NCBI GenBank assembly: GCA_964428355.1
Contig: CAYRYU010000004.1
Span: 3,261-67,260 of the forward strand
Length of the DNA: 64,000 bases
Direction: 5' to 3'
Origin: an uncultured bacterium
Lineage (GTDB): Bacteria; Muiribacteriota; Ozemobacteria; Ozemobacterales; Ozemobacteraceae
In this document: one piece after another, positions 1 to 64,000 of the stretch
Layout of the letters: every line of letters starts with the position of its first letter
Numbering within the stretch: position 1 is the stretch's first letter
Notes under the pieces: generated by a model
Seen by the model: the letters and a program-made list of their open reading frames with translations, nothing else
Database searches by the model: none
Told to the model about the DNA's origin: nothing
Made by a program: the position numbers and the translations under genes

Positions 1-4
1 TCTG

Positions 5-1312
5 ATGAATCAGGAATTTGAGGGCTCATTGCTTGGTTCCCCGGTAGAAACATTGGAGGATTACCTCCATTCAGGAGGGATGAAAGGCTTGAAAAAGGCC
101 CTCAAACTTTCTCCGGGTGAAGTGATTTCCGAGATCAATGCGAGCAACCTCCGGGGCAGAGGGGGAGGGGCATTCCCTACCTGGAAGAAGATGGAGGGGG
201 TTTCGCGGGCCGCGGAAAAGGCGCGTTACGTCATAATAAATGCCATGGAATCGGGGTGCGGGTGTTTCAAGGATCGCGAGCTCCTTCGACGGAATCCCTT
301 TCGGGTTTTCGAGGGAGCATTGATCTCGGCCTACGCGGTTTCCGCCGGAACGGTGATCCTGCCCCTGAGCTGCCGGCAATCAGGTTTGGAAAAGCGTCTT
401 GGAGACGTTCTTGGTGATCTGAATGGCAAGGGCTTCTTCGGCCGCGGAATCCTGGGCTCCTCATTCGATTGCATAATCGAGACCCGCTGCGGGGGCGAAG
501 CCCTTTCATGCGGGGAGGAGACCGCCCTTCTGGAGTTCCTCGAGGGGAGGCGGGCGATTCCGCGCGAAAAACCCCCCTTCCCCGACTCGGTGGGCCTTTA
601 CGGAAAACCAACCCTGGTTTCCAATGCGGAAACCTTTGCGCACGTTCCCGGAATACTTCTGGAGGGGGGAAGCAAATTCTCCGGCTCCGGAAGGGTTCGG
701 TATCCCGGGTCCCGAGTGGTGAGTATCAGCGGGAGGGTAAGGAAGCCCGGAGTTTATGAGTTCCCCGCGGGTACAACCGTCCAGGGAATGCTGGATGCTG
801 CGGGGGGAGCCCTCGATGGCGAGGAAATCACGGCGGTCACCCCGTGTGGTGTCTCCTCCGGGTTTCTTCCCAGGTCACTTTTCAACACACCCATGGACCC
901 CGAATCCTTCCGAAAGATCGGGGTGAATTGGGGGCCGGGGGCCCTCATTGCGTATTCCGGTGTAAACTGTATCGTCAATCTGACCATGTGTCTGGCGCGG
1001 TATTTCGCGGCGGAATCCTGCGGAAAGTGTACCCCATGCCGGGAAGGAACCCGTCGGATCTTCCGGCTTCTCCAGGAGACCTGCGAAAGGAAGCACACAC
1101 CGCGGTCGGGAAAGTCCCGGATGCCGACCAACCCGGAGTATGAACCGGAGCCTCTTGTCAGATCGCTGGGTGAAACGATGCGCCTTGCGTCCAGGTGCAG
1201 CCTTGGGCGGCTCGCCGGCGGTGCGGTCCTTTCGGGGTTCACCTTCTTTCGGGAAGAGTTTCGCGCCCACTTCGAGGAATTCACCTGTCCGGCAGGAGTC
1301 TGCGGAGAATGA
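5..1312 (+). CDS. NADH-binding flavoprotein subunit (NuoF / HndC / HydB-like) partnering the downstream hydrogenase; possibly 5'-incomplete
   Basis: 435-aa ORF with the glycine-rich NADH motif GRGGGAFPTWKK and the C-terminal [4Fe-4S] motif ESCGKCTPCREG typical of 51-kDa NuoF-type subunits. Its TGA stop overlaps the ATG of the next gene (ATGA at 1309-1312). The ORF begins 5 nt from the window edge and the frame is open to position 2, so the true N-terminus may lie upstream. Confidence 0.85.
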   Translation: MNQEFEGSLLGSPVETLEDYLHSGGMKGLKKALKLSPGEVISEINASNLRGRGGGAFPTWKKMEGVSRAAEKARYVIINAMESGCGCFKDRELLRRNPFRVFEGALISAYAVSAGTVILPLSCRQSGLEKRLGDVLGDLNGKGFFGRGILGSSFDCIIETRCGGEALSCGEETALLEFLEGRRAIPREKPPFPDSVGLYGKPTLVSNAETFAHVPGILLEGGSKFSGSGRVRYPGSRVVSISGRVRKPGVYEFPAGTTVQGMLDAAGGALDGEEITAVTPCGVSSGFLPRSLFNTPMDPESFRKIGVNWGPGALIAYSGVNCIVNLTMCLARYFAAESCGKCTPCREGTRRIFRLLQETCERKHTPRSGKSRMPTNPEYEPEPLVRSLGETMRLASRCSLGRLAGGAVLSGFTFFREEFRAHFEEFTCPAGVCGE

Positions 1313-3087
1313 ACATGGAAAGGCCTGCAAGGGTGTTGATCAACTCCATTCCAGTCGAGGTACCCGCCGGAACGACCATCATCGAGGCGGCGGAAAAGGT
1401 GAACGTCATCATCCCCCGCTTCTGCTCCTCGAAGGAGTCTCGGCACAGCGGATCCTGTCGCATCTGCGTCGTCGAGGTGGAAGGGGAGGAGTATCTTCAG
1501 ACCGCATGCAACACGCCGGTTCGGGAGGGAATGGTCGTGACAACGAACTCCCCCCTGGTTCGGAAAACTCGCCGTATGGTTGCCGAGTTGCTGATTTCCG
1601 GTCACCCGGACGACTGCCATTCCTGTACCCGCCTGACTCCCTGCGGACTGAGGAAACTTGCCGCCGAAGTCGGAATCCGGGAGCGGGTTTTTCCCTGGGA
1701 GGGCCAGGGGCGGGCGATCGATGCCTCCCATCCATCGCTTGTCCGGAACCCCGAGAAATGCCTCCTTTGCGGAAAGTGCGTTTTCGTTTGCCGGGAAGTC
1801 CAGACAGTCGATGCGATCGGGTTCGCCGATCGGGGTCGCAACACTGAAGTAGCCTCAGGAGCTCCCAGCGGAATGATCGACTCCCCCTGCGTGGGCTGTG
1901 GACAATGCATCCTGGTTTGTCCTACCGGCGCGCTATCCGACTCGACCGACCCCGATGCCATCTGGAGCGTGCTGGCCGACCAGGGAAAGTTCGTCGTGGC
2001 CCAGGTCGCCCCCTCGACCCGGGCAACCTTGGGGGAGGAGTTCGGGTTCAAGGCGGGGACCAACGTCGCGGGGAAGATCGTCAGCGCCCTTCGCAGGCTC
2101 GGTTTCCGAAAGGTTTTCGATACCACTTTCGCCGCGGACCTCGTCGCGGTGGAGGAGGCCCACGAGCTTCTTGCAAGGCTGGAGAAGTCCTGGGCACAAC
2201 CCGACGGAACCCCGGAAAGCGCTTTCGGTTTGGGCCTTCCTCTCATGACAAGCAGCAGTCCCGCATGGGTCAAATTCTTAGAACATTTCTACCCCTCCCT
2301 GCTTCCCCTGCTTTCTACATGCAAGTCTCCCCAGCAGGTCGCGGGGGCACTCACCAAAACCCATCTCGCGGAGGGCATGGGGATCGACCCCGGGTCGATG
2401 GTGGTCTTTTCGGTAATGCCCTGTACCGCGAAGAAGTTCGAGGCCACGCGTCCCGAGATGGTCGTTTCAGGTATGCGGGAGGTGGATTTCGTCCTCACGA
2501 ACCGCGAACTGGCGCGGCTGATCCGGGAAGCGGGAATCGATTTCGCTAACCTTCCCGAAGAGGATTTCGACGACCCCATGGGCGTCTCATCGGGTGGCGG
2601 CGACATCTTCGGCGTTTCGGGCGGGGTCCTGGAGGCGGCTCTCCGTGTGCTGGCAGGGCTCGTTTCCACCGGGGAGCCGCCCTCTCTGGAGTTCCGCGAA
2701 CTGCGGGGCTTCAAGGACGTCAAAACCGCGATCCTCCAGTTCGAGAACCGTTCTCTCCATGTTGCCGTTGCGAGCGGGCTAGGACCTGCACGCGAGCTCG
2801 TGGAGGGATTGGTTTCCGGGAAGGGGCCGAAGTTCGACTACATCGAAGTGATGGCCTGCCCGGGAGGCTGCATCGGTGGCGGGGGCCAGATCTCGGCGGG
2901 CAACTTCGAGGTCCAGGCAAGAAGGGCCGCGACGCTCTACGCCCAGGATCGGGGAAAACCCGTCCGGAATCCGGCCGATAACCCCTTCATCAAAGCCCTT
3001 TACAAGGATTTCCTGAAAAAGCCCAACAGCCCGAAGGCAGTTTCTCTCCTCCATACCCGTTTCGTGGCCCGAAGCAGAGTCTGGTAA
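1309..3087 (+). CDS. [FeFe]-hydrogenase large-subunit-like protein (HydA / HndD family, M3 domain architecture) with a non-canonical H-cluster L1 motif
   Basis: The N-terminus has a [2Fe-2S] motif (CSSKESRHSGSCRIC), a His-ligated cluster motif (HPDDCHSCTRLTPC) and two ferredoxin-type motifs (CLLCGKCVFVC, CVGCGQCILVCP). The H-domain has L2 MPCTAKKFE and L3 EVMACPGGCIGGGGQ, but L1 reads MTSSSPAW (nt 2248-2262) instead of TSCCPxW. The true start is the ATG at 1309, not the track start at 1195, because it overlaps the upstream stop. Confidence 0.85.
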   Translation: MNMERPARVLINSIPVEVPAGTTIIEAAEKVNVIIPRFCSSKESRHSGSCRICVVEVEGEEYLQTACNTPVREGMVVTTNSPLVRKTRRMVAELLISGHPDDCHSCTRLTPCGLRKLAAEVGIRERVFPWEGQGRAIDASHPSLVRNPEKCLLCGKCVFVCREVQTVDAIGFADRGRNTEVASGAPSGMIDSPCVGCGQCILVCPTGALSDSTDPDAIWSVLADQGKFVVAQVAPSTRATLGEEFGFKAGTNVAGKIVSALRRLGFRKVFDTTFAADLVAVEEAHELLARLEKSWAQPDGTPESAFGLGLPLMTSSSPAWVKFLEHFYPSLLPLLSTCKSPQQVAGALTKTHLAEGMGIDPGSMVVFSVMPCTAKKFEATRPEMVVSGMREVDFVLTNRELARLIREAGIDFANLPEEDFDDPMGVSSGGGDIFGVSGGVLEAALRVLAGLVSTGEPPSLEFRELRGFKDVKTAILQFENRSLHVAVASGLGPARELVEGLVSGKGPKFDYIEVMACPGGCIGGGGQISAGNFEVQARRAATLYAQDRGKPVRNPADNPFIKALYKDFLKKPNSPKAVSLLHTRFVARSRVW

Positions 3088-3127
3088 ACCCCTTCGGCCA
3101 TTCCTGAACGAAAGTCGAGGGAGCGTC

Positions 3128-4564
3128 ATGAAAGTCAAGGAAAACGCCGCATCCGTGATCGATCCACCCGCCATCCACGCACTCCTCGGAAGTCTTCCGA
3201 AACCTGATCCCGGTCGGTTCCGCGAAGTCCTGGAGAAGGCTTCCCTCAAGAAAGGCCTTTCACTCGATGAGACCGCGTTTCTTCTCACCCTCACCGACCA
3301 CGAAATGATCCGGGAGATGACGGAGACGGCAGTCCAGGTGAAGGACGCGATCTACGGGAAAAGGCTGGTACTCTTCGCCCCGCTCTATTCGACGAGCCAT
3401 TGCATCAATGACTGCGAATACTGCGGGTTCCGGGTCACGAACGCCTGTCCCAGGCGGAGACTCTCGCTGGAAGAGATCCGCCAGGAGACCGAGGTCCTGA
3501 TCCGGATGGGCCACAAGCGGATCCTTCTGGTTGGCGGCGAAGACCCCGAGCTCTCGGTCGAAACGGTGGCCGCGCAGGTCCGCGCGATCTACGACGTCCG
3601 GATCGGCAGCGGAAACATCCGCCGGATCAACGTCAACATCGCCCCTCAATCCGAAGAGGGTTTCCGGAAGATCAAGGATGCCGGAATCGGCACCTATCAA
3701 TGTTTCCAGGAAACCTACCATCCGGAGACATACGCCCGGCTCCACCTGAGCGGGCCGAAATGCGACTTCGAAAACCGCCTGCGCGTGTTCGAACGCTGCA
3801 TCAAGGCCGGGATCGACGATTTCGGGGTTGGTTTCCTTTTCGGCCTCTACGACCACCGGTATGAGGTTCTCGCCCTGCTTCAACAGACCCGGCATCTGGA
3901 GGCGAATTTCGGGATCGGCCCCCACACCATTTCCATCCCGCGGCTCGAGCCTGCGGAGGGAACCGATTACTACCGTACCACACCTTGGAAAGTCTCGGAC
4001 GAAGAACTCGTCAAGACCACGGCGATACTACGCCTTTCCGTTCCCTATACCGGTATCATTCTCTCCACCCGGGAATCCCCCGAAATGCGGCATCGGCTTC
4101 TTCGCGTCGGTGTTTCGCAGATCAGCGCGGGTTCGATCACAAATCCCGGCGGATATGCCGAGGTTCAGGGGCCCCATCCCTCCGGCGCGGCCGGAGACGG
4201 CGAAGAAAAGGGTGTCGTTCCGCAGTTCGAGGTCCAGGATCACCGCTCTCTCGACGAGATCATCCGAATGGCCTGTGACGAGGGATACATCCCCAGCTTC
4301 TGCACCGGTTGTTACCGGAAGGGCCGCACCGGGGAGGTTTTCCAGCACCTGGCGAAGGACGAGCATATCGGTCCGATGTGTACCGTCAATGCTTTCGCGA
4401 CGCTTCAGGAGTATCTGGAAGACTATGCATCCCAGGAGACCAAGGATGCCGGGACCCGTTGCATCAGGAGATTCCTGGGCGACGAAAAGGATCCCGGGCT
4501 GAAGAACCGGATATCGGAAGGGATCCGTCGGGTCAAGACAGGGGAACGGGATGTCATCGTTTGA
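3128..4564 (+). CDS. hydG: [FeFe]-hydrogenase maturase HydG (radical SAM tyrosine lyase)
   Basis: 478 aa; radical-SAM motif CINDCEYC; C-terminal CTGCYRKGRTGEVFQHLAKDEHIGPMC matches the HydG auxiliary-cluster pattern CX2CX22C. A GAGGGAG RBS sits 6 nt upstream; the gene lies 40 nt after hydA. Confidence 0.9.
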   Translation: MKVKENAASVIDPPAIHALLGSLPKPDPGRFREVLEKASLKKGLSLDETAFLLTLTDHEMIREMTETAVQVKDAIYGKRLVLFAPLYSTSHCINDCEYCGFRVTNACPRRRLSLEEIRQETEVLIRMGHKRILLVGGEDPELSVETVAAQVRAIYDVRIGSGNIRRINVNIAPQSEEGFRKIKDAGIGTYQCFQETYHPETYARLHLSGPKCDFENRLRVFERCIKAGIDDFGVGFLFGLYDHRYEVLALLQQTRHLEANFGIGPHTISIPRLEPAEGTDYYRTTPWKVSDEELVKTTAILRLSVPYTGIILSTRESPEMRHRLLRVGVSQISAGSITNPGGYAEVQGPHPSGAAGDGEEKGVVPQFEVQDHRSLDEIIRMACDEGYIPSFCTGCYRKGRTGEVFQHLAKDEHIGPMCTVNAFATLQEYLEDYASQETKDAGTRCIRRFLGDEKDPGLKNRISEGIRRVKTGERDVIV

Positions 4565-5630
4565 ACCCGACAAGTTGATCGAATCGCTTTCGGCAAGGGT
4601 GTTCCCGACTCCCCCGCAGGCCGCATTCCTGTTTTCCGATGCGTTCGACCCGTGGCGGGGGAAGCTCTTCGCGGCCGCTGACCTTTCCAGGAAGGAACAT
4701 CTGGGAGACGACGTCTTCCTGCGAGGACTGATCGAATTCAGCAGTCACTGCGCGCGGGACTGCGATTATTGCGGCATCTCGACCCACAATCGTCTTGCGG
4801 AACGTTACCGGATGGACCGCAGGCAGATACTCGATTCGATCGGGGCGGCCATCGAGCTGGGATTCCGGTCCTTCGTCCTGCAATCGGGGGAAGATCCGCT
4901 TTTCGGTGCGGGCGAAATCTGCGCCCTGCTATCGGAAATCCGTGGAAAGTACGATGTCGCCGTCACCCTTTCCGCGGGTGAATGGTCGCGGGAGGAGTTC
5001 GCCGAATTCCGGAAGGCCGGGGCCGACCGTTACCTGCTACGGATCGAGACTTCCGACCCGGTTCTGTTCGCCCGCTTCCATCGGGCACGTCCCCGGGGCG
5101 GAGGCTCCGGATCACCCTGGGAGAACCGGTACCGCTGCCTCCAGGACCTACGCGAACTCGGATTCCAGGTGGGGAGCGGAATTCTGGTCGGCCTTCCCGG
5201 CCAGGATGCGGAGAGCCTTCGCCGTGACCTCGAGTTCCTGATCGCCCTGAAACCCGAAATGGTCGGAATCGGCCCGTTCATTCCCCATCCCGAAACCCCT
5301 CTCGCGGGGGAAAAGGGTGGTACGCTCGAATCCTGTTTGACATTCCTCTCCCTGCTCAGGCTTTTCATGCCTGATGCCTATCTTCCGGCAACGACAGCCA
5401 TGGGCACGGTCGATCCCCAGGGGCGCCAGCGGGCTCTAAGGGCCGGGGCAAATGTCCTGATGCCCAATGTCTCTCCCTTGGAGAACCGCCCGAAATACGA
5501 ACTCTATCCCGGGAAGATCTGCCTTTCCGACGATGCCGCGGTCTGCCGCGGATGCGTGGAACGTATGGTCATCTCCATGGGAAGGAAGGTCAACCTCGGG
5601 AAAGGGCACATCGTGAGACATGTCTATTGA
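4551..5630 (+). CDS. hydE: [FeFe]-hydrogenase maturase HydE (radical SAM, biotin-synthase-like)
   Basis: 359 aa; radical-SAM motif CARDCDYC; BioB/HydE-like TIM-barrel core; overlaps the hydG stop by 14 nt. Confidence 0.88.
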   Translation: MSSFEPDKLIESLSARVFPTPPQAAFLFSDAFDPWRGKLFAAADLSRKEHLGDDVFLRGLIEFSSHCARDCDYCGISTHNRLAERYRMDRRQILDSIGAAIELGFRSFVLQSGEDPLFGAGEICALLSEIRGKYDVAVTLSAGEWSREEFAEFRKAGADRYLLRIETSDPVLFARFHRARPRGGGSGSPWENRYRCLQDLRELGFQVGSGILVGLPGQDAESLRRDLEFLIALKPEMVGIGPFIPHPETPLAGEKGGTLESCLTFLSLLRLFMPDAYLPATTAMGTVDPQGRQRALRAGANVLMPNVSPLENRPKYELYPGKICLSDDAAVCRGCVERMVISMGRKVNLGKGHIVRHVY

Positions 5631-7032
5631 AAATGGTGAAACCTCCTTTCGCCGCGAAAAGGACTTCCTTGGAGAGAGGGAAGTCCCGGCGGGAGCTTAT
5701 TTCGGAATCCATTCCCTGAGGGCTTCCGAAAACTTCGCGCTTTCACCGCCCGGGGGGCCGGCTGGAAGGCTCTGCGCAGGAATGATCAAAGCGCTTGGCG
5801 TGGTGAAGAAAGCCGCCGCCGCCGCCAACCTGGCCATCGGGGAGATCCCGGGGGAGAAGGCGGAAGCGATCTTTCGGGCGTGCCAGGAAGTCATCGACGG
5901 AAAGCTCGACGGGCATTTCGTCGTCCATCCGCTTCAGGGCGGGGCGGGGACGGCATCCAACATGAACGTCAACGAAGTCGTCGCAAACCGGGCGAACGAA
6001 CTTTTGGGTTTCCCTCTCGGGTCTTACTCACCCGTCCATCACCTGGACGATGTCAACCGTTCCCAGAGCACGAACGACGTCTTCCCCACCGCGCTCCGGA
6101 TCGCCGCCATCTGGAGTCTGAGGGAACTGGTCGGGGAGATCGCCCGCTTCCAGGAAACCCTCCAGGCGAAGGAGGCCCAGTTCTCCAAAATACTCAAGAT
6201 CGGACGGACCCAGCTCCAGGACGCGGTTCCGATAACGCTCGGGGAGGAGTTTTCCGCTTACGCGGAGGCGATCTCCCGGGATCGCTGGCGTCTTTATCGT
6301 GTCGAAGAGCGGTTGCGGGTCGTGAATGCGGGCGGAACCGCGATCGGGACAGGGATAACAGCGTCCAGGGGGTTCCAGGCGGAGTTCATACGGATCCTTC
6401 GGGAAGAGAGCGGAATCGGTCTCGCACGGGCGGAGAATCTGGTCGAGGCCACCCAGAACGCGGATGTGTTCGTCGAGGTATCGGGCCTTCTTAAGCCTCT
6501 GGCGGTCACCCTGGGAAAGCTCGCTGGAGACCTGCGATTGCTGGCGTCCGGGCCCCATGCGGGTCTCGGGGAGATCCGTCTTCCCGCGGTCCAGGAGGGA
6601 AGCAGCATAATGCCGGGGAAGGTCAACCCCGTGATGTGCGAAATGATCGGTCAGATCGCAATGAAGGTATACGGTAACGATCAGATCATCACCCATGCCG
6701 CGGAGTCGGGGCAGCTCGAGCTGAATGCCTTCCTTCCGGTCATCATGGATTCCCTGCTCGGTTCCCTCGGGCTTCTGAAATCCGGAATCGCGCTTTTTCG
6801 GGAGAAATGCGTCTCCGGGCTGGAAGCCAACGAGAACCGGTGCCGGGACAACCTTCGGGGTTCACTCGGGGTTCTGACGGTCCTTGCGAAAAAGCTCGGC
6901 CACGCAACGACATCCGAGGTCTATCTGAGGCACCTCGAGACAGGACGGCCCATCGACCTCATCCTTGTCGAAGGGGGGTTCGCCACCCCGGGGGAGATCG
7001 AGGAGGCCCTGACCTCCTTCCGCGCCCGATAG
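5620..7032 (+). CDS. Aspartate ammonia-lyase / class II fumarase family protein embedded in the hyd maturation operon
   Basis: 470 aa; family signature GSSIMPGKVNP and the conserved TNDVFPT / QSTND region; overlaps the hydE stop by 11 nt. Confidence 0.85.
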   Translation: MSIENGETSFRREKDFLGEREVPAGAYFGIHSLRASENFALSPPGGPAGRLCAGMIKALGVVKKAAAAANLAIGEIPGEKAEAIFRACQEVIDGKLDGHFVVHPLQGGAGTASNMNVNEVVANRANELLGFPLGSYSPVHHLDDVNRSQSTNDVFPTALRIAAIWSLRELVGEIARFQETLQAKEAQFSKILKIGRTQLQDAVPITLGEEFSAYAEAISRDRWRLYRVEERLRVVNAGGTAIGTGITASRGFQAEFIRILREESGIGLARAENLVEATQNADVFVEVSGLLKPLAVTLGKLAGDLRLLASGPHAGLGEIRLPAVQEGSSIMPGKVNPVMCEMIGQIAMKVYGNDQIITHAAESGQLELNAFLPVIMDSLLGSLGLLKSGIALFREKCVSGLEANENRCRDNLRGSLGVLTVLAKKLGHATTSEVYLRHLETGRPIDLILVEGGFATPGEIEEALTSFRAR

Positions 7033-7059
7033 GGGAACGAGGATCCCGAAAGCGGGGTA

Positions 7060-7140
7060 GCCACAGAGGCACAGAGACCCAGAGGAAGTCCCAAACCGTA
7101 AAAGGTTCTCGGGTGTGGCCTCTTCTTCTCTGTGGTCTCC
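7060..7140. repeat. Small imperfect inverted-repeat element built from CACAGAG / CTCTGTG units (copy 1), between convergent genes
   Basis: gccacagaggcacagagacccagagg (about 7060-7085) and its inverse ctctgtggtctc (about 7128-7140) lie in the 155-nt gap between the aspartase-like gene (+) and sppA (-). The same motif recurs at 12.1-12.2 kb. Confidence 0.5.
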
Positions 7141-7187
7141 GAGGCTCGGTGGCTTTCCTGGTCTCCCAGAAATGGGCTTTGGGGAGG

Positions 7188-8219
7188 TCAGTTGGAGGCG
7201 GGTTTCAGCTGGAAGAGCAGTTTCGGGGTTCCGCCTTCGGAAAGGATCTCCTTGAGGCCTTCGAGCATGGCCGGAACGCCGGAGCGGGCTTCCATGAGAT
7301 CCGTAAGCAGGCTCTGGATGCCCTTCCTTGCCTTTCGCTTGACCAGTTTGGCGGTGTCGATTTTCGCGAGCTCCCGGATCTTGGCCAGGGCATCCTCCCG
7401 GTATCCGATTCCGTCGATGAGTCCGTTCGTAAGCGCCTGGGAAGCCGTGTAGATGCTTCCGTCGGCGAGTTTCGTGATGTCGGAAACGGGTTTCCCGCGA
7501 TTCTTCGAGACGATTTCCAGGAACCGGTCCTGGAGTGCATCGATGATCGAAAGAAGCATGGTGCGTTCCTCCGGGGTCATTTCCCGGAAGGGGGAGAGGA
7601 CGTCCTTCTTCGGGGTGCGATCCGATTTCAGCATGATGGACCTGTACCCCACGAGCTGGGCTAGCTTCTCGAGATTGGCGGCCTGCATCAGGACGCCGAT
7701 GCTTCCCACGACGCTGGTGGGGTGCGCCATGATCTTGGTAGCCGCGCAGGAAACGTAGTATGCCCCCGAGCAGCCCATGCTTCCGATGAGGGCAACGATG
7801 GGTTTGTCTTTCTCGGTAATCTTTCCGAGCTTGTGATGGATTATGTCGCTGGCGGTGACCTCACCCCCGGGGGAATCGACCTCGAGCAGGACCGCCTTGA
7901 CCTCGGGGCGCTCCAGTGCGCACTCGACGTCCTTGCGGATGGCTTCCATCGGATCCTTACGGACCTCGAACGCGTACCGGTCGGAATCATCGGCTTCCTG
8001 GATGACACCGCTGATCTTGATCAGGAGGATTTCGTTCTGGGCTTCCTTGTCGCCCTCCACGAACTCGACCTTGTGTTTTGCATCCTTCGAAGGGGCGGCT
8101 CCCATGGTGTCGAGAAGATCGAAAAGGGAGGCGGCGGAAGCTGTTTCGAGCGGCAGCGAAGCGGAAACGAGCAGTGTGGCAAGAAAAAGGGTGGCAAGAA
8201 AACCTGGTCTCATGGTCAC
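7188..8219 (-). CDS. sppA: Signal peptide peptidase SppA (S49 family, 36K type)
   Basis: 343 aa; N-terminal signal peptide (LFLATLLVSASLP); ClpP/crotonase-fold S49 core (GSMGCSGAYYV, catalytic Ser/Lys region). Confidence 0.75.
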   Translation of the reverse strand: MTMRPGFLATLFLATLLVSASLPLETASAASLFDLLDTMGAAPSKDAKHKVEFVEGDKEAQNEILLIKISGVIQEADDSDRYAFEVRKDPMEAIRKDVECALERPEVKAVLLEVDSPGGEVTASDIIHHKLGKITEKDKPIVALIGSMGCSGAYYVSCAATKIMAHPTSVVGSIGVLMQAANLEKLAQLVGYRSIMLKSDRTPKKDVLSPFREMTPEERTMLLSIIDALQDRFLEIVSKNRGKPVSDITKLADGSIYTASQALTNGLIDGIGYREDALAKIRELAKIDTAKLVKRKARKGIQSLLTDLMEARSGVPAMLEGLKEILSEGGTPKLLFQLKPASN

Positions 8220-8249
8220 CTCCGAATGGTGGATTTCACCTTTTCATTT

Positions 8250-9347
8250 TCACCGGTTCCATTCGGGAGTTTCATCCCGGTCGGGGCAACCCCTCGAGTG
8301 GAACCTGCATCGATTGCAGAGAAGGCACGGATTCACCGGCGTCGAGTCCAGGCCCCGGGCTTTCCGGACCCATTGGCGGTCCCTTATCAGGACGCGGCCA
8401 AGGGCGATGAAATCTGCGTCCCGGTTCTGGAGGATGTCGAACGCCATCTGCGGATACTGGATCTTTCCGACGACGGCGACGGGGATCGAAACCGCTTCCT
8501 TTATGTCTCTGGCGTCGTCGCGGAAGACCCCGGGAGGGGTGGTCGGGCCCACGATCGACTCGGGGCCATGCAACGAAGCATACATCCCTCCGGAAACATG
8601 AATCAGGTCGACTCCGGCTCCTTCAAGGGCTTTTGCCATGGTGACCGACTTCGCCAGGGTCAGCCCCCGGGGGAGGTAATCCCTGACCGACATCCTGTAG
8701 GAGATGGCCAGGTCTGGAAATGAGGAACGGATTGCGCTGACGACTTCCAGCGGGAAACGGTTGGTTCCGTCCGGTTCGAGTCGGTACTCGTCGTCGCGAT
8801 GATTCGTCAGGGGGGAAAGGAATTCGTGAAGAAGATATCCATGTGCCCCGTGGAGCTCGATTCCGGCAAATCCGGCTTCCCATGCGATCCCTGCGGCATC
8901 ACGGAACTTCCCGACGAGGTCCCGGATGTCGAGGATGCTCAGGGGTCTGACCGGCCGGTCGAGAACGGGGCATGGAATGGCCGACGGGGCAACGACCTCG
9001 AGGTTATCCCGGGAGGGAAGACCCTGTCGTCCTGCATGGTGAAGCTGGAGGAAGGGGACCACTCCGAGTTCCCTGATCGTTTCCGCGATCTGGGAGAGTC
9101 CATCCCGGGCCTCGGGGCCAGTGGCATCCAGCTCCCTCGACCAGCCCCGTCCTTCCTGCGAGACGAGGGAACCCTCCACGATTACCATTCCCACTCCGGT
9201 CAATGCCATGTGCTTGTAATACGAAAGCATGACGGGGGTGATCCGTCCGTTCTTGTCCGCGAACTGGGTGGCCAGGGGGGCGAACAGAATCCGGTTCCGA
9301 AGGGTCAGATGTCGTATCTTCCCCGGTTCGAAGGGGTTTGGAGACAT
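8250..9347 (-). CDS. Old Yellow Enzyme-family NADH:flavin oxidoreductase with C-terminal Cys cluster
   Basis: 365 aa from the ATG at 9347 (MSPNPFEPGK). OYE/FadH-type TIM-barrel motifs are present (HGAHGYLLHEFLSP, PLATQ). The C-terminus carries CLLCNRCRFHSRGCP (CxxCxxC-x5-C). The track ORF continues to 10649, but that upstream part is Arg/Pro-rich and overlaps a good + strand gene. Confidence 0.8.
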   Translation of the reverse strand: MSPNPFEPGKIRHLTLRNRILFAPLATQFADKNGRITPVMLSYYKHMALTGVGMVIVEGSLVSQEGRGWSRELDATGPEARDGLSQIAETIRELGVVPFLQLHHAGRQGLPSRDNLEVVAPSAIPCPVLDRPVRPLSILDIRDLVGKFRDAAGIAWEAGFAGIELHGAHGYLLHEFLSPLTNHRDDEYRLEPDGTNRFPLEVVSAIRSSFPDLAISYRMSVRDYLPRGLTLAKSVTMAKALEGAGVDLIHVSGGMYASLHGPESIVGPTTPPGVFRDDARDIKEAVSIPVAVVGKIQYPQMAFDILQNRDADFIALGRVLIRDRQWVRKARGLDSTPVNPCLLCNRCRFHSRGCPDRDETPEWNR

Positions 9348-9440
9348 GCTCCGATGATACCCATCCCGCCTCTCCCGGTCAAGGAGGATCGCAAAAAGGT
9401 GATGCCGATGTAGGTGGGGATGTGGTAAAATGGCCCGGAA

Positions 9441-10346
9441 ATGGACCGCTTGCCAGAATTCCCGTCCCAGACCGGATTGACCTTCGACCACAGGGATGCG
9501 GTTTTTACCTGTCTCGGTGCTTCGGGCATCGATTCCTCCGATTTCGCATTCTACAATCTCATGGGTTGGTACCGAACGCGTCCGGCAATGATTTCCAGGC
9601 TCGAGGGCAGGCTGCTTCTGTCGGTTGAAGGGCCTGAAGGGAACCAGCTTTTCCTTCCCCCGATCGGCGAGCCTCCTCTCGGGCCGGCACTCAAGAAGCT
9701 TCTTTCCTTGCTCCCGAAGTTCAACCAACCCCCCGTGCTTTCCTATTTCCCCGAGTCCATGGTCGAGGACGTGCGCCGGAGCTTCCCCGCGGCAGAGGTT
9801 TTGGCCCAGGAGAAGGATTTCGATTACATCTACCGGCTCCAGGAACTTGCGCTTCTGGCGGGTCGTAAATTCCACCAGAAGAAGAACTTCGTGAACCGGG
9901 TATTGGAAGAGGAGAAGCCCGAGGTCGAATTCATCAACGAGTCGAACCTGGACGAGACATTCCAGTTCCTCGACGCCTGGTACCGCGCCCATCCCCCCGG
10001 AGACCCCAACATGGAGATCGAATCCCTCGCGGCGAAACGGCTGCTTCCATTCCTCAAGGCCCTTTCCGGACTCGGGATTCTGGTGCGTATTCAAGGCCGC
10101 CTGGTCGGGTTTTCGATCGCCTGCCCCGTCCATTCGACGTGTTGGGTTGTTCCCCTGGAAAAAGCTGATCGATCGGTGAAAGGCTTGTACCAGTTCGTCA
10201 ACTGGGCATTGGCGAATCGTCTTCCCGAATTCGTGGTCCTGCTCAACAGGGAGACCGACCTGGGGATAGAGGGACTGCGAACCGCCAAGCAGAGTTACCA
10301 TCCGGTCAAGCTCGAGAAGAAATTTGAGATCAGGTTTCCGGCTTGA
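9441..10346 (+). CDS. DUF2156-like protein (resembles the C-terminal aminoacyl-transferase domain of MprF/LysX)
   Basis: 301 aa with balanced composition and no signal peptide; recognised by overall resemblance to the DUF2156 family. Family assignment is from memory of that domain, not from a search. Confidence 0.55.
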   Translation: MDRLPEFPSQTGLTFDHRDAVFTCLGASGIDSSDFAFYNLMGWYRTRPAMISRLEGRLLLSVEGPEGNQLFLPPIGEPPLGPALKKLLSLLPKFNQPPVLSYFPESMVEDVRRSFPAAEVLAQEKDFDYIYRLQELALLAGRKFHQKKNFVNRVLEEEKPEVEFINESNLDETFQFLDAWYRAHPPGDPNMEIESLAAKRLLPFLKALSGLGILVRIQGRLVGFSIACPVHSTCWVVPLEKADRSVKGLYQFVNWALANRLPEFVVLLNRETDLGIEGLRTAKQSYHPVKLEKKFEIRFPA

Positions 10347-10356
10347 GGTGTCGAAG

Positions 10357-10935
10357 ATGACGTTTGCGCGATCCATTCCCCGCCTTTGGGCAGGGGCGGT
10401 TTTCCTGCTCGCGGCCGTCATCTTTCTTTTCGGTTGCGGATCGGAGCATACGAACCCCCTTCCCGTGACCTCATATGGCGGAGCGCCCCCGGAGCAGGAA
10501 AGCGCAATGGTCGAACTCGATGCGAAAGGCTTCCTGAACGGCGAGCTGACCGGGGCGGTTTCCGTTCCCCAGTATGCGAGCACATACCCCGTCTCATACA
10601 CCGGCTCATGGACTCCGATACTTGCCGGAGCGAAAACCGGATGGTACATGATGTTCTCGGACTCGCCGGGGGCCCGGGTGGACGTTGTGGCAACGGTCTC
10701 GAGGGTGGTCTTCGATTTCTGGGATTACGAGATGTACCAGGGTGCCGGGGTTGTCAGTTTCTACCTGGACGGCGCCTTTCTCGGAAGCGCCTCACTCGTC
10801 GGAAAGAATGCGGCAGGCCAGAAGTTCATGGATTACCAGGTGGTGACGGGGAAAACGACGGTTTCCACGATCACGATGAAGCTCGATTCGGGAAACGCGG
10901 TCTTGACCGGCTTCGTGCTCATCTTCCCCAAATGA
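10357..10935 (+). CDS. Hypothetical lipoprotein
   Basis: The ATG at 10357 gives MTFARSIPRLWAGAVFLLAAVIFLFGCGS, a signal peptide with an LFGC lipobox. The track start at 10324 is a TTG inside the upstream gene's stop region. Confidence 0.55.
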   Translation: MTFARSIPRLWAGAVFLLAAVIFLFGCGSEHTNPLPVTSYGGAPPEQESAMVELDAKGFLNGELTGAVSVPQYASTYPVSYTGSWTPILAGAKTGWYMMFSDSPGARVDVVATVSRVVFDFWDYEMYQGAGVVSFYLDGAFLGSASLVGKNAAGQKFMDYQVVTGKTTVSTITMKLDSGNAVLTGFVLIFPK

Positions 10936-10968
10936 TGTCCGAGGCAGGAAGATGCTGATCGGCTGCCC

Positions 10969-12069
10969 ATGGCTTATGAGCTACCTCTCCAAAAAGGACC
11001 GGGACTGAACATGCTCAGGGAGTTGATGGATTTTCTGGGTCTTCTCCCGCCCGAAGAGATCCATACGGCCGTTGCCCGGGGTGAGATCAACGAAGTAAAA
11101 GCCTGGGGAAGGCGGATGGTCCATTCCCTGGAACTCAAGGACCCGGATGGCCGGACTCCCCTTCATACCGCGGTCGAGAACGAGAACATCCAGATTGTCG
11201 GGTATCTTCTCGATTCCGGTGTCCAGTTGAACGTCAAGACGAAAAAGGGGACTGCCCCAATTCACATTGCCGCATCGAAAGGGAATTTCAGCGTCGTCGA
11301 CATGCTCCTTGGCAAGGGAGCAGGTGTCGAGATCAGGGATTTCGAGGGAAGTTCCCCGCTGATGATCGCGTGCAACGCCGGTCACCTGGGAGTTTCGAAG
11401 ATCCTCATCGAGAGAGGCGCGGATATCAACGCGGCCAACCTCGAGGGGCAGACTCCCCTCCACGCCGCGGTTTCCTCGGGCAGGATGGAACTCGTCAGGT
11501 TCCTTCTCGGAAAGGGGGCGATGCTCGAAGCCCGGAACTGCCAGGGCTTGACGCCTTTCCTGGTTTCGGTCCGGAAGGGGAACCGGAGGATGGTGGAGTA
11601 TCTTCTGACCCGCGGGGCCAGCGCATCGACCACCGACGGAACCGGCCGGAACGCTCTTCATTTTCTCGCCACGGGGGGATCCCGCGCTCTGATGGAGAAG
11701 CTCATCAGGCGTGGCAACGATGTCAACATGAGGCAGAAATCGGGAGAGACCCCGCTCCATTATGCCGTATTCCTCGGAACCACAGAAATGGTGGAACTCC
11801 TTCTCAGAAGAGGGGCAGACCCGAACCTCGGAGACCGTGACGGGTGGACCCCTCTTCATTGGGGGTGCTGGACGGGCGAGCTGCCGAAAGTCCAGGTTCT
11901 TGCGGACTGGGGAGCCGATTTCTCCCGTGCAACGAAAAGTGGCAAGACTCCTCGAATGATCGCCCGGATGCTCGGGCGAAACCTCGATCGGATAACGGTT
12001 CCGGAGAGGTTCATGAAGTCCGCCACGGATCCGGACCTTCCGTCGCCGGCCCCGAGCAAACCCCAATGA
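10969..12069 (+). CDS. Ankyrin-repeat protein (cytoplasmic, at least 8 ANK repeats)
   Basis: 366 aa with repeated GxTPLHxAAxxGHxxxVxxLLxxGA units throughout; no signal peptide. Confidence 0.8.
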   Translation: MAYELPLQKGPGLNMLRELMDFLGLLPPEEIHTAVARGEINEVKAWGRRMVHSLELKDPDGRTPLHTAVENENIQIVGYLLDSGVQLNVKTKKGTAPIHIAASKGNFSVVDMLLGKGAGVEIRDFEGSSPLMIACNAGHLGVSKILIERGADINAANLEGQTPLHAAVSSGRMELVRFLLGKGAMLEARNCQGLTPFLVSVRKGNRRMVEYLLTRGASASTTDGTGRNALHFLATGGSRALMEKLIRRGNDVNMRQKSGETPLHYAVFLGTTEMVELLLRRGADPNLGDRDGWTPLHWGCWTGELPKVQVLADWGADFSRATKSGKTPRMIARMLGRNLDRITVPERFMKSATDPDLPSPAPSKPQ

Positions 12070-12104
12070 ACAGAGGAAATTTGAGGCCGTATCAAGGTAA
12101 CTGA

Positions 12105-12225
12105 CGAAAAATGCCACAGATCCGCAGAGAACTCAGGGAGAACTCCGGGGTTTCGGAAAAAGGGAAAAGCCGCCTGTCCGTTTCATTGACAGCCTCTGTG
12201 GCTCTGTGTCTCCGTGGCAATCCCA
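12105..12225. repeat. CACAGAG / CTCTGTG inverted-repeat element (copy 2) in the ankyrin-EEP intergenic region
   Basis: ccacagatccgcagagaac (about 12114-12132) and the inverse cctctgtggctctgtgtctccgtggc (about 12193-12218). The reverse complement of the latter matches 7060-7085 at about 22 of 26 positions. Confidence 0.5.
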
Positions 12226-12248
12226 TCAGGAATCCTGCTTCTTCGTTG

Positions 12249-13262
12249 ATGTTTTCCCGGAAACCATGGGCAATCGGACTGCTTCTGGGCATGGTTGCCC
12301 TGTGCTCCGGGGCTTGGGGTGCAAGCCGTTGGATGCCTCCCCCAGGGTTCCGGAATTCATTCGCATTTTTCCAGAACCTGGTGGCCTTTTTCGGTCACCC
12401 CCAGGTTTTTGTCCCCGTTTCCCCGGTCGCATCTCAGCCCGAACCGGTGGCGTTGTTCATCGGTTCCGCGACGGTTCATCCCCCGCTCGAACCTTTTTCA
12501 GGCCCAGCCGCAGAGCCGGGAAAGAACGGTGGGAAGGCCGACCTGAGGGTCCTTTCGCACAACCTGTGGCTCCTGCCCTTTCCCTTTGCGGTGGACATGG
12601 ACGGCCGGCTGGATCGGTTCTGCGGTTTCGCCCGGGATCTTGGACCCGACATCGTTCTCCTCCAGGAAGTCTGGTTCGCTCATCACTTGGAAGCGGTGCG
12701 CCGCGGGTTTCCAGGCTACTGGACGGTATCTTCCGGAGGCCTCGGTTACAACAGGAGCGGCCTTGTGATTCTCACGAAGAAACCCCCAAAAGACGCCCTG
12801 AGTGGGGTTTTCGCCGTGACCGGAAACCACAACTTCGAGGAACTGCTGGCTCGGAAAGGTTTTCTTCGGATCGTCCTGGAATCGGGCGGGGTGAACTGGA
12901 ACATCGCCTGTACTCACCTCTACGCTTCAAAAACAGAAGCCGAGAAGAACGAGAAATTCCGGCAGCTTCGGTCCCTTCAGGGAATCATCGGATCCCTGAC
13001 TCCCCCGGTTCTCATCGGAGGGGACTTCAACATCCGGTTCGAACAGTTTCTCCCGCTGAACGGGGATTTCCTAACGTTGGAATCCTCTCCGCCCCTTCCA
13101 ACGAACCGGAACCTGAATCACCCGGGGAAGATCGATTATCTCGTTGGCAGAGCCGGGAAGGGGAATCCCATTTCCATCGATTCAACGGTTCTTGGCGATC
13201 CCATCTTTTCCGATCACAAGATGATTCTTGCCACGGTGACACTGGAACTGGGTCAGGAATAA
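12249..13262 (+). CDS. Secreted endonuclease/exonuclease/phosphatase (EEP) family protein, sphingomyelinase-like
   Basis: Start is taken at the internal ATG giving the signal peptide MFSRKPWAIGLLLGMVALCSGAWG. EEP motifs are present (LRVLSHNLW, IVLLQEV, GGDFN, SDH). Confidence 0.7.
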   Translation: MFSRKPWAIGLLLGMVALCSGAWGASRWMPPPGFRNSFAFFQNLVAFFGHPQVFVPVSPVASQPEPVALFIGSATVHPPLEPFSGPAAEPGKNGGKADLRVLSHNLWLLPFPFAVDMDGRLDRFCGFARDLGPDIVLLQEVWFAHHLEAVRRGFPGYWTVSSGGLGYNRSGLVILTKKPPKDALSGVFAVTGNHNFEELLARKGFLRIVLESGGVNWNIACTHLYASKTEAEKNEKFRQLRSLQGIIGSLTPPVLIGGDFNIRFEQFLPLNGDFLTLESSPPLPTNRNLNHPGKIDYLVGRAGKGNPISIDSTVLGDPIFSDHKMILATVTLELGQE

Positions 13263-13840
13263 GCTTTCCTGATCATTGCAGCCGCTCCCACCAGGAAAGC
13301 GACTGCGAGGATCCAGAGGAAGTTTTCCCCCAGCCACTCGTCGGCGTAGGGACCGAATTTGTACCCTGCCCAGATCGAGATCGGGCAGGTCAGGATCGTA
13401 CGGGCGAAATCCCAGAAAAAGAACTTCCAGAAGCGGTATCCCATCGTGCCGCTCAGGAAAAATGTCGAGGCGCGGATCCCCGCGAAAAAACCCGCCAGGA
13501 ACACGGCGGTATCACCGTGCTTTTCGAAGAACGCTTTCGTTTTCGACAGCACTTTTTCGGAAAACATTATCCGGAATGGCCAGAGCCGGAGGATCGTCTG
13601 GCCGTAATTTCGTGCAAGGAAAAACAGGCAGATGTCCCCAAGAAGGACCCCGGCCACTCCGGTCGCGATCATTTTCCCAAGCGTACCGTTCCCGAGACTG
13701 ACCAGGTAACCCGCGGTGATGAACGTGGCTTCCTCGGGGACGGGGAGTCCCATTCCGCAAAGGACAAGCACGGTGAAGACCGCAAGGTAGGTACCGTTCT
13801 GGAAGAAAGGAAGAAGTTGGTCAAACCAATCCATACGCAT
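13253..13840 (-). CDS. DedA / SNARE-associated family membrane protein
   Basis: 195 aa, multi-TM, with the DedA signature region (GLPVPEEATFITAGYL ... FLARNYG). Its 3' end overlaps the EEP gene by 10 nt in convergent orientation. Confidence 0.8.
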   Translation of the reverse strand: MRMDWFDQLLPFFQNGTYLAVFTVLVLCGMGLPVPEEATFITAGYLVSLGNGTLGKMIATGVAGVLLGDICLFFLARNYGQTILRLWPFRIMFSEKVLSKTKAFFEKHGDTAVFLAGFFAGIRASTFFLSGTMGYRFWKFFFWDFARTILTCPISIWAGYKFGPYADEWLGENFLWILAVAFLVGAAAMIRKAYS

Positions 13841-14027
13841 CTTTGGAGGTGGAAAATCAACCTCCAGACCAAGGATGGTTCCAAGATATCCCTATCGGGC
13901 CGGTTCCGCAAGCGGAATTTCCAGGTTCCTCTGGGTGAAGGGCAGGGTAACCTTTTCTTTTGCCTTCGTTTCCGTGATAGAATTGCCCTTGGCGGAGGTT
14001 GTTGTGGTTTCATCCAGGGAACGGTTT

Positions 14028-14423
14028 TTGGTCGTGTGGGGCCTCCTTCTGGGGATCGTTCTGTCGTCCTTTCCGCTCGAGGGACAGGTTTCGGATCCAA
14101 ACAGGAAAATCTTCCTAGAAGGGGTAGTAACGAGTTTCCGCCACCTGTGCAAATGGGACCACTATGACGACGGCTCCTTCGAAGGTTACGACCAGCTGGT
14201 GTTCAGGATCACCGCTCCACCGAAGTATCGGGGCAAGGTCCTGAAGGTCTATTACGGTTCCTGGAAGATCCCCCACGGGATCGTCCCCTTGAAAGTCGGG
14301 GTCCTTTGCCGGTTTGCCCTCAAGGAATGGGTCCTGGAACTGAGCGAAATCTATTGGGACGCTCTCGAATTCTTCCGGATCGTTGCCTGGCCTCCGAAAA
14401 CGTACATAAAGACGATCCGCTGA
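14028..14423 (+). CDS. Hypothetical small secreted protein
   Basis: The C-terminal ~130 aa of track ORF 13875-14423 have protein-like composition. A putative TTG/GTG start near 14028 gives a signal-like VVWGLLLGIVLSSFPLEG. The overlapping minus-strand ORFs are Arg-rich junk. Confidence 0.35.
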   Translation: MVVWGLLLGIVLSSFPLEGQVSDPNRKIFLEGVVTSFRHLCKWDHYDDGSFEGYDQLVFRITAPPKYRGKVLKVYYGSWKIPHGIVPLKVGVLCRFALKEWVLELSEIYWDALEFFRIVAWPPKTYIKTIR

Positions 14424-14436
14424 CATCGGGAGAAGC

Positions 14437-14904
14437 ATGGGGAAAGAACGGTCGCCCTCGCGGAAGAGATTTTCCCTGCTTCGTCCCGGGACCGCGGAAC
14501 AGTTCGAACGCTACTTCGACCTTCGCTGGAGGGTTCTCCGGCAACCCTGGAGCCAACCCCGTGGAAGCGAGCGCGACGACCATGAAGAAGGGGCGTTTCA
14601 CCTGATGGCGGTCGATGAGGAGGGAGTCCCCTGGGCCGTAGGACGGCTCCACGTCGAGTCGCAGGGCTGTGGCAGGATCAGATACATGGCCGTAGAGGAA
14701 CGGGGCCGGGGAGCCGGTTTGGGCCGGATGGTCCTGGAAGGCTTGGAAAACGAGGCGCGGAACCGCGGACTGGCCCGGATGATTCTCAACGCACGCGAAT
14801 CGGTTGTGGGCTTCTACCTTCGCGCCGGATATCTCGTGACGGGGGAGGGGCCCCTTCTGTTTGGGGAAATTCGTCATTCAATCATGGAAAAGAGCCTGGT
14901 GTGA
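14437..14904 (+). CDS. GNAT family N-acetyltransferase
   Basis: 155 aa; acetyl-CoA binding motif RGRGAGLGRMVLEGLENEARNRG (Q/RxxGxG/A). Confidence 0.75.
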   Translation: MGKERSPSRKRFSLLRPGTAEQFERYFDLRWRVLRQPWSQPRGSERDDHEEGAFHLMAVDEEGVPWAVGRLHVESQGCGRIRYMAVEERGRGAGLGRMVLEGLENEARNRGLARMILNARESVVGFYLRAGYLVTGEGPLLFGEIRHSIMEKSLV

Positions 14905-15587
14905 GCTGGGAGGAAAGGCGTTCCCGGTTCGCGGTGGGAAAGAAAATCCTGGCGGTCCTTGTCGGGCTGTTGGCGACGCTGGTGTTGCTGGGGGTTTTCC
15001 TGCCCTCCCGCACGAAGAGGTTTTTTCTCCAGGATCTCCAGAGCGAACTTTCCGGAAAAGGCCAGGAAAGGGCGCAAGCCAGGTTCCGGCAACGTCTGGA
15101 AATTCTCAACCTCGATCCCAATGTCCTCCAACTGGAGCTTCTGGTCAGGAAAAAGGAACGCGTCCTGGTGGTGAGCAACGGCGAGACGGTCATCGCATCG
15201 TATCCCGTCGCCCTGGGGTTCAGTCCGGAAGGGCAGAAAGAGACCGCCAACGACGGGCGGACCCCGGAGGGAAGCTATTTCATCTGCTACAAGAAAGAGA
15301 ACAGCCGGTATCACCTTTTCCTTGGAGCGACCTACCCTTCGCCCGACGATGCGTCGCGGGCCCTTTCGAAGGGAATCATCTGCGCGACGGAAGCGGAAGC
15401 GATCCTGGAAGCTGGGATGAAAAGGGCTCGTCCTCCCTGGAACTCCCCGCTCGGAGGCCCTTTCGGGATCCATGGATTCGGCACGGGCGAGGACTGGACG
15501 GAAGGAACGGTTGCCATGTCCAATCCCCACGTCGAAGAGATCTTCTGGAACGTCCCGATGGGAACCCCCTTGACGGTCATCCCATGA
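14901..15587 (+). CDS. L,D-transpeptidase (YkuD) domain-like protein; catalytic Cys position appears to be Thr
   Basis: 228 aa; GTG start overlaps the GNAT stop (GTGA); N-terminal TM/signal. The C-terminal GIHGFGTGEDWTEGTVAMSNPHVEEIF parallels the YkuD motif HG...S.GCIRM.N.DV.EL, with Thr in place of the nucleophile Cys. Confidence 0.55.
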   Translation: MSWEERRSRFAVGKKILAVLVGLLATLVLLGVFLPSRTKRFFLQDLQSELSGKGQERAQARFRQRLEILNLDPNVLQLELLVRKKERVLVVSNGETVIASYPVALGFSPEGQKETANDGRTPEGSYFICYKKENSRYHLFLGATYPSPDDASRALSKGIICATEAEAILEAGMKRARPPWNSPLGGPFGIHGFGTGEDWTEGTVAMSNPHVEEIFWNVPMGTPLTVIP

Positions 15588-15624
15588 GAACCTCTTTCCT
15601 CGCGGATCTCATGGGCAGGGATTG

Positions 15625-17091
15625 TCACTTCTTCGGAAGGGCTTTAATGAGCCGAATGAACTCGACGGGATCGATGATCTTTGCACCACCCTTGGACTTT
15701 TCGGCGGATTCGAAAAGCACGTCCTTGATCTCGTCCGGGGTCAAGTCGGGACGGATCTGCCAGCCCAGGGCCAAAACTCCCGCGGCGTAGGGAATTCCCC
15801 AGCTCAGACCTCCGCGCCCGTTGTGTTGGAAGGAGAAGGTCTTTTCATGATACTGCTCCGCGGTTGTCCGGGGTGAGCATGGCGCGCAGACGTTTTCCGC
15901 GTCGACCCTGCTGGAAATCCTCCCAGGGAACCCGGGAGTGCATTTCGAGGGGCTTTCCGGATCCGAACGGTCGAAGAAACAGGGGCTGATGAATCCGAAT
16001 TTGTCCGAGGTGTCGATCACGAGTATCCCTGCTTTCCTGGCCTTTTCCACGGCTTTGTCCCACTGATCCCCGCCGGTCTTGAAGGGTGAACCGGTTCCGG
16101 AAGGGGAGGTGGAGACCGATACGACGCGGATTCCTTGCCCCGCGGGAAGTCCGGCGTTGATTGCGATGATCCATTCGAGGGCTTTTCCCAGGGGCGTCGC
16201 GTCCCGGTCACCGGATGGGAAGGCGGCGTAGTACAAGACGGCTTCGGGGGCGACGCCGCAGGTGTTTCCGACCAGGATGCTCGTCACCGCCGGACCATGC
16301 ATGCTGGACGTCTCGTTCAGATCCAAGTTCAGATACGAAGCGATCTTCCCGGCGAACTCCGGGTGATCAAGGTGCATCGCCTGGTCGATGATTGCCACTT
16401 TCACACCCTTCCCGGTGAACCCCTCCTGGTGGAGCTTCCGGACCCCCAGGCCTGGATTCTTCCAGTCCTCGATCGTCCTTTCGGGCGACCAGCCCGCGGG
16501 GAGAGCGGCGGACGCGGGCCAGACGGTCTTCTGGTTGAAATCGAGGGTTTCGAGCAGCTCGAGCTTGTCCCGGAAGTCGAACTTGCCCAGGTCGCGGTTC
16601 CGGACGTCGTCGAATTTTCCCGGGGCCCTGTTCGGGTCTTCCACTTTCGCCAGGCCCGGGCCGGGGGTAAGGGGAGGAGTCCCTTCCCGTTTCAGAACGT
16701 AGTATCCGGGGTCCAGGCCGTCCTCGGAGATATCCCCGCTTAACCACGGCAGGAAGAGGACCTCCTGTCCCCCCAGGTTTTCGATGAAGAATGGGTAGTG
16801 GAGATTTCGCTTTTCATCGATGATCTTTCCCTCCCGCCAGACGAGGGTGCAGAAGGCCGGGTCTTTCTGCAGGCCCATTGTCGTGGACCCGTTTTCCTCG
16901 AAGGCGAATCCCTTCAGGAACAATTCCCCTCCAAACTGCGTGTCTCCGGGTTTGAACTCCGTCGGGTCATCAACAAAATCGATTGTTTCCCACCGCCCAA
17001 CCGGAACCTTCAAGTTTGTGCCCCCAGCCGAGCAGCAGATCGAGATCATAGAGAAAAGGACGGCAAAGGACAGAACGGCTTTCTTTTTCAT
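15625..17091 (-). CDS. Secreted subtilisin-like serine peptidase (S8 family)
   Basis: Start at the ATG at 17091 (MKKKAVLSFAVLFSMISICCSAGG) with GGAGG 6 nt upstream. Catalytic motifs: VAIIDQAMHLDHPEF (Asp), HGPAVTSIL (His), GGLSWGIPYAAG (Ser). Confidence 0.8.
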   Translation of the reverse strand: MKKKAVLSFAVLFSMISICCSAGGTNLKVPVGRWETIDFVDDPTEFKPGDTQFGGELFLKGFAFEENGSTTMGLQKDPAFCTLVWREGKIIDEKRNLHYPFFIENLGGQEVLFLPWLSGDISEDGLDPGYYVLKREGTPPLTPGPGLAKVEDPNRAPGKFDDVRNRDLGKFDFRDKLELLETLDFNQKTVWPASAALPAGWSPERTIEDWKNPGLGVRKLHQEGFTGKGVKVAIIDQAMHLDHPEFAGKIASYLNLDLNETSSMHGPAVTSILVGNTCGVAPEAVLYYAAFPSGDRDATPLGKALEWIIAINAGLPAGQGIRVVSVSTSPSGTGSPFKTGGDQWDKAVEKARKAGILVIDTSDKFGFISPCFFDRSDPESPSKCTPGFPGRISSRVDAENVCAPCSPRTTAEQYHEKTFSFQHNGRGGLSWGIPYAAGVLALGWQIRPDLTPDEIKDVLFESAEKSKGGAKIIDPVEFIRLIKALPKK

Positions 17092-17132
17092 GGGTCCTCC
17101 AAAAATTTCCCCCGGTCGCTGTGAAGGGGGCA

Positions 17133-17660
17133 TCAATCCCTTTCGGGACGGAGAAACGAGACTTCGGTGAAACCGCCTTCCTTGAATGACAGAAGTCCTC
17201 CCTGACAGAAGCTGAAGGGCTTCCCCCATCTGGAATGGTCGTCCTCGGGAAGGCAGGCGACCAGTGCGAGCTCTACCAGTCCGCCGTGGGAGATGACCAG
17301 GATTCGCTTTCCCTTGGGGGTCTCTTTTGCGAGGTCGAAAAGCGCCTTCGCAAGAGAGTTACCCAGCTTCTGCACCTTTTTGCTCTTCCGGTAGGCCTCA
17401 GAGATCGCGGGGAAACCGCCCCCCCATTCGATCTCGCCTTCGAGGTCATCGGGATAATCGCCCAACACTTCGATCTGATCATCGACCGCGAAGCCCATTG
17501 CGATGGCGGTTTCCAGTGCCCGGGGAAGGTCACTGGTGAAGACTTTGTAATAGGGGCCCATGTCTCGCCCGACCTTTCGCGCGAAATCCAGGCCCTCCTG
17601 CGTGAGGTGCGGGCTGGATTTGTCTCTCTTCGAGTGACGGCGGATTTCGATGGTTTTCAT
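17133..17660 (-). CDS. Histidine phosphatase superfamily protein (phosphoglycerate-mutase-like)
   Basis: RHS(K) catalytic motif IEIRRHSKR near the N-terminus and LVISHGG later. Start at the ATG at 17660 preceded by GGAGAGG; the track M1 is a TTG. Confidence 0.75.
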   Translation of the reverse strand: MKTIEIRRHSKRDKSSPHLTQEGLDFARKVGRDMGPYYKVFTSDLPRALETAIAMGFAVDDQIEVLGDYPDDLEGEIEWGGGFPAISEAYRKSKKVQKLGNSLAKALFDLAKETPKGKRILVISHGGLVELALVACLPEDDHSRWGKPFSFCQGGLLSFKEGGFTEVSFLRPERD

Positions 17661-17763
17661 GGGTTGCAATCCTCTCCTCTTTGGAAGATGGGCAAATGAT
17701 ACGAAAGGGAGCTACCGATGGCAAGCATTCCGGGAGGCCGCCGTCGCGATCCTGGGAATGCCT

Positions 17764-18939
17764 TTACTGGAGGGGAGGGAGATCGACCGTTACCTTGGGT
17801 GTCTGGGAAGCCGCGTCGGCCGGGTCGGAAACCGTGGAAAGGGATCTCCATCCGCCGCTGTTTTCCTTGATCTGGGGAGGTTGGAATCCCTGGGAGGCAG
17901 CCGGAGTCGGAGGAGGGCTTGCCACGGGGGACGGAGAGGGTGGTGGGGTGGGGGAGGGAAGGGGATGCGCGCCCTTCGGCAGAGGGGGAAGTTCGAAGGT
18001 CGTGCTTCCGGTGAGCGTCTTGTCTCCGATAGAAACGGCGATCAATGCGTTGCGCCTGTTTTCGGCCCGATCGGGATTGGGGGAAAGATACCCGATCGTG
18101 AAATGGCGTTCCTTTTTCAGGCGTTCGCTTATCTTCCGGTAGACATCGAAAAGTTCCTTTCCTCCGGGTGCGAAGAGGTACCAACCGTGCGTGACCGCGG
18201 CCATCTTTTTCAGGACGGGTTCATCGATTTCAGTCCCCATCCCGACCGTGATGATCCGGATGTTCTTTCGGGTCGCGAGATTCAGGACATCCTCCAACGA
18301 CCGGATCGACATCTTCTGTCGGAGGGCCGGGGTTTCGTCGCGGCCGTCGGTAAAGAGGACCAGGGTCCGGAGGTCCCTGGGGTCGGAGGTGGAATGCAGC
18401 TGATCGCAGGAGAGATATGCAGCGTCGTAAAGCGCTGTTCCACCCCAGGGGCGGATCCCCTCGATCGCGTGGATCAGGTCGGATTTCCGGTCTGTGAAAT
18501 CCTGGTTGATTTCGAAATCGCTCGCGAAGGAGACGACACTGATCCGGGCTTCCTGGATCAGGGAGGAGACGAACCGGGCGGCTGACCTCTTGATGTCCCC
18601 GATGGCAGGTTCGACGCTCGACGAGCGGTCAAGCATCAGGAGCAGGAACTGCTTGGGAAGAGCCTTCGTCACGGAGACGTGTTCGACGGAAGCCCCGTCC
18701 TCCGAGATCGAGATCGAGCCGGGTGTCAGATCGATCGGCTCGGAAGCCGTGATCTTGATGCGAAGTGTGATCTGGGGGAAGTCCAGGCTCATCGGGGTGA
18801 CGGAGATCCGCGTTGGGTCCCCGTCGGGGGAAACCGGGAGTTCTCCCTGACCGAACCCCCGGATGGGGGTAACCAGGGTCAGGGCAGCAAAAAACGCTCC
18901 CAACAAGATTATCCTGGCAAACCATGGAAGAATACGCAT
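17764..18939 (-). CDS. Secreted von Willebrand factor type A (VWA) domain protein with Pro-rich C-terminus
   Basis: Start at the ATG at 18939 (MRILPWFARIILLGAFFAALTLV signal peptide). MIDAS motif LLLMLDRSSSV, plus GGTALYDA and LVLFTDGRDE. The C-terminus is PSPTPPPSPSPVASPPPTP low complexity. Confidence 0.75.
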   Translation of the reverse strand: MRILPWFARIILLGAFFAALTLVTPIRGFGQGELPVSPDGDPTRISVTPMSLDFPQITLRIKITASEPIDLTPGSISISEDGASVEHVSVTKALPKQFLLLMLDRSSSVEPAIGDIKRSAARFVSSLIQEARISVVSFASDFEINQDFTDRKSDLIHAIEGIRPWGGTALYDAAYLSCDQLHSTSDPRDLRTLVLFTDGRDETPALRQKMSIRSLEDVLNLATRKNIRIITVGMGTEIDEPVLKKMAAVTHGWYLFAPGGKELFDVYRKISERLKKERHFTIGYLSPNPDRAENRRNALIAVSIGDKTLTGSTTFELPPLPKGAHPLPSPTPPPSPSPVASPPPTPAASQGFQPPQIKENSGGWRSLSTVSDPADAASQTPKVTVDLPPLQ

Positions 18940-19580
18940 TTGCACAGTGTACCATTCCCCTTCCCTCAAGGCAATCAAAGAACCAATCCAAGGTCGGGGG
19001 CCGAAGGGAAAAAATCCCCCGGGGGTTACAATCCGGAAGATGCCTTCTGGAAAAGGTCGTCCCAGAACTCCTCTTTGCGGGCTCCGACGATCTTCATGCG
19101 TATCTGCCCGTTCCGGTCGATGAGGTAGGTCTGGGGGAAGTTCTCGCACTTTCCGCATCGGACGCACTTTCCCGAATCTACGGTGATCCGGAACAGACTG
19201 AACCGGTTGAATGAAAGAAAAACTGGAAGGAACAAGGCGAACACGAACAGGGCTACGCCCCGAAAACCCTCAGGGCAATGAAGAAAAGGAAAGCAAGCAG
19301 CCTGGACTTTTTCATCGATGCCCAGTCGGGGGGGATTTCGGTGCAATGGTCCGAACAACAGTTTCCGAGGACTTTTCGATGATGCCCTCCGGCTGGCCTT
19401 CCTCACAATCCCTCACCCCTTCATCAACGATGGCGGAACGGAATACCCGAATTTACTTTTCCCGGGGTTTGGGATAGATTTGTTCCGGCCGGGTCCTTGG
19501 CCATTCCTGGGGTTCCGGGTGCAGGAATCGTTTCTGGTGAAAGCCCCGGCCGGAAAAAAGATCTTGGGAGGTGATTCGCT

Positions 19581-21356
19581 GTGTCTTCAAGGAGTGCCCG
19601 CCCCATTGTTCCCCGGACCGGGCCTATCGTCCACGGAGGGCGATGTGCCCGATTTTCGCCCGGATGGCGAAGTTTTTTCGGGCCTTTCGTCCACGGAGGG
19701 CGATGTGCCCGATTTTCGCCCGGATGGCGAAGTTTTTTCGGGCCTTTCGTCCTGCTCCTCTTTTCGATCGGATTTCAAGGCATCCCTTCTTTCGCAGGGG
19801 GAATTGACGCCACGCTCGGTGCGCTGGCCCTCCGAAGGTCCGTGATCGCCGCTCCTCCGCCCTCTCGGGAAGTCCTCGCCCCGGAAGGTGCTTTCATTAC
19901 TGTTTTCAACGATACGGTCGCGGAGTGGGTTTCCGCGCCGCTCGATTCTTCGCTCCTGAAGGAGATCCGAAGGACACTCGCCCCACACCTGCGGATCGAG
20001 CTCAACCCCCGGGGATTTGCGCCTGCCGCCACCCGGACAGATGGAGACGAAGCCGATTCGACCAACTACGATGCCATCTGGGTCAGGGACAACGTCTGGG
20101 TGTACATGGCCCTGGTGCGTGACCCCGAACGGCGCGCGGATGCCCGGAAACTGCTGCTCGCGCTCTGGGATTACTATGCGACCCCTGCGCAGATGAGCCG
20201 CTTCAGGAACGTCTGTCTCAACCCTTCCCTTTCTCTCGACCAGATGGCGATGCCCCACATCCGCTTCGACGGCAAGTCCCCGGTCCTCGGAGACGTGATG
20301 GTCGACGGGAAACCTGAAACCTGGAACCACCGGCAGATCGACGCCCACGGCCTGTTCTTCGTTGCCCTCGGGTCGGCCGCGATGGAAGGATTGATAACCC
20401 GTGACGACCTGACAGGCGATCGTTTCGGAGTTGTTTGCATGTATCCCTGGTTCCTGGAGAGGATCTCTTTCGATACGTATGAGGATGCGGGAGCCTGGGA
20501 AGAGCTTCCCCGGCGGAATACCAGCAGCATCGCGCTTGCGACGCGATCCCTTCAGGTCTGGCGGGATCTGCTCGCGGCCAAGACCGGCCCCGGGAAAGCA
20601 TTCGGAGACCATTTCCGGCATCTTCTCGAGCAGTGTGGGACTGACGACATACATGGCTGGTCGCCAGGCTTCATCGGAGAACTGATCTCCCGCGGTTTGA
20701 ACCGCGTGAAGCGACAACTGGAGCTGGGGGGGGAATCTCCCGACTACGCTCCCGGGGACATCCATTTCAGGCAGGCGGATGCCGCGCTTCTCGTCCTCTT
20801 GCAGCCGTCTCCGTTGGAGGGGTTGAGCGAGTTGGAACAACGGACCGTCCTCAGGATCGTCAAGACGCTCGAACGCCCGGCTGGAATCCTGAGATACGAT
20901 CTTGACAGCTACCAATCGGGGAACTTCTGGATCAAACCCCCTGCCCCGGCGGAGCCCGACAAACCCACCTTGACGGGGGATACTTCCTCAGACGCGGCTT
21001 TCAGATGGCGCCTTTCACAGCTTCTCCCGAATACGGAAGCGCAGTGGTTTTTCGACAGCCTCTCCTGCCTCGCCCGCTTGTACATGGCGGAACACACATC
21101 CAACGCGGGCCTTCGGAAACAGGATCTCCATTTTGCCGCCATCCATCTCAAGAGAGCGTTGGGGCAGATCACGGGCCCCGCTCTTGCCGCCGATGGACAG
21201 CCTGTCAGGAGCTGGCAGGCTCCGGAAAGCATCAATACCGTGGTTCTGGGGGGGCGGAGGATCCTTGTTCCCTCCCCGATCACGCCCCTGAATTGGGCCA
21301 AAGCCGCATTGGATCTTGCCCTGCGTGAATACTCCCGGGTCGCCCTGGGAAAATAA
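19581..21356 (+). CDS. Glycoside hydrolase family 15-like protein (glucoamylase-related (alpha/alpha)6 barrel); start uncertain
   Basis: Long ORF with a GH15-like core (YDAIWVRDNVWVYMAL, QIDAHGLFF). The track start is a GTG at 19581, so the 60-bp tandem repeats fall in its N-terminus. The real start may instead be downstream of the repeat (about 19760-19870). Confidence 0.65.
   Translation: MSSRSARPIVPRTGPIVHGGRCARFSPGWRSFFGPFVHGGRCARFSPGWRSFFGPFVLLLFSIGFQGIPSFAGGIDATLGALALRRSVIAAPPPSREVLAPEGAFITVFNDTVAEWVSAPLDSSLLKEIRRTLAPHLRIELNPRGFAPAATRTDGDEADSTNYDAIWVRDNVWVYMALVRDPERRADARKLLLALWDYYATPAQMSRFRNVCLNPSLSLDQMAMPHIRFDGKSPVLGDVMVDGKPETWNHRQIDAHGLFFVALGSAAMEGLITRDDLTGDRFGVVCMYPWFLERISFDTYEDAGAWEELPRRNTSSIALATRSLQVWRDLLAAKTGPGKAFGDHFRHLLEQCGTDDIHGWSPGFIGELISRGLNRVKRQLELGGESPDYAPGDIHFRQADAALLVLLQPSPLEGLSELEQRTVLRIVKTLERPAGILRYDLDSYQSGNFWIKPPAPAEPDKPTLTGDTSSDAAFRWRLSQLLPNTEAQWFFDSLSCLARLYMAEHTSNAGLRKQDLHFAAIHLKRALGQITGPALAADGQPVRSWQAPESINTVVLGGRRILVPSPITPLNWAKAALDLALREYSRVALGK
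19621..19752. repeat. 60-bp tandem direct repeat (2.2 copies)
   Basis: The unit ggcctttcgtccacggagggcgatgtgcccgattttcgcccggatggcgaagttttttcg is repeated at 19621-19680 (1 mismatch) and 19681-19740, with a partial copy to 19752. All three + frames are open across it. It is homologous to the repeat at 45676-45795. Confidence 0.9.
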
Positions 21357-21395
21357 GACATTAAAAAGGGGACATTAAATGTTCCCAATTCAATG

Positions 21396-22118
21396 TCAGG
21401 GTTGGAGGGAGGAGAGGTTCCAGTGAGGATTTCGCCGGTCGGCAGCTATGAAGCGGCTTCCCAGGGTTGCCGCCATGGCAAGGGGTTGAGGGGCCTGGCC
21501 GTTGTCCTGGTCCTCGAGGACTTCGAAAGAGACCCAGAGCAGCGGAACCTCGGGACTGGCTTCATGGGCATATGCCTTGAAACGGGCGTTCAGGATGCCG
21601 TGGAACTCCGTCCGGCCTTTCGGGGTTGAACGGACCAGGGTACGGGTTTTGGGGTCGAAGGAGTAGCGGATCAGCTCCAGGGGCGGAACCATCTGGTCCT
21701 TTGGGCAATCCATGCCGAACGCGAAAAACTCGATTCCGTCGAGAAGAAGGCGGATGGGGGAACTGTTGCCGGTTCCCGCGCCCCTGGGGCCGAAGGAGAT
21801 GGGAAAACGTCTCGAGACTTCCCGAAAAGCCGCTTGATCGGAAGCAGAAAGAAAGGGAACCGCCCGGGAGAAATCCCGGCGAAGGGAAGCCAGGGCCAAC
21901 CGTGCCGACTGGAGGTTCTGGAGGTCTCCGCTCCCCTGCCGGAACTGCCAGGTCAGAACCCCCATCCCTCTTCCAATTGCCAAAAGAAGAAAAGTCCCGA
22001 TGAAGAAGGCGACGAGCGCTTCGATGAGGGTGAACCCCACCCTCGATGGCACCACACGCCCGCGGAGAAACCCGCAAAACCATGTCTCTCCGCCGGGGCA
22101 CCGGCGTCCTTCCTCCAT
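21396..22118 (-). CDS. Type II secretion / type IV pilus minor pseudopilin (prepilin-type N-terminus)
   Basis: Prepilin processing motif GFTLIEALVAFFIGTFLLLAI (G|F..IE with Glu at +5). The proposed ATG at 22118 overlaps the upstream gene's stop as TGATG, suggesting translational coupling. Confidence 0.6.
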   Translation of the reverse strand: MEEGRRCPGGETWFCGFLRGRVVPSRVGFTLIEALVAFFIGTFLLLAIGRGMGVLTWQFRQGSGDLQNLQSARLALASLRRDFSRAVPFLSASDQAAFREVSRRFPISFGPRGAGTGNSSPIRLLLDGIEFFAFGMDCPKDQMVPPLELIRYSFDPKTRTLVRSTPKGRTEFHGILNARFKAYAHEASPEVPLLWVSFEVLEDQDNGQAPQPLAMAATLGSRFIAADRRNPHWNLSSLQP

Positions 22119-22714
22119 CAATACTCCTCCCGGTCGTCCGTCAAGAGTGTAGACATTGTAAGGCTTCTCATCCGGTCGGGTTTTCCGCCCACCGAATCGA
22201 TATGTTCGGGTGCCCGGCCCTCGTTCCATGACACGTCAACGGTGACACGGTACAAGAATACTCTTCCGTCGGGGTTGGGAACCGGATTCACCGCGATGGT
22301 CCGGTAAAAAAAAGCGCTGTCATACTGCTTTGGATAGGCGAGGGGCTGGGTCCCCGAAGTGATGGAATAGAGCCCTGTAGTGGCCTCCGGAAGCGGAACG
22401 GGTTTGTTGGTGGCCGGATCGAGAAGGGAACCGGTCTGGTTCAGCATGGCTTTCAAGCCCTGGGCGTCGAGTTGCGTTGCCCGTGCCCAATCGATCGTTT
22501 CCTGCGCGATTTCGAGGGCCCTGAGGTGATGGATCGCCCTTTTTGTGCTCTCGCGGGTTTTTCCCATCGAGAAAAAGAGAATTCCCGCCAGGGAAATTAC
22601 TATACCGACGGCGACGACGATTTCGATGAAGGAAAATCCTTCGTGGGAGCGGCTTCGAAACTGACAGGGCTTGAAGAAAATCACTGGCCCTCTCCTTCCC
22701 GCCAGGCCCGCCAT
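22118..22714 (-). CDS. Minor pseudopilin (prepilin-type N-terminus)
   Basis: 198 aa with GFSFIEIVVAVGIVISLAGILF (G|F..IE) near the N-terminus; small globular C-terminal domain. Confidence 0.6.
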   Translation of the reverse strand: MAGLAGRRGPVIFFKPCQFRSRSHEGFSFIEIVVAVGIVISLAGILFFSMGKTRESTKRAIHHLRALEIAQETIDWARATQLDAQGLKAMLNQTGSLLDPATNKPVPLPEATTGLYSITSGTQPLAYPKQYDSAFFYRTIAVNPVPNPDGRVFLYRVTVDVSWNEGRAPEHIDSVGGKPDRMRSLTMSTLLTDDREEY

Positions 22715-23124
22715 CTCTTCTGTTCTTCGGCAAGAAGGTCATTCACGGCCAGTTCCGTCACAGCGCCCTGGACGATCTGTTTCAGGCCCTTCTGGACATC
22801 GGGCATGGGGGCGGGTTGGAAAGAGCCTTCCGGGAGGCCCTCATCGGGAGATCGGCCCGACGCCTGAGCCGGGCCGTCCACCCCTGATTCCGTTTCCGAA
22901 GACGACCCCTGTCCCAGGCGAAATCCTGGACTGGCCGGTGGGGCAGCCGACCGAGCGGGCATCTCAAAGCTGCTCGAGGAAGCCACTTCCCTCCGGGGCT
23001 GTTCAGGAACAGGTGCTTCGCCCCCGCAGCCCAACAGCCAACCCCCAACGAGAAGGAGTGAAAGGAAAAGCGCGGTTCCGGAAAACCCCCGCTGAAGCTT
23101 CGCCCTCCTCGCCCTTTCAGTCAT
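22681..23124 (-). CDS. Hypothetical lipoprotein in the pseudopilin operon
   Basis: 147 aa; signal peptide with lipobox LLLVGGWLLGCGG; Ser/Pro/Ala-rich middle region. Confidence 0.5.
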   Translation of the reverse strand: MTERARRAKLQRGFSGTALFLSLLLVGGWLLGCGGEAPVPEQPRREVASSSSFEMPARSAAPPASPGFRLGQGSSSETESGVDGPAQASGRSPDEGLPEGSFQPAPMPDVQKGLKQIVQGAVTELAVNDLLAEEQKRWRAWREGEGQ

Positions 23125-25279
23125 CGGCGGTCACCGAGAAGAACGTGGGAATAGGCCCGACGCTGAACCGAAAGGGATCCAGGGGAAGGAACAGCTCCGG
23201 GTCATGGGTTATCCGTAACGTCGAAGCGCCCGTTTTTCCCCTTCCGAGGTTGAGATCGTCCACCACGAGATTCCCCAAGATCTGAACCTCCGCGGTCTGG
23301 AAATAGATGGTTCCCTGCTGCTGGGGTTGGATGCCCGAGTTGTCGGGCGGGGAGAGCGTGGTGGCGACGAGCGAGGCCTCGATCCTTGCAGGCTTCCCCT
23401 GGCTGCCAAGGAGGAAACTTCCGGAAAGAAGGTAGATCTTGAGCCGGTCCCTTTGGGGGTCGGCTTTGGTCAGCGAGTCGATTTCGCATTGCCCCCGGAA
23501 AAGAATGATCGTTCCTTTTCCGACGAAGTTGCGGATAGATTTCAGGTCGAGGGGGGCTCCGTCGATACCGTGGATAACACTGATTCCGTCCAGAAAAAGA
23601 TGGTCCTGGCCTGAACGGGAACGGACCCTGTCGGCGAGGAACTCCCCGACAGTGGCATAGAAGTGGGATACCGTCCTGAGATTGGGGTCCAGGACCGGGA
23701 AAATGTCGCCTCCGTTCCGCGTTCCACCCTTTTGCTGAGGCTGTGGCCGGGGCTTGGACTCGTTGAAAAAGAAAGTGTTGATGCTGATTTCATCGACCGC
23801 GCGGCTCATGAGGGTTTCTTCGATTCCATGGATCTTTCCGACGGGGCGGTTTGAAAGAGAGATGGGATCGGTGGGGCCGGCGAAGTTCAGGGGAATCTCG
23901 GGAAATCTCATTGTTTTCGGGCCCTGCCTCATCGGAAGGAGAAGAGGGAACTCGTCAAGGAATGCGACCTTGAAGAACCTGAGGAAAACGTTTCCTTCGA
24001 CGAATACAGGGATGTCGCGGTTTTCCCCGAAAAGTAAAGGCATCCTGCCTCCCCGGACCCGGAAGGGGTTGAACTGATCGTAATAGATGAAGAAGTTCTG
24101 GATTCCGGAAAAGTGGGGGAAATCGGCAATGAAAGGGGTTAGACGATCGCTGTTTCCCTGTCTGATGTGGGAGTAGTCGGTGTAGCCGTAATGATACTTC
24201 CAGGCTTTCTTGCACAAATCGGCGATGGTCTTGAACAGCTGGGAACCGGCGGGTTTCCCTCCTGCCTGGTTGAAATCCTGCATTATCTCGAAGGGCACTG
24301 TGTTCGGATCCGAGGAGTAGGGGCGGGCTTTGTCGACGATTTCCTTGATGTAGAAATCGGTCAGTGTCCGGACCTGACAGAAATCCGAGAAGGGATAGCG
24401 GTCAGCAACGACCTTGAAATCGACGGCGGGGGTGTGGGCGGCGAAGAGCTGCCCGGAGCTGACGCCCCCTGCCCCTGCGCTTTTGGGGGCGAAGCCGCAG
24501 GCGTTTGGGCTCATGTTGCTGATCAGAGCTTTGTCCCCCAGGAAATCCAGGTCCAGGAAGATGGGTGGCGGACCCGAGCCCTTTCCCCCGTCAGGGAACT
24601 CCGGAACGGGCGGATAGAAGCGGCTTCCGAGATACACCCGTGAATGGGCGTTGGGAAGCCGGACTCCCTCGATGATGAGGCGGCGGTCGATGTCGTTGAG
24701 TGTGGGGCAGAAACTTTTCAGGTAGAGGGCGTACTTGTCGAAGAAGAGATCCCGAAGGTCGACTCCCCGTATCTCGCGCCGTTCCCTGACGATGAGAGGA
24801 TGGCCGGTTCCGTGGCCCCCGATGGACTTGCATTCCAACTCCAGGAAGCCCAGCAGGGAAAACGGGGTGGTGGAAGTCTTCACGGGGAAAACGAACCGCG
24901 CCAGGCCGACGAACTGCCCCTTGGAACTCAGGGTTGCCTTTGCCAGGGAGTTGGTCTGCGGGAGGCGTGGGGGGGAAAAATCCACGGCGAAGGAGAGGGG
25001 GGCCGCAGACCCGCCTCCGCCCGCGACAACGCCGAACAGTTTCCGACAGTCATTGCCGATTGGCGTTTTGGGGTCATTGACCTCGGCCTTGATTACTGCC
25101 AGCATTTCCTGGATTCCGGACTGGCCCAGTTGAACGATGCGGCTCTGGTCGATGGTCTTCGAAAGCTGGTCCGCTTCGCCGAGGTGGAACTGGAAGAGGG
25201 CGGCAAAAAAGATCGCGCCGCATGCCAGAAACGCAAGGAGGATGTAGAGTAGGGATCCTCCCCGCCACGGGGATTTCAT
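23117..25279 (-). CDS. Large membrane-anchored hypothetical protein, GspK/PilX-like N-terminus
   Basis: 720 aa. The N-terminus MKSPWRGGSLLYILLAFLACGAIFFAALF resembles the RG-x-ALL hydrophobic leader of GspK-type minor pseudopilins; the rest has no recognisable motif. Lies in the same operon as the pseudopilins. Confidence 0.55.
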   Translation of the reverse strand: MKSPWRGGSLLYILLAFLACGAIFFAALFQFHLGEADQLSKTIDQSRIVQLGQSGIQEMLAVIKAEVNDPKTPIGNDCRKLFGVVAGGGGSAAPLSFAVDFSPPRLPQTNSLAKATLSSKGQFVGLARFVFPVKTSTTPFSLLGFLELECKSIGGHGTGHPLIVRERREIRGVDLRDLFFDKYALYLKSFCPTLNDIDRRLIIEGVRLPNAHSRVYLGSRFYPPVPEFPDGGKGSGPPPIFLDLDFLGDKALISNMSPNACGFAPKSAGAGGVSSGQLFAAHTPAVDFKVVADRYPFSDFCQVRTLTDFYIKEIVDKARPYSSDPNTVPFEIMQDFNQAGGKPAGSQLFKTIADLCKKAWKYHYGYTDYSHIRQGNSDRLTPFIADFPHFSGIQNFFIYYDQFNPFRVRGGRMPLLFGENRDIPVFVEGNVFLRFFKVAFLDEFPLLLPMRQGPKTMRFPEIPLNFAGPTDPISLSNRPVGKIHGIEETLMSRAVDEISINTFFFNESKPRPQPQQKGGTRNGGDIFPVLDPNLRTVSHFYATVGEFLADRVRSRSGQDHLFLDGISVIHGIDGAPLDLKSIRNFVGKGTIILFRGQCEIDSLTKADPQRDRLKIYLLSGSFLLGSQGKPARIEASLVATTLSPPDNSGIQPQQQGTIYFQTAEVQILGNLVVDDLNLGRGKTGASTLRITHDPELFLPLDPFRFSVGPIPTFFSVTADD

Positions 25280-26400
25280 CAGTTCCCGCCCAGGTTAAGA
25301 CCCGGCTTGGGTTTGGGGGCACTCTCGGAGGGGTCGGAAACCACGCCGATGGTTCCCGAGGCGGTCGAAACGACTCCGATCACTCCCGATTCGGAGGCTG
25401 GGCCACTTTTCCCGGTTCCGGAGGTGGGATCGGAGGAACTCGGGGTTGTGGTCTGCGTGTTATCATCCGTCGCGGTCGGCTCGGGAGTGGGGGAAGGGGG
25501 CGTGGGCGGCACCTGGGAGGTCTCCCCCGCGCCGTCGCTGTTGTCGAATGCCTGGGAAACGGCTCCCGAAGTGTTCTCGGACCCGCCTCCCGACTGGGTT
25601 CCCCCCATGCCGCCAAGTTGTGAAGCATATCCGGAGTCCGCCGCCGAAGCTTGCTGTGCCTGTTGGATCAGCTCATTCCCCGCCGCGATCAATCTATTGG
25701 CGGCGGCTTTGAGCTTTTCCGCGACCTGGGTCAGCTGGGCTTTAATGTCGGCGGGTTTCATGTATTGAACGAGATTGTCATCGATTCCTCCGGCGAAACT
25801 GGCGAACTCGTCGGCCTTGTTTTGCAGCTCCTTGCCTTTCTCGATTGTCTGGTTTCCGGTATTTTCCATGGTGGTCTGCCAGGAGGATTTCCCCTCAGCG
25901 GTTCCCCCCATTCCCCCAGAGACACCTTTCGAGGCACTTTGGGCCGCTTTGTAGGACGTCTGGACGCTGACCCAGCTTGCCTCATTCAGGAGGGCATCCC
26001 CCAGGTTTCCTTTCTTCTCACGAATGAAGTTGTTGATCTTTTCCGCCTCTTGCACGATTTCCGACTTTTTGGGGGAAACTTCCTCCTCAGCCCTGGTTTT
26101 CAAATATTCCTGGCTCGGGACCAAGGGGTAACCGTTCGCCAACTTCTCAGCATTTGAAAGGGACAAAATCTGGCTCATGATTTCTCCCTTTTTCTTAGCG
26201 ACCATGGATTCGAATTTTCCCCCTTCAGTCTCATCGATCGAAACTGTGGGCAAACCTCTCACCGCCCCATTGGCGTCACGGGCCATTCCTATTGCGTCAT
26301 CGATCGCATCAGCGCGGGTGGCAGGGTTGACCGCAATGATTCCGGCCACGACAAGGGCGAAAACAAAAATCGCGGAGCAGTTCCCCACGTTTCTCTTCAT
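25279..26400 (-). CDS. Secreted hypothetical protein with Ser/Thr/Gly/Pro-rich C-terminus
   Basis: ATG at 26400 with AGGAGGG 8 nt upstream; signal peptide MKRNVGNCSAIFVFALVVAGIIAV. Coiled-coil-like middle; C-terminal low complexity PPTPPSPTPEPTATDDNTQTTTPSSS. Confidence 0.55.
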   Translation of the reverse strand: MKRNVGNCSAIFVFALVVAGIIAVNPATRADAIDDAIGMARDANGAVRGLPTVSIDETEGGKFESMVAKKKGEIMSQILSLSNAEKLANGYPLVPSQEYLKTRAEEEVSPKKSEIVQEAEKINNFIREKKGNLGDALLNEASWVSVQTSYKAAQSASKGVSGGMGGTAEGKSSWQTTMENTGNQTIEKGKELQNKADEFASFAGGIDDNLVQYMKPADIKAQLTQVAEKLKAAANRLIAAGNELIQQAQQASAADSGYASQLGGMGGTQSGGGSENTSGAVSQAFDNSDGAGETSQVPPTPPSPTPEPTATDDNTQTTTPSSSDPTSGTGKSGPASESGVIGVVSTASGTIGVVSDPSESAPKPKPGLNLGGN

Positions 26401-26433
26401 TTTGAATTCCCTCCTGAAAAATCCAGTCAAAAT

Positions 26434-27069
26434 CTACTTTGCAGTTTCGGGTTGCCGGTTACAGGAATCCTCTTTTCCTTTCTTCCCTGACGCGGGGGGC
26501 AGAGGATCGACTCCGTACATGAACCATTGGCCTTCGATCCGGCAGCCGTAACCGGCGGCTTTGGCGATGACCTGAAGAACGGCCCGGCATGGAACCCCGA
26601 AAAAACGGCACGAGACCGGGGTCTTGTCGCCCCGTTCAGGCTCGATGCGAAGGCTTGCCCTTTTCGCGATGAAGTGAAGGACGGCATCGAGGCTGACTTC
26701 CCTGAAATCCATCGTCACCCGTTCCGATTCCGATGCGCCCGGAAGGGAGGGGAATGGAATCGCCCCACTTTCCCACGGCACATCCCTGAAAACCCATATC
26801 CCGTCGATTTCTTCCAGGAGCGACCCGGTGGCGGTCGCGACCAACCGGAATCCGTCAGGACCCGGCTTTGGGGAAAGACCGATGGGGATTGCGCCGCGGA
26901 TTTTCTTGCCGATCGCGACGAAAGAGAACCCGGAAGCTTGGGAAATCCTTCCGAGGAGCTCGATTCCGGGCGGAATCGGGTTGACCTCCTCCCGTTCTTC
27001 AGCCCGGGCAAGACGAGGGAGGGTTCCCAGGACAAGGACGAGCAGGAAAATGAGGCTTCTGATTCTCAT
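26434..27069 (-). CDS. Secreted protein with secretin/TonB N-terminal (STN)-like domain
   Basis: 211 aa; signal peptide MRIRSLIFLLVLVLGTLPRLARA. The C-terminal VTMDFREVSLDAVLHFIAKRASLRIEPE ... fits the short STN-domain pattern (xDFxxxxLxxVLxxIAxxxGLxI). Confidence 0.5.
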   Translation of the reverse strand: MRIRSLIFLLVLVLGTLPRLARAEEREEVNPIPPGIELLGRISQASGFSFVAIGKKIRGAIPIGLSPKPGPDGFRLVATATGSLLEEIDGIWVFRDVPWESGAIPFPSLPGASESERVTMDFREVSLDAVLHFIAKRASLRIEPERGDKTPVSCRFFGVPCRAVLQVIAKAAGYGCRIEGQWFMYGVDPLPPASGKKGKEDSCNRQPETAK

Positions 27070-27132
27070 CTTGTGATAGAATGATACCTCAAATCCCGGG
27101 AAGGTCCAAGATGGTGGGATGGTGAGGTTCAG

Positions 27133-28995
27133 ATGGGATATTCAGTCGAAGAAGTGATCGCCCTCCTCGACTCGGCGGACCATTCGACGAAGGCCTTCGC
27201 GCTCCAGTTCCTGATCAGGAACCTTTCCCTGACGGGGGATACCAAGGTCAGGGAGAAGGTCGACCTCCTGCTCCGCGACGATGATGTCACCATCCGCTTC
27301 TGGGCACGCAAGCTCGCCGAATGCTGTGAGCGTCTGGAGCGCAAGGAGGAGGAACTATCCCAGGGAAAACCTGCGGCTTATGGTGACGAGCTTCCGGCCG
27401 CCCTGGCGCCTGGAGACCTGGACCGGCTCTTCTCCGACCTCGTGAAGGCGGCCACCGGGAAGGACGGAGTCGAGATCCTCAAGGAGATCCTGACGCATGA
27501 TTCCCCAGGCCTCTCCGCGCGCCTCGTCGAATACCTGAAGGGTTGCCGGGATGTCGTGCAGGTTTCCTTTCTGACGAAACAGATCGGCCTGCGTTATCCT
27601 TCCCCCGAAACCCTGGTTGCCCTGGCCCCCTACCTCACCCACGAGGACGATCGCGTTGTCGCGAACACCATCGAAGGGATCGAAACTTCCGAGGATCCCA
27701 AGGTCGTCGCCCTCTTCGCCCAGCTCCTGAACCACCGGAGCCACCGCGTCAGGGGAAACGCGGCCCAGGCCATATCCAGATTCGATCCTGAGGCCGCCAG
27801 AGGCGTGGTTTCGAAGATGATTGGCATGCGGGAGCGACCGAACTTCGTAATCGCCGCCTGTCACGCCGCCAAGCAGATGAAGGACCGGTCCTTTCTTCCC
27901 GCCCTCCTGGCGTTGACCGATGACACCTGGGCTTCCGAGGAAGCGACCGGGGCTATCCTTGCCCTGGTTGTCGATGACGCATTTTCCGAAATGGAAAAGC
28001 TGCTCAAATCGCGGCCCCTCGATGTCCGTGCGGATTCCCTCCTGAAAACGCTTTGCGAGCGAGCCGAAGCGATCCGGAAGGGCTTCTCGAAACCCGATCC
28101 GGGTTTGAAATCATCGGGGGCTGGGGAACCGGGAAACCCGAACCAGGGCCTCTTCGGCCAGGACCGGGACGAAAACCGGATCTTCGATTTCCAGGTCCTC
28201 GAAAGAAAGATATTGGCGCTCGAGGAAGCGATCAACCTCGAGCAGGGTCAGGCGATGGCCCTCGAAAACCGCATCGAAGCCTTCGGACTTTTCTCCCGGA
28301 TCATCTACAGGCCACAGGAAAGCGAGATTTCCCTCATCTACTCCGAGACCAGATACGAACCTTTCTGGGACGTCCGTTTCCGGACCTTCATCGATTATTC
28401 CCGGCTGCGGGAGGCCGTCCTTCCAACCGACAAGCCTGTCGCGGAAGTGAAGATCGGCGGGCAGATAATCAAGGCCACGGATGGGAAGGTCAGGCTCAGC
28501 CTGGGGGAGCACTGTTCCGAGGAGAGCTGCCACGAGGTTTTCATCGACGCGTGTTCCGGAAAACGGGTCGACCTTTCGGTTCATGCAGCGAACCCGAAGC
28601 ACGAGATCGGGACTCCCGAGGAACTGCACGTAGCCGACTTGATTGTCCTTCCCGCAAAAGTGAAGGCCTCGGTGATCATGCGTGAGCTTCTTGCCGAGTT
28701 CGTGAAACCCGTAAAAGCCGATGAGATCAACGGTGAGAAGATCACGATCGAGCGGTTGAACCTGATGTTCAGGCCGATACACGCCTTCGAGTTCCAGTGG
28801 GGGCAGAAAACGGCTGTTCTGGAGATCGATGCGCTGACCGGTGCGATTTCCGCCGGCCGCGCCGTTAAGGAGCGGTTCCAGGCCGTATTCTCCACCGATA
28901 AGCTTTTCGAAATCGGATCGGAAGTCTTCGGGTTGGTGGTTCCCGGAGGGGAGATCGCCCTGAGACTTGCCCGCGCAGTAATGAAAAAGGGTTGA
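27133..28995 (+). CDS. HEAT-repeat (PBS-lyase-type) protein with unknown C-terminal domain; first gene of the phosphatase operon
   Basis: 620 aa. The N-terminal ~300 aa consist of HEAT-like repeats (VRGNAAQAISRF..., DDRVVANTIEGI...). The C-terminal half has no recognisable motif. The stop overlaps the start of the next gene. Confidence 0.7.
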   Translation: MGYSVEEVIALLDSADHSTKAFALQFLIRNLSLTGDTKVREKVDLLLRDDDVTIRFWARKLAECCERLERKEEELSQGKPAAYGDELPAALAPGDLDRLFSDLVKAATGKDGVEILKEILTHDSPGLSARLVEYLKGCRDVVQVSFLTKQIGLRYPSPETLVALAPYLTHEDDRVVANTIEGIETSEDPKVVALFAQLLNHRSHRVRGNAAQAISRFDPEAARGVVSKMIGMRERPNFVIAACHAAKQMKDRSFLPALLALTDDTWASEEATGAILALVVDDAFSEMEKLLKSRPLDVRADSLLKTLCERAEAIRKGFSKPDPGLKSSGAGEPGNPNQGLFGQDRDENRIFDFQVLERKILALEEAINLEQGQAMALENRIEAFGLFSRIIYRPQESEISLIYSETRYEPFWDVRFRTFIDYSRLREAVLPTDKPVAEVKIGGQIIKATDGKVRLSLGEHCSEESCHEVFIDACSGKRVDLSVHAANPKHEIGTPEELHVADLIVLPAKVKASVIMRELLAEFVKPVKADEINGEKITIERLNLMFRPIHAFEFQWGQKTAVLEIDALTGAISAGRAVKERFQAVFSTDKLFEIGSEVFGLVVPGGEIALRLARAVMKKG

Positions 28996-31799
28996 GGCCC
29001 GATTCCTTGGGCGGCTCCTTCCGAAACTGGGTCCTGATCGTCCTGTTTTTCGTCGCTTTGCCCGGCTTTTTCGCGGATCGGGCATTGACCATCCTCCGGG
29101 ACGAGTCGAACCGGAAGGAGCGGGAGGAACTCTTCCAGGATATGGAAGACGTCCTTCACCGGATCCTCCGGAGGGGTGCGCCGGAGTTTTCGGTGAAAGC
29201 CCTGGTCGACCGGGCATTCAAATACGGCCGTTCCGAAAAACTGCTTCTGCAGCTTCTCGAGCGGCTCCAAAAGTCGTATCGAAATCAATGGGAGTTCTTC
29301 CTTTTCGACCGGTCTGGAAAACCAGTTCCCTTCGGGGGAAGTCTTCCCGACAAGATTTCCGCCCGCCAGAGGGTTTTCCGGGCTCTCCTGGAAGCGAAGT
29401 TCGGGGGAAAGACTCCGTCCAAGACCGATGAGAAGCTCTCCCAGCAGATTCTTGGCGACAAATCCGCGATACTGAATCTTGCCAAAAGCCGGGGACACCT
29501 CCGGAAGCTGGGAAGCCCGATCCGTTACTCTTTCGGTGGTCTCTGGGAGATTCCCGGCGGCGGAAGCAGGAAGTTCCTTCTGGTCATGGTCCGGAAAGAT
29601 GGTTTCCCCTCTTTGCAACTTCTGAAGCAGGCCGTCAAAGTCGCGGGGGAAAAATGCCGGAAATTCTTCGACCTCACCCTGGTGGGAGATGAGCGAAGTC
29701 CGTCATTTGCGAAGCTTCCGGAGGAGGTCCGGGAAGTCCTGGCGGGTTCCAGTGCAAGGCAGGACGTTTTCGTCCGTGGAGCTTTCCAGGGCGCTTTCCT
29801 TGCCTGCCAGGGGGGAATGACCGCCCTGGCCTCGAACCGGAACCCCCTTTCGGCTGGGAAAACCATGGACGATCTTCGGGTCCTCGTGTGCGGGCTGGGG
29901 ATGTTCTTCGCTCTGGTCCTTATGAAACTGGTCGTGATAGGGAATCCGACCGAGATCTCCCTGCGCTGGGCGATACCCTTTCTCATCCTCGGCGCGACAC
30001 TTCCCGCCCTTGGTTACCTCGGAATGAGCATGACCGAACAACGGAAGCGGGTCCTCGAAAAGGAAACCTACGAAGCCCATCGGAATCTCGAAAACAGCCT
30101 GGTAAGGATCGACCAGGGCTTCTACCGTGAACTGGAAACATTGGCCCAGAAATACCAGGAAATCCTTGCCGAATTCTGCCAAAACCCCCTCACCCTGGGT
30201 ATGGAATCCGGTTCTGCGTCCGCTGTCCCCGAAATTGCCCGGGAAGCCTACATCTTCGATCAGGACGGTAAGATATCCCGGACGCTGAAATCGAATGCCG
30301 ATCACCCGGCCGATTCGAAGGCCCTTGCGGGGGGGTTCGTGGCGAAACTGACCGATGCCGTGTACGGAAGGGCTCCGATCGAGACTTTCGAGGATCCGAT
30401 CCTCCCTCACTACCTCAAACACCTGGGCTGGTTCACCGAGATCAAGCTGCTTGACGAGTACCTTTCGCAGTTCGTCGAAATGAGACCCGTTCCCCAGACG
30501 GGAGGGATGCTCGGAATCTTCGTGAGCCATCTCCTCCCCAAGCTCGTCCGTCTCCACCTCCGGAAAGTGCTGAGGAACCCTGCGGACCGTGGAAACGCCC
30601 CGTTCGCAATCGTGGCCTTCGATGGGGAAACCCTGCTGGGCTCGATCCCGCGTTCTTTCCTTCGAAACCCAGACGGAATGCGCATTGCCGAAAGGGTTCT
30701 CCAGACCGGGAAAGCCGTTGACGGGACGATTCTCAACCCCACCGGGCAGCGGCTGCTCCTGACCGCTTTTCCCGGTCGCAGGCTGGACGGGTTCATCCTG
30801 GTTGCCGGAAGCGACCCGGAACCCCTCAACCTGGGAGACCATCTCCTTGTTGACTGGACCTGGAAAACCGCTGGGGTTCTCATCCTGATCGCGTTTTTTT
30901 CCGCGGGTTTCCTCGTCAGGAAGATCCTGGGGGCGCTGAGGGTTCTCACGGGAGGAATCGACCGGATCCGTTCGAAGGATTTCCTGATGGAACTGCCTTT
31001 GGAGGGGACCGACGAGTTCGCGCAGCTCGCCAGGGGAATAGAAAAGGCGGGAGTGACGCTCGAGGAGATATTTTCGTCCCTTCCAGTCCAGGAAACGCTG
31101 GTCCGATGCGAGCCGTTCAAACACCCAAACATCCGGACCGGGAGCATCTTCTTCCCCTGCGAAGAGCCGGGGGGTGACTTCCTGGACGGGTTCCCGACTT
31201 CCGATGGGAAGTTCCTGTTCGCGATAGGCGATGTCCTGGGGGAAGGATGGCAGACGACCCTGGTGACAGCGGCCATACGGATGGGCCTGCGTGTTTTCGC
31301 CGAACGCGGATTCGCCTCTCTTACAGATCTTGGTCACCGATTGAACCGGCATTTCATAGGTTTCCGGGGTTCGAACCGCCGGATGACGATCCTCCTGGGA
31401 CTTCTCGACCCTGACAATGGTGATCTGGAGTGCGTGGGGGGAGGCCATTGCCTTCCGATCCTGCTCGGGCGGGACGGCCCAGCCTGGCTCCCTCGGGCGG
31501 GACTTCCACTCGGTTCGACCGGAAAGAAGGCCATGGAGGCATTTTCCCGGCGCCTTTCACCCGGCGACTCGCTGCTGTTGTACACCGACGGATGGGCGAA
31601 AACCTCCAATCCCGCTTCCGAACCACTGGGTTACGAAAGGTTTCTTCGGATCGCGGGGGATTTGAAAGGAACATCCCCTGATGAGAAGCTTCTGGACCTG
31701 GAAAAAGGGATCATCGAATCGGGGTTTTCAAAATCCCCTGAAGATGATAGGTCGGCCCTCCTCATCTCCTTTGGTAGGGAAAGGGAGGGTGGGAAATGA
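28992..31799 (+). CDS. Membrane sensor with HAMP and PP2C-type (SpoIIE / RsbU family) phosphatase domain; phosphatase signature degenerate
   Basis: 935 aa with N-terminal TM, large periplasmic region, second TM block and a HAMP-like segment. The C-terminal PP2C domain has GGDFLD, TILLGLLDPDNG, GGGHCLPILL and LLLYTDGW, but IGDVLGEG where canonical enzymes have GDVSG(H/K)G. Confidence 0.8.
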   Translation: MRPDSLGGSFRNWVLIVLFFVALPGFFADRALTILRDESNRKEREELFQDMEDVLHRILRRGAPEFSVKALVDRAFKYGRSEKLLLQLLERLQKSYRNQWEFFLFDRSGKPVPFGGSLPDKISARQRVFRALLEAKFGGKTPSKTDEKLSQQILGDKSAILNLAKSRGHLRKLGSPIRYSFGGLWEIPGGGSRKFLLVMVRKDGFPSLQLLKQAVKVAGEKCRKFFDLTLVGDERSPSFAKLPEEVREVLAGSSARQDVFVRGAFQGAFLACQGGMTALASNRNPLSAGKTMDDLRVLVCGLGMFFALVLMKLVVIGNPTEISLRWAIPFLILGATLPALGYLGMSMTEQRKRVLEKETYEAHRNLENSLVRIDQGFYRELETLAQKYQEILAEFCQNPLTLGMESGSASAVPEIAREAYIFDQDGKISRTLKSNADHPADSKALAGGFVAKLTDAVYGRAPIETFEDPILPHYLKHLGWFTEIKLLDEYLSQFVEMRPVPQTGGMLGIFVSHLLPKLVRLHLRKVLRNPADRGNAPFAIVAFDGETLLGSIPRSFLRNPDGMRIAERVLQTGKAVDGTILNPTGQRLLLTAFPGRRLDGFILVAGSDPEPLNLGDHLLVDWTWKTAGVLILIAFFSAGFLVRKILGALRVLTGGIDRIRSKDFLMELPLEGTDEFAQLARGIEKAGVTLEEIFSSLPVQETLVRCEPFKHPNIRTGSIFFPCEEPGGDFLDGFPTSDGKFLFAIGDVLGEGWQTTLVTAAIRMGLRVFAERGFASLTDLGHRLNRHFIGFRGSNRRMTILLGLLDPDNGDLECVGGGHCLPILLGRDGPAWLPRAGLPLGSTGKKAMEAFSRRLSPGDSLLLYTDGWAKTSNPASEPLGYERFLRIAGDLKGTSPDEKLLDLEKGIIESGFSKSPEDDRSALLISFGREREGGK

Positions 31800-34700
31800 C
31801 CCGCGGTCTGGCAGGGGAACCAAGGAACCGTTGGGGGCTCCCCGCATGGTTCCTCTTGGTAATCCTTTTCTGGCTTCCCTTCGAATTCCTGTTGATGAAC
31901 GGACTGCACCGGTCACATGAAGCCTTGGTCGAAGGAGCGGATGGGATCGTCCGGAACCTCCTCAGGGGAAAGATCCTCGAGTTCAGATACCTTCTCCAGG
32001 CGGAAAACGCCCTTTCCGCGAGAATGAAAGTCGCGGTCGAGGTTGCCAGGACCTCCGGCTCTCCGGAAGAATGGTTCGGACGGGTGAAAGGGGCGCTGGG
32101 AGATTTCCCCGCGGGTTCCTTCGAACTGCTCTTGACCAATGGAAGAGAGGTCATACCGGTCACCCCCGGCTGGGATCCTGCGACACTCTCGCATTTTCTG
32201 GGGATCACCATCGAAAAGGCGGAATGCTTCTCCAATACCACACTGGCGGCGGCCTACCTTCGAAAACATATCTCGGACGCGGAATTCTTCGGGGTGGAAC
32301 GTTTCTCAAAATGGAAATGGATCCCTCTTCCCGGAAAGCAGGGATTCCCCAACCAGGTTTTCGATCGAAACTGGCTTCCGGATACGGTTTTCACGATCTA
32401 CCGGACACCGCGGAATACCTGGGGCGCTTTCGGCCGGGTTGGGGAGGAGGGTTGGACGTATCTGATCCGGTTCCACAGACAGAACCTTCCGGAGGGCTTC
32501 CTGTTGGGGATTTCCGACCAGGCGGCCCGCGAGCGGGGAATTCCGGTTACACGCGAAGGTTTCGGGCCCCCGGTTCCGGAAGAGTCGAAGCCCGGTTGGT
32601 TGAGCGAAATCCATGAGGCAATTTCCGGCAGGGGAGTGAGTCTGCGGGAGTTCGATGAAAAAGCGGGCTGGCTTGTGGGGCGCGGAAGGATTCCCCGGAG
32701 CCTCTGGGCTTTTCTGATCCTTGCGCATATCGCGAACTTCTTTCTGAGCATCGCAGCTCTGGGCGGGGTTTTCCGGCTTCTCCAGGGGGAAAGTTATGAC
32801 CGGTTGGCGGTTTCGAGGAAGGTTTTCCTCGGTTTGCTCGGAGGCGCGGGGTTGCCGCTGGTCTTCGCCCTCATCGCAACGGAGGGGGCAACGGGTGCCC
32901 GTATCTTCCGCGAAATCCAGAAAAGCCAGTTGGAAATGGACCAGTCCCTGCGGCTGATCGAGTCGGAGTTCGAGAAGTTCACCCAGGAGATCGGCCAGGA
33001 TCACCGGGAGGACGCGAAGGGGATAGAATACCCCTGGGACCCGGTTCGCGGGGAGAGATGGGTCGACCAGATGTCCACCCGACATGAGGTGATTTCCCAG
33101 ATTGAGGTGATTTCGTCGGCCGGGGTCAGGCTGACTGCCCGCGGACCCTTCTCCTGGTCGTGTTATCGTGCGTCCCGTCTTCCGAGAGAACCTCGGGAAG
33201 AACATTTCCGGAGGTGGTCGAGGCGGGGGTTCCTGTTTCTCAAGGAAGACCTCGACATGCTTTCCCTCGATGATCCCGGTCAGCCCTCCCCAACCAGTGA
33301 CAAGCTTTTCCGGCTCGTAACGGAGCTTGCGAAGAACAACCCAAAGATGATCAAGCTGAGGTTGATCGAGGTCCTAGGGAAGAGGGTCTGTGCGGCGGTG
33401 AACGGAATCGGGGACACGGGCTCCGAGGAATCGTCGGGAGGCGGTGACGCCCTGATCGAGGTGGCTTTCAAGGGACGCGATGCCGAATTCTTCCAGGACA
33501 TCCTGGTCTCGCTCGGGTTGCTCAAGCCGGTCCAGTTCGGAATGTTCAGGGGCCTTTCATTTTCCGACGTCGTTCGCGACAAGACAGGGCGGGCGCAGTT
33601 CTTCGTCGTGATCTTCCACCGGGTCTCCGACCTGACTGAGAAGTTCCTCTACCAGGTCGGCTCCCGCAGACTGTTTCCCGACCGGTACTCCTTCCTCGGA
33701 ATCTCGATGTTCTACGCCAAGGTGGATTTCGGAGGGGGCCTGGAAGAGAGCCGGAGGCTCATGGTGGAAGACCTTTTCACCGAGATCGGACAGAACTTCC
33801 ACGGGATCCTCCCCGACGAGGAGGGCTATCCCCGGCTGTTCGCGATCAGCCGGGGGCGGGGCACCCCTGATTACACTCTCGCCCTTTCCCTTCCCATGGC
33901 CGAAATCGCCAGGTCGATAATCCAGGAGAGACGGCTGCAGATTTCCTTCCTTCTTTTCCTGCTTCTTGCGCTGATCGGAATCTCCTGGTGGCTTCGGCGG
34001 TTGCTGTTGAAGCCGCTGGGCAACCTCCAGACCCTGGTGAACGCCATGGTCAACGGGACCTACGAAGGCCTCCGGATCGAACCCGGGATAGGGGAGCTGG
34101 GCACCCTGGCAGGCTTGTTTGCCGACACCCTCGACGGAATCCGGCAGATGGACATGGCCCGGATCATCCAGGACCAGCTCCTCCCTTCCGCCCCGGTCGA
34201 GGCAGGGGGATTCCGGATGGCCGGGAAGTCGCTGATGATGTCCCAGGTCGGAGGGGACTATTTCGACATGATCCCCCGCGGGAAGGACCGTCTTCTTCTC
34301 GTGGTCGGGGATGTATCCGGACATGGGCTTTCCGCCGCGATCATCGTGGCGATGATGAAATCGGGGCTGACCGCTCTCGCGGAGACCGACCTGGAACCCA
34401 ACGATATCCTCCAGCTGATCAATGGCGTGATGTTCAAGACGCTGGCGAGGAAGAAGATGATGACCGTTTTCCTCGGTAGCCTGGACGTAATCGGCGGCCG
34501 CTTCACCTACACGAACGCAGGCCACAACTTCCCCTACCTCCGCCAGCAGTATGGGGACGGGACATTCCTCAAGCAGGCGAATCTCCCGCTGGGCGCAGTC
34601 GTGACCCGAAAGTACAAGGTTGATTCGATAGTCCTGGGCAAGGGTGATCTCCTGATCCTTTACTCCGACGGAATAACCGAGGTGGTCAACCCTGCCGGAA

Positions 34701-34861
34701 AGATCCCGGGTTATGGGGGGGTGAAGGAGTTTTTGGATTCGGTGGAATCGAGAGACCCGCTGGTGGTTGTGCCCGCCGTGATCGAGTTCGCCCGCGGGTT
34801 TTCCCAGGGTGTCCCCTTCCAGGACGACCTCACCGTTCTTGTACTGAATCGCCTCGGATGA
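31796..34861 (+). CDS. Membrane sensor with HAMP and canonical PP2C-type (SpoIIE family) phosphatase domain
   Basis: 1021 aa, start overlapping the upstream stop (ATGA). Two TM blocks and a HAMP-like linker. The PP2C motifs are GGDYFDM, VVGDVSGHGLSAA, TYTNAGHNFPYL and LLILYSDGITE. It is a paralog of the preceding gene. Confidence 0.85.
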   Translation: MTRGLAGEPRNRWGLPAWFLLVILFWLPFEFLLMNGLHRSHEALVEGADGIVRNLLRGKILEFRYLLQAENALSARMKVAVEVARTSGSPEEWFGRVKGALGDFPAGSFELLLTNGREVIPVTPGWDPATLSHFLGITIEKAECFSNTTLAAAYLRKHISDAEFFGVERFSKWKWIPLPGKQGFPNQVFDRNWLPDTVFTIYRTPRNTWGAFGRVGEEGWTYLIRFHRQNLPEGFLLGISDQAARERGIPVTREGFGPPVPEESKPGWLSEIHEAISGRGVSLREFDEKAGWLVGRGRIPRSLWAFLILAHIANFFLSIAALGGVFRLLQGESYDRLAVSRKVFLGLLGGAGLPLVFALIATEGATGARIFREIQKSQLEMDQSLRLIESEFEKFTQEIGQDHREDAKGIEYPWDPVRGERWVDQMSTRHEVISQIEVISSAGVRLTARGPFSWSCYRASRLPREPREEHFRRWSRRGFLFLKEDLDMLSLDDPGQPSPTSDKLFRLVTELAKNNPKMIKLRLIEVLGKRVCAAVNGIGDTGSEESSGGGDALIEVAFKGRDAEFFQDILVSLGLLKPVQFGMFRGLSFSDVVRDKTGRAQFFVVIFHRVSDLTEKFLYQVGSRRLFPDRYSFLGISMFYAKVDFGGGLEESRRLMVEDLFTEIGQNFHGILPDEEGYPRLFAISRGRGTPDYTLALSLPMAEIARSIIQERRLQISFLLFLLLALIGISWWLRRLLLKPLGNLQTLVNAMVNGTYEGLRIEPGIGELGTLAGLFADTLDGIRQMDMARIIQDQLLPSAPVEAGGFRMAGKSLMMSQVGGDYFDMIPRGKDRLLLVVGDVSGHGLSAAIIVAMMKSGLTALAETDLEPNDILQLINGVMFKTLARKKMMTVFLGSLDVIGGRFTYTNAGHNFPYLRQQYGDGTFLKQANLPLGAVVTRKYKVDSIVLGKGDLLILYSDGITEVVNPAGKIPGYGGVKEFLDSVESRDPLVVVPAVIEFARGFSQGVPFQDDLTVLVLNRLG

Positions 34862-34953
34862 CCGGGGCCAAAAATGAACGCGGCCGTGACCAACTTCGAC
34901 TGGTCAGGGCCGCGAGAAACTGACAGGGTGCTCTTTGAAAGGTCCGCTTTTCG

Positions 34954-35454
34954 CTATTTTGGCTTGCGGACTGCGACGGCGAAGAATCCCGGGGCGGTGT
35001 GGTCACGATCACGGAAATAGGCTTTTCCATCCCAGAATTCCACATAGTATGATTTGTCCGAAGGGGGTTCGCATGCGTCGGCCCAGGCGGATTCATCCCC
35101 GATGGGAGAGTTTGATTGGACTTCCTTGTACAGCTCCTGAAGGTCCTGTCTGGTGGGAATATCCCAACCATCATCGAGACTCAATATCCACTTCACTGAA
35201 TCGTCCCAGGAGATGCAGTTGCTTCCCACACACCATTCTCTTCCGGCGGCCTGGAAGGTCCTCACGGGCATTTCAAAGGCACCGGCGTTGTTCGAGCTCC
35301 TGACCGCTTCATTATCCAAAGTCTGCACGGTTTGTTCCACGGCAGTCTGGTTTTCCCCGTATTCCGGGGTGTTCTGCCCAAAAGCCATCCCATTTCCGAA
35401 CAATCCAAGGACCAACAGGAAGTATAGACACCCTGAAATCACCTTGCTGTTCAT
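34954..35454 (-). CDS. Secreted DUF1566 (Lcl C-terminal domain)-like protein
   Basis: ATG at 35454 with GGAGGG just upstream; signal peptide MNSKVISGCLYFLLVLGLFGNGMA. DUF1566 signature DDGWDIPTRQDLQELY. Confidence 0.55.
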   Translation of the reverse strand: MNSKVISGCLYFLLVLGLFGNGMAFGQNTPEYGENQTAVEQTVQTLDNEAVRSSNNAGAFEMPVRTFQAAGREWCVGSNCISWDDSVKWILSLDDGWDIPTRQDLQELYKEVQSNSPIGDESAWADACEPPSDKSYYVEFWDGKAYFRDRDHTAPGFFAVAVRKPK

Positions 35455-35671
35455 ATTCCCTCCGCCTTCTTTGTCCTTAAGGACAGGTTTCTTCAAGTTC
35501 TCACATTATTGAAAACGTCCGAGTCGGCAGGGGTGTTGAAGTTTTCGCGAAGGGTGGAAATTTTCCCCCCGGGCCGGTGTATCCCGCCCGTGATGGTGGA
35601 GATTGAGGGAAATGAAGCATTCCCGCTTCAACCGGGCGTCAGAAAGGTGGGAAGTGTCGCTTTCGGGGCCC

Positions 35672-37747
35672 TCAGCGGAGGTCGACGACGAGGCATGTGA
35701 AATCGTCGTGAAGGTTGTCCGGTCCGGCGAATCCACGGACTTCCTTCAGGATGGCCTCCGCTGTCGCCTGTGGTGGAAGGGATGATGTCTCCCTGAAAAG
35801 TTTCCGGAGACGGTCCTCACCGAAGAAATCCCCTTGTTTGTTTCGCGCTTCCAGGACCCCGTCGGAAACGAGGAGAAGGCGGTCGTTGGTTGAGAAGCCC
35901 GTTGTCCGGTTCGTCAGTGGAACATCGTTACGCAAACCAAGGGGTGCGGATTCCGAAGGATGGGAGGCGATCTCCCCCATTTCTCCACCAAGTACAAGGA
36001 CGGCGGGATGACCAGCGTTCATGATGGTGATGGTTCCCGCTCCCAGGTCGATCCGGCAGTAGACCATCGTCACGAAAACCGACAGGCGTTCGAGGCGGGG
36101 TCCGATGTCCTTCTGAAGTTCTGCAATGATCGCTTCGACCCGGGGAAGGACCCCGTGCCCGCTTCCGACGAGCCGGGTAACGATCCTCAGGACGGCCTCC
36201 TTGGTCGATGCCCCGATCAGGGCCGCCGAGATTCCCTTCCCCATCACGTCTCCGATCACGATATCGATGATGTGATCGTTCAGGATGATGAAATCCGTGA
36301 AATCCCCGTCGACCAGGAGGGAGGGGCATGAACAGAGGCCGAACTCAGCCTTTTGGAGATTCCGGGGAGGCTCGCTTGCCAGCAACGTCTGCTGGATCTG
36401 GACGGCGGTATTCTCCTCCTGGAGACGCACCTGCCTCAACTCCTCCTCGATCCGTTTCCGGGGGGTTATCACCATCGCGATTATCATCCCGAACTGGACC
36501 TCGCCTGCGGGGTTCCGAACCGGGGCGAAACGCATCTCGTACCAGTCTTCCTTGAAAAACACTTCCATTGTGCTGTCCCTGCCTTTCAGGACTTCGCGGA
36601 TTCCCTGGTGGATCCCGGGAAAACGGTCTTCCGGGAAGAAATCCACGACAGGCTTGCCTTCGAGGGACTTCCGGAATCCCTTCAGGTTGCGAAGGTTCTC
36701 CCCGGCCGCCATAACGAATCGGATGTCTTGGTCGAAGAGAAGCACCATTCCGCTCGTGAAGTTCCGCATCAATGCACGGTATTTGGAATCCGTCGTCTGG
36801 AACTTCCTTTCCGCCCGGAAACGAAGCAGGGAGTTGGCGAACAGTTCGGCGGTAAGTCGGAGAAGGCTCAGGTCTTCATCGGCCCAGGCCCGGTCTGCCT
36901 GGCATCCATCCACTCCGAGATATCCGATGGTCCTTCCCTTGACTTTCAGCGGAAGACCCAGATGGGTGTGAATCCCCCGGCTCCGAAGGTATTCGATCTC
37001 CTGCTGGGACATCGGGGGGGAAACCAGGCACGAAGGCGAGTTGCACCTGCTCATGATCCCGGATGCCTTCGTGTTTTGGATTACGGAAAGGCTGATTCCC
37101 GAGATCCTGCCCTTGCGGCTGAAAATTCCCGAAAGGCTCCATTCGAAGACCTTTTCGACGGTCTTCTCGTCTTCTGAAAGCAGGAAAAGAAAGGCGTGGT
37201 CGGCCTGGATGTACCGGCCGATATTTTCCAGGCTGGAGGTAATCGTCGCCTCGATGTTCTCCCCGTCGATCATCAGGAATCCCGCGGAAAGCTTGCAGAC
37301 AAGAGCTTCGATCTCGAACCTCTTCTGGAAGATTGAAAGAAGCGGGTGTTCCAGGAGCGGATCCCGGCAGACAGCAAGGAATACATCCCCGTCTCCGAAG
37401 GGAACAGGAGAGAATTGTACCTGGAGGGGTTTGGCGGTTCCCTCGGAGGTGACGAAGGTGAAAATGTTCTTCCGCGAGGACGGCGGGATTCCCGTTTGGA
37501 AGAAGTGTTTCGCGGAATCGCTTTCCGCCGATCTCAGAAGGTCTGCCCAGTGGGCTCCGATGAGGTTGTGGGGTGTACGCCTGAGGGTCTTCTCGAAAAT
37601 GGGATTCACCAGCGTGATGATCCCGTTGAACCGGACTGCGAAGGCAGGTTGGTCGAGGGAATCGAGGAAATCCTGGAACTCCGGGGTGGACGTGGCCTCG
37701 GGATCGTGGCCCCAGTTTGGCCCAATTGCTTTCAGGGGGAATTCCAT
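35672..37747 (-). CDS. Cytoplasmic PAS-GAF-PAS PP2C-type phosphatase (RsbU / SpoIIE family)
   Basis: Sensory PAS/GAF-like regions (e.g. GRTIGYLGVDGCQ), then the C-terminal PP2C domain with VDGDFTDF, VIGDVMGKGISAAL, ITIMNAGHPAVL and LLLVSDGVLEA. The start at MEFPLK (37747) or at the track M1 (37786) is uncertain. Confidence 0.8.
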   Translation of the reverse strand: MEFPLKAIGPNWGHDPEATSTPEFQDFLDSLDQPAFAVRFNGIITLVNPIFEKTLRRTPHNLIGAHWADLLRSAESDSAKHFFQTGIPPSSRKNIFTFVTSEGTAKPLQVQFSPVPFGDGDVFLAVCRDPLLEHPLLSIFQKRFEIEALVCKLSAGFLMIDGENIEATITSSLENIGRYIQADHAFLFLLSEDEKTVEKVFEWSLSGIFSRKGRISGISLSVIQNTKASGIMSRCNSPSCLVSPPMSQQEIEYLRSRGIHTHLGLPLKVKGRTIGYLGVDGCQADRAWADEDLSLLRLTAELFANSLLRFRAERKFQTTDSKYRALMRNFTSGMVLLFDQDIRFVMAAGENLRNLKGFRKSLEGKPVVDFFPEDRFPGIHQGIREVLKGRDSTMEVFFKEDWYEMRFAPVRNPAGEVQFGMIIAMVITPRKRIEEELRQVRLQEENTAVQIQQTLLASEPPRNLQKAEFGLCSCPSLLVDGDFTDFIILNDHIIDIVIGDVMGKGISAALIGASTKEAVLRIVTRLVGSGHGVLPRVEAIIAELQKDIGPRLERLSVFVTMVYCRIDLGAGTITIMNAGHPAVLVLGGEMGEIASHPSESAPLGLRNDVPLTNRTTGFSTNDRLLLVSDGVLEARNKQGDFFGEDRLRKLFRETSSLPPQATAEAILKEVRGFAGPDNLHDDFTCLVVDLR

Positions 37748-37795
37748 TTCGAAGAGCCTCCCGGTCAATTCAGAGCACGGCCCCATTTAATATTG

Positions 37796-37812
37796 TGGTA
37801 CCCAAGGTACCA
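37796..37812. promoter_or_regulatory. Perfect 7-3-7 palindrome TGGTACC-CAA-GGTACCA in the divergent promoter region (candidate operator)
   Basis: Lies immediately upstream of the PAS-GAF-PP2C gene (minus) and 150 nt upstream of the STAS gene (plus). It is flanked by the AT-rich tttaatatt, and this is the lowest-GC spot in the region. Confidence 0.4.
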
Positions 37813-37963
37813 TGCAAGAAGACAACCAGGGAATATCATGGGGATTCGACCAAAAATGCGGAAATTTTCCCTTCTTTCGGGGAGAATTTCCCTTTACATC
37901 AAGGGGATGCGCCGAAGGGGAAATCGTGGTATTATTCCGCAAAATCCATTGGAAGTGCAGGCA

Positions 37964-38323
37964 ATGGTCGAACTCGAAACGCAAGAAGTCACCAAGAATT
38001 GCATTCTCATCAGGCCCAAGGGATACCTGGAAAGGCTCCTGGGGGAGAAGCTGAAGCAGACCGTTCACGATGTCGAGGGGCGGGGTTTCAAGATATACAT
38101 CTTCGATTTTTCGCAGGTTTCGATGATCAACTCTCTGGGAATGTCGGGTCTGATCGATTCGATCGACACGATCGAGAGTGCCGAAGCCATGGTCTGGTTC
38201 GCCGATATCGACCCCGTGGTTTATCCGATCCTCGAAGCGGCAGGGGTGCTCGAGATGGTTCCAGATGTGCTGACTCTTGCCAAAGCACTGGAACGCGCAA
38301 AATCCGAAGCCGACCGCCCCTGA
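37964..38323 (+). CDS. STAS-domain anti-sigma factor antagonist (SpoIIAA / RsbV-like)
   Basis: 119 aa from the internal ATG (MVELETQEVTKNCILIRPKGYL...); STAS fold pattern with the conserved phosphorylatable Ser region FDFSQVSMINSLGMSGL. The upstream 200 aa of the track ORF is antisense to the PP2C gene and was discarded. Confidence 0.7.
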   Translation: MVELETQEVTKNCILIRPKGYLERLLGEKLKQTVHDVEGRGFKIYIFDFSQVSMINSLGMSGLIDSIDTIESAEAMVWFADIDPVVYPILEAAGVLEMVPDVLTLAKALERAKSEADRP

Positions 38324-38467
38324 GACCAGACCCCGGAACCGACCGGGGGCGCCGGGGGATCGACACAAAGGCGCGAAGAATACCAAGATCACAAAGGGGG
38401 ACAAGAACCCTGCCCTTATTTGTGGACTTCGTGTCCTTGAGTGCCTTTGTGGTGAGCGTTTCTCCGG

Positions 38468-40969
38468 TCAGCGAAGGAAAGGGCCGTCGACGCCGATCTT
38501 GCCGGTACCGTTCAGTTCCCAGATCCCGGCCGAGTTGGACTTGACGGTGAAGGAAATGTCGGGGGACCCTGTTGCAACCTGGATCTGGCTTCCCGTGACC
38601 GCGTCCCGGTAGTTTCCAGGTCTGACGCGCTCGACCGTGATCTCCTGGTCGGCTCCCGTCGAGAGGCCCACCACGACGTAGCTGGTTCCGTTCTTGAAGT
38701 CCCGTACGAAACTGATCCCGTTGTCCCATTCCTTGCCGTTCGAAACGGTTCCCATCTGGAGGGCTGGAATCCGCGACCGGATAAAGTTCAACCGCTTCAG
38801 GTGCTGATGGATCGCGTTGCTCTGGGTCATCGGGAGCTGGGAGTCCGTCAGCTTGTCTCCGAAATATGCCAATCCGGTCTGGGCCAGGGTCGAGTTCGAG
38901 TTGGGGAAACCGATGGGAGCACCTTTCTGGAATTCCACTTCTTCCCCGAACCAAAGGCACGGAATTCCACGCATCGTCCACAGGAGGTTGTATGCTATCG
39001 CGGCTTTCCATGACTCTCCCCCGAAACGGCTCATGTGGTCCGGGCCGTGGCCCCGGGTCTGGTTCTGGAAGAAGGTGATCAGGAAAGTGGGATCGCCGTA
39101 GATCCAGTCCCATGTGATGGTCGTCGCGATCCCGCCGAAAGCTCCGGATGCGATGCAGGAGTAAAGTTGATCCTGGAGAACGTAATCCAGGACTCCGATT
39201 CCCGAGGCTCCGCCCGAGTCGGGATTGTTCGGGTCGGTTCCGGTCCGCGAATACCACCACGGGGTCAGCTCTGAAGGGAGTTTGTCGGGTCCGAGCATAC
39301 CCAGGCCCGTCCCGAAGGGGGGGACGTTCGCGCCCACGAACAACCCGGGCTTGTGTTCCTTCCAGATGCTGTAGAATGAGGGAAGTTCGCTCCGGCTGGT
39401 GAAGACGGCATCCTCGATGACGACGGCATCGACTCCCCAATCGAGATACCGGTTCACCGCCTGGTTGATGTAGTTTTTCACGAGCCAGTTCTCGGTGGCA
39501 AGATCGAGCATGTTCTTGCCCCAGTGCATCCCCTGCACGTTCGCCACGGTCACCTCGTCGGTGGATTGAACCCAGCCGTTCCTGTGGTACCACTGTGAAT
39601 CGAGGGTCTTCTCGTCGGTCCCGAAGAAACGTTCGGAATCGTAACCTTCCTTGGGAAGCACGGTTCCGGTTTTCTGGTCGGTGAGGGGGCCCTTCCCCCA
39701 GGGGTCGCTGATCAGGAGATCCTTGAACCAGTCGGGTGCCAGGCGGTTGTCGTTGTCTTCGCGGAAGGGGTGCTTGTAGTTTCCCAGGTTGAAGACATAG
39801 GGCCAGGGGACTTTCATCCCCGCTGCCCGATAGAACTTGTGGGGGAGTCGATCGACGAAGACCTTGCCGCGAATCCCGTAGTTGCAGGAATGGTTCAGGA
39901 CCACCGACTGGATGACCCGGATTCCCCGGTCGTGGGCGGCAGTGATCAGATCCGTGAAGGAAGCGCCCGCGGATTCCAGGCGCGGATCCACGGTGTCCCA
40001 GTCGTAGGCGAAGAATCCGTCGAAATCCAGCCCACCGCGGTTCTCCACGGGTGGGGAAAGGAGTATCGCGGTAAATCCCAGGTTCCGGATGTAATCGAGC
40101 CGGTCGATGAGACCCCGGAAATCGCCCCTCCAATGTGGGTCGCCCTTGGCAACGCGTTCACGGCAGTAAAAGTCGTTGTCTTCATTTCCGTTGTAGAACC
40201 GGGTCGTGAGAACGGAGTAGATCGTTTCGGACCGGAAATCCCGGTCGAGGGAAACCTGATTCTCGACGGTGATCGTCAGGGAATCCTCGGCGGTGTTCCC
40301 CGAATCGTCCGTCACCGTCAGGACGACCTCGTACACCCCTTCGAGATCATACCGCATCGTGGCCTGCATACCGGACAAGCCGTTGCTCCATGCGTAGCTG
40401 GCGATGGTCCCATCGGGGTCATACGAGTCGCGGGCATTGAACTGGACGATGGTTCCCGGTGCCACCCTTTGATCCTCCCCGGCCCGGGCGACCGGGGGAA
40501 TAGCCCCTCCCGCGGGAGTGAAAGAATAACTTCCGTCGGTCTCGTCGAAACGGATCCGATACTGGGTTCCCGCCGGAATGGTGACTTTCAGGTTCCCTCC
40601 CTGGCGTTTAGTGATTCCCGAGAGTCCGGAGGGGGGCTCGGCGGGATCGAGACCCCACCAGACCTGCCATGTCCGGTTGGCGACAAACCGGAATTCGTGC
40701 GTTCCCGAGGAAACGAATGTGAAGGTTTCCCAAAGGCGGCCTTCGGGGTTTTTCAGCAGGCCGTAGGTGTCACCGAGGTTCCATCGGTTGTTGAGTCCCG
40801 TTATCTGGAGGGTCTTGTACCCTGATTCGCCAACCGGGTAGGTGGGTTGGGGCAGAGGGCCCGGGGTTCCTTCGGGGAGTCCGGGTTCCTGGGCAAGGAT
40901 TCCAGGGGATAGCATGATCACCACCTGGACAATCACCAGGAAAAGCGTCACCCGGAAATCATGAAGCAA
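38468..40969 (-). CDS. Secreted GH13 alpha-amylase-family glycoside hydrolase with N-terminal starch-binding-like and PKD-like domains
   Basis: Catalytic-region motifs VVLNHS, GVDAVVIEDA and FGEEVEF. A PKD-like segment (DPDGTIASYAWSNG...VVLTVTDDSGN). Signal peptide VTLFLVIVQVVIMLSPGILAQEP. Putative TTG start near 40969; the ORF's long upstream part is Arg/Gly-rich and unlikely to be translated. Confidence 0.75.
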   Translation of the reverse strand: MLHDFRVTLFLVIVQVVIMLSPGILAQEPGLPEGTPGPLPQPTYPVGESGYKTLQITGLNNRWNLGDTYGLLKNPEGRLWETFTFVSSGTHEFRFVANRTWQVWWGLDPAEPPSGLSGITKRQGGNLKVTIPAGTQYRIRFDETDGSYSFTPAGGAIPPVARAGEDQRVAPGTIVQFNARDSYDPDGTIASYAWSNGLSGMQATMRYDLEGVYEVVLTVTDDSGNTAEDSLTITVENQVSLDRDFRSETIYSVLTTRFYNGNEDNDFYCRERVAKGDPHWRGDFRGLIDRLDYIRNLGFTAILLSPPVENRGGLDFDGFFAYDWDTVDPRLESAGASFTDLITAAHDRGIRVIQSVVLNHSCNYGIRGKVFVDRLPHKFYRAAGMKVPWPYVFNLGNYKHPFREDNDNRLAPDWFKDLLISDPWGKGPLTDQKTGTVLPKEGYDSERFFGTDEKTLDSQWYHRNGWVQSTDEVTVANVQGMHWGKNMLDLATENWLVKNYINQAVNRYLDWGVDAVVIEDAVFTSRSELPSFYSIWKEHKPGLFVGANVPPFGTGLGMLGPDKLPSELTPWWYSRTGTDPNNPDSGGASGIGVLDYVLQDQLYSCIASGAFGGIATTITWDWIYGDPTFLITFFQNQTRGHGPDHMSRFGGESWKAAIAYNLLWTMRGIPCLWFGEEVEFQKGAPIGFPNSNSTLAQTGLAYFGDKLTDSQLPMTQSNAIHQHLKRLNFIRSRIPALQMGTVSNGKEWDNGISFVRDFKNGTSYVVVGLSTGADQEITVERVRPGNYRDAVTGSQIQVATGSPDISFTVKSNSAGIWELNGTGKIGVDGPFLR

Positions 40970-41034
40970 GGTACGGGGAAGTTCACTCCCCCGCTTCCGA
41001 CGTCCTCCGAGGAGACCGCGTCCGGAGGCGTGAT

Positions 41035-41529
41035 TCAATGGCAGGTGAGTCCGTTGGGAGAGTTTTCCGCCTGAACCTTCAGCGCGATTGCCTCGGAGAA
41101 TGCCTCCGTCGTCGCTTCCGGCCCATCGCCGAAGTTGAGGTGTGACCCGGAGTTCCACTCGCAGAAAACGGTGCGGTGGGTTCCGTCATCCCGGAAGCCG
41201 AACTCGAGGGTGAAAAAACGGGGCTGCCCCTTGGAGTTGGTTTTCTTGGGAAGGTAACATCCCACCAGGATCGCTTCCGCAATGATTTCCGCCGGGGGAA
41301 GGGCGATGATCGCAAGGGTGGAATCTGGGGAGTTTCGCAGATCGAGGGAGATCTGTTCGTGCGGAAGGACCTCCTCTTTGGGAAGGTCGTCCCCAACGCG
41401 GTCCCATACGGCTTCGAGAAAACTCCTTCCCTGCTTCTTCAAGGCGCTGATGAACCGTTGGGGCTCCGTGAGGAACATGTTCCGCATCGCGACGTGGGCG
41501 AAGATGTAGTGGTGGTTTCTCGGTTGCAT
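41035..41529 (-). CDS. Hypothetical protein, likely co-transcribed with the macro-domain gene
   Basis: 164 aa with normal composition and no recognisable motif; starts 45 nt after the macro-domain gene's stop. Confidence 0.5.
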   Translation of the reverse strand: MQPRNHHYIFAHVAMRNMFLTEPQRFISALKKQGRSFLEAVWDRVGDDLPKEEVLPHEQISLDLRNSPDSTLAIIALPPAEIIAEAILVGCYLPKKTNSKGQPRFFTLEFGFRDDGTHRTVFCEWNSGSHLNFGDGPEATTEAFSEAIALKVQAENSPNGLTCH

Positions 41530-41573
41530 TCTTTCCTCCGGATGGAGAACTGGTCAACCCCTTATCGGCAATT

Positions 41574-42113
41574 TCAGGAGTTTTGTGGAATCTGCGACTC
41601 CAGGGCTTTTTCGAAGATTCCCAGGTCACCGACGGACCAAAGGCAGAAGATCACTTCCCGGAGGCTGGATGGACCCGCTGAAAGGAAATCCCGCGTGGTG
41701 GAAATCATGATCTTGGCGCAGATGTCCTTCGGGAAGCCGAAGATCCCCGTGCTGATGGCTGGAAAGGCGACGGTCTCGATTCCGAGTTCCGAGGCCCTTC
41801 GCAGGCTGTTGAGGGTGGCGTTCTTGAGTTTCATGTCTTCATTGCCCTCCCCTAGACGTGGGCCGACGGCATGAATGACGTATTTTGCCTTGAGTCGTCC
41901 TCCCCCGGTCACCACTGCCTGCCCGACGGTGGTTCCGCCGAGCTGGTAGCACTCGTCCTGGATCGTTTGTCCGCCCCGGGCAAGGATCGCCCCGGCGACC
42001 CCACCTCCAAGGACGAGCCTGTCGTTGGCTGCATTCACGATCGCGGCAACTTCCAGGTCGGTTATGTCCCCCTGGATGAGGCGGATTGTCTTTCCTCCCA
42101 CTGTCCTGTCCAT
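41574..42113 (-). CDS. Macro-domain protein (ADP-ribose binding / O-acetyl-ADP-ribose deacetylase, YmdB / MacroD-like)
   Basis: ATG at 42113 (MDRTVGG) with AAAGGA RBS. Macro-domain motifs IVNAANDRLVLGGGVAGAI, VIHAVGP and ISTGIFGFP. Confidence 0.75.
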   Translation of the reverse strand: MDRTVGGKTIRLIQGDITDLEVAAIVNAANDRLVLGGGVAGAILARGGQTIQDECYQLGGTTVGQAVVTGGGRLKAKYVIHAVGPRLGEGNEDMKLKNATLNSLRRASELGIETVAFPAISTGIFGFPKDICAKIMISTTRDFLSAGPSSLREVIFCLWSVGDLGIFEKALESQIPQNS

Positions 42114-42194
42114 GGTCGTTTCCTTTCTATCGCCCGTGCAGTTCCAATTATCGATGATATCATGGGTTTCCGGGGGGGGCAAGGGCGGGGGCGC

Positions 42195-45100
42195 TCAAAC
42201 CGTTGTCTCATCGGCTGGGTTGAAGAGGTATGCCTCGACGGATCTCGTCTTTCCCTTAATGGGGGGGAGCTTGAGCCTCCGAAGGCCTTTCACCAGGTCC
42301 GCTCGGGAGGATTCCCCGACGAGACGGAAGGTCCCCTCCGCAACGACTACCCCGCCGACCGATCCGTGGTAGTCGGGAAGCACGGTTCCGTCCTTCGAAA
42401 CGCGCAGGGAGATGTCTCCAAGACGGGATGCGAGGTTGACCGTATCCCCGATGACGGTGTATTCGAGCCGGACCTCATCCGTGCCCATGATTCCAGCCAG
42501 GACAGGTCCGGAGACGATCCCAATCCCGAGGGGGTTTCCCCCGAGTTCCGGGATCTCGGCCATCCGCCTCCTCATCTCGACTGCGGCCTGGAGGGCGGCC
42601 CCCGCAGCTTCCCGGGGGCCTCCGAGTCGGCTGGGATGGAAAACCGCGAGAACCTTTTCGCCGATGAACTTGTCGATGTCACCCTTTCGGCCTCGGATGG
42701 TCCGTGCCATGGTTTCGAGGAAGCGATTGAGCGTGTGGACAAGGGTCCCCGGCGGGATGGTGGCCATCAAGTGCTTGAAATCGGCAATTCCAGCGAACAG
42801 AACGGTGACCTCGATGTTTTCCCCCTTCTGGGCCGAGTCGCCCCGCTCGCGGTCGCTCGCGGCGACGCGGACGGACTCCGAAACGAACCGGCTAAGGAGG
42901 CGACCTTCCTCCACCCCGGCTGCCATCGAATTGAAGGCTTTCGCGAGGCGTCCGAATTCCCCGCCCGTGCCCTCTTCGAGCCTCGTTTTGAAGTTCCCCC
43001 CCATGATCTCCCGCGCCGCATCCGAAAGGGCGAACACGGGAACCAGGAATCGTCGAGCGATGCTCCAGGCCAGGATCACCGAAAGAAGCAAGATGAAGGC
43101 CAGGAAAACCCGCTTCAGATCGCGGACCGCGTCCCCCTGCTCGAGGATTTTTCCGATCGGGATCTCTCCGATCAGGAGGTTCGTCTTGAGCGCGTTTCCG
43201 GATACGCCCGTCATGAGAAATTCCTCTCCGTTCCTGTCTACCCTTTTCGACCAGGTATTCTGGCTGGACCCTGTCAGGATAGCCAGATCGACGTATTCCG
43301 GGGGGGGCGGTGTGGTCAAAGACTTGAATTTGACCACGTTTTCATCACGAGGTGTCGGATAGACCATCGGAGGCCAATAGATTACTCCAGGAAACCTCTT
43401 GAAACCGATGTTGTATCGTGGTCCGAACGGACCACACGATCGGGAGGATTTCCCGAGGGCGTTGAAAAGCTGGAAATCGACGGCATCCTTGTTCAGATTC
43501 GTCTGAAAGCTGTACCGGGGATATTTCCCGTACCAGAGGTGGGTGCGCAGGAAGCACTCCTGGCCGCTGAACGTCACCATGTCCGACATCGCCTTCGGCG
43601 CAAGGAGCATCTCCGCCCCTCTTTCGGGTGGGATGATGGCCATGAGGAGTGCCCTGAACTCTTCGATTCCGGCTCCAAGCAGGAGGTTCTCGGTTTCCCC
43701 TGCAAGGCCTTTTCCGGCGGTGAATTCGGGGTTCAACTGTTTCAATGGAGGGGTACTGAACTCGTTCATCAGCGACATGACGAGGGAATTGTTCTTCTGG
43801 TCCTCCTCCTCCTCGGGATCGGCAACCTCCCCCTCCGGTTCGTCCCCACGGGTGTTGAAGCTGAGAAAGAACCGGCCGGGACCAGTCAGAAGGATCCGAT
43901 ACACGGGGTATCCCATGTTCCGCGATGCCACGTAGAAACGCTTCAGGAAAGGAGTCCCCTTGGTCCGCATTTCCTTCTTGTTCAACTTCTCGAGCTCGTG
44001 GAACTCCCGGACGCATCCCTTCCGCCTGGCAAGGGTGGTGGTAACCCTGTTCGCCCAGCCGAGGTACAGGTCCCTGGCCTCGTCGAGCGCACGGAGTGAG
44101 TGTGCCAGGGACTGTGCCCTGCTGGCTTCTTCCCGGAGCCGTGCTTCCTGGAATGACCGCTCCGTGACGAGTGCCGCGAAAGCGATCGCGGGAACGACAA
44201 GCAGGAGGAACATACCCGCAAGCTGGACGAAAACCGAGATCGCAAGGGGTTCCTTCCGGAATACGAACTTCCGCATCATCCAGGTCCCGAGGAGGAACCA
44301 GAACAAAGTCAGCATGGAGGCTGACGTCAGCAGGGTCTTGAACGGTGAATCACGGGTCGGGACAGGGCGTGCCGCCACGACGAGAAAGGAGTTTTCCCTC
44401 AAAACAGGTTCCGAGGTGATAAGCCAATCATTTGAAACGGACTGGCTCGCCACCGGGGAGTCAGTTTCGAGCCATCGCTTCAGTTCCGGGTAGCGGAGGA
44501 AGGTCCGGTCGTCGTCCGTCCACACCTTGCGGTTTCCGGAAGCGACATCCGTCTGGACCACCGCCAGCTTGCAATCGTGGCTCTGAAGGTTCTTCATCAG
44601 CAGGCGGACTGCCAGATCAAAGGTGAGGGTTTCGGGATCGAGAAGGAAGGCGGCTCCCCCACGGAACGTCGCCCGGGTGAAACCTTTCAGGTCCTTTCCG
44701 ATCAGGTTGCTGTCGGGGCCCTTCCGAAGTTCCCTGAAAAAGGCGGGATCGAAGAAGGGGTGGACCAACAGATATCTTGTCTTGCCAAAGGGACTGACAG
44801 GTATGAGATTGTCGGTTGCCGTATCCCCCAGTTCCCTGAGGTCGTCGATCTTGAGCAGGGAGGTCCAGCTTCTGCGGAACTCACCATCCAGATACGGGTC
44901 CACGACTCCGTAGAGCAGGGTCTTGTAGTAGGCCAGGAAGTCCCGCCACTCCACCCGGTTGAAGGGAATGCTCCGGCCTATCGTGGGAAACAACCTGGTT
45001 CCCAACCGGTTGCCCAAGGTTCCCACCCCTGTTTCAAGCTGGGGGCAATGAAGGAACATCGAACAGGAGATACCGGGGAAGAGCTTCTGGAAATCCTTTC

Positions 45101-48100
45101 CGCGGCCCGCGAGGAATTCGAAAATCCTTTGGGGTCCGTGGGAGGGGTCGAGTCCCGCGGCCTCCGCCGTTGCCAGAGTTTTCCTGAGGAAAAGGGTTGC
45201 CTGGGTCTTCGGATCGATCGAGTTGGCGGCCAGCTTCACAGTTTCCTTCAGTTCCCCGAGATGCTGGTTTCTCCAGCGTTCGAGGTCCCTCTGGTCGTTT
45301 GCCCAGAGCGCGTAGATAAGGAGGGCGGGGGGAACCACCAGGAGGAATAGGAGTTGCCAGATTGCATGAAGATGGGTTTGGCCCCCGCTTTGTCGGGCGG
45401 CCCCGGGGGAAACCTGCGGAGTCGGGCCCTCGATCGCTTCCTCAGGGGAAGGGGAAACGCCGGATGGGGATCCTCTCACCTGTGGGGAAGCAGGCGCCGG
45501 GCCGCCGGCTTGGCAATCCAAGGGTGGCACTGACCTCGCTCCGGTGCCCGAAGGCGGCTTGGATTCGCCCGCGGGAACCGGCTCAGGAACATCAATGGGG
45601 GCCGATTTCGTCTCCGGCAGTGGGAGACCCGTGCAAGGTCGGGTGGGGGATTCCCCGCCGGTGCCCGCGCTTGATGAAGCCTCGCCCTCCTGGCGAGCTC
45701 CGTGCACGCCGCCCTCCCTGGACGTCAGGCCCGGAGAAGCCTCGCCCTCCTGGCGAGCTCCGTGCACGCCGCCCTCCCTGGACGTCAGTTCCCAGCAGTT
45801 GGGGTTTGAGGGGTCCTCCAGGGGGATGAAGGGGAAATCCTCCCCCGCGAGTTTCCTGACCTTGTCGGAACAGATGATGAGCCGGGCTTTTCCTTTTTTC
45901 GATGCCGCCTCCAGATCGTTCGCCCGTTTGAAGGGTTCCCCCAGGACGGTGAAGTCGAGCCGTTCGAGGGGATCTCCGAGGACCCCGGTGACGACCTCCC
46001 CGATCTCGATCCCGATCCCGATAAAGTATGGGAACCGCCCTGCAGCCTGCCGCTGGTCGTTGAGGTTCCGGTGCGCATCCATCATGTCGGATGCTGCAAA
46101 AAGGGCGCGTCTGACCATGGACTCCCCCTTGCCGGGGTAGAAAACCGCCTGGATCGCGTCTCCGATGAACCGGTCGATCGCTCCGCCGTGTTTCTGGATC
46201 GCCCGGGTCATTACCTGAAGGTGGCTGTTGATCAGAGCGAAGATTTCCTTCGGGGGGTGGGCTTCGGACATGGTGGTGAAGCTCCGGACATCCGAGACCA
46301 TCAAAACGACCTCACGGTGCCGGGGTTGACAGGCCTTGTCGAAATCGCCCTGGCCAACCACCTCTAGAACCTGGGGGGCGACGAAACGGCTCATCACGGT
46401 TCGCTCACGGAGCCAATCCGTCATCTGGTCGAGGGTCCGGCTCGCGTCTCCGATCTGGTCCGCCCGGTTTTCCCTTACCCGCACCTCGAGGTCTCCCGAA
46501 GCGATCCGGTCGAGTCCTGCGGTCATCCGAACCAGTGGGGAAGCCAGCCACCGAGAGAGAGCCGTCCCTCCAATGAATGTCACGACCAACAGCAGAAGGA
46601 TGGCTGACGCAATCTTTACCTTCTCGAAAAAAATGAAGGACTCGACGGGCTGGAAAGTCGTCACCGCGGTGAGGATGAACCCCGGCATGCGGGTGCTTCG
46701 CAGTGCGACCATGAAGTGCTGGGGATCAGGTGAGAACAGGGTTCCCCGGCGGACCTTCCGGGCGGCGAGGGCGGAAGCCTCATCCCTTTCCTGGATCGCC
46801 ACGGGTTCCAATCCCTGGGGTTCGTCCTTGAATGCCGCGAACCTGATTTTGGGATGGCCGGAGTTGACCCGACGGATCTCCTTCTCCAGAAAATCCCTGA
46901 AGACGGGCTCCTGATCCCAGAAAAGGAAGATGATGTTCCTGACCTTTCCTTTGGAAAGGATCTGGTTGAAATACCGGGTGGAGTGTCGGGAGCCCGCCTG
47001 GAAGAGGTGAAGCACGTTCGGGTCGCCCAGCAGTTCCCGGTTCCGCTTGTAGAAGCCCTGATAGCTCATCGCCATTGCGTTCCGGAACCTCGTGATCTTC
47101 GTCCAGGAAGGGGGCGGGGCGTCAGGGGAGTCCGTCACGGAGCCGCTGTTTCCGCCGAGCATTCTGACGAGTTCGAGGGAGATCACGAGGTGGAAAAGCT
47201 TCATGGACCACTGTGTCTCACCCTTGAAAATGCTGTCCGGGGGAAAGAAGAAGATGGCTTGGGGGCCTCCAAGGATCATCACGGCAGAGGGTTTGTCACC
47301 TGCAGGCTTTCCGTCCGTGGTCTTCCTTCGGGGCCACCTTTGGAAGACCTTTTCCTCGAGAAGTCGGTCGATGGCCCTCTCTCTGGATCCGCCGTCCAAA
47401 GAATCCAACGCGTCAAGGGCGGGTCCAAGGTCAGGATCGAGGGAGATGTTCCTGCAAGCCTGGAGGAAACGAAGGTTTTCCTGCATGCTTCCGGTGTCGA
47501 TCCTCTGGAGGGTCTGCTCCAGTTCGTCGCGCAGGGCGAACTCCGAGGTCGCGGAAAGGTCTTCGGAAAGCCGGATTCCGGCAGTTGCCATCAGGGTGAT
47601 CGGGATCGCGATCAGTCCGATGAACCAGAGATACAGCGAGGTCCGGATCCTGAAACCCCCAATCCTTCCGCGAAGATGAAGGAAGGCGAAAGTGGGCAAC
47701 CAGCAGAAAAGAATGCAACAGCCATACACGTTCGCGACCCCTTCAAGAATCGTGCAGGGCGGGCGGGGAATCCGGGACACAAGAACGCCCACATAACCGA
47801 TGATCGGATCCAGCGCGGTAAGGAAGAAACGGAACCCTCCCATTTCGATCGACTCTCCGAACTCGCGCGGGAAAAGCGAGACCTCTCCGACCTGGAATTC
47901 GGGTCGTCGTGGGGAAACGGTCATTCTGCGACGGAGCTTTTCGAGCAGACGCCTCATTCCCGGTCGTTGAAGGGCGGGGTGAAAGATCCCTGCTCCGGTA
48001 CCCCCGCGGCCTGTGACAGGGAACGGCAGGAAAGCCGGAAACATCCTTGGGGAGGAGGGGGGTACGTATTTCCCCCAGTTCCGGATCGCGGCCCGCAGAC

Positions 48101-48821
48101 CGATGTTCTGGAATCCGGACGCGATCTGGAAGACCATGAAGTAAACCACCGTGTTTTTCCCGGGGGGTGTTTTGAGGACGTTCCATATCGCGATCGAATG
48201 GCGCTGCTGGAAGATCACGAAAAATGGCCGTCCCATCTGCCCGCGGCTGAAAAGGTCCGGAGTGCAGGCTTCGCCGAATGTGGTTTTCAGAATGCCCGAT
48301 TTCGCCTCAACCTGGCTGGGGCTTTGTTCGCAGTCCAGCAGGGTTTCCCGGAAAACTCCCGAGAAAACCGTCCGGAAGGTGGTTTCGAACCCCTTGAGTG
48401 TTACCAGGGATGCGGGTCCGTTGGCGCCCTCGGGAAAACGGAAAGCCCAGATCCGGAAGGGGGGGACTCCAGGGAGTCGGCATCGCGTGCGGGCATGGTG
48501 GAATGCCGATTCGATCCGTCCGGTCGAAAGAAGCTCCCGCCCGCCGAACGTTTCGAACTCTCCGAGAAACCGCTGACTCACTTCCCGGATCCAGAACTTC
48601 GGGTCGGTGATGACCTGGAACTGTTTCGAAACCTGGCGGACTTCATCGAGCCATTTCCGTTGGGAGTTCGCTTCTTCCAGGGCAAGAAGGCCCGTGTAGG
48701 AAGCCTTCGAAAAGCGGAAGCCCCTGAGTTCGGCCTGGAGTATCAGGAACGGGATCAGGCTTATGAAAAAGGGCAGGATGATTCCCGGACCATGGACCTT
48801 CCGCGATTTGTCACCATTCAT
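42195..48821 (-). CDS. Giant (2208-aa) membrane protein containing two complete HAMP plus class III nucleotidyl cyclase modules in tandem
   Basis: Single uninterrupted ORF. Module 1 comprises TM helices, a HAMP (LASPLVRMTAGLDRIASGDLEVRV...), a cyclase domain (VVLMVSDVRSFTTMSE, IDRFIGDAIQAVFYP) and a Pro/Gly-rich linker carrying the 60-bp repeat. Module 2 is a second TM/periplasmic block, a HAMP (FALSDAAREIMGGNFKTRLEEG...) and a second cyclase (VLFAGIADFKHL, DKFIGEKVLAVFHP, EYTVIGDTVNLASRLGD). Confidence 0.8.
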   Translation of the reverse strand: MNGDKSRKVHGPGIILPFFISLIPFLILQAELRGFRFSKASYTGLLALEEANSQRKWLDEVRQVSKQFQVITDPKFWIREVSQRFLGEFETFGGRELLSTGRIESAFHHARTRCRLPGVPPFRIWAFRFPEGANGPASLVTLKGFETTFRTVFSGVFRETLLDCEQSPSQVEAKSGILKTTFGEACTPDLFSRGQMGRPFFVIFQQRHSIAIWNVLKTPPGKNTVVYFMVFQIASGFQNIGLRAAIRNWGKYVPPSSPRMFPAFLPFPVTGRGGTGAGIFHPALQRPGMRRLLEKLRRRMTVSPRRPEFQVGEVSLFPREFGESIEMGGFRFFLTALDPIIGYVGVLVSRIPRPPCTILEGVANVYGCCILFCWLPTFAFLHLRGRIGGFRIRTSLYLWFIGLIAIPITLMATAGIRLSEDLSATSEFALRDELEQTLQRIDTGSMQENLRFLQACRNISLDPDLGPALDALDSLDGGSRERAIDRLLEEKVFQRWPRRKTTDGKPAGDKPSAVMILGGPQAIFFFPPDSIFKGETQWSMKLFHLVISLELVRMLGGNSGSVTDSPDAPPPSWTKITRFRNAMAMSYQGFYKRNRELLGDPNVLHLFQAGSRHSTRYFNQILSKGKVRNIIFLFWDQEPVFRDFLEKEIRRVNSGHPKIRFAAFKDEPQGLEPVAIQERDEASALAARKVRRGTLFSPDPQHFMVALRSTRMPGFILTAVTTFQPVESFIFFEKVKIASAILLLLVVTFIGGTALSRWLASPLVRMTAGLDRIASGDLEVRVRENRADQIGDASRTLDQMTDWLRERTVMSRFVAPQVLEVVGQGDFDKACQPRHREVVLMVSDVRSFTTMSEAHPPKEIFALINSHLQVMTRAIQKHGGAIDRFIGDAIQAVFYPGKGESMVRRALFAASDMMDAHRNLNDQRQAAGRFPYFIGIGIEIGEVVTGVLGDPLERLDFTVLGEPFKRANDLEAASKKGKARLIICSDKVRKLAGEDFPFIPLEDPSNPNCWELTSREGGVHGARQEGEASPGLTSREGGVHGARQEGEASSSAGTGGESPTRPCTGLPLPETKSAPIDVPEPVPAGESKPPSGTGARSVPPLDCQAGGPAPASPQVRGSPSGVSPSPEEAIEGPTPQVSPGAARQSGGQTHLHAIWQLLFLLVVPPALLIYALWANDQRDLERWRNQHLGELKETVKLAANSIDPKTQATLFLRKTLATAEAAGLDPSHGPQRIFEFLAGRGKDFQKLFPGISCSMFLHCPQLETGVGTLGNRLGTRLFPTIGRSIPFNRVEWRDFLAYYKTLLYGVVDPYLDGEFRRSWTSLLKIDDLRELGDTATDNLIPVSPFGKTRYLLVHPFFDPAFFRELRKGPDSNLIGKDLKGFTRATFRGGAAFLLDPETLTFDLAVRLLMKNLQSHDCKLAVVQTDVASGNRKVWTDDDRTFLRYPELKRWLETDSPVASQSVSNDWLITSEPVLRENSFLVVAARPVPTRDSPFKTLLTSASMLTLFWFLLGTWMMRKFVFRKEPLAISVFVQLAGMFLLLVVPAIAFAALVTERSFQEARLREEASRAQSLAHSLRALDEARDLYLGWANRVTTTLARRKGCVREFHELEKLNKKEMRTKGTPFLKRFYVASRNMGYPVYRILLTGPGRFFLSFNTRGDEPEGEVADPEEEEDQKNNSLVMSLMNEFSTPPLKQLNPEFTAGKGLAGETENLLLGAGIEEFRALLMAIIPPERGAEMLLAPKAMSDMVTFSGQECFLRTHLWYGKYPRYSFQTNLNKDAVDFQLFNALGKSSRSCGPFGPRYNIGFKRFPGVIYWPPMVYPTPRDENVVKFKSLTTPPPPEYVDLAILTGSSQNTWSKRVDRNGEEFLMTGVSGNALKTNLLIGEIPIGKILEQGDAVRDLKRVFLAFILLLSVILAWSIARRFLVPVFALSDAAREIMGGNFKTRLEEGTGGEFGRLAKAFNSMAAGVEEGRLLSRFVSESVRVAASDRERGDSAQKGENIEVTVLFAGIADFKHLMATIPPGTLVHTLNRFLETMARTIRGRKGDIDKFIGEKVLAVFHPSRLGGPREAAGAALQAAVEMRRRMAEIPELGGNPLGIGIVSGPVLAGIMGTDEVRLEYTVIGDTVNLASRLGDISLRVSKDGTVLPDYHGSVGGVVVAEGTFRLVGESSRADLVKGLRRLKLPPIKGKTRSVEAYLFNPADETTV
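45676..45795. repeat. 60-bp tandem direct repeat (2 copies) inside the giant cyclase gene, homolog of the 19.6-kb repeat on the opposite strand
   Basis: gaagcctcgccctcctggcgagctccgtgcacgccgccctccctggacgtcag... at 45676-45735 and 45736-45795. It encodes PGLTSREGGVHGARQEGEAS twice in the gene's frame. The reverse complement aligns gaplessly to the 19621-19752 unit at about 44 of 60 positions with the same 60-nt period. Confidence 0.85.
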
Positions 48822-48911
48822 CTGCCGTGGTTGGATCCTCTTCTTGGCTTGACACCACGGACCACATTATAATAAATATCCCGCACCCAGTAAACCGAAA
48901 GGACCCCCCCC

Positions 48912-50666
48912 TTGAAGAACAGACCACTTCCCCCGCCTGCAGAGAGGCTCATCCTTGGGCTCGGGGTTTTCGCCCACGACACCTCCGCCGCATTCATGCG
49001 GAATGGAAAGGTGCTCTTCGCGGCTGAGCAGGAGCGGTTCGACCGGGTCAAGCACAGTCGCGCCCTCCCCATGGATGCGGTCGCGTCAGGTTTGCAGTTC
49101 ATCGGGGCCGGACCGGAGGATATCGACGAGATCGTGATCAACTATCATCCCGTCCGGCTCGTGGCATGGTATTTGAGGCACGTCTGGAACTACCTCCCCG
49201 CAACGCTACGGATGCTGTTCGAGCCTCTCCGTCTGAAGAACGTCTGGCGGAACCGCGCGTATCCGGCCGCGCTGCGGGAAAGGTTCGGAACGGATTTCCG
49301 GTGGGCGGAGTGGAGCGGGGTCGATCATCACCTTTCCCATGCCGCGTCGGCCTTCTTCCGGTCAGGGTTCGAACGGTCCGCGATCCTCACCAGCGATGCG
49401 CTTGGGGAGTTCGATTCGGTCCTCTGGGCGAAGGGCGAGGGAACACGGATAGGGATCCTGGGCAGGCAGAGATATCCCCACTCGATCGGGGCGATCTATT
49501 CCGCGGTCACGGATCACCTGGGTTTCCGAATCTACTCCGGAGAGGGAACCGTGATGGGCCTTTCGGGTTTCGGAAAGCCCCACCCTGAATCGGATCTTTC
49601 CGAGACGGTCACTTTCCTGTCCGATGGAAGGTTCTCGATCGATGAGCGGTTCTACAGATACCACGTCCTTCCCTGGACCCACGAGGACTGGGTTGGGAAG
49701 GCCTTCCTCAGGCGGTATGGTCCCAAGCGTGCGAAAGGGGAACCCCTTCGGGACGGGCATGCCAACCTCGCCTGGAGCCTCCAGGACCTTACGGAGGGAC
49801 TGACGATCCATCACTGCCGACGCCTGGAAGCCGCCACGGACGAAACGCGCCTTTGCTATGCCGGTGGGGTTGCCCTGAACGGCTACACGAATTCGAAGAT
49901 CCTTTCGGACACAAGGTTCAAGGAGCTTTTCATCCAGCCCGCCGCGAACGACGGGGGAACAGCGATCGGGGCCGCGCTCTACCGTTCCCACCACGTTCAC
50001 GGAATTCCGCGCTCGGACCTGGGGTCTCCGACAGACGTCTTCCTGGGGCCTTCTTTTTCCCCAGGAAGGTGCGAGGAGGCCCTTCGGAAATCCGGTTTGG
50101 AATTCACCCGCCCGGCGGATCCCCTCAAGGAGGTCGCGGACCTCCTGGCCAAAGACCGCGTGGTGGGTTGGTTCCAGGGAAGGATGGAGATGGGGCCCAG
50201 GGCCTTGGGGCATCGAAGCATCCTTGCGAATCCCTGTTCCCCGAGGATGAAAGACCATCTGAACCTGGAGGTCAAGCACCGGGAACCGTTCCGGCCGTAT
50301 GCCCCGGTGGTCCCCGAAGAGCTTGCCGAAAGGTTTTTCGAGATGCCCTGCCGGGTCTCGCCCTACATGCTCCTGATCATGAAGGTCCGGCCTGAATGGC
50401 GCGACCGGCTTCCCGCGATTACCCACGTGGACGGCACCGCCAGGGTCCAGACCGTGACCGAGCCGCAGGATCCCCTCTACTACAGGCTTCTTGTCGAGTT
50501 CGGAAAGCGCACCGGGGTTCCAGTCCTGCTTAACACATCCTTCAATGGCCCCGGAGAACCCATCGTCTGCAGTCCGGAGGACGCGGTCGGGTCATTCCTC
50601 AAATGGGATCTCGACGAGCTCTTCATCGAGGGTTTCCTGGCAAAGAAAAACCGGCGCGCCTACTGA
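48912..50666 (+). CDS. Carbamoyltransferase (NodU / CmcH family)
   Basis: 584 aa; ASKHA-fold N-terminal domain with the HxH / VDHHLSHAASAF metal-binding motif; NodU/CmcH-type C-terminal carbamoyl-transfer domain. Confidence 0.85.
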   Translation: MKNRPLPPPAERLILGLGVFAHDTSAAFMRNGKVLFAAEQERFDRVKHSRALPMDAVASGLQFIGAGPEDIDEIVINYHPVRLVAWYLRHVWNYLPATLRMLFEPLRLKNVWRNRAYPAALRERFGTDFRWAEWSGVDHHLSHAASAFFRSGFERSAILTSDALGEFDSVLWAKGEGTRIGILGRQRYPHSIGAIYSAVTDHLGFRIYSGEGTVMGLSGFGKPHPESDLSETVTFLSDGRFSIDERFYRYHVLPWTHEDWVGKAFLRRYGPKRAKGEPLRDGHANLAWSLQDLTEGLTIHHCRRLEAATDETRLCYAGGVALNGYTNSKILSDTRFKELFIQPAANDGGTAIGAALYRSHHVHGIPRSDLGSPTDVFLGPSFSPGRCEEALRKSGLEFTRPADPLKEVADLLAKDRVVGWFQGRMEMGPRALGHRSILANPCSPRMKDHLNLEVKHREPFRPYAPVVPEELAERFFEMPCRVSPYMLLIMKVRPEWRDRLPAITHVDGTARVQTVTEPQDPLYYRLLVEFGKRTGVPVLLNTSFNGPGEPIVCSPEDAVGSFLKWDLDELFIEGFLAKKNRRAY

Positions 50667-50725
50667 GCGTGCCGGCGGGTTTTTCCGGGTTCCGGAGGGC
50701 TCGCCTGGGCGGCCTCTGAAGGTGA

Positions 50726-51514
50726 TCAGCGCCGAGGCTGCGGGATTCCCCCATTGTGGAGTGAGTCGAAAGAGGTTTTGGCCTTTAGGAGGTCGATAAC
50801 CGACTTTTCCTCTTCCTCGACCGCCCAGTCGAGAGGGGTTTTGCCTTCCTTGTCCTTCGCGTTGGGATCAGCGCCCTTGGAAAGGAGAAACTCGACGGCT
50901 TCCTTTTCGCCGGCCGCGGCGGCGGCGTGCAGGGGAGTGATTCCGTCCTTGTCCGCGACTTTCACGTCCGCGCCCTTTTCGACCAGGATCTTGTAGATTT
51001 CGACCCGGCCGACGAGGTCTTCTTCGCCGTCCCCTGCAGCGTAATGGAGGCAGGTCATCCCGATGTTGTCGGTGGCCTTTACGTCAGCTCCCTTGGCGAC
51101 CAGGAGTTCAATGACGTCGGTGTTGGCATCGGCGGCGGCCGTGAAGAGGGCGGAAACGCCGTCGTTGTCCTTCAGGTTGACGTCGGCCTTCCCGTCGATC
51201 AGCAGAAGGGCGGTTTCGGTGCAGTTGCCCTCCGCGGCGATCATGAGGGGGGTGGTTCCATCGGCGTCCTTGGCGTTGACATCGGCATTTTTGCCCAGGA
51301 GCAGCTTCACGATCGCGACCTGGTCTTCGGAAACGGCAATATGGAGCGGTGTCTCGGCTTTGGGGGTCTTGGCGTTCACTGCGGCCGGGGTTTTGGCGAG
51401 AAGCGCTTCGATCTTCTTGAAGTCACCCGCCTTGACCGCGGTATGGATTGCCGCGGCGAAAGCGGAGCCCGAAAGCATGAAACCGACGAGAACCAGGGCG
51501 ACGAGTTTCTTCAT
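50726..51514 (-). CDS. Secreted ankyrin-repeat protein
   Basis: ATG at 51514 with GGAGG upstream; signal peptide MKKLVALVLVGFMLSGSAFAAA; 6-7 ANK repeats (TPLHIAV..., TPLMIAA..., TCLHYAA..., TPLHAAAAAG...). Confidence 0.75.
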   Translation of the reverse strand: MKKLVALVLVGFMLSGSAFAAAIHTAVKAGDFKKIEALLAKTPAAVNAKTPKAETPLHIAVSEDQVAIVKLLLGKNADVNAKDADGTTPLMIAAEGNCTETALLLIDGKADVNLKDNDGVSALFTAAADANTDVIELLVAKGADVKATDNIGMTCLHYAAGDGEEDLVGRVEIYKILVEKGADVKVADKDGITPLHAAAAAGEKEAVEFLLSKGADPNAKDKEGKTPLDWAVEEEEKSVIDLLKAKTSFDSLHNGGIPQPRR

Positions 51515-51682
51515 TTGTCCAGGAACCTCCATCGTCGAATTGGGGGAATTCACCCCGCTGACATGACAAGCATAACGGAAACGACCCTTCAGGTCAATGG
51601 CGGTCGGACCGGGATGGAAATTTTGCGTGGGATCGGGAAATCGCATATAATGGAGTCATAGAATGATACCGGGGGGGAACAG

Positions 51683-52789
51683 ATGAAGAGACGGTTCGTT
51701 CTCGTCACCGTGATGATCATCCTCGCAGCTTCCGTTGCCGGGGCGGGGGAGTTCGGACAATGGCTGAAAAGATCGCAAGGCGAGCACTATCAGCAGCCGG
51801 GGCTCCAATACGAAGATCCGAAGGGTGATTCCTTCCTGATCCGACGCCTCGACCAGATTCCCAAGAAGCTGATCCAGACCCTGATCAAGGGTTCCTACCC
51901 CCAGGCCGAGATCGAAAAGGAACGGGAGCTTGGTTTCGCGGAAAGGGCGGACGAGGTTTCCCGAATGACCACCGTTCCCTTCGAGACCGGAAAAACTCAT
52001 CCCCTCAACGTTACCAGGCTGATCGACAAGATCCACGAGATCATTCTCGAACACCCTGAAATCCAGCCCGTCATGGGGGAGGAACACCGGTGGTCCCCTC
52101 CCGCCCAGCGTTACCTTTTCTTCGGTTTCTGGCACCGTTTGGGCCGGTTGATCCTCGGAAAACAGAAGGAGTTTCCATCTCCGCTCTTTTTGAGGTCAAA
52201 GCTGTTCCTCCTGCTGGCCTGCGGCTGGACCTGCAGATACGCGGTCACGGGCAATGAGAAGGCTCTCGAGGAGAGGATCCTGTCCTATCCGGACGGGGCT
52301 GCGCAGATCCACGACGTTTTCAGGGAAAGCTACCTGCTCAACCGCGGAAACATGTATCTGACTTTGCTGACCTGCGAAAACGTCCTCGCCTCCGATCCCT
52401 ACCGGGTCGATCGCGGGAAGGACGAACTGCATAAAAAGCTCGCCTACATCAGGAACGATTCTTCCCCTGACGGTGACAACTACGGGGCCTGGTACCATTT
52501 CTTCGGAATCGGGTTGTACGGGTTCGTCAGGGCTCCTATCGTGGCAAGGGCCGTGGCCGAGATCGAAAGCTTCGGCTCGGTTTTCCTCGAGGGGAAGGAT
52601 CGTCAGGAGGCCTACATCAACCGCCTCGGAGCCATCTTCGGCCGGAAACTCAACCGCCTCGTGGAGAAGAGGATCTATCTCCAACCACTTCCGAAAGGAA
52701 CCCGCACGGACTACATGCTGAACGGAAGCCTGTCTTCCCCGCCCCCGAACCAGGGATCCCGGGGACCCGATCCGGAGATGCCGCGATGA
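51683..52789 (+). CDS. Hypothetical secreted protein
   Basis: 368 aa; signal peptide MKRRFVLVTVMIILAASVAGAG; no recognisable motif; the stop overlaps the start of the TPR gene. Confidence 0.55.
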   Translation: MKRRFVLVTVMIILAASVAGAGEFGQWLKRSQGEHYQQPGLQYEDPKGDSFLIRRLDQIPKKLIQTLIKGSYPQAEIEKERELGFAERADEVSRMTTVPFETGKTHPLNVTRLIDKIHEIILEHPEIQPVMGEEHRWSPPAQRYLFFGFWHRLGRLILGKQKEFPSPLFLRSKLFLLLACGWTCRYAVTGNEKALEERILSYPDGAAQIHDVFRESYLLNRGNMYLTLLTCENVLASDPYRVDRGKDELHKKLAYIRNDSSPDGDNYGAWYHFFGIGLYGFVRAPIVARAVAEIESFGSVFLEGKDRQEAYINRLGAIFGRKLNRLVEKRIYLQPLPKGTRTDYMLNGSLSSPPPNQGSRGPDPEMPR

Positions 52790-54324
52790 GCTCATCACTG
52801 TTTTCCTTCATGAAAGGCGTTATCAAAAGCGGGGGCGAAGTCCTGGGCGCCCTGAAAGACCGTGCCGGCCTCGAACTCGAGATCAGGAAGGTGAACGGTC
52901 TTATCCGGGAACTGGACCTCAAAAGGGAGGCCCTGGAAAAGGAGATCCTTGGAAAGGCCCGGGAAAAAGCCAAATCAGGGACTCTGGCAGACAAAGACCT
53001 CGCCGACCTCTGCCGCCAGATCGATCAGGCAGAGAAGGATACCCTCCAGCATCAGGAGCAGATCAAAGCGCTGAGAGCCGAGCACGAGAAAAGGAAGGCC
53101 GAGGAAAAAGCCCAGAAGGACGCCCTCCTCGATGGTGCAGAAAGCGGTGAAAGAACGTCCGATTCGGAGATCGCAGCCCCCCAACCCGCCGCCCCCCCGC
53201 CCGCGGAATCCGACCTGGGAATCGATACCGGCCTGTTGGAAGGCATTTCCGGCGCACCTTCCGCCTCGAAGCCCGACCTGAAGAGGACCGTCCACGAAAA
53301 CCCCATGGACCCGAGAACCTGGCAGGAGATGGGCGAGTCGCTGCTTGCCTCGGGCAACGCCGGTGACGCATTCGAAGCTTTCCGGAAAGCCTATTCCCTC
53401 GATCCCAACATTGCCGGGGTCGGCGAAACCCTGTCCCGTATGCTTTGCGAAGAAGGGGACAAGATGCTGTCCTTCGAGAAGCTTTCCGAGGCGAGCGCTT
53501 TCTTCCGGAAATCTCTTGCCTACGATCCTGCGAACGAACGTGCTCTTCAGGCTCTGGAATCGATGTTGCCGGGGACGGTTTCCCCCGAACGCGAGGGCAA
53601 GGCCAGGGCGATCTTCGATCAGGCGCAGAAACTGGTCCAGGAGAATTCCCTTGAAAAAGCCGTTTCCCTTTATGCCTCTGCGGCCGCTGAAAATCCGCGG
53701 TTCACCCAGGCGTTGAACCTGCGCGGAATCGTGCTGGGAAGACTCGGCAAACCCGCCGAGGCAGTCGAAGCACATCGGTTGGCCCTCGAAACCGACCCCC
53801 AATACGTGCATGCCTGGCGATATCTCGGTCTCCGCCTCTGGGAAACGGGGAAGATCCGGCAATCCGCGGCCGCGATGAAGAGGGCGACCGACCTCGCTCC
53901 GAACGATGCGCATACCTGGTACTGTCTTGGAATCGCCTACCGTGACCTGAACATGATCGCGGATGCGGAACCCGCTTTCCTGAAGGCTCTCGAGCTCGAC
54001 CCCGCCAAGATCGACGCCTGGTATGACCTCGGAACCCTCCGCCTCAAAGCCAACCGGGCCCGGGAAGCAAACGAAGCTTTCTCCCGGGGGTTGAAGGTGA
54101 AACAGGACTCCGCCGACTGCTGGGACGGACTTGCCCATGCAACCCACCAGCTTGGCCGGAAGGACCTCGCGCTCCAGGCGGCCCTGAAGGCGACCGCCAT
54201 CGACCCGGGAAGGGCCGAGTCGTGGGAGTTTTTGGGGGCACTCTACGAAGAGACCGGGGAAAAGGAAAAATCCCGGGAAGCCCTTTCGAAGGCCTTCGCC
54301 CTCCGAAAAAACACCCAGAAATGA
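52786..54324 (+). CDS. TPR-repeat protein with N-terminal coiled coil
   Basis: 512 aa. The N-terminal ~120 aa are charged coiled coil (KREALEKEILGKAREKAKS...). The C-terminal ~330 aa contain multiple TPR units (AWRYLGLRLWETGKIRQSAAAMKRATDLAPN, TWYCLGIAY..., AWYDLGTL...). Confidence 0.7.
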   Translation: MSSSLFSFMKGVIKSGGEVLGALKDRAGLELEIRKVNGLIRELDLKREALEKEILGKAREKAKSGTLADKDLADLCRQIDQAEKDTLQHQEQIKALRAEHEKRKAEEKAQKDALLDGAESGERTSDSEIAAPQPAAPPPAESDLGIDTGLLEGISGAPSASKPDLKRTVHENPMDPRTWQEMGESLLASGNAGDAFEAFRKAYSLDPNIAGVGETLSRMLCEEGDKMLSFEKLSEASAFFRKSLAYDPANERALQALESMLPGTVSPEREGKARAIFDQAQKLVQENSLEKAVSLYASAAAENPRFTQALNLRGIVLGRLGKPAEAVEAHRLALETDPQYVHAWRYLGLRLWETGKIRQSAAAMKRATDLAPNDAHTWYCLGIAYRDLNMIADAEPAFLKALELDPAKIDAWYDLGTLRLKANRAREANEAFSRGLKVKQDSADCWDGLAHATHQLGRKDLALQAALKATAIDPGRAESWEFLGALYEETGEKEKSREALSKAFALRKNTQK

Positions 54325-54355
54325 ATGCCGGTTCTCCCCGGGGCCTGGCCCCCCT

Positions 54356-54709
54356 TCAATCGGAGCCGTACATCGCCCTGTAGAAAGACATTATCTTGGG
54401 GATGGCTTCGGCGAAATAGGCTGCCATGAAAACCAGCACCACGTAAAGGACGGCGAAAAACTCGATCGACCTTTTCGATACCGGAATCCGGGAAAGCTGT
54501 ACCCAGAGCTCTCCTTCAAGCGCCCTTCCGACAAACCCGAGGACGTTGTCCCGCTCCTTCCGGTTCAGGACGAACCATGAAGCGAAGATGCAGACCCAGC
54601 TGAAAAGCGTGAACTTGAAAAGGACCCAGCTGAAAAGGGACCCTGGAAGGATCACCGCCTGTCCCGCGATCAGGAAGGCGGTGAACCAGAGGTAACCCCT
54701 TTTCAGCAT
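54356..54709 (-). CDS. Small hypothetical membrane protein (3 predicted TM helices)
   Basis: 117 aa and hydrophobic (WFTAFLIAGQAVILPGSLFSWVLF, FAVLYVVLVFMAAYF). Convergent with the TPR gene, with a GC hairpin (ggggcctggcccc) in the 30-nt gap. Confidence 0.4.
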   Translation of the reverse strand: MLKRGYLWFTAFLIAGQAVILPGSLFSWVLFKFTLFSWVCIFASWFVLNRKERDNVLGFVGRALEGELWVQLSRIPVSKRSIEFFAVLYVVLVFMAAYFAEAIPKIMSFYRAMYGSD

Positions 54710-54725
54710 GGGCGGTGGAAGAACC

Positions 54726-55970
54726 TCAACCGAGGGTGACTGTTTCCCGCCGTTTCCATTCCCGGGGCATTTCCTTGAACGTGATCAGGTTCCGTACAGG
54801 GCAGACGAAGCTGCAAACCATGCAACTTAGGCACTTGTCCTCATCCAGCTTCGGCCTGCGGTGCTCCCCGTCCCAGTCGAGGGCCGAACCGCCGGCGTCG
54901 CGGCAGACAGTGAAACACTGTCCGCATCCGACGCAGCGGTCGAGGTCGTATGAGGCGATTCCCTGGCGCTTGATGTCGAACTCGCCGGTTTCGTGCACGT
55001 TCCCCGTGGCTTTTCCCACCAGATCCGCGACTTTCTTGATCTTCCGTGAAGCCATGAAGTCGGAGAGCCCTTCGATCATGTCCGTCACGATTCCGTAGCC
55101 GTAGTGGATGATTCCCGTCGTGACCTGAACCGTGGATGCGCCGAGCAGGATATACTCCAGCGCGTCGATCCAGGTCTCCACACCGCCCATTCCCGAAAGG
55201 GGAAGCCCGAGTGCCTTGTTCTTCGCCATCTGGGCGATGAAACGGAGGCCGATGGGCTTTACCGCCGGCCCCGAGAAACCGCTGATGGCGCCTTTTCCGA
55301 AGACGTTTGGGCGGGGGGTGAAGTCGTCGAGGTTGACTTCCGACAGGCCCGCAACAGTGTTGATGGCCGAGATGGCGTTGGCCCCGCCCCGTTTTGCCGC
55401 CATCGCAGGTTCGTTCATGTCCGCGATGTTGGGCGTGAGCTTCGCGACCAGGGGAAGGGAAGTGACCTTCCGGACGGTTTCGGTGAACTTCTGGACCAGA
55501 TCGTGAACCTGTCCGACCTTCGCTCCTGAGCCTTCGACCGTCATGTGGGGGCAGGAAAAGTTCAGCTCGATCATGTCGGATCCCGCGTCGGTCACCGCTT
55601 TCGCGAGGTCGGCCCACTCCTGGTTGGAGAAGCCCATGATGCTGGCCATCACGACATTCTTCGGATACCGCTTCTTGAGATAGCCGATATCCCTGAGATT
55701 CGGGGCGAGTCCCCGGTCGGTGGTCTGTTCCACGTTCTGGAGGCCCACCAGCTGTTTGCTTCCGTAATCGTATCCGTGCATGCGTGGAGACGGATGGACG
55801 ATCGGGATCCGGTCGGTCACCAGGGTCTTGTAGGCAACCCCGCCCCACCCGGCTTCGAACGCTCGGCCGACCATCTCGGCGCTGTTTGAAACGGGGGAGG
55901 AGGAGAGCATGAAGGGGTTCGGAAACTTCACTCCGCAAAATTCGATTCCAAGATCGGTCTTCTTCATCAT
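54726..55970 (-). CDS. preA: NAD-dependent dihydropyrimidine dehydrogenase subunit PreA (DHODH-like TIM barrel plus 2x[4Fe-4S] ferredoxin)
   Basis: 414 aa; DHOD/DHPD family core (NFSCPH, LVAKLTPN); C-terminal CVGCGQCFTVC and CLSCMVCSFVCP. Confidence 0.85.
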   Translation of the reverse strand: MMKKTDLGIEFCGVKFPNPFMLSSSPVSNSAEMVGRAFEAGWGGVAYKTLVTDRIPIVHPSPRMHGYDYGSKQLVGLQNVEQTTDRGLAPNLRDIGYLKKRYPKNVVMASIMGFSNQEWADLAKAVTDAGSDMIELNFSCPHMTVEGSGAKVGQVHDLVQKFTETVRKVTSLPLVAKLTPNIADMNEPAMAAKRGGANAISAINTVAGLSEVNLDDFTPRPNVFGKGAISGFSGPAVKPIGLRFIAQMAKNKALGLPLSGMGGVETWIDALEYILLGASTVQVTTGIIHYGYGIVTDMIEGLSDFMASRKIKKVADLVGKATGNVHETGEFDIKRQGIASYDLDRCVGCGQCFTVCRDAGGSALDWDGEHRRPKLDEDKCLSCMVCSFVCPVRNLITFKEMPREWKRRETVTLG

Positions 55971-55983
55971 TCTTTCGCTCCCT

Positions 55984-57345
55984 TCAACGGCTTCCGCCGT
56001 GGGATCGGGGCTTGAGGAAGTCCAGGATCGCCCCGGCGGCCTTCTTCCCGTCGGAAATCGCCTCTACGACGGTGGCGGGGCCCCGGACGATATCGCCTCC
56101 CGCGAAGATCCCGGGAATGGATGTGCCGCAGGTCTTTTCGTTGGTTCTTATGAGGCGTTCCTTGTCGACAGGGACCGACGGGTAGAGGGCGGGGGAATCA
56201 CCCGGGGCCTGGTTCCCGATCGCCTCGACCGCGAGATCCAGTTCGAGGACCCAGTCCGACCCGGGAACCCGGACGGGGCTCCGGCGGCCGGAGGAGTCTT
56301 CGGAACCCAGCCTGGTGCGCGCAAGTGAAATACCGGTGAGGCTTCCGCCCTGGTCGCGCCGGTAACCCAGCGGCTGGTTGAGCAGGAGGAAATGGACCCC
56401 CTCCTGAAGGGCTTCAAGGCGCTCATCCTCTTCGGCAGGCATCTGTGGAAAGGAACGCCGGTAGATCAGGTAGACGTCCCCCGCCCCGAGTTTTATGGCG
56501 ACTCGCGCGCAATCGATCGCGACGGAACCTCCCCCGATGACCCCGACAGTCTTTCCCTTGACCCGCTTTTTCAGGTCGTCCGGTTTCTTGCGGAAATCCT
56601 CCAGGAAGGCGATCGAGGGCAGTACCCCGGATCCGGTTTCCTTTTCGGCGGTCAAGGTCAGGGGCTTCCACAGGCCGGTTCCCACGAAGACGGCCTTGAA
56701 CCCCTTTCCCAGAAGTGATTCGACCTCGCCCGGTTTCAGCAACCCGTGCGAACATTTTATCTCGACTCCGAGGGAGTCGAGGTCACCCAGCTCCTTGTCG
56801 AGGAATTCGCGGGAGAAGCGGAAGGTGGGGACTCCGAAACGGAGGACCCCGCCCGGTTCGGGCTTGTCCTCGAAAACGACGGTCTTGATGCCGCTTTTTG
56901 CGAGCTCTGCCGCGCAACTGAGGCCGGCGGGGCCGGCTCCAACCACGGCGACTTTCTCTTCGCGTCGGGCAGGTTTTTCCCGGCGCGGATCCTGAAAGGT
57001 CCGGAACCCGATCTCCCAGGAATGTTCGATCAGGAACCGTTGGATCTTCCCGATGCGAATCGGCCTGTCGAGGCCGGTTGCGCTGCATTCTTTTTCACAG
57101 AGGCGGGGGGTCGGACAAAGGACCCCGCATGCGCCTCCAAGGATGTTGTTTTCCTTGATGGTCCGGATCGCGCCCAGGATGTTGCGCATGCGGAGCTTGC
57201 GGATGAAGGTCCCCGGATCGGTTCCCGCGGGGCAGCCTTTCGAGCAGGGCGCATCGTGGCAGAGAAGACACCGGTCCGCCTCGGCCAGAGCCTGGTCGAA
57301 GGTGAATCCCGGAGCCATTCCGGGGTTGTCCTCTGATCTGGTCAC
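55984..57345 (-). CDS. preT: Dihydropyrimidine dehydrogenase subunit PreT (GltD-like NAD(P)H-dependent oxidoreductase)
   Basis: 453 aa; N-terminal Fe-S Cys motifs (CLLCHDAPC, CPTPRLCEKEC); dinucleotide-binding VAVVGAGPAGLSCA and a second Rossmann GKTVGVIGGGSVAIDCA. Confidence 0.85.
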   Translation of the reverse strand: MTRSEDNPGMAPGFTFDQALAEADRCLLCHDAPCSKGCPAGTDPGTFIRKLRMRNILGAIRTIKENNILGGACGVLCPTPRLCEKECSATGLDRPIRIGKIQRFLIEHSWEIGFRTFQDPRREKPARREEKVAVVGAGPAGLSCAAELAKSGIKTVVFEDKPEPGGVLRFGVPTFRFSREFLDKELGDLDSLGVEIKCSHGLLKPGEVESLLGKGFKAVFVGTGLWKPLTLTAEKETGSGVLPSIAFLEDFRKKPDDLKKRVKGKTVGVIGGGSVAIDCARVAIKLGAGDVYLIYRRSFPQMPAEEDERLEALQEGVHFLLLNQPLGYRRDQGGSLTGISLARTRLGSEDSSGRRSPVRVPGSDWVLELDLAVEAIGNQAPGDSPALYPSVPVDKERLIRTNEKTCGTSIPGIFAGGDIVRGPATVVEAISDGKKAAGAILDFLKPRSHGGSR

Positions 57346-57366
57346 TTCGAATCTCCTTCCTGAATG

Positions 57367-58815
57367 TCAGAACCAGCGGGTGGAGACGACCTTGCGGTCG
57401 GTGTAGAAGTCGATGGACTCATGGCCGTGGGCCTTCAGATCGCCGAGGAAAGACTGCCGGGCTCCACCGAAGGAGAAGAAGGACATCGGGGCCGCGATCC
57501 CTATGTTGACGCCGCACATGCTGGCGGGAAGCCTGTATCCGAACTCGCGCGCCCATTTCCCCGAGGAGGTGAAGATGCTTCCGGCATTGGCATAACGGCA
57601 CTCCTCGATCATCCGCATCCCTTCCTCGAAATCCTTTGCGCGCAGGAGGTTGACGACGGGGCCGAAGATCTCCTCCTTTGCGATCGTCATTTCGGGGGTG
57701 ACATCGTCGAAGATCGTCGCTCCGATGTAGAAGCCGCCCGGGTGCTTTTCCACCTTGACCTTCCGGCCGTCGAGCAGGAGCTTCGCCCCCTCCTTCACAC
57801 CCTTTTCTATCAGGGAGAGGATCCTTTCCTTAGCGCTTTTCGAAGCGATCGCGCCCATCTGGATTCCGGATTCGAGGCCATTTCCGACCTTCATATCCCG
57901 GGCCTTGGCGAGGAGGGCTTCCTTGAGCTTCCCGTGGGCGTCGCCGATCGCGACGATGTTGCTGCCCGCGAGACACCGCTGTCCGGCGCAACCGTAGCAG
58001 GAGCCCATGAGGGCGTTAACGGTGGCTCCGATGTCGGCGTCGGGCATGACGAGAATGAAATTCTTCGCCCCGCCTAGAGCCTGGACCCTTTTCCCCGTCT
58101 TCGCCGCCTCGGCATAGATGTGCCTTGCGGTAGCGGAAGAGCCCACGAAGCTGACTCCCGCTATTCCTGGATCCTGGAGGAGGCCATTGGCAACGTCCTT
58201 GCCTCCGTTGACCAGGTTGACCACACCGGGTGGGAGGTTCAGCTCGTCCAGGACCTCGAAAACGAGCTGCTGTGAGAGCGGAACCTGTTCCGATGGTTTT
58301 ACGATAAAGGTGTTTCCCGTGGCGATAGCGGGAGGGAGGAACCAGAGCGGAACCATGAACGGAAAGTTGAACGGGGCGATTGCGGCGAACACGCCCAGAG
58401 GCTGGCGAAATACGGTGCAATCGAGCCCCGCAGCGATATCTTCGAGGCTCTGGCCTTTCATCAGGGTCGGGATCCCGGCCATCACCTCGACCACCTCGAT
58501 GCTCCGGCGGACTTCTCCGCGGCTTTCCTCGAGGGTCTTTCCGACCTCCATCGTGCAGAGTTTAGCGGCCTCCTCGAACCGGTCTTCGAGGGCCTGCTTC
58601 AGCTTGAACATGTATCTTGCGCGGGTGACGGGAGGGGTGGCGCGCCACTCGGGGAAAGCTTCACGAGCGGCTTTGACTGCGGCCTTGACCTCCTCTTCCG
58701 TCGAAAAGGCGACCCTGGCCATCGTCTCCCCCGTCGCGGGGTTGATCACTTCCTGGGTTTCCTTGCCTTTGGGTTCTGTCCATTCGCCGTTGATGTAGTT
58801 TCTGACGGTTTTCAT
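57367..58815 (-). CDS. mmsA: CoA-acylating (methyl)malonate-semialdehyde dehydrogenase, aldehyde dehydrogenase family
   Basis: 482 aa; ALDH catalytic Cys region CAGQRCLAGS; Glu region; ends ...YTDRKVVSTRWF, typical of the MmsA subgroup. Confidence 0.85.
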   Translation of the reverse strand: MKTVRNYINGEWTEPKGKETQEVINPATGETMARVAFSTEEEVKAAVKAAREAFPEWRATPPVTRARYMFKLKQALEDRFEEAAKLCTMEVGKTLEESRGEVRRSIEVVEVMAGIPTLMKGQSLEDIAAGLDCTVFRQPLGVFAAIAPFNFPFMVPLWFLPPAIATGNTFIVKPSEQVPLSQQLVFEVLDELNLPPGVVNLVNGGKDVANGLLQDPGIAGVSFVGSSATARHIYAEAAKTGKRVQALGGAKNFILVMPDADIGATVNALMGSCYGCAGQRCLAGSNIVAIGDAHGKLKEALLAKARDMKVGNGLESGIQMGAIASKSAKERILSLIEKGVKEGAKLLLDGRKVKVEKHPGGFYIGATIFDDVTPEMTIAKEEIFGPVVNLLRAKDFEEGMRMIEECRYANAGSIFTSSGKWAREFGYRLPASMCGVNIGIAAPMSFFSFGGARQSFLGDLKAHGHESIDFYTDRKVVSTRWF

Positions 58816-58884
58816 CTTTCGGAATACTCCTGTTCTTTTTCACTGGGCCCGACCTCTGGGGCCGGCCGGGAGCGGGGTTCCGGG

Positions 58885-60168
58885 TCAGATTGCGGAGAAG
58901 ACTTTCTCGAGGATCCCCAACGCCCGATCGACCTCGGCCCGGGTTACGGCCATCGGGGGGCTGATCCGGAGGATGTTTCCATAAAGGCCGCCCTTTCCGA
59001 TCAGCAGTCCTGCTTTGCGGGTCTCCTCGAAGACCTTGAGAACGGCTTCCGGGTTCGGTGTCTTGGACTTCTTGTCCGTGACAAGCTCGACCCCGATCAT
59101 CAGGCCCATGCCGCGGACGTCGCCGATGGTTTTGGAGCTTTTCGCCAGCTCCCCGAGGCTGTTGCGGAAATGCGCGCCGAGCTCGTGCGTGTGGTGCAGG
59201 ATGTTTTCCTTCTCGATGCATTCGATCGTGGCCATCGCCGCTTCGCAGGAGACGGGATTCCCGCCGAAGGTGGAGATGGACGGCCCCTTGAGAGAATCGG
59301 CGATTTCCGGGGTGGCGATCGTCCAGCCGATCGGGAAGCCGTTTGCCATGCCTTTCGCGGAAGTCATGATGTCAGGCTCGACACCGAAATGCTCGATTCC
59401 GAACCACCGTTTTCCGGTCCGGCCCCAGCCGGTCTGGACTTCATCGGCGATGAAAACGCCGCCGTGTTTCCGGACGATCTCGGCGGCGATGCGGAAGTAT
59501 TCCTTCGGAGGGACTATGAATCCGCCGACGCCCTGGATCGGTTCGGCGATGAAAGCGGCAATTTTCCCCGAGGTTTCCGTTTTGATGAGCTCTTCGAGAT
59601 CCCGGGCGCAGGCGATGTCGCAGGCGGGATAGGTGAGATGGAACGGGCACCGGTAGCAGTAGGGTGACATCGCGTGATGGATTCCGGGAAGGAGGGTCTT
59701 GGAAACGCGCCAGGTGGAATGCGCGGTGAGGTTCATCGCCAGAGCGGAGCGTCCGCTGTAGCTGTGCCTGAGGGCGATCACCTCCTGGTTGCCGGTGTAA
59801 TGCTGCGCGATCATGATCGCGGTTTCATCCGCTTCGGTTCCGCTGTTCGTGAAAAAGCTCTTCTTCAGTTTGCCCGGGGCGAGTGACGCGAGCTTTTCGG
59901 CAAGCTGGGCTGCCGGAAGGGTGGGATAGAGGGTCGATGCGTGCTGGAGACGCTTGACCTGGGCGATCACCCTTTCGTTGATCCTTTCGTGGCAGTGTCC
60001 GACGGAAACGGTTAGAATTCCGCCGAAGAAATCGAGATACTCCCTGCCTTCGAAATCCTTCACCTGACATCCTTTTCCCGATTCGATGGGGAGAGGATCC
60101 TTGTAATAGGTTATGACCGCGGGGAACAGATATTCCTTGTACTTTTCCGTTACCTTCTTGTTATCCAT
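58885..60168 (-). CDS. Class III PLP aminotransferase (beta-alanine / omega-amino acid transaminase)
   Basis: ATG at 60168 (MDNKKVTEKY...) with AAAGGA RBS; this start does not overlap the dihydropyrimidinase gene. PLP-lysine region TSAKGMANGFPIG and GGILTVSVGHCHERI. Confidence 0.85.
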   Translation of the reverse strand: MDNKKVTEKYKEYLFPAVITYYKDPLPIESGKGCQVKDFEGREYLDFFGGILTVSVGHCHERINERVIAQVKRLQHASTLYPTLPAAQLAEKLASLAPGKLKKSFFTNSGTEADETAIMIAQHYTGNQEVIALRHSYSGRSALAMNLTAHSTWRVSKTLLPGIHHAMSPYCYRCPFHLTYPACDIACARDLEELIKTETSGKIAAFIAEPIQGVGGFIVPPKEYFRIAAEIVRKHGGVFIADEVQTGWGRTGKRWFGIEHFGVEPDIMTSAKGMANGFPIGWTIATPEIADSLKGPSISTFGGNPVSCEAAMATIECIEKENILHHTHELGAHFRNSLGELAKSSKTIGDVRGMGLMIGVELVTDKKSKTPNPEAVLKVFEETRKAGLLIGKGGLYGNILRISPPMAVTRAEVDRALGILEKVFSAI

Positions 60169-60217
60169 GTCGTTCCTTTCTTCGAAACAGGAGGCTGAAG
60201 AGGCGTTCAACCTGAAT

Positions 60218-61654
60218 TCAGACCAGGGAGGGATCGAACTTCTTCCGGGGGAGGAACTCTCCAAAACCTTTCCGACCCTCGAAAACGTCGTTCCTGGCGA
60301 CGATCTCGCCCCGGGATAGTGTCAAGACCGGGAGTCCCGTGAGTTCGAATCCCTCGAAAGCCGAGTAGTCGACGTTGTGGTGCGTGGTCTTGGCGGTGAT
60401 CCTTCCCTTTTTCCGCGGGTCGAAAAGTACGAGATCACCGTGGGAACCGACGGCGATCGTTCCCTTCTCCGGGTACAACCCGAACATGCGGGCAGGGTTG
60501 GTGGACGTGATCGCGGCGAACAGGTTGCGGGAGATCAGTCCGGTTCTGACTCCATGTGAATACAGGAGGTTCAACCGGTCTCCGACGGCGGGAATGCCGT
60601 TGGGGATCTTGAGGAAGTTGTCCTTGCCCATATCCTTCTGCCCCTTGAACCGGAATGAGCAATGATCGGTCGCCACGGTCTGGATGAACCCGTCCCGGAG
60701 GCCGTTCCATATCTTGCCGTGGTTCGAGGCGTCCCGAAGGGGGGGGGACATCACCCATTTTGCCCCCTCGAAACCGGGTTTCCTGTAGAGTTCATCGGAA
60801 AGAAGCAGGTATTGCGGACAGGTTTCCGCGAACACGCGCAGTCCACGGGCGCGGGCGGCCTTGACCTCCTCGAGCGCTTCGTTGCAGCTCAGATGGACGA
60901 TATACAGCGGAGCCTCGGCCATCTGGGCGAGGGCTATCGCACGGTGGGCGGCCTCTCCCTCCGCCAGCGCGGGGTGGGCGATCGGGTGGAAGCGGGGGGC
61001 GGTCTTTCCATCCTCGATCAACCTGTTCATGACGAAAGACAGCATGTCGCCGTTTTCGGCATGCACCGAAACGAGCGCTCCATGGTTCTTTGCGGCGAAA
61101 AACACCTCGAGGAGCTGTGCGTCGTCGACCATCAGGGCTCCCTTGTAGGCCATGAAACATTTGAAGCTGGTGATTCCCTCGGCGACGACCTGGGGGATGT
61201 CGGCCAGGACCGTCTTGTCGGCATCGACCAGGGCGATGTGGAACCCGTAGTCTATGACCGCTTTCCGATGGGCCTTGCGGTGCCATTCCTCGAGTGCCTT
61301 GGTGATCCGCTGGCCCTTTGCCGGGATGACGAAGTCAACGATGGTGGTCGTTCCCCCGCATGCCGCGGCGATCGTCCCGGTCTCGAAATCATCCGCCGAG
61401 ACCGTTCCCATGAAGGGAAGGGAAAAATGGGTATGGACGTCTATCCCGCCCGGGTAGATTTCCAGGCCGCCCGCTTCGATGACCTTCATCATCGGGTTTG
61501 ATTGGATCTTCTCTGCAATCTGGGTGATCACTCCGTCGACGATCAGGATATCGCCCTGAAAAGTGTCGGCGGCGGTATAAATGGTTCCCCCGTGGACGAG
61601 AACCTCGCGAGAACGGGTTTCACGGGAGGATGATCGGTTGTTCCTGGCTGGCAT
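60218..61654 (-). CDS. Dihydropyrimidinase / D-hydantoinase (cyclic amidohydrolase)
   Basis: 478 aa; metal-binding GGIDVHTHF; carboxylated-Lys region KCFMAYK; His/Asp motifs (VSVHAEN, TDHCSF). Confidence 0.9.
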   Translation of the reverse strand: MPARNNRSSSRETRSREVLVHGGTIYTAADTFQGDILIVDGVITQIAEKIQSNPMMKVIEAGGLEIYPGGIDVHTHFSLPFMGTVSADDFETGTIAAACGGTTTIVDFVIPAKGQRITKALEEWHRKAHRKAVIDYGFHIALVDADKTVLADIPQVVAEGITSFKCFMAYKGALMVDDAQLLEVFFAAKNHGALVSVHAENGDMLSFVMNRLIEDGKTAPRFHPIAHPALAEGEAAHRAIALAQMAEAPLYIVHLSCNEALEEVKAARARGLRVFAETCPQYLLLSDELYRKPGFEGAKWVMSPPLRDASNHGKIWNGLRDGFIQTVATDHCSFRFKGQKDMGKDNFLKIPNGIPAVGDRLNLLYSHGVRTGLISRNLFAAITSTNPARMFGLYPEKGTIAVGSHGDLVLFDPRKKGRITAKTTHHNVDYSAFEGFELTGLPVLTLSRGEIVARNDVFEGRKGFGEFLPRKKFDPSLV

Positions 61655-61672
61655 TTTCCTCTCCTTTTCCGG

Positions 61673-62545
61673 TCAGGGCAGAAGCATGACCATTTCTTCG
61701 TAGGTCTCGGGCCTTCGGTCGCGGTAGAACTGCCAGGTTTCCCTCACCTGGTCAATCTTGTCCAGATCGATGACAGCGGTGACGAGTTCGTCGCGGTCTT
61801 CGCTGCCCTCGGCGAGAATCTCCCCACGCGGATTGACGAAGTAGCTGTGGCCGTAGAATTTCCCCAGGTTCCAGGGCCTTTCGGTTCCCACCCGGTTGAT
61901 GCATCCCATGAAATATCCGTTCGCAACGGCGTGGGCGGGTTGTTCGAGTTTCCAGAGGTGTTGGGAAAGGCCAGCCACGGTCGCGGACGGGTTGAAGACG
62001 ATCTCCGCACCGTGAAGGCCGAGGATCCTGGCGCCTTCGGGGAAGTGCCGGTCGTAACAGATGTACACCCCGACCTTTCCATAACGGGTGTCGAAGACGG
62101 GGTAGTCGAGGTTGCCCGGTTTGAAATAGAACTTTTCCCAGAAACCCGCGACCTGGGGGATGTGGATCTTGCGGTATTTCCCGAGATACTCACCATCCGC
62201 GTCGATGACCGCGGCGGTATTGTAGAAGACCCCGGCGGTGAGCTTCTCATACAGAGGAACCACGATGACCATCTTGTACTTTTTGGCGTACTTTGCCAGC
62301 AGCTTGGTGGTCGGTCCCGGGACCGACTCGGCAGTGGCATACCATTTCGGGTCCTGGGAGGGGCAGAAATACGGAGTGGAAAAGATCTCCTGGAGGCACA
62401 GGACCTGGACACCCTTTTTCCCTGCCTTCTCGATGAACCCGAGGTGTTTCTCGATCATGGCTTCCTTGATCTGGGAAACCGTACCCTCCCCCTCGTGAAG
62501 GGGAAGACTGCATTGGATCAACCCGCACGTTATCTTTCTCGACAT
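61673..62545 (-). CDS. Beta-ureidopropionase / N-carbamoyl-amino-acid amidohydrolase (nitrilase superfamily)
   Basis: 290 aa; CN-hydrolase catalytic triad context LCLQEIF (Glu), YRKIHIP (Lys) and VGVYICYDRHFPE (Cys). Confidence 0.85.
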   Translation of the reverse strand: MSRKITCGLIQCSLPLHEGEGTVSQIKEAMIEKHLGFIEKAGKKGVQVLCLQEIFSTPYFCPSQDPKWYATAESVPGPTTKLLAKYAKKYKMVIVVPLYEKLTAGVFYNTAAVIDADGEYLGKYRKIHIPQVAGFWEKFYFKPGNLDYPVFDTRYGKVGVYICYDRHFPEGARILGLHGAEIVFNPSATVAGLSQHLWKLEQPAHAVANGYFMGCINRVGTERPWNLGKFYGHSYFVNPRGEILAEGSEDRDELVTAVIDLDKIDQVRETWQFYRDRRPETYEEMVMLLP

Positions 62546-62712
62546 GATTCCTCCTTTGATGCTCTTTTCTCGATTCCGGGAAATCCGGACGGAAAGCGTG
62601 AAAACGAAAGTTCCGACCCGTCAGGTCACCCGCATGAAGAAGGACGGGAAATGCGGCGGCCCGAAGGGATTGCGACTTGTGGGGGTGGCGTGGAAAACGT
62701 CCGGACGAGGGG

Positions 62713-63123
62713 TCATCCCTGTCCGAGGTCCCTCAGTTCGGCGAGAAGGCGATCCTTTTTCGCGGCGAGTTTCTCGAAAGACCTCTTCACTTCCTTGAGG
62801 TTGACAGCCCGGGCGGCATCCTCGAGGAATCTCTTCTGGCACTCGAGCAGCCTTTCCCAGCTGGCGGGGGGAGTTCCGGACTTTCCGGAATCGGGTGAAT
62901 ACCCGGATTCGGAAAGGCTTTCACATGGCTCCATCACGAGTTCCGTGACGTTCTCACGCAGAATCGTCTGCAGAAGTTTCACATTTCTTTCCCGATCCGC
63001 TTCGAGGCGGCCGAAAAACTCTCCGAGGGGAGTGGAAAGACCTTTGGGGTCGGGTGGAATGAGAGTGGTCTTTTCCAGACTGATGGCGAAATCCAGGAAC
63101 GCGCTGAAGGTATTCAAGCCCAT
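62713..63123 (-). CDS. Hypothetical protein
   Basis: About 137 aa from the internal ATG (MGLNTFSAFLDF...); protein-like composition, no motif. Confidence 0.35.
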   Translation of the reverse strand: MGLNTFSAFLDFAISLEKTTLIPPDPKGLSTPLGEFFGRLEADRERNVKLLQTILRENVTELVMEPCESLSESGYSPDSGKSGTPPASWERLLECQKRFLEDAARAVNLKEVKRSFEKLAAKKDRLLAELRDLGQG

Positions 63124-63201
63124 TCGGTACACCTCCCGACCAAGGGTAATATAAACGTTATTGTACGTCCACCGAAAACCCGTACCCAAACCTGTGCGGG
63201 G

Positions 63202-64000
63202 TCAGGAGGATTCCTTCCAGAAACGAGGGTCCTTCATCCGGTAGAAGAGGTTGTAGGCGCAGGCAGAAATCAGGCGTCCCTCCGGATCGGGAACCTGGTC
63301 GGGGCAGGTGGAAACGCGTGCGACATCGAAGTTGTCCTCGTCCATGTGGGCATGAAGATAAACGGTGAGAACGTACTTCTCCCCGATCCGCTGCCGCTCG
63401 GAAATGCTGGGTGCCGCTCCGGAACTGGGATACAGCTCCCGTATGATCGCCCGGAATCCGTCGAGGAGGTCTTCGTTCCCGCCTCTGGTCCATAGGCGGT
63501 CGAGAGCTTCCCTGAAAAGGCTCTCGGTTCCGTCGCCCGGCCTCATGAGATAGCCACCGGCAAGCAACTGGTCGAACTCCCTTGAGTCGAAGATCTCGGA
63601 AAAGTCGTAGAGCCTTTCCTTCCATTTGAAGACATAGGCGATCTGGTAACAAAGCGGATGGGCCGATGGGAGGGGCCGGAAAAACGACCTTTTGAGTCTT
63701 CCCCCGGTTGCCTCTTCGATCACGCGGGCCGCCCGGTCGAGAGGAAGGTGTTGCCGCGGCTGGAAATCCTTGCCTCCGAACCCCGTGTAGGTCATGGTCT
63801 GGACCGTGATGCTGCGGACGACGGAATGTCCGAGCGCGAGATCGAGGATTCCCCCGAACTCACCGTCGTTGACCTCGGGAATCATTACGTGGAGCAGCGT
63901 CGTTCCAACTCCCGCCTCCTGGAGATTGCTCAAAGCGAGTTTTTTCCTGGCGACGAGGTCGGCTCCGTGGACTTTTTGGGAGGTTGCGGAGTCGAGTGTG
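63202..64000 (-). CDS. Partial CDS (5' end beyond the window), C-terminal part of a larger enzyme, possibly radical-SAM-related
   Basis: The frame is open from the window edge (…TLDSATSQKVHGADLVARKKLALSNLQEAGVGTTLLHVMIPEVNDGEFGG…) down to the stop at 63202; the track M at 63933 is a TTG. Family is not resolved; the ...CPDQVPDPEGRLISACAYNLFY tail suggests an Fe-S or auxiliary domain. Confidence 0.4.
   Translation of the reverse strand, partial: TLDSATSQKVHGADLVARKKLALSNLQEAGVGTTLLHVMIPEVNDGEFGGILDLALGHSVVRSITVQTMTYTGFGGKDFQPRQHLPLDRAARVIEEATGGRLKRSFFRPLPSAHPLCYQIAYVFKWKERLYDFSEIFDSREFDQLLAGGYLMRPGDGTESLFREALDRLWTRGGNEDLLDGFRAIIRELYPSSGAAPSISERQRIGEKYVLTVYLHAHMDEDNFDVARVSTCPDQVPDPEGRLISACAYNLFYRMKDPRFWKESS

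Follow-up and report, generated by a model that had tools for sequence, protein, structure and literature searches.

Which hydrogenase do the maturases HydG and HydE serve when they are encoded beside an [FeFe]-hydrogenase with an aberrant L1 motif and hydF is not at hand? The locus considered here lies at positions 1–7032 on the + strand of the window (the whole 64-kb stretch of DNA analysed), where open reading frames and gene junctions define a nuoF-like hydB followed by hydA, hydG, hydE and aspA.

Operon organization and upstream region

The five genes form a compact cluster, as initially annotated, in which neighbours either overlap by 4–14 nt or lie 40 nt apart. hydB and hydA share 4 nt (ATGA), the 40-nt gap between hydA and hydG contains a GAGGGAG ribosome-binding site, and the hydG/hydE and hydE/aspA overlaps are 14 and 11 nt. 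The final gene is aspA. It is separated by 155 nt from a convergent gene for an SppA-like S49 peptidase (7188–8219; Peptidase_S49), a gap too short to hide a hydF. Within the operon, no internal promoter or terminator signals above chance and no Rfam elements were found.

Only the last bases of hydC, encoding a nuoE-like [2Fe-2S] subunit, fall within the window (1–5, + strand); its TGA stop (3–5) overlaps the hydB ATG (5–7). We viewed the region further 5′ on a near-identical contig, L082 (4 mismatches in 12,217 nt), in which window position 1 corresponds to position 1909. The NuoE-like subunit predicted to lie upstream is present there, directly 5′ of hydB (L082 1419–1913; 164 aa, PF01257, nuoE family). 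hydC is preceded by a 672-nt intergenic region that contains a promoter-like TTGACA-17-TAAATT (L082 1373–1401) and beyond which lies a divergent gene for an unrelated secreted protein. The promoter-like site and this divergent gene argue against hydF or a second hydA upstream, and neither was found in the L082 flank, which covers 1.9 kb 5′ of the window. An ordinary split locus with hydF and a canonical hydA immediately upstream, which the initial annotation had allowed for, is therefore not what is there.

The full unit would thus comprise six genes, hydC(nuoE-like)-hydB(nuoF-like)-hydA-hydG-hydE-aspA, with the larger part in the window. Transcription would start at the promoter just 5′ of hydC, and translational coupling would involve five of the six genes.

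HydB is a short NuoF-like flavoprotein

hydB (5–1312, + strand) encodes 435 aa with matches to Pfam Complex1_51K, SLBB and NADH_4Fe-4S, and scores 332 bits on TIGR01959, under the cutoff of 559. The FMN-loop motif RGRGGGAFPT (nt 152–181) and the N3 [4Fe-4S] motif ESCGKCTPCREG (nt 1013–1048) are kept. The nucleotide-binding motifs, however, show erosion: NAMESGCGCFKDR (nt 239–277) replaces NADEGDPGAF, and CGGEALSCGEETAL (nt 488–529) replaces GAGAF/YxCGEETAL. The loss of conserved FMN/NADH-site residues (D82M, G84S, P86C and G166E) makes NADH-linked activity uncertain. Of 85 positions at which 17 non-Riflebacteria homologues show no variation, HydB departs at 23; its counterparts at the related loci L002 and L005 depart at 31 and 40.

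The suggestion that the enzyme is possibly bifurcating did not stand. The PDB alignment of HydB covers residues 156–565 of T. maritima HydB only, so the additional FeS domains at either end are missing. The GGPSG of bifurcating HydB is replaced by CGVSS (nt 845–859), and K occupies the position of T. maritima M234; both features distinguish non-bifurcating from bifurcating HydB (PMC7311640). Judged by its sequence, the short HydB is at odds with bifurcation.

HydA carries serine at the proton-relay position of L1

hydA (1309–3087, + strand) encodes the 592-aa large subunit of a group A [FeFe]-hydrogenase (TIGR02512, 440 bits against a cutoff of 406). In order, its domains are an N-terminal [2Fe-2S], a His-ligated [4Fe-4S], two more [4Fe-4S], the H-domain and a small-subunit-like C-terminus, with Pfam matches to Fe_hyd_lg_C, Fe_hyd_SSU, Fer2_4 and NADH-G_4Fe-4S_3. 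The top NCBIfam match is NF040763 (group A6; 723 bits, short of the cutoff of 765), and T. kivui and A. woodii HydA1 are the closest relatives of solved structure.

Alignment with related HydA revealed a 15-residue segment just before L1 (KSWAQPDGTPESAFG, residues 293–307; 2185–2229, + strand), 13 residues of which are an insertion relative to these proteins. L1 itself reads TSSSPAW (2248–2268, + strand), compared with the clade consensus TSCSPGW. S316 (codon AGC, 2254–2256) replaces the consensus cysteine and aligns with CpI C299, the proton relay to the H-cluster, in alignments with CpI, its C299A and C299D variants and A. woodii HydA1. The 120 nearest homologues have TSCSP (111), TSCCP (5) or SSCSP (3) at this site, and the single TSSSP is the window protein. 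The aberrant L1 is real: its codons are the same in three assemblies, the window, L001 (SRR12133404) and L082 (SRR12133403).

The other H-cluster motifs are intact, both L2 (MPCTAKKFE; 2416–2442, + strand) and L3 (EVMACPGGCIGGGGQ; 2845–2889, + strand), the latter including the equivalents of both L3 H-cluster cysteines. C338 and the Glu/Ser residues of the proton pathway are also retained. Of 170 positions at least 95% conserved in 116 homologues, HydA departs at 30, compared with a mean of 1.7 and a maximum of 13 among the homologues themselves. Engineered Cys-to-Ser variants at the proton-relay position keep the H-cluster but evolve H2 at 0.002–1.3% of the wild-type rate, and their reactivity moves towards H2 oxidation (PMC9563086; PMC3485046). 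Across 150 representatives of the family, absence of the first L1 cysteine is usually accompanied by absence of L2 or L3, indicating that such decay occurs in the family.

HydG, HydE and AspA

The radical-SAM maturases HydG (478 aa; 3128–4564, + strand) and HydE (359 aa; 4551–5630, + strand) exceed their family cutoffs (TIGR03955, 459 bits against 312; TIGR03956, 367 bits against 255). HydG has the CX3CX2C motif (nt 3401–3424) and the C-terminal auxiliary-cluster motif CX2CX22C (nt 4301–4381), and CX3CX2C is found in HydE at nt 4749–4772. With all cluster motifs retained, both maturases look functional. The last gene (5620–7032, + strand) encodes an AspA-like aspartate ammonia-lyase of 470 aa (NF008909, 596 bits against 510; Pfam Lyase_1) with the GSSIMPGKVN loop at nt 6598–6627; on TIGR00839 it reaches 494 bits, under the cutoff of 681. 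AspA is proposed to furnish the nitrogen of DTMA, and a link between aspA and hyd operons has been described (Pagnier et al, 2024; PMC11736057).

hydF is absent from the window and from related Riflebacteria loci

That hydF is missing from the 64 kb was borne out by a six-frame translation searched with a custom HydF HMM, which gave no match at E ≤ 10. The HMM was built from 20 HydF proteins of related loci, two of which were checked (540–563 bits on TIGR03918), and as a positive control it recovered HydF at 450–715 bits in 28 other loci. Another 30 proteins of the window, scanned against Pfam, gave no hyd-related domains. HydE, HydG and HydA are of ordinary length, with no fused HydF-like domain. 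The absence thus extends over 57 kb downstream and 1.9 kb upstream, and hydF was likewise not found in the flanks, up to 10 kb on each side, of six related Riflebacteria loci.

How unusual is a hydG/hydE locus without hydF? Among 37 comparable loci in which hydG has 9 kb or more of sequence on each side, 17 lack hydF within about 10 kb, and to treat such a locus as an oddity is to that extent an overstatement. In T. maritima, hydE (TM1269) and hydG (TM1267) lie together and hydF (TM0445) is elsewhere. For loci that contain aspA the oddity was understated, as 16 of 18 have hydF nearby and both exceptions are Riflebacteria.

The six-gene order recurs in five Riflebacteria loci, complete through aspA in L002, L003, L004 and L163, whereas the L165 contig ends in hydG; those that reach the operon end stop at aspA with no hydF nearby. 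Two Armatimonadota loci, which supply some of the closest HydE and AspA relatives outside Riflebacteria, continue into hydF: L120 reads hydC-hydB-hydA-hydG-hydE-aspA-hydF and L141, cut at hydA, reads hydA-hydG-hydE-aspA-hydF. The ancestral operon probably ended in hydF, which the Riflebacteria lineage would have moved or lost. The source organism is Riflebacteria-like and the layout of its operon is largely ordinary; the Riflebacteria operon is nonetheless a distinct variant, and the hydrogenase subunits show unusual erosion.

Structural genes diverge faster than the maturases

Within Riflebacteria, identity is 33–43% for HydB, 48–57% for HydA, 60–62% for HydG, 62–67% for HydE and 69–73% for AspA. 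HydG, HydE and AspA are the best conserved proteins of the operon, which indicates purifying selection. In an Acidobacteriaceae control, all five proteins are 69–84% identical, and NuoF and HydA are not faster. The faster divergence of HydB and HydA would fit a relaxation or change of the constraint acting on the hydrogenase. However, Riflebacteria HydE departs at 12–16% of conserved positions, and part of the divergence is thus a long-branch effect.

A further Riflebacteria locus, L005, has intact hydG and hydE after a gene for a HydA-like protein in which L3 and the bridging cysteine are missing and whose TIGR02512 score is 111 bits (cutoff 406). This protein cannot bind an H-cluster, so the L005 maturases cannot serve that neighbour. 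A second hydA was found neither in the 64 kb nor in the 10-kb flanks of related loci.

Which hydrogenase do the maturases serve?

Because aspA loci almost always include hydF, and because in Armatimonadota hydF follows aspA, the question posed by the initial annotation is legitimate, and the accelerated divergence of HydB and HydA, together with L005, lends it more force. The best overall explanation, which we hold to be reasonably probable, is a six-gene operon for a likely functional hydrogenase with hydF elsewhere in the genome. By their domain set, HydC, HydB and HydA match a trimeric, soluble group A [FeFe]-hydrogenase of the NADH-linked type, and with its short HydB the enzyme is closer to the non-bifurcating S. 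wolfei Hyd1ABC kind than to bifurcating enzymes. From the literature, HydG would build the Fe(CO)2(CN)(Cys) synthon, HydE would then process it, and the aspartase would supply ammonium for the dithiomethylamine bridge. The HydA encoded in cis is probably still supplied with an H-cluster. Given Cys-to-Ser at the proton-relay position, it is predicted to be a slow enzyme biased to H2 oxidation, or sensor-like. Against this explanation stand the failure to find hydF at the loci searched, its near-constant adjacency in aspA loci, with exceptions only in Riflebacteria, the eroded HydB, the fast divergence of HydB and HydA, and the H-cluster-less HydA-like neighbour in L005.

Several of these observations also fit a reading that we consider rather unlikely, namely that HydCBA is a decaying or re-purposed paralogue, either an H2 sensor/regulator or a Bfu-like H-cluster-less electron-transfer module. 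hydG, hydE and aspA would then mainly mature another [FeFe]-hydrogenase encoded elsewhere, their linkage being a historical leftover. Structural genes that outpace the maturases, unlike in Acidobacteriaceae, the many departures of HydA and HydB from conserved positions, an L1 cysteine loss confined, among the 120 nearest homologues, to the window protein, the decay of L1 variants in the family and the L005 arrangement all point this way, and HydABCSL has known H-cluster-less HydA subunits (PMC9499530). However, the window HydA passes TIGR02512 and keeps L2, L3, C338 and the proton-pathway residues, hydA is translationally coupled to other genes of a conserved operon, the HydE deviations mark part of the divergence as a long-branch effect, and a second hydA was not seen at these loci.

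It is far less probable that Riflebacteria manage without any HydF, the GTPase scaffold, with HydG, HydE and AspA making the H-cluster or a related Fe-CO-CN cofactor on another scaffold, possibly the divergent HydA or HydCBA. The missing hydF in the window, its upstream extension and six related loci would agree with this, as would the hydF-terminated operons of Armatimonadota that are among the nearest outgroup relatives, and the restriction of hydF-less aspA loci to Riflebacteria. That absence is seen at loci and flanks only and is thus unproven genome-wide, split hyd loci are common, and the maturases and HydA contain no fused HydF-like domain; to our knowledge, every characterised maturation system requires HydF, and the literature consulted describes none that works independently of it.

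The source is a metagenome-assembled genome, but errors of assembly or sequencing are scarcely credible as the origin of TSSSP and of the lack of hydF: the exact HydA protein is recorded only in NCBI and Logan assemblies, but the L1 codons agree among three assemblies, L001 and L082 differ from the window at only 1–4 positions over 3–12 kb, and the operon is unbroken, with an order that recurs in five related loci.

Comparison with known systems

The predicted trimer resembles the non-bifurcating, NADH-dependent S. wolfei Hyd1ABC/Syntrophus aciditrophicus HydAB type, with adjacent NuoE-like, NuoF-like and HydA genes, the same FeS-domain architecture of HydA, and a HydB with K at the M234 position and no GGPSG. 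It differs from these non-bifurcating enzymes in the eroded DEGDPG and GAGAY motifs of HydB and in C at HydB position 232, where they have T or S. The HydA score is slightly under the group A6 cutoff, and L1 has Ser for a Cys that is invariant in the HydA clade. Bifurcating HydABC of T. maritima, A. woodii and T. kivui (7P5H, 7Q4V, 8A6T) provide the best solved HydA relatives (E 1e-162 to 1e-108), and the TSCSP-type L1 of the clade is also present in A. woodii HydA1. For HydB, the very best solved matches are NuoF-like subunits of other Bfu-type complexes, with T. maritima HydB (7P5H) ranking within the first four. Relative to bifurcating HydABC, the window HydB lacks the N-terminal [2Fe-2S], the C-terminal 2×[4Fe-4S] and GGPSG, and the bifurcation-linked features are thus absent.

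Much of the observation is not new, as both aspA–hyd linkage and hydG loci without hydF are already known. As in described aspA hyd operons (Pagnier et al, 2024), hydG, hydE and aspA are linked to hydA; the gene order is identical to that of Armatimonadota L120 and L141 up to aspA, where the Riflebacteria operon ends without hydF. The L1 substitution is the one engineered at the aligned position in CrHydA1 C169S, CaI C298S, CpI C299S and CpII C169S, and here too L2 and L3 are intact. In the window protein, however, it is natural and occurs in a TSCSP-type enzyme, whose clade as a whole already has Ser at the adjacent canonical cluster-ligand position (CpI C300).

A six-gene operon extends across the start of the window

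The initial annotation described a compact nuoF-hydA-hydG-hydE-aspartase operon at 1–7032, and this description was correct. Five co-directional ORFs are present: a NuoF-like gene (hydB, 5–1312), hydA (1309–3087, TIGR02512), hydG (3128–4564, TIGR03955), hydE (4551–5630, TIGR03956) and an aspartase-family gene (aspA, 5620–7032, NF008909), and Pfam assignments agree with the identities given by the curated models. The hydB and hydA genes overlap by 4 nt (ATGA), hydG and hydE by 14 nt, and hydE and aspA by 11 nt; the 40-nt gap between hydA and hydG contains a GAGGGAG ribosome-binding site. The next gene past aspA, which encodes an S49 peptidase (7188–8219), is convergent to the operon and lies only 155 nt from aspA. 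We detected no internal promoters or terminators within the cluster beyond shuffled expectation.

A NuoE-like subunit had been predicted upstream of the window. The nuoF ATG lies only 4 nt past the first base of the window and is overlapped by a TGA at 3–5. Exact-protein look-ups with NuoF, HydA and HydG returned one 3-kb and one 14-kb Logan contig. Our view of the upstream sequence is 1.9 kb long and comes from L082, a 14-kb contig of a sibling sample that was recovered with the exact HydG protein and differs from the window at 4 of 12,217 positions. In L082, a gene for a 164-aa NuoE-like protein (hydC, 1419–1913; PF01257 and nuoE-family matches) was found as predicted, its stop codon being the TGA that overlaps the nuoF ATG, and the operon is therefore hydC-hydB-hydA-hydG-hydE-aspA. 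Further 5′ are 672 nt of intergenic sequence, in which a TTGACA-17-TAAATT site lies 17 nt upstream of the nuoE ATG, and then a divergent secreted-protein gene. The sequence immediately upstream is thus not the hydF and canonical hydA that would have made this an ordinary split hyd locus. An Rfam scan of the 672-nt leader and the operon interior gave no regulatory RNA match at E ≤ 0.1.

Both maturases scored well above their model cutoffs. HydG (TIGR03955, 459 bits versus a cutoff of 312) has the CX3CX2C motif and the C-terminal CX2CX22C motif, and HydE (TIGR03956, 367 bits versus 255) has CX3CX2C. AspA reached the cutoff of the aspartate ammonia-lyase subfamily model NF008909 (596 bits versus 510) but not that of the equivalog TIGR00839 (494 versus 681); it carries the GSSxMPxKxN loop as GSSIMPGKVN, and its role as an aspartase is putative.

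hydF is missing from the Riflebacteria loci

We searched for hydF with an HMM built from 20 HydF proteins of related loci, two of which were checked on TIGR03918 (540–563 bits), and ran it on all six-frame ORFs of at least 40 aa. The same HMM recovered scores of 450–715 bits in 28 other loci and gave no match at E ≤ 10 in the 64-kb window, none at E ≤ 1e-20 in the 1.9 kb upstream in L082, and none in the related Riflebacteria loci with flanks of up to 10 kb on each side. Pfam scans of 30 further window proteins found no hydrogenase- or maturation-related domain. The reported absence of hydF from the whole 64 kb was borne out by both searches, and the full hydEFG set is not assembled at this locus. 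A fused or hidden HydF domain was ruled out, as HydE, HydG, HydA and AspA are of ordinary length and only the 155 nt past aspA is left.

The closest relatives, by one-genome-per-species and protein searches, are from Riflebacteria (among them Ca. Ozemobacter sibiricus, Ozemobacteraceae and "Candidatus Riflebacteria bacterium"), and their HydG proteins are 60–62% identical to that of the window. Gene order from nuoE onwards is common to five related loci (L002, L003, L004, L163 and L165); the first four are complete through aspA, and the L165 contig is cut inside hydG. A sixth Riflebacteria locus, L005, is missing aspA. A metagenome scan with HydG added a single Riflebacteria-like fragment, L083.

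A missing hydF near hydG and hydE is in general not unusual, and it was missing in 17 of the 37 loci with at least 9 kb on either side of hydG. In T. maritima, too, hydE and hydG are together and hydF is elsewhere. Among the loci that carry aspA, hydF was nearby in 16 of 18 and both exceptions were Riflebacteria; this linkage agrees with published work in which aspA almost always adjoins hydF (PMC11736057). Two Armatimonadota-type metagenome contigs have exactly the gene order of the window operon plus hydF: L120 (6010–15148) carries hydC-hydB-hydA-hydG-hydE-aspA with hydF directly next, and L141 (1111–7638), cut at both ends, carries hydA-hydG-hydE-aspA-hydF. Their HydE (47–49%) and AspA (55–56%) are some of the closest relatives outside Riflebacteria, and these operons seem to represent the ancestral form, with hydF still in place. 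On the simplest reading, hydF was the last gene of the ancestral operon and was relocated or lost in the Riflebacteria lineage.

We consider it most likely, and probable overall, that the complex would act in the textbook manner and receive HydF in trans. A protein search with the L120 HydF returned 120 matches, all at least 61% identical, of which every named one was from Armatimonadota and none from Riflebacteria; this search is uninformative as to hydF absence in Riflebacteria. HydF goes unmentioned in the literature covered on Riflebacteria and Ozemobacter hydrogenases.

A serine aligns with the proton-relay cysteine of HydA

HydA exceeded the cutoff of the group A catalytic-subunit model TIGR02512 (439.8 bits versus 405.95), and its best match was the model for NADH-dependent group A6 [FeFe] hydrogenase, NF040763, at 722.8 bits, just below the cutoff of 765. 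Its L2 (MPCTAKKFE) and L3 (EVMACPGGCIGGGGQ) motifs are both regular. L1 (nt 2248–2268) reads TSSSPAW in place of TSCCPxW or the clade form TSCSPGW. This motif had been flagged as aberrant, and we found the same codons in three assemblies. Of the 120 closest homologues, 111 have TSCSP at L1, 5 have TSCCP, 3 (Riflebacteria) have SSCSP and solely the window protein has TSSSP, so that the proton-relay cysteine is kept in 119 of 120. In an alignment that included C299A and C299D variants, S316 (codon AGC, one base from TGC) lined up with CpI C299 and would thus hold the position of that proton relay.

Engineered C-to-S variants at the C299 position keep the H-cluster, retain 0.002–1.3% of H2 evolution and are shifted to H2 oxidation (PMC9563086, PMC3485046). 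In the window HydA, L2, L3, C338 and the Glu/Ser residues of the proton pathway are intact, and the protein probably still acquires an H-cluster and may turn over H2. Most other L1 variants without the relay cysteine among 150 family representatives also lack L2 or L3; the window HydA is unusual because the relay cysteine alone has been lost.

C338, the cysteine before KSPQQ in STCKSPQQ (2314–2337), is conserved in all 114 TSCSP-type HydA sequences and varies in TSCCP enzymes (Ala in CpI and T. kivui, Val in T. maritima). This pattern may reflect covariation with the serine at the canonical [4Fe-4S]H ligand position. Which residue ligates [4Fe-4S]H in TSCSP-type enzymes is not addressed in the structure papers covered on A. 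woodii and T. maritima.

The Ozemobacter-type HydA proteins of L003, L004, L163 and L165 have L1 motifs SSCSPSL, SSCSPSM or SSCSPGL, which keep the cysteine and have Leu or Met for the otherwise near-invariant Trp of TSCxPxW. Directly before L1 in the window protein, residues 293–307 (KSWAQPDGTPESAFG, 2185–2229) include 13 inserted residues that none of the Riflebacteria relatives has; in L045 a shorter insertion occupies this site.

HydB fits a non-bifurcating architecture better

HydB is 435 aa long, aligns solely to T. maritima HydB residues 156–565 and ends right after CPAGVC; it therefore has neither the N-terminal [2Fe-2S] domain nor the C-terminal 2x[4Fe-4S] domain of bifurcating HydB. 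In bifurcating HydB proteins the SLBB region contains GGPSG, and the NADH site has A/E232 and M234 (T. maritima numbering); the absence of GGPSG and K at 234 are each a signature of non-bifurcating NADH-dependent enzymes (Losey et al, 2020; PMC7311640). The window HydB has CGVSS for GGPSG, C at 232 and K at 234. The suggestion that the hydrogenase is possibly bifurcating is therefore unsupported, given the short HydB, CGVSS and K in place of M234. An architecture like that of S. wolfei Hyd1ABC would fit better, and the NuoE-like (L082 1419–1913), NuoF-like (5–1312) and HydA (1309–3087) genes are adjacent, as in S. wolfei-type HydABC. The FMN loop and the N3 cluster cysteines are kept; NADEGDPG is replaced by NAMESGCG and GAGAF by GGEAL, and the match to TIGR01959 is 332 bits versus a cutoff of 559.

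The structural genes are eroded in Riflebacteria

Within Riflebacteria, pairwise identity rises along the operon, from 33–43% for NuoF through 48–57% for HydA, 60–62% for HydG and 62–67% for HydE to 69–73% for AspA, compared with 77–79%, 81–84%, 78–82%, 69–76% and 79–83%, respectively, in an Acidobacteriaceae control. In an Acidobacteria–Ignavibacteria pair the same five proteins were 50, 46, 49, 40 and 46% identical, so the structural genes are not faster there either. In 17 homologues 85 HydB positions are invariant, and 23 of these are changed in the window protein, including the DEGDPG and GAGAY motifs; 31 are changed in L002 and 40 in L005. Of 170 HydA positions with at least 95% conservation across 116 homologues, the window protein deviates at 30 (homologue mean, 1.7). 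Riflebacteria HydE also deviates, at 12–16% of its conserved positions, and part of the divergence is thus a long-branch effect. NuoF is the clearest outlier.

The erosion has gone furthest in L005 (7038–12520; Riflebacteria bin nHGR_bin4), where HydA-like and NuoF-like genes are followed by intact hydG and hydE in the same operon. The HydA-like protein has SSVCP as L1, lacks L3 and the bridging cysteine and scores 111 bits on TIGR02512 versus a cutoff of 406; GRGG and CGEETAL are both gone from the NuoF-like protein. At least in L005, therefore, the maturases cannot serve the neighbouring gene. The main rival to the textbook reading is that the window complex, too, is a decaying or re-purposed paralogue whose maturases serve another hydrogenase. 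This would answer the question, raised initially, of which hydrogenase the maturases serve; with L2, L3 and the remaining proton-pathway residues of the window HydA intact, we regard it as unlikely, though clearly the stronger of the two alternatives. It is very improbable that Riflebacteria have no hydF at all and mature an [FeFe]-type cofactor with HydG, HydE and AspA alone, the fast-evolving HydCBA-like complex or HydA acting as scaffold or carrier; if true, H-cluster assembly independent of HydF would be seen in nature for the first time.

Other genes of the window

A 799-aa ORF at 8250–10649 (−) was rejected as a high-GC artefact. Two real genes were found there instead, both syntenic with L004: an OYE-type flavin oxidoreductase (8250–9347, −) and an LPG_synthase_C protein (9441–10346, +). 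Two proteins consist almost entirely of ankyrin repeats (10969–12069, +, and 50726–51646, −; Ank_2, E = 1e-91 and 1e-48), and such proteins are uncommon in free-living bacteria. Three adjoining genes at 28992–37786 encode large SpoIIE/PP2C phosphatase-domain proteins of 935, 1021 and 704 aa, one with PAS and GAF sensor domains. A 2208-aa protein with HAMP and adenylate/guanylate-cyclase domains is encoded at 42195–48821 (−); in L003 and L163, giant genes of similar type are found close downstream of the hyd operon. A cluster at 54726–62545 (−) resembles reductive pyrimidine catabolism, with PreA-like (DHO_dh and 4Fe-4S) and PreT-like (Fer4_20 and Pyr_redox_2) dihydropyrimidine dehydrogenase subunits, an aldehyde dehydrogenase, an amidohydrolase and a CN-hydrolase.

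Discussion

If hydF is encoded elsewhere in the genome, as in the textbook reading, the window holds an unremarkable split hyd locus from a phylum that has been little studied, and adds one more data point for the known association of aspA with hyd genes and for a short HydB as a non-bifurcating marker. The loss of a terminal hydF from an otherwise conserved operon also provides a concrete set of genomes bearing on whether HydF is dispensable. Within this one phylum, the hydrogenase and its flavoprotein erode stepwise and the co-transcribed maturases are conserved, one relative having reached an H-cluster-less HydA. The window HydA itself is a natural protein with the relay Cys-to-Ser change and the rest intact, the engineered equivalent of which shifts reactivity towards H2 oxidation by orders of magnitude.

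Operons in which a trimeric NADH-linked [FeFe]-hydrogenase is co-transcribed with maturases and an aspartase are known, and this is one of them. The Riflebacteria form is a distinct variant in three respects: it has no terminal hydF, its HydB is both short and eroded, and the proton-relay cysteine of HydA is replaced. T. maritima, T. kivui, HDCR HydA2 and CpI have TSCCP, and A. woodii HydA1, which is bifurcating, active and structurally solved, has TSCSPGW and keeps the cysteine, unlike the TSSSPAW of the window protein. Bifurcating HydABC complexes have extra FeS domains in HydB that the window HydB lacks. The S. wolfei type is defined by T/S232, K/S/A234 and no GGPSG; K234 and the absence of GGPSG fit this type, whereas Cys232 belongs to neither class.

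Follow-up and report, generated by a model that had tools for sequence, protein, structure and literature searches.

The described systems closest to the protein analysed here are the HydA1 subunits of A. woodii and T. kivui (7q4v/7q4w and 8a6t; NF040763). In group-A [FeFe]-hydrogenases the first Cys of the H-cluster loop L1 (Cys299 in CpI, Cys169 in CrHydA1) serves as the proton relay and, to our knowledge, is regarded as near-universal among catalytic members, while the position that follows it (Cys300 in CpI) is that of a [4Fe-4S]H ligand. The relay Ser variant has been a main laboratory tool, used to trap the hydride state and to support the view that the pKa of the proton donor sets the catalytic bias. 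L1 of A. woodii HydA1 (7q4v) reads TSCSP, and the active A. woodii HydABC complex carries Ser301 in place of the Cys ligand with the FTIR signature of its H-cluster unaffected (PMC10021017).

Cys-to-Ser exchange at the relay position in CpI (C299S), CaI (C298S), CpII (C169S) and CrHydA1 (C169S) leaves the H-cluster in place and lowers the rates (PMC9563086), with H2 oxidation at 14-16% of wild type and H2 evolution at 0.03-1.3% for CpII/CaI(CpI) (PMC9563086 Table 2); the CrHydA1 variant is nearly dead, at 0.004% oxidation (PMC9563086). The exchange raises the oxidation/evolution ratio by up to 260-fold, and it stabilises the Hhyd/Hsred (reduced, hydride) states, with a bias toward H2 oxidation (PMC9563086). 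The HydS proteins of groups C and D lack the relay Cys along with every other proton-path residue and Met353/Met497, and they carry a C-terminal four-Cys cluster and, in group C, a PAS domain (PMC8163306). Non-bifurcating complexes are distinguished by fewer FeS domains and by the lack of GGPSG in the beta subunit (PMC7311640).

The window, by which we mean the whole 64-kb stretch of DNA that was analysed, contains a rare natural version of this well-studied laboratory mutant in an otherwise canonical [FeFe] hydrogenase gene. The features discussed below are collected in Table 1.

Table 1. Position of the hydrogenase genes and of the HydA features in the window
Feature	Position	Strand	Basis or remark
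NuoF-like flavoprotein subunit (HydB-like), short, 435 aa	5..1312	+	Pfam Complex1_51K, SLBB, NADH_4Fe-4S
hydA, M3-type [FeFe]-hydrogenase catalytic subunit, 592 aa	1309..3087	+	Pfam, TIGR02512, PDB matches, AF2
Proton-pathway helix segment EAHELLAR; Glu283, Glu286, Arg290 (CpI Glu279, Glu282, Arg286)	2155..2178	+	Invariant alignment columns
13-residue insertion SWAQPDGTPESAF, residues 294-306, between proton-pathway helix and L1	2188..2226	+	
L1 motif MTSSSPA(W), Cys-free H-cluster loop	2245..2265	+	Read-out and alignments
AGC, Ser316, proton-relay position (CpI Cys299, CrHydA1 Cys169); the truly anomalous residue	2254..2256	+	
AGT, Ser317, [4Fe-4S]H ligand position (CpI Cys300); Ser normal for the clade	2257..2259	+	
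Ser336 (CpI Ser319), fourth proton-pathway residue, conserved	2314-2316		Encoded apart from the helix segment
L2 VMPCTAKKFE, intact; Met370, Cys372, Lys375 (CpI Met353, Cys355, Lys358)	2413..2442	+	
L3 EVMACPGGCIGGGGQ, intact; Met515, Cys517, Cys521 (CpI Met497, Cys499, Cys503)	2845..2889	+	
hydG, radical-SAM H-cluster maturase	3128..4564	+	TIGR03955 equivalog, 459 bits (cutoff 312)
hydE, radical-SAM H-cluster maturase, overlapping the end of hydG	4551..5630	+	TIGR03956 equivalog, 367 bits (cutoff 255)
Aspartate ammonia-lyase-like gene (aspA-like)	5620..7032	+	NF008909, 596 bits (cutoff 510)

Results

The hydA operon and its partners

The hydA gene lies in an operon with the order nuoE-like, nuoF-like, hydA, hydG, hydE and aspA-like, the genes of which overlap or nearly abut and are syntenic with the operon of a Riflebacteria sister; by their homologues the nearest relatives are Candidatus Riflebacteria/Ozemobacter. 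The NuoE-like gene, of 164 aa, precedes the first position of the window closely and was read from a second assembly (L082, 1419-1913), in which the NuoE-like, NuoF-like (435 aa) and HydA genes are consecutive. The stop codon of the HydB-like gene overlaps the start of hydA, for which an ATG at 1315 is a possible alternative start with better Shine-Dalgarno spacing. The aspA-like gene is the most conserved of the operon, at 70% identity to the Riflebacteria sister, and a part played by ammonia-lyases in making the dithiomethylamine (DTMA) bridge, as well as their association with hyd operons, has been published (PMC11736057); its product is likely to be the ammonium donor for this bridge. Neither a canonical hydA nor hydF was found within the 64-kb window or the 1.9 kb upstream of it. 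More than one HydA gene per genome is common in Riflebacteria (loci L028, L057, L058 and L078), and hydG and hydE might serve another hydrogenase, which would weaken the argument from synteny.

A NuoE-like HydC and a NuoF-like HydB thus stand beside HydA as in bifurcating HydABC complexes. The HydB-like subunit, however, has the FMN/NADH and N3 [4Fe-4S] domains only, scores 332 bits with TIGR01959, which is below cutoff, and carries PCGVSSG in the stretch equivalent to GGPSG, a motif present in the long HydB of locus L088. The features of a bifurcating HydB, namely an N-terminal [2Fe-2S] domain, two C-terminal [4Fe-4S] clusters and GGPSG (criteria of PMC7311640), are therefore all missing. In its NuoE/NuoF-like module, its fewer FeS domains and its lack of GGPSG the complex resembles the non-bifurcating, NADH-dependent S. 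wolfei Hyd1ABC and S. aciditrophicus HydAB, and by these two sequence criteria it is a candidate member of that group. Electron flow predicted from the short HydB, with neither extra FeS domains nor GGPSG, is most likely NADH-linked and non-bifurcating.

Class and architecture of HydA

The hydA product matched Pfam Fe_hyd_lg_C (278 bits), Fe_hyd_SSU (63 bits), Fer2_4, NADH-G_4Fe-4S_3 and Fer4 and has the M3 architecture of [2Fe-2S], His-ligated [4Fe-4S], two further [4Fe-4S] and H-domain. It scored above the cutoff of the group-A model TIGR02512 (439.8 versus 405.95 bits). Its best-scoring family was NF040763 (NADH-dependent [FeFe] hydrogenase, group A6) at 722.8 bits, under the cutoff of 765, and the Cys-bearing Riflebacteria sister (P0003) likewise scored just under it (719.8). 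Top PDB sequence matches were T. kivui HydA1 (E 1e-161) and A. woodii HydABC (E 1e-157), and the AF2 model (pLDDT 89.8) gave TM values of 0.92-0.96 to 8a6t_A/7q4w_A. The protein shares with the two HydA1 proteins the M3 domain order, 43-44% identity over full length, NuoE/NuoF-type partners, and an L2, L3, proton pathway and Met/Lys pocket that are the same in kind; it differs from them in its relay Ser and in a 13-residue insertion before L1, and its complex differs in the 435-aa HydB partner without the extra FeS domains and GGPSG of bifurcating HydB. None of the features of HydS was found, whether the C-terminal Cx2Cx4Cx16C domain, the PAS domain of group C, loss of the pathway or replacement of Met353/Met497.

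Outside L1 the active site is that of a group-A enzyme. The L2 (MPCxxKxxE) and L3 (ExMxCxxGCxxGGGQ) signatures are both present with their three Cys ligands, and every Cys/His ligand column of the accessory clusters is kept ([2Fe-2S], His-ligated [4Fe-4S] and two ferredoxin-type [4Fe-4S]). The four pathway residues read 'EERS' in hmmalign and the pocket is canonical ('EERS MPCK MCC'), with Glu283, Glu286, Arg290, Ser336, Met370, Met515 and Lys375 all in place. The preliminary description had called L2 and L3 intact, the accessory-cluster domains present and the gene a direct neighbour of hydG and hydE, and it was right on all three counts: the loops read VMPCTAKKFE and EVMACPGGCIGGGGQ, all ligand columns are conserved, and the TIGR03955 and TIGR03956 genes lie directly downstream of hydA. 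The insertion at residues 294-306 occurs in the window HydA only, being absent from 64 other sequences (alignment A4) and from 9 others (A1). AF2 pLDDT falls below 50 at residues 300-307, which in the model is consistent with a flexible loop.

The L1 loop and the norm of the family

The codons of L1 are ATG ACA AGC AGC AGT CCC GCA, read as M T S S S P A. When the protein was aligned to proteins of solved structure with phmmer, Ser316 and Ser317 paired with CpI Cys299 and Cys300 without gaps, flanked by the conserved P-x-x-T-S and P-x-W, which bears out the earlier reading of a TSSSP motif at these two positions. The group-A pattern TSC[CS]PxW, with its relay Cys, is thus replaced by TSSSPAW. 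That reading had been made against TSCCP, however, with both serines taken as anomalous, and only the first of them proved to be so. TSCSP was found in 111 of the 120 closest database homologues and in 82 of 96 homologues at GTDB loci, and Ser317 conforms to this trait of the A6 clade, as does A. woodii HydA1. Since the family as a rule has Ser at the Cys300 position, and the A. woodii enzyme shows this Ser to be compatible with full activity, only the relay Cys is unusual. The suggested loss of a cluster ligand therefore does not hold, the corresponding Ser301 of A. woodii having no effect on the FTIR signature (PMC10021017), and the earlier option of an enzyme with Ser ligation is correct for the second position, Ser317. 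Judged from these alignments, the second Ser is the norm of the clade and entails no lost metal-cluster ligand. A clade-specific Cys338 (STCKSPQ; Ala321 in CpI) was considered as a compensating ligand for TSCSP enzymes and rejected, as TSCCP members of the clade have it as well and it does not covary with TSCSP.

At the relay position, by comparison, each of the 119 other database homologues has Cys, as does every one of the 96 further HydA genes of 80 GTDB loci, a set in which the closest match to the window HydA is 47-48% identical. Across 150 diverse representatives at 50% identity the relay Cys was present in 128, and where it was missing in representatives other than the window protein, at least one other pathway or pocket residue had also been lost (P0237, gapped at L1, was unscored). 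A comparison of conserved columns revealed no window-specific Cys anywhere in HydA that might compensate. On the evidence of the sequence comparisons, the only truly unusual residue is the proton-relay Cys, which has become Ser316.

Reality of the codons and selection on the gene

The same three codons, AGC AGC AGT, were found in the Logan assemblies of two other runs, SRR12133404 (L001) and SRR12133403 (L082), which differ from the window at one and four other positions, respectively, and so define three haplotypes. Because identical codons recur in two independent assemblies that differ from the window elsewhere, an assembly artefact is ruled out. An error with TGC as the true codon, which might be imagined since the codons form a short trinucleotide-like run one base away from TGC, is extremely improbable given their presence in the window and in two assemblies from different runs. 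Ser316 is real, and all three haplotypes, which come from two runs or more, are fixed for it.

Five SNPs separated the assemblies over approximately 12 kb of operon, and all were synonymous; one lies in a sense codon of hydA and another, at 3086, in its stop codon (TAA>TGA). At columns conserved to 95% or more the window protein deviates 14 times, mostly conservatively, as compared with 14, 12 and 9 times in Cys-bearing sisters, so that conserved columns are not substituted more often than in the sister proteins, as they would be under relaxed selection on hydA. The relay codon is TGC in the sister clade and AGC in the window, a single T>A change. Ser316 was seen in one lineage only, the nearest homologue being 57% identical.

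Natural relatives with a relay Ser

Two groups of M3-type HydA homologues, each encoded beside NuoF-like subunits, also have Ser at the relay. The TSSCPAW clade (L085-L117, representative P0165) differs from the window protein in an L2 that reads SSCSAAK and in E279Q and E282L. The SSSSPAW clade (P0151, P0273-P0312), conserved across ~35 clusters, shares with it an L1 free of any Cys but differs by M353T, K358E and M497K. To the window protein, which carries MPCTAKK and M.C..C in place of their signatures (SSCSAAK, or TPCxxE with K.C..C), the identity of both clades is only ~40%; no maturase genes were found beside the two operons of these clades that were examined (L088 and L118). The window protein, with a pocket that is canonical in all other respects, came to its Cys-free L1 independently of them. 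The metagenome DNA scan for a relay Ser covered TCN codons, the window's own codon being of the AGY type. In the searchable open literature we found no paper naming the motifs TSSSP, TSSCP or SSSSP in a hydrogenase context, nor anything relevant on the two run accessions.

Discussion

As the best explanation of the whole we lean, with modest assurance, toward an H-cluster-bearing, NADH-linked hydrogenase of non-bifurcating type whose slow Ser-OH relay is biased to H2 oxidation. The protein belongs to the TSCSP lineage ('A6', the lineage of A. woodii HydA1) and provides the catalytic subunit for a group-A enzyme of three subunits that is linked to NuoE/NuoF, an anatomy largely borne out by the domains and neighbours described above. 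Homology with A. woodii HydA1 would make Cys372, Cys517, Cys521 and Ser317 the ligands of the [4Fe-4S]H. One T>A substitution has put Ser316 in place of the relay Cys that adjoins the nitrogen of the dithiomethylamine, with the other H-cluster and proton-path residues remaining canonical. If the laboratory Cys-to-Ser variants are a guide, the H-cluster would still be assembled by the co-encoded maturases and protons would pass to and from the amine through the Ser hydroxyl. Because the basicity of a Ser hydroxyl far exceeds that of a thiol, turnover would be much slower, H2 evolution above all. The same variants suggest a strong shift to H2 oxidation with the reduced and hydride states stabilised, and electrons would most likely move between H2 and NAD(H) with no bifurcation to ferredoxin. 

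These engineered variants are the sole experimental guide to the effect of Ser316, since in them, too, a group-A pocket has had its relay Cys exchanged for Ser. They are, however, laboratory mutants of TSCCP enzymes, whereas the change in the window is natural, fixed in the population and accompanied by Ser at the cubane-ligand position. Since the same mutation leaves CrHydA1 nearly dead, the functional outcome is not guaranteed, least of all for the combination of a relay Ser with a Ser-ligated cubane, TSSSP. A stronger form of the favoured reading, which we advance only tentatively, is that of a competent group-A enzyme with a Cys-free L1 in which a Ser oxygen ligates the cubane and a Ser hydroxyl is the final relay, selected because it makes an NAD-linked enzyme essentially unidirectional in H2 oxidation (or hydride-stabilising) and possibly assisted by the inserted loop.

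The rival to be taken most seriously, although we judge it unlikely, is that a (nearly) inactivating Cys-to-Ser change was fixed by drift or hitch-hiking in a small lineage, the gene being on its way to loss or the complex being kept for electron transfer alone, with the work left to other hydrogenases of the genome. A single-nucleotide change at a family-invariant Cys, confined to one lineage, would look like this, and the exchange costs laboratory enzymes 84% to >99.99% of their activity (PMC9563086). Natural relay-less clades have moreover remodelled the rest of the pocket, whereas that of the window protein is unchanged, which is how a recent, uncompensated hit should look, and the several HydA genes common in Riflebacteria genomes could supply the other hydrogenases. 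Against decay of the gene speak the absence of frameshifts and stops, conserved columns no worse than in Cys-bearing sisters, population SNPs that are synonymous in five of five cases, the retention of every cluster ligand and proton-path residue, and an operon that is intact, translationally coupled and still equipped with maturases.

The two remaining readings give the protein another function or another proton route. That the 13-residue insertion, or some other residue, forms a new relay and leaves Ser316 a spectator is improbable: the insertion is unique to the window HydA and lies between the Glu283/Glu286/Arg290 helix and L1, but the prediction for it is a loop at the surface without order (pLDDT < 50), there is no window-specific Cys in the protein, and the canonical pathway residues are all kept, which argues that the old proton route is still in use. 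About as improbable is an H2 sensor or regulator in which loss of the relay has made a slow, H2-binding signalling module of the group C/D HydS kind, a possibility raised in the preliminary description as a sensory paralog. Groups C and D are likewise slow and lack Cys299 (PMC8163306), Cys-to-Ser exchange stabilises reduced and hydride states (PMC9563086), and the window protein resembles the putatively sensory TmHydS and TamHydS in its missing relay Cys and expected slow turnover. Unlike them, it retains the proton pathway in full, together with the equivalents of Met353, Met497 and Lys358 that are lost in HydS (PMC8163306), and Pfam domains show it to be without PAS, kinase or C-terminal Cx2Cx4Cx16C cluster domains. 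NuoE/NuoF-like redox partners are co-encoded with it, no regulator gene is adjacent, and the same operon occurs in Cys-bearing sisters, all of which speaks against the sensory option.

For the family, these comparisons correct a common assumption, in that TSCSP and not TSCCP is the consensus of the very large HydABC-type clade; motif screens that require two Cys consequently mis-flag thousands of normal enzymes. They also point out two sizeable natural clades with a relay Ser, TSSCPAW and SSSSPAW. If the stronger and more tentative reading, that of a competent enzyme selected for its bias, is true, the window protein would be nature's own C169S/C299S 'bias switch', possibly with help from the 13-residue loop where the proton path opens. 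A natural enzyme with the exact relay change, an untouched pocket and its own maturases would offer a ready-made test of the use that evolution makes of this switch, and the same enzyme would show how a relay Ser and a cubane with a Ser ligand work together.

L1 motif of HydA and authenticity of the serine codons

Nucleotides 2245-2265 read ATG ACA AGC AGC AGT CCC GCA, encoding MTSSSPA, and in ungapped alignments Cys299 and Cys300 of the studied group-A hydrogenase CpI correspond to Ser316 and Ser317 of window HydA, in agreement with the TSSSP in place of TSCCP reported in the preliminary description. Its statements that L2 and L3 are intact and the accessory-cluster domains present were likewise borne out: L2 is VMPCTAKKFE and L3 is EVMACPGGCIGGGGQ, all accessory-cluster ligand columns are kept in the alignments, and hydG and hydE follow hydA directly, as it had noted. 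Its picture of two anomalous serines held only for the first, at the relay position, since the second, at the ligand position, is ordinary for the clade.

Sequencing or assembly error as the source of the relay serine codon is effectively ruled out. The window NuoF-like and HydG proteins are also encoded on independently assembled Logan contigs of two other runs, L001 (3.1 kb, SRR12133404) and L082 (14.1 kb, SRR12133403), and both contigs carry AGC AGC AGT yet differ from the window elsewhere: L001 once across 3,058 bp and L082 at four other sites across 12,217 bp. Because these positions are different, three haplotypes exist. The five differences, every one synonymous, are in NuoF-like K72, E172 and A174, in HydA C200 and in the hydA stop (TAA>TGA).

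Conservation of the ligand and relay positions

TSCCP proved a poor reference motif, since close homologues are overwhelmingly TSCSP. Among the best 120 matches of a 5.8-billion-protein collection, L1 was TSCSP in 111, TSCCP in 5 and SSCSP in 3, the latter being the closest homologues, while TSSSP was found in the query alone; a further 96 HydA genes in 80 GTDB loci comprised 82 TSCSP, 7 TSCCP, 6 SSCSP and 1 SSCCP. HydA1 of A. woodii (7q4v) also has TSCSP; its Ser301 replaces a cysteine ligand of the H-cluster cubane with the vibrational signature apparently unaffected, and the enzyme is active (Katsyv et al., PMC10021017). Given this prevalence and this active precedent, the second serine of TSSSP is, by these alignments, the ordinary state of the clade and a documented family trait, not the lost H-cluster ligand previously supposed. 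Serine ligation, an option raised earlier, thus stands at the Cys300 position, where Ser317 is by homology only the predicted fourth cubane ligand. Cys338 (STCKSPQ, window 2320-2322; CpI Ala321 position) is invariant throughout the A6-like clade, in TSCSP and TSCCP members alike, and therefore does not covary with the serine ligand.

Ser316 occupies the proton-relay position (CpI Cys299, CrHydA1 Cys169), which is cysteine in every other sequence of both close-homologue sets. The L1 codons of the Cys-bearing Riflebacteria sister are TCG AGC TGC AGC CCC versus ACA AGC AGC AGT CCC in the window, so that the relay codons differ by a single T>A change. For a more diverse set, 1.84 billion 50%-identity representatives were searched exhaustively with HMMER; of the best 150 matches, 128 had Cys at the relay position, 7 had Ser and 14 had some other residue, while at the ligand position 116 had Cys and 31 had Ser. 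Each of these representatives without a relay cysteine had also lost at least one equivalent of CpI Glu279, Glu282, Met353, Lys358 and Met497, the sole exception being P0237, whose L1 was gapped in the alignment and unscored. All five equivalents are retained by window HydA (read-out EERS MPCK MCC), a rare example of an NAD-linked group-A hydrogenase, encoded with maturases, that is canonical except for a C299S-type substitution, here natural and fixed in the population.

Natural relay-serine clades

JGI metagenome contigs were scanned for a TCN-encoded relay serine with the pattern T-S-Ser(TCN)-[S/C]-P-[G/A]-W..E..YP, which yielded 33 loci against an estimated ~0.2 expected by chance; 32 of the 33 (L085-L117) are real HydA homologues with a relay serine. 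All but one of these 32 belong to a single clade of 31 with L1 TSSCPAW, L2 SSCSAAK and L3 EVMACPDGC, the other, L096, being a different, M2-type protein. On locus L088 the TSSCPAW HydA (5858-7582) is preceded by HydC and a long GGPSG-bearing HydB; the next gene (7583-9601) encodes a histidine kinase fused with a HydS-like hydrogenase domain. A second clade, of M3-type homologues, has a conserved Cys-free L1, SSSSPAW (P0151, P0273-P0312; L118 9001-10761), and comprises P0151 and ~35 clusters with mutual identities of 61-77%, candidate division KSB3 among them. Its members always carry M353T, K358E and M497K, together amounting to a Lys/Met charge swap around the 2Fe site; the SSSSPAW HydA adjoins a 631-aa NuoF-like protein, and no maturase genes lie near it on L118. 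To judge from these residues, a relay serine, and even a Cys-free L1, occurs in nature but in remodelled pockets, whereas window HydA, with its canonical pocket, acquired TSSSP independently. In the literature library searched, TSSSP, TSSCP and SSSSP motifs are not named by any paper in connection with hydrogenases.

Family placement and operon

The top solved-structure matches of window HydA were HydA1 of T. kivui HydABC (E 1e-161) and of A. woodii HydABC (1e-157), followed by CpI (E ~1e-116). Its AlphaFold2 model, from a 65-sequence alignment (mean pLDDT 89.8, pTM 0.89), superposed on 8a6t_A and 7q4w_A with TM 0.92-0.96. The score was 439.8 with the group-A model TIGR02512 (cutoff 405.95) and 722.8, just under the cutoff of 765, with the group-A6 exception-level model NF040763, under which the Cys-bearing sister (719.8) also falls short; its L1 departs from the classical definition at a single residue. 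Window HydA is an A. woodii/T. kivui-type HydA1 by structure and predicted working. The start in the database protein annotation, ATG 1309, overlaps the nuoF-like stop with GGAG just 1 nt upstream; for ATG 1315 the spacing is a more typical 7 nt, so that translation may really begin there and the protein lack the first two residues.

The complete operon, of overlapping or almost abutting genes, is visible on L082, which reaches upstream of the window. An identical six-gene order is found on the Candidatus Riflebacteria contig L083, which encodes the sister (P0003, SSCSP), with protein identities of 40 (NuoE), 43 (NuoF), 56 (HydA), 62 (HydG), 64 (HydE) and 70% (lyase); another close homologue has Candidatus Ozemobacter as its annotated source. 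Ammonia-lyases associate with hyd operons and are known to provide the dithiomethylamine bridge with its nitrogen (PMC11736057). The NuoF-like subunit has FMN/NADH and N3-cluster domains only, is without the GGPSG motif and so does not match a bifurcating HydB; by the Losey et al. criteria (PMC7311640), these sequence features point to a non-bifurcating, NADH-dependent type. No further hydA and no hydF lie within the 64-kb window.

Features of the hyd operon (in order) and other genes of the window
Feature	Location	Strand	Details
nuoE-like	L082 1419-1913		164 aa; upstream of window
nuoF-like			435 aa; Pfam
hydA	1309-3087	+	592 aa; Fer2_4, NADH-G_4Fe-4S_3, two-[4Fe-4S] ferredoxin domain, Fe_hyd_lg_C, Fe_hyd_SSU
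hydG	3128-4564		TIGR03955, 459 vs 312
hydE	4551-5630		TIGR03956, 367 vs 255
Aspartate ammonia-lyase-like	5620-7032		NF008909, 596 vs 510
Mechanical ORF	8250-10649	-	799 aa; Oxidored_FMN at residues 440-764
Three large genes	28992-37786		SpoIIE (PP2C-type phosphatase) domain at end
SpoIIE-ended gene	35672-37786	-	also PAS and GAF sensor domains
Giant protein	42195-48821	-	2,208 aa; repeated HAMP and adenylate/guanylate cyclase domains
Five-gene run	54726-61654	-	DHO_dh + 2x[4Fe-4S] protein; Fer4_20 + Pyr_redox_2 protein; aldehyde dehydrogenase; class-III aminotransferase; amidohydrolase

Among the other genes, a giant HAMP/cyclase protein similar to that of the window is encoded directly beside the sister hyd operon (L083 16214-21743, minus strand). 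The five-gene run resembles reductive pyrimidine catabolism, its first two proteins in the table forming a dihydropyrimidine dehydrogenase-like pair. The 799-aa ORF far exceeds the actual Old-Yellow-Enzyme-type gene, for which the call in L082 is 365 aa.

Expected function of window HydA

Cys-to-Ser variants at the relay position still incorporate the H-cluster, with H2 oxidation and H2 evolution, respectively, at 14% and 1.3% of wild type in CpII C169S, 16% (extrapolated from CpI C299S) and 0.05% in CaI C298S, and 0.004% and 0.002% in CrHydA1 C169S; CpI C299S evolved H2 at 0.03%, its oxidation not being determined (PMC9563086). The oxidation/evolution ratio rises by as much as 260-fold; the variants also stabilise reduced and hydride states and shift the potentials of the H-cluster in the positive direction (PMC9563086). 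Window HydA combines a serine relay with a serine ligand, whereas the laboratory variants lack that combination.

Function is not assured, since CrHydA1 C169S is almost inactive, and the main rival reading is a crippled hydA allele fixed in one lineage, which we regard as unlikely, though far from negligible. At columns at least 95% conserved among the other 64 aligned homologues, window HydA deviates 14 times, mostly conservatively (L>F, R>K, E>D, A>S and similar), and Cys-bearing sisters 14, 12 and 9 times; because these counts are alike, all SNPs (a small sample) are synonymous and the operon is intact and coupled, nothing points to pseudogenisation. The alignment with the 64 homologues revealed no window-specific cysteine able to take over the relay role. 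A 13-residue insertion, SWAQPDGTPESAF (window 2188-2226; HydA residues 294-306), absent from all 64, separates the proton-pathway helix (Glu283/Glu286/Arg290) from L1, and its place directly after that helix would suit a new proton route; it is, however, a low-confidence loop in the AF2 model (pLDDT < 50 at residues 300-307), and we consider such a route very improbable. The sensory role suggested in the preliminary description is unlikely, since proteins of the HydS type are devoid of the entire proton pathway and of Met353/Met497 and have additional domains at the C-terminus (PMC8163306), whereas window HydA keeps the pathway and both methionines and has no such domains.

The Cys-to-Ser substitution is established as fixed, and the fold, family, operon and ligand set of window HydA are established as well. 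By analogy with the behaviour of the laboratory variants (PMC9563086), the protein is expected to be matured with an H-cluster and to turn over slowly, with the Ser316 hydroxyl as proton relay and a strong bias to H2 oxidation. Electrons from H2 would run via the FeS chain to the NuoF-like subunit, where FMN and NAD+ would receive them.

Follow-up and report, generated by a model that had tools for sequence, protein, structure and literature searches.

Array A in the signal-peptide region of a GH15-like gene

The window, by which we mean the whole 64-kb stretch of DNA that was analysed, contains two short tandem arrays, here called A and B. Array A (19619-19752, + strand; period 60, 2.2 copies and 98% matches by TRF) has units that start at 19621, 19681 and 19741, the final one being partial with 12 nt, and the sole difference between its copies is an A/T exchange at 19626 versus 19686. 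It lies within a gene for a GH15-like secreted glycoside hydrolase (19581-21356, + strand; Pfam GH15), for which 212 homologs were found, the nearest of them annotated as Riflebacteria/Ozemobacteraceae. In the frame of this gene the array reads GPIVHGGRCARFSPGWRSFF / GPFVHGGRCARFSPGWRSFF / GPFV.

The public call for the GH15-like protein, P0001, comprises 504 aa and starts at GTG 19842. We propose GTG 19581 as the start codon and, judging from the sequence context, the deposited start is too far downstream. Alignment of homologs places their signal peptide and a conserved GALALRR motif upstream of 19842, the interval 19581-19842 is free of any further in-frame ATG, GTG or TTG, and the GGAGG core of a Shine-Dalgarno-like sequence, GGGAGGTG (19567-19574, + strand), ends 8 nt before GTG 19581. 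This putative element probably acts as the ribosome-binding site. The deposited protein lacks its signal peptide, presumably because the gene caller avoided the repeat. The array A segment was absent in 14/14 aligned GH15-like homologs, and removal of exactly 40 aa leaves 39 residues before GALALRR, compared to 39 in P0002 and 38 in P0003. On these alignments, array A is best described as an exact 40-aa insertion in the n-region of the predicted signal peptide. From the start codon, the ribosome-binding site and the signal peptides of the homologs we infer that array A is translated.

Array B in the interdomain linker of a double cyclase

Array B runs as a perfect repeat from 45676 to 45788 on the - strand (TRF: period 60, 1.9 copies, 100%) and extends to 45795 when counted as 2 copies. 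The preliminary description of this DNA had placed its end at 45795; the repeat is there, but the last 7 nt differ between the copies. The host gene (42195-48821, - strand; Pfam) encodes a protein of 2208 aa with the architecture (TM-HAMP-class III cyclase) x 2 and is identical to the public call P0121. The sense strand of the array is the minus strand, on which the cyclase frame reads (E)LTSREGGVHGARQEGEAS PGLTSREGGVHGARQEGEAS, and the ORF over the array translates as ELTSREGGVHGARQEGEAS PGLTSREGGVHGARQEGEAS. Corresponding to about aa 1010-1049, array B follows directly after the first cyclase domain and opens a Pro/Ser/Gly-rich interdomain linker of roughly 150 aa. The uninterrupted 2208-aa ORF bears out the earlier view that the array is in-frame coding sequence in the cyclase linker. 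The only double-cyclase homolog, P0122 (locus L106), has 2134 aa and the same architecture and is without an array copy; in a BLASTP comparison of the two proteins, conservation is lost past ...FPFIPLE. On this comparison, array B appears to be lineage-specific.

Arrays A and B are alike beyond chance

Both 60-nt arrays, at 19.6 and 45.7 kb, are real according to TRF, which returned period 60 in each case, and we reproduced the ungapped alignment reported earlier, in which the A unit matches the reverse-complemented B unit at 44/60 positions (~73%). That the host genes are unrelated and lie on opposite strands, as also first described, was confirmed by their identification as GH15-like on the + strand and HAMP-cyclase on the - strand. 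Two null distributions of identity were computed, each allowing either strand and any of the 60 rotations. In the first, with about 20,000 random 60-mers drawn from the window, the mean was 24.9 identities (sd 1.7, max 34); in the second, with 20,000 shuffles of B, it was 25.2 (sd 1.5, max 35). The observed 44/60 exceeds this null maximum of 34-35, with z about 11-12, and the likeness of the two units is hence clearly better than that of random 60-mers. The nhmmer E-values were 8e-20 and 2e-19 for the units of array A and 2e-14 and 3e-14 for those of array B. Similarity between A and B breaks off sharply at the array edges, and the flanks are dissimilar. A 27-nt sub-period reported by TRF for both arrays stayed within the range of shuffles in a self-shift test (P=0.35 and 0.53), and we do not claim a dimeric unit.

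A third array in a related genome

A search of 1.84 billion representative proteins with a profile of the peptide from one of the reading frames, frame y, identified P0123 (E=6e-7), the protein of a third array. This array C (L100, 4315-4441) is in sense orientation to its host ORF and has a 60-nt period, 2.1 copies and 100% identity between them. Compared with A and B, it shows 87% and 80% identity, respectively. Its host gene, which encodes an uncharacterised protein, is non-homologous to those of the window and resembles the window at the arrays only. L100 and L106 share the same metagenome of origin, and the tetranucleotide signature of L100 is nearest to known Ozemobacteraceae loci. Across the three arrays, identity is 98-100% within an array and 73-87% between arrays, with homology confined to the arrays. 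P0001, P0121 and P0123 are the only members of their respective protein clusters, and each array locus is known from one assembly.

Two hairpins recur in every unit

In array A, hairpin 1 is found at 19625-19645 and 19685-19705, and hairpin 2 (TTTCGCC-CGGAT-GGCGAAG followed by TTTTTT; terminator scan and folds) at 19654-19672 on the + strand, repeated at 19714-19732. Together with its TTTTTT, hairpin 2 of array A looks like an intrinsic terminator, as far as can be judged from sequence. In array B, hairpin 2 lies at 45680-45698 and again at 45740-45758 (- strand; CTCGCC-AGGAG-GGCGAG on the sense strand, without a U-run), and hairpin 1 at 45707-45727 and 45767-45787. No unit lacks either hairpin; 93% of cells are paired, versus 37-71% once the partners are slid. 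When folding was compared with 200 shuffles, arrays A (z=-3.4) and C (z=-3.8) were better than all 200, and array B was no better than shuffles (z=-1.35). The sub-hairpin motif CGYCC..GGA..GGRCG shows no enrichment across the window (11 matches versus 21.6 expected).

Searches for further copies and the question of mobility

An nhmmer profile found no further copies in the 64-kb window; a match at 36602-36639 (E=0.12) falls in ordinary coding sequence of a PAS-GAF-SpoIIE gene and was taken as chance. Some 100 kb of sequence surrounding GH15-like orthologs, taken from the genomes of six or seven Riflebacteria relatives, contained no copy. The pattern CGTCCANGGAGGGCGNNGTGC returned 92 loci from 185,579 species genomes, among which the source genome is not represented, and 0 of these matched the full unit by nhmmer, so we regard them as chance. 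JGI metagenome contigs, searched with 20 specified bases, gave two chance matches, a weak result since array C, which fits the pattern, was not returned; the contig of array C must therefore lie outside that collection. Viral contigs (two pattern scans) and plasmids and phages (blastn) yielded nothing. The frame-y profile search returned no further protein of the source genome, which argues against a high-copy element.

Several known classes of repeat or RNA were considered. The entire 60-nt period is repeated without a unique spacer, unlike in a CRISPR array. At gathering score, Rfam covariance models matched nowhere in the window, and around either array there were 0 matches even at E<=1, so a riboswitch or other known RNA was rejected. 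A diversity-generating retroelement was likewise dismissed, as the 16 A/B mismatches are not confined to adenines but involve T, A and C of array A and G, A and C of array B; no reverse transcriptase domain was found near the arrays among the ORFs scanned.

The preliminary description had proposed a mobile or recombinogenic minisatellite that inserts in frame. DNA homology, sharp edges, whole 20-aa units within real ORFs and the non-orthologous array C all speak for this proposal, but its mobility part found no corroboration, as terminal inverted repeats, target duplications or a transposase were not seen. The arrays could be a mobile element of the MITE, REP or Rickettsia palindromic element (RPE) type, that is, a ~120-nt palindromic entity whose two units fold into a single long imperfect hairpin, which is cut and pasted or copied by an enzyme acting in trans, for example a HUH/Y1 transposase that recognises hairpins, and whose freedom from stop codons evolved for survival inside ORFs, as in RPE. 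We consider this unlikely, though it accounts for a good part of the data: the arrays lie in two genomes at three sites that are not orthologous, A is nearer to C elsewhere (87%) than to B at home (73%), array edges are sharp, all three arrays have roughly 2 units, A and C fold into a long hairpin (z=-3.4 and -3.8), stops are depleted in A, and in-frame insertion of RPE is a documented precedent (PMC10969869). However, the array ends are direct rather than inverted and a target-site duplication is unrecognisable, with no terminal inverted repeat and no duplicated flank in A, B or C; Pfam revealed no transposase, integrase or reverse transcriptase in the 24 ORFs scanned, which are those around both arrays among the window's 41 long ORFs; the apparent copy number is low, with no phage, plasmid or viral-contig match; and the long hairpin is an automatic outcome of placing a palindromic sub-hairpin in tandem.

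We hold with still greater reserve the idea of a novel type of ORF-compatible mobile element in Riflebacteria, of ~120 nt, stop-free and built of two direct 60-nt units that fold into one long hairpin. Such an element could enter transcribed genes in the sense direction, with neither terminal inverted repeats nor target duplications, and could be mobilised by an enzyme that acts on single-strand DNA, recognises hairpins and has its gene at another place in the genome. If this were true, the element, readable in at least two frames, would extend different proteins by different 40-aa peptides and would be the tandem-repeat counterpart of RPE.

Conservation of the hairpins and a possible regulatory role

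We also asked whether the arrays might be a cis-acting regulatory RNA or DNA structure, such as an attenuator or translation brake after the GH15-like start, in which the hairpins are under selection. The 7-bp hairpin with U6 in the A unit, which begins 74 nt past the proposed start according to the terminator scan, would suit such a role, as would hairpin cores that are invariant in 3/3 arrays and three pairs that change on both sides with pairing kept; at pair 35-51, T-A in A is replaced by C-G in B. On the other hand, covariation is weak and not significant: there are two compensated pairs, the observed score is reached by 84/500 shuffles, and an A-versus-B permutation test of the hairpins gave P about 0.03-0.05. 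No U-run follows the hairpin in array B, and in array C there is just UAUUUU; both of these arrays are embedded in their ORFs at a depth of hundreds to thousands of nt, where a terminator would be harmful. No Rfam match was obtained at E<=1, and the GH15-like homologs are without such a leader. A regulatory function therefore seems improbable to us.

Reading frames and the encoded peptides

Array A had been described as free of stop codons in all forward frames, and this extends to all six; open frames number 6/6 in A, 5/6 in B and 5/6 in C. The depletion of stops in array A is suggestive only (P=0.02 versus shuffles). All three arrays are in sense orientation to their host ORF, which is not significant (chance P=0.25), and 3/3 lie inside ORFs, also not significant at a coding density of about 90%. 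The peptide given earlier for array A, GLSSTEGDVPDFRPDGEVFS, is a correct translation of one frame, but not of the frame of the GH15-like gene. Both genes had been thought to use the homologous frame; in fact, the frame in which the GH15-like gene translates array A is shifted by one base from that of the cyclase on array B. In array C, two compensating 1-nt indels switch the frame mid-unit, so that the first half of the unit's peptide corresponds to the gene frame of A and the second half to the other frame of A. Since the frames differ among the arrays, it is the DNA that is conserved and inherited, and the peptide is a by-product.

These observations bear on the suggestion, made in the same description, that the repeat is a peptide linker exchanged between genes, or more generally a 20-aa linker or repeat module selected for its amino-acid sequence. 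In each of the two proteins the insert is a whole number of 20-aa units, 12/20 residues agree between the frame-y peptides of A and B, P0123 was found by means of the frame-y peptide, and 8/16 nucleotide differences between A and B fall at third positions of frame y. Yet this surplus at third positions is not significant (binomial P about 0.13, calculated by hand), frame y is not used by the cyclase, whose own frame is firmly set by the uninterrupted 2208-aa ORF with homology on both sides, array C switches frame mid-unit, and the charges of the peptides differ, A being Arg-rich, B acidic and Gly-rich and C mixed. With A and B read in different frames, exchange at the peptide level has very little to recommend it. 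Equally hard to credit is an artefact or coincidence, that is, independent duplications alike by chance or chimeric or collapsed assembly repeats: although all sequences come from short-read metagenome assemblies and all arrays have about 2 units (113-134 nt), a length at which de Bruijn assemblers can collapse longer perfect arrays, the similarity is 11-12 sd over null, arrays differing by 13-27% cannot represent one contaminating oligonucleotide, 3/3 host ORFs are open, removal of exactly 120 nt from A restores the ortholog length, and array C stems from a separate project with its own assembly.

Discussion

We favour the interpretation, to which we assign a probability of roughly 0.65, that arrays A and B, together with C, form a small DNA repeat family that is lineage-restricted, behaves like interspersed minisatellites and occurs in Ozemobacteraceae-like members of the candidate phylum Riflebacteria, sampled here as three arrays in two genomes. 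As part of the same interpretation, the family unit would be 60 nt long with two short hairpins, and roughly two such units at a time would be joined head to tail in short arrays at unrelated loci. The distance of only 26 kb between arrays A and B counts against reading them as members of a low-copy family. Persistence inside genes may be favoured by a 20-codon unit that is almost without stop codons and by sites that probably tolerate extra residues, namely the positively charged n-region of a signal peptide in the case of A, which contributes 40 Arg-rich residues, the start of a disordered linker in the case of B and an uncharacterised protein in the case of C. Hairpin-assisted slippage or unequal exchange would keep the copies within an array alike, and new loci might be seeded by non-homologous copy-and-insert events, such as template switching or break repair, or by a hairpin-recognising enzyme. 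A host function is not demanded by the data, and the effect of the arrays on their hosts is most likely neutral or mildly modulatory. That 3/3 arrays have about 2 copies could reflect a lower limit imposed by short-read assembly.

As it stands, the repeat finding is modest and descriptive. If the family held up across whole genomes, the uncultured phylum Riflebacteria would have its first described interspersed minisatellite, and there would be a clear case of one DNA repeat translated in different frames across host proteins. A repeat readable in multiple frames would supply new disordered or signal-peptide sequence at low cost. For metagenomics of this lineage at strain resolution, the arrays are candidate VNTR markers, and array A flagged the probably mis-called start codon of the GH15-like gene; they also serve as a warning that such arrays may collapse in short-read assemblies.

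A lineage-restricted minisatellite family can be compared with several characterised repeat systems. REP and BIME sequences are extragenic palindromes mobilised by RAYT transposases, usually occurring as inverted pairs in tens to hundreds of copies and carrying a conserved 5' tetranucleotide. The arrays described here share with them short GC-rich imperfect hairpins of 20-30 nt that are clustered, but differ in that the hairpins are directly oriented and intragenic. RPE are single palindromes of ~150 bp present in high copy, with 44 insertions in R. conorii, each encoding a conserved peptide (PMC10969869). As with RPE and intragenic MITEs (ERIC, BOX), our arrays are short, structured, stop-free, in-frame additions to unrelated genes, which they do not destroy (PMC10969869), whereas they consist of tandem direct 60-nt units, have no terminal inverted repeats, are variable in frame and are apparently low in copy number; nor do they encode a conserved peptide in a fixed frame, as the frames of A and B differ and C switches within the unit.

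VNTR4155 is a 57-bp in-frame VNTR in leuA of M. tuberculosis, in which two copies are common (PMC2704214). Here, too, the unit is a multiple of 3 (57 versus 60 bp; 19 versus 20 aa) and the host ORF stays open, and in both cases the frame is preserved in a dispensable segment, which in our arrays is the n-region and the linker, with dispensability inferred. In contrast to the single leuA locus, the present repeat occupies at least three unrelated genes in two genomes and is read in different frames. MIRU have units of 40-100 bp and form direct tandem repeats at unrelated loci of one genome (Supply et al. 1997/2000, per PMC5056196); they are mainly intergenic within operons, with small ORFs that overlap the flanking stop and start codons, and are described without obvious palindromes (PMC5056196). 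Our arrays differ from MIRU in that 3/3 lie inside ORFs and each unit contains two hairpins, and the likeness drawn here concerns their arrangement. MIRU-VNTR use rests on copy-number polymorphism, while the arrays here are known from one assembly per locus. In their arrangement the two correspond: units in the 40-100 bp range joined head to tail (here 60 nt at 2.2, 1.9 and 2.1 copies), dispersal at unrelated loci (here three non-homologous genes in two genomes), unit lengths compatible with translation, and units that are near-identical within a locus and divergent between loci. MIRU also keep one orientation with respect to transcription; here 3/3 arrays are in sense orientation, for which the chance probability is 0.25. 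On this comparison, the arrays appear to behave as interspersed minisatellites of the MIRU type or as in-frame VNTRs.

Homology of the two arrays

Tandem Repeats Finder (TRF) delimited array A, in a GH15-like gene, at 19619-19752 on the plus strand (period 60, 2.2 copies, 98% matches) and array B, in a double-cyclase gene, at 45676-45788 on the minus strand (period 60, 1.9 copies, 100% matches); the data throughout are short-read metagenome assemblies, and the arrays may in truth hold more than the roughly 2 copies assembled. A 27-nt sub-period also listed by TRF was not significant. Reverse-complemented, the B unit aligns with the A unit without gaps and is identical to it at 44 of 60 positions, as the preliminary description had proposed. 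When both strands and all 60 rotations were allowed, about 20,000 random 60-mers of the window averaged 24.9 +/- 1.7 identities (maximum 34) and 20,000 shuffled versions of B averaged 25.2 +/- 1.5 (maximum 35), and the chance similarity named there as a possible refutation therefore does not account for the match. The resemblance is limited to the arrays, since the 300-nt flanks on each side align no better than shuffles, and a profile of the units found no further copies in the 64-kb window. Both arrays are sense-oriented in their hosts, with codon registers one base apart.

Host genes of arrays A and B

A GH15-like glycoside hydrolase is the product of the gene at 19.6 kb; its closest annotated homologs carry the names Riflebacteria or Ozemobacteraceae, placing this uncultured bacterium in candidate phylum Riflebacteria, near Ozemobacteraceae. 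All homologs of the hydrolase have a short charged segment followed by a hydrophobic signal-peptide core and a conserved GALALRR motif, and in the window these three elements lie upstream of the deposited start, GTG 19842 (alignment A1); the deposited protein P0001 (504 aa from that start) is without the signal peptide present in all aligned homologs. The only in-frame ATG, GTG or TTG further upstream is GTG 19581, which is preceded at the right spacing by GGGAGGTG, a strong putative ribosome-binding site. From these observations we infer GTG 19581 as the start of the gene and GPIVHGGRCARFSPGWRSFF-GPFVHGGRCARFSPGWRSFF as the translation of array A. The two-unit segment is missing from every GH15-like homolog examined, and deletion of exactly 40 array A residues leaves 39 before GALALRR, the orthologs P0002 and P0003 having 39 and 38, which points to array A as two units inserted in frame into the signal peptide's n-region. 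The start-codon call of this gene (19581-19842) was apparently led astray by the repeat. The peptide starting GLSSTEGDVPDF that had earlier been read at 19.6 kb belongs to a different frame, unused by the gene.

Because array A is open in all six frames, in keeping with the earlier remark that its forward frames hold no stop codon, two spurious long ORFs run through it, one antisense (19587-20915, minus strand, 442 aa) and one sense (19318-19845, plus strand, 175 aa), neither with a Pfam match. Nine of the ten consecutive long ORFs flanking the GH15-like gene (12206-15790 and 21396-27069) likewise lack one at E<=0.001, as one would expect of a phylum with little sampling. Two other repeats share no sequence relationship with the 60-nt unit. 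One, imperfect and in tandem with a 30-nt period (25320-25389, 2.3 copies, 70% matches), lies towards the 3' end of a hypothetical ORF (25279-26430, minus strand); the other is a 196-nt repeat (1.9 copies, 94%) amid CT-rich 15-27-nt microsatellites in intergenic DNA of a related Riflebacteria MAG (L095, 5281-5723).

Array B lies, as first described, within the coding ORF of a giant cyclase (42195-48821, minus strand), whose 2208 aa comprise two complete TM-HAMP-class III cyclase halves and are identical to the public call P0121. Among 5.8 billion proteins its only homolog at E<=1e-50 is P0122 (2134 aa, 29% identity), which has the same double architecture; the duplicated-cyclase design is rare. 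Conservation with P0122 ends just before array B and a Pro/Ser/Gly-rich linker follows, which places array B, read as PGLTSREGGVHGARQEGEAS, at the start of the interdomain linker. The P0122 linker has a 30-nt tandem repeat of its own (L106, 8772-8840, 2.3 copies, Pro-rich coding), unrelated to the 60-nt unit, and repeats seem to accumulate independently in the linkers of this family.

A third array in a second genome

We searched a profile of the peptides that arrays A and B encode in one reading frame (frame y, which is not the cyclase's) against 1.84 billion representative proteins and recovered P0123 (E=6e-7), which carries PVVHGGRRARNRPDGEAIFG twice; the other three matches were unrelated repeat proteins. 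The DNA of P0123 (L100, JGI metagenome 3300036987) holds array C (4315-4441), in which the 60-nt period recurs 2.1 times without internal differences (100% identity) and which matches the DNA profile of the units at E about 1e-17. Pairwise unit identities are 87% for A-C, 80% for B-C and 73% for A-B. P0123 matches the window at the arrays only, so array C occupies a site orthologous to neither A nor B. L100 and L106, the contig of P0122, come from one metagenome; their GC content is 0.566 (L100) and 0.569 (L106), and their tetranucleotide profiles correlate at 0.93. In similarity to the window L100 comes directly after the four known Riflebacteria loci and ahead of 92 unrelated genomes; on this composition and co-occurrence in one sample, array C is probably in a related genome. 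The double cyclase of that probable genome (P0122, L106) holds no copy of the 60-nt repeat. In all, the analysis covered 64 kb from the source genome and, from the second, 14.8 kb. Public DNA collections scanned by pattern yielded chance matches only, the metagenome contig collection being scanned without array C's own contig; array C (L100 = JGI Ga0377238_006478) fits the scan pattern yet was not returned, the scanned collection being incomplete for JGI contigs.

Anatomy of the unit

Each unit contains two hairpins, CGTCC-ACGGA-GGGCG and TCGCC-CGGAT-GGCGA. Across four distinct units 93% of cells are paired, versus 37-71% with the partners slid; two hairpin pairs change on both sides with pairing kept, and a third compensated pair belongs to the long hairpin that adjacent units form with each other. 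Covariation is weak, the observed score being reached by 84/500 shuffles; a separate permutation test of A against B gave P about 0.03-0.05. Against 200 shuffles, arrays A and C had the better fold every time (z = -3.4 and -3.8), which was not so for array B (z = -1.35). The second hairpin of array A, with U6 behind it, looks like an intrinsic terminator; array B is without a U-run. The units are nearly stop-free, with 6/6 frames open in A and 5/6 in both B and C (depletion for A alone, P=0.02). The junction CGGGCC between units is conserved in A, B and C, and the tandem state is therefore older than their divergence. Identity within arrays (98-100%) is far above that between arrays, as is usual for tandem arrays under concerted evolution.

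Origin of the repeat

The 60-nt repeat is best explained as a DNA family that is small, restricted to the lineage, interspersed and minisatellite-like. Array A is closer to array C, in another genome, than to array B in its own, and the three sites are non-orthologous, which argues for repeated seeding of loci rather than one old local duplication. Of the mobile or recombinogenic minisatellite first suggested, the dispersed, minisatellite-like character stands; a classical mobile element is argued against by the low apparent copy number and the missing transposon hallmarks, no transposase, integrase or reverse transcriptase domain being present in 24 ORFs scanned around both arrays, and no terminal inverted repeats or target duplications at the arrays. 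An in-frame 20-aa module fits the 20-codon unit and the 40-residue insertion of array A; the idea of one shared frame falls with the differing registers of A and B. A repeated peptide linker exchanged between genes is not supported, given that one-base offset. Array C differs from A by two compensating 1-nt indels, so that the first half of its unit is read in the frame of A's gene and the second half in A's other frame. The nucleotide sequence, and not the peptide, is what is conserved, with this mid-unit change of frame as the clearest evidence. A diversity-generating (DGR) pair was rejected as the A-B mismatches are not adenine-specific, a CRISPR as the arrays have no unique spacers, and the repeat matched no Rfam family even at E<=1 and no phage or plasmid.

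For the minisatellite-like family, tolerance inside genes would follow from a unit of 20 codons that is almost stop-free and from the survival of copies at permissive sites: the n-region of a signal peptide, a disordered linker and an uncharacterised protein. Each array may then be homogenised by slippage or unequal exchange, possibly aided by the hairpins.

Comparison with known systems

Nearest in working are the mycobacterial MIRUs, whose direct tandem units of 40-100 bp occur at many loci and keep a single orientation with respect to transcription (PMC5056196). The repeat also resembles the in-frame 57-bp VNTR in leuA (PMC2704214), and shares with the Rickettsia palindromic elements an in-frame residence in unrelated genes (PMC10969869). 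Judged by the defining features of these three, the repeat belongs to none of them.
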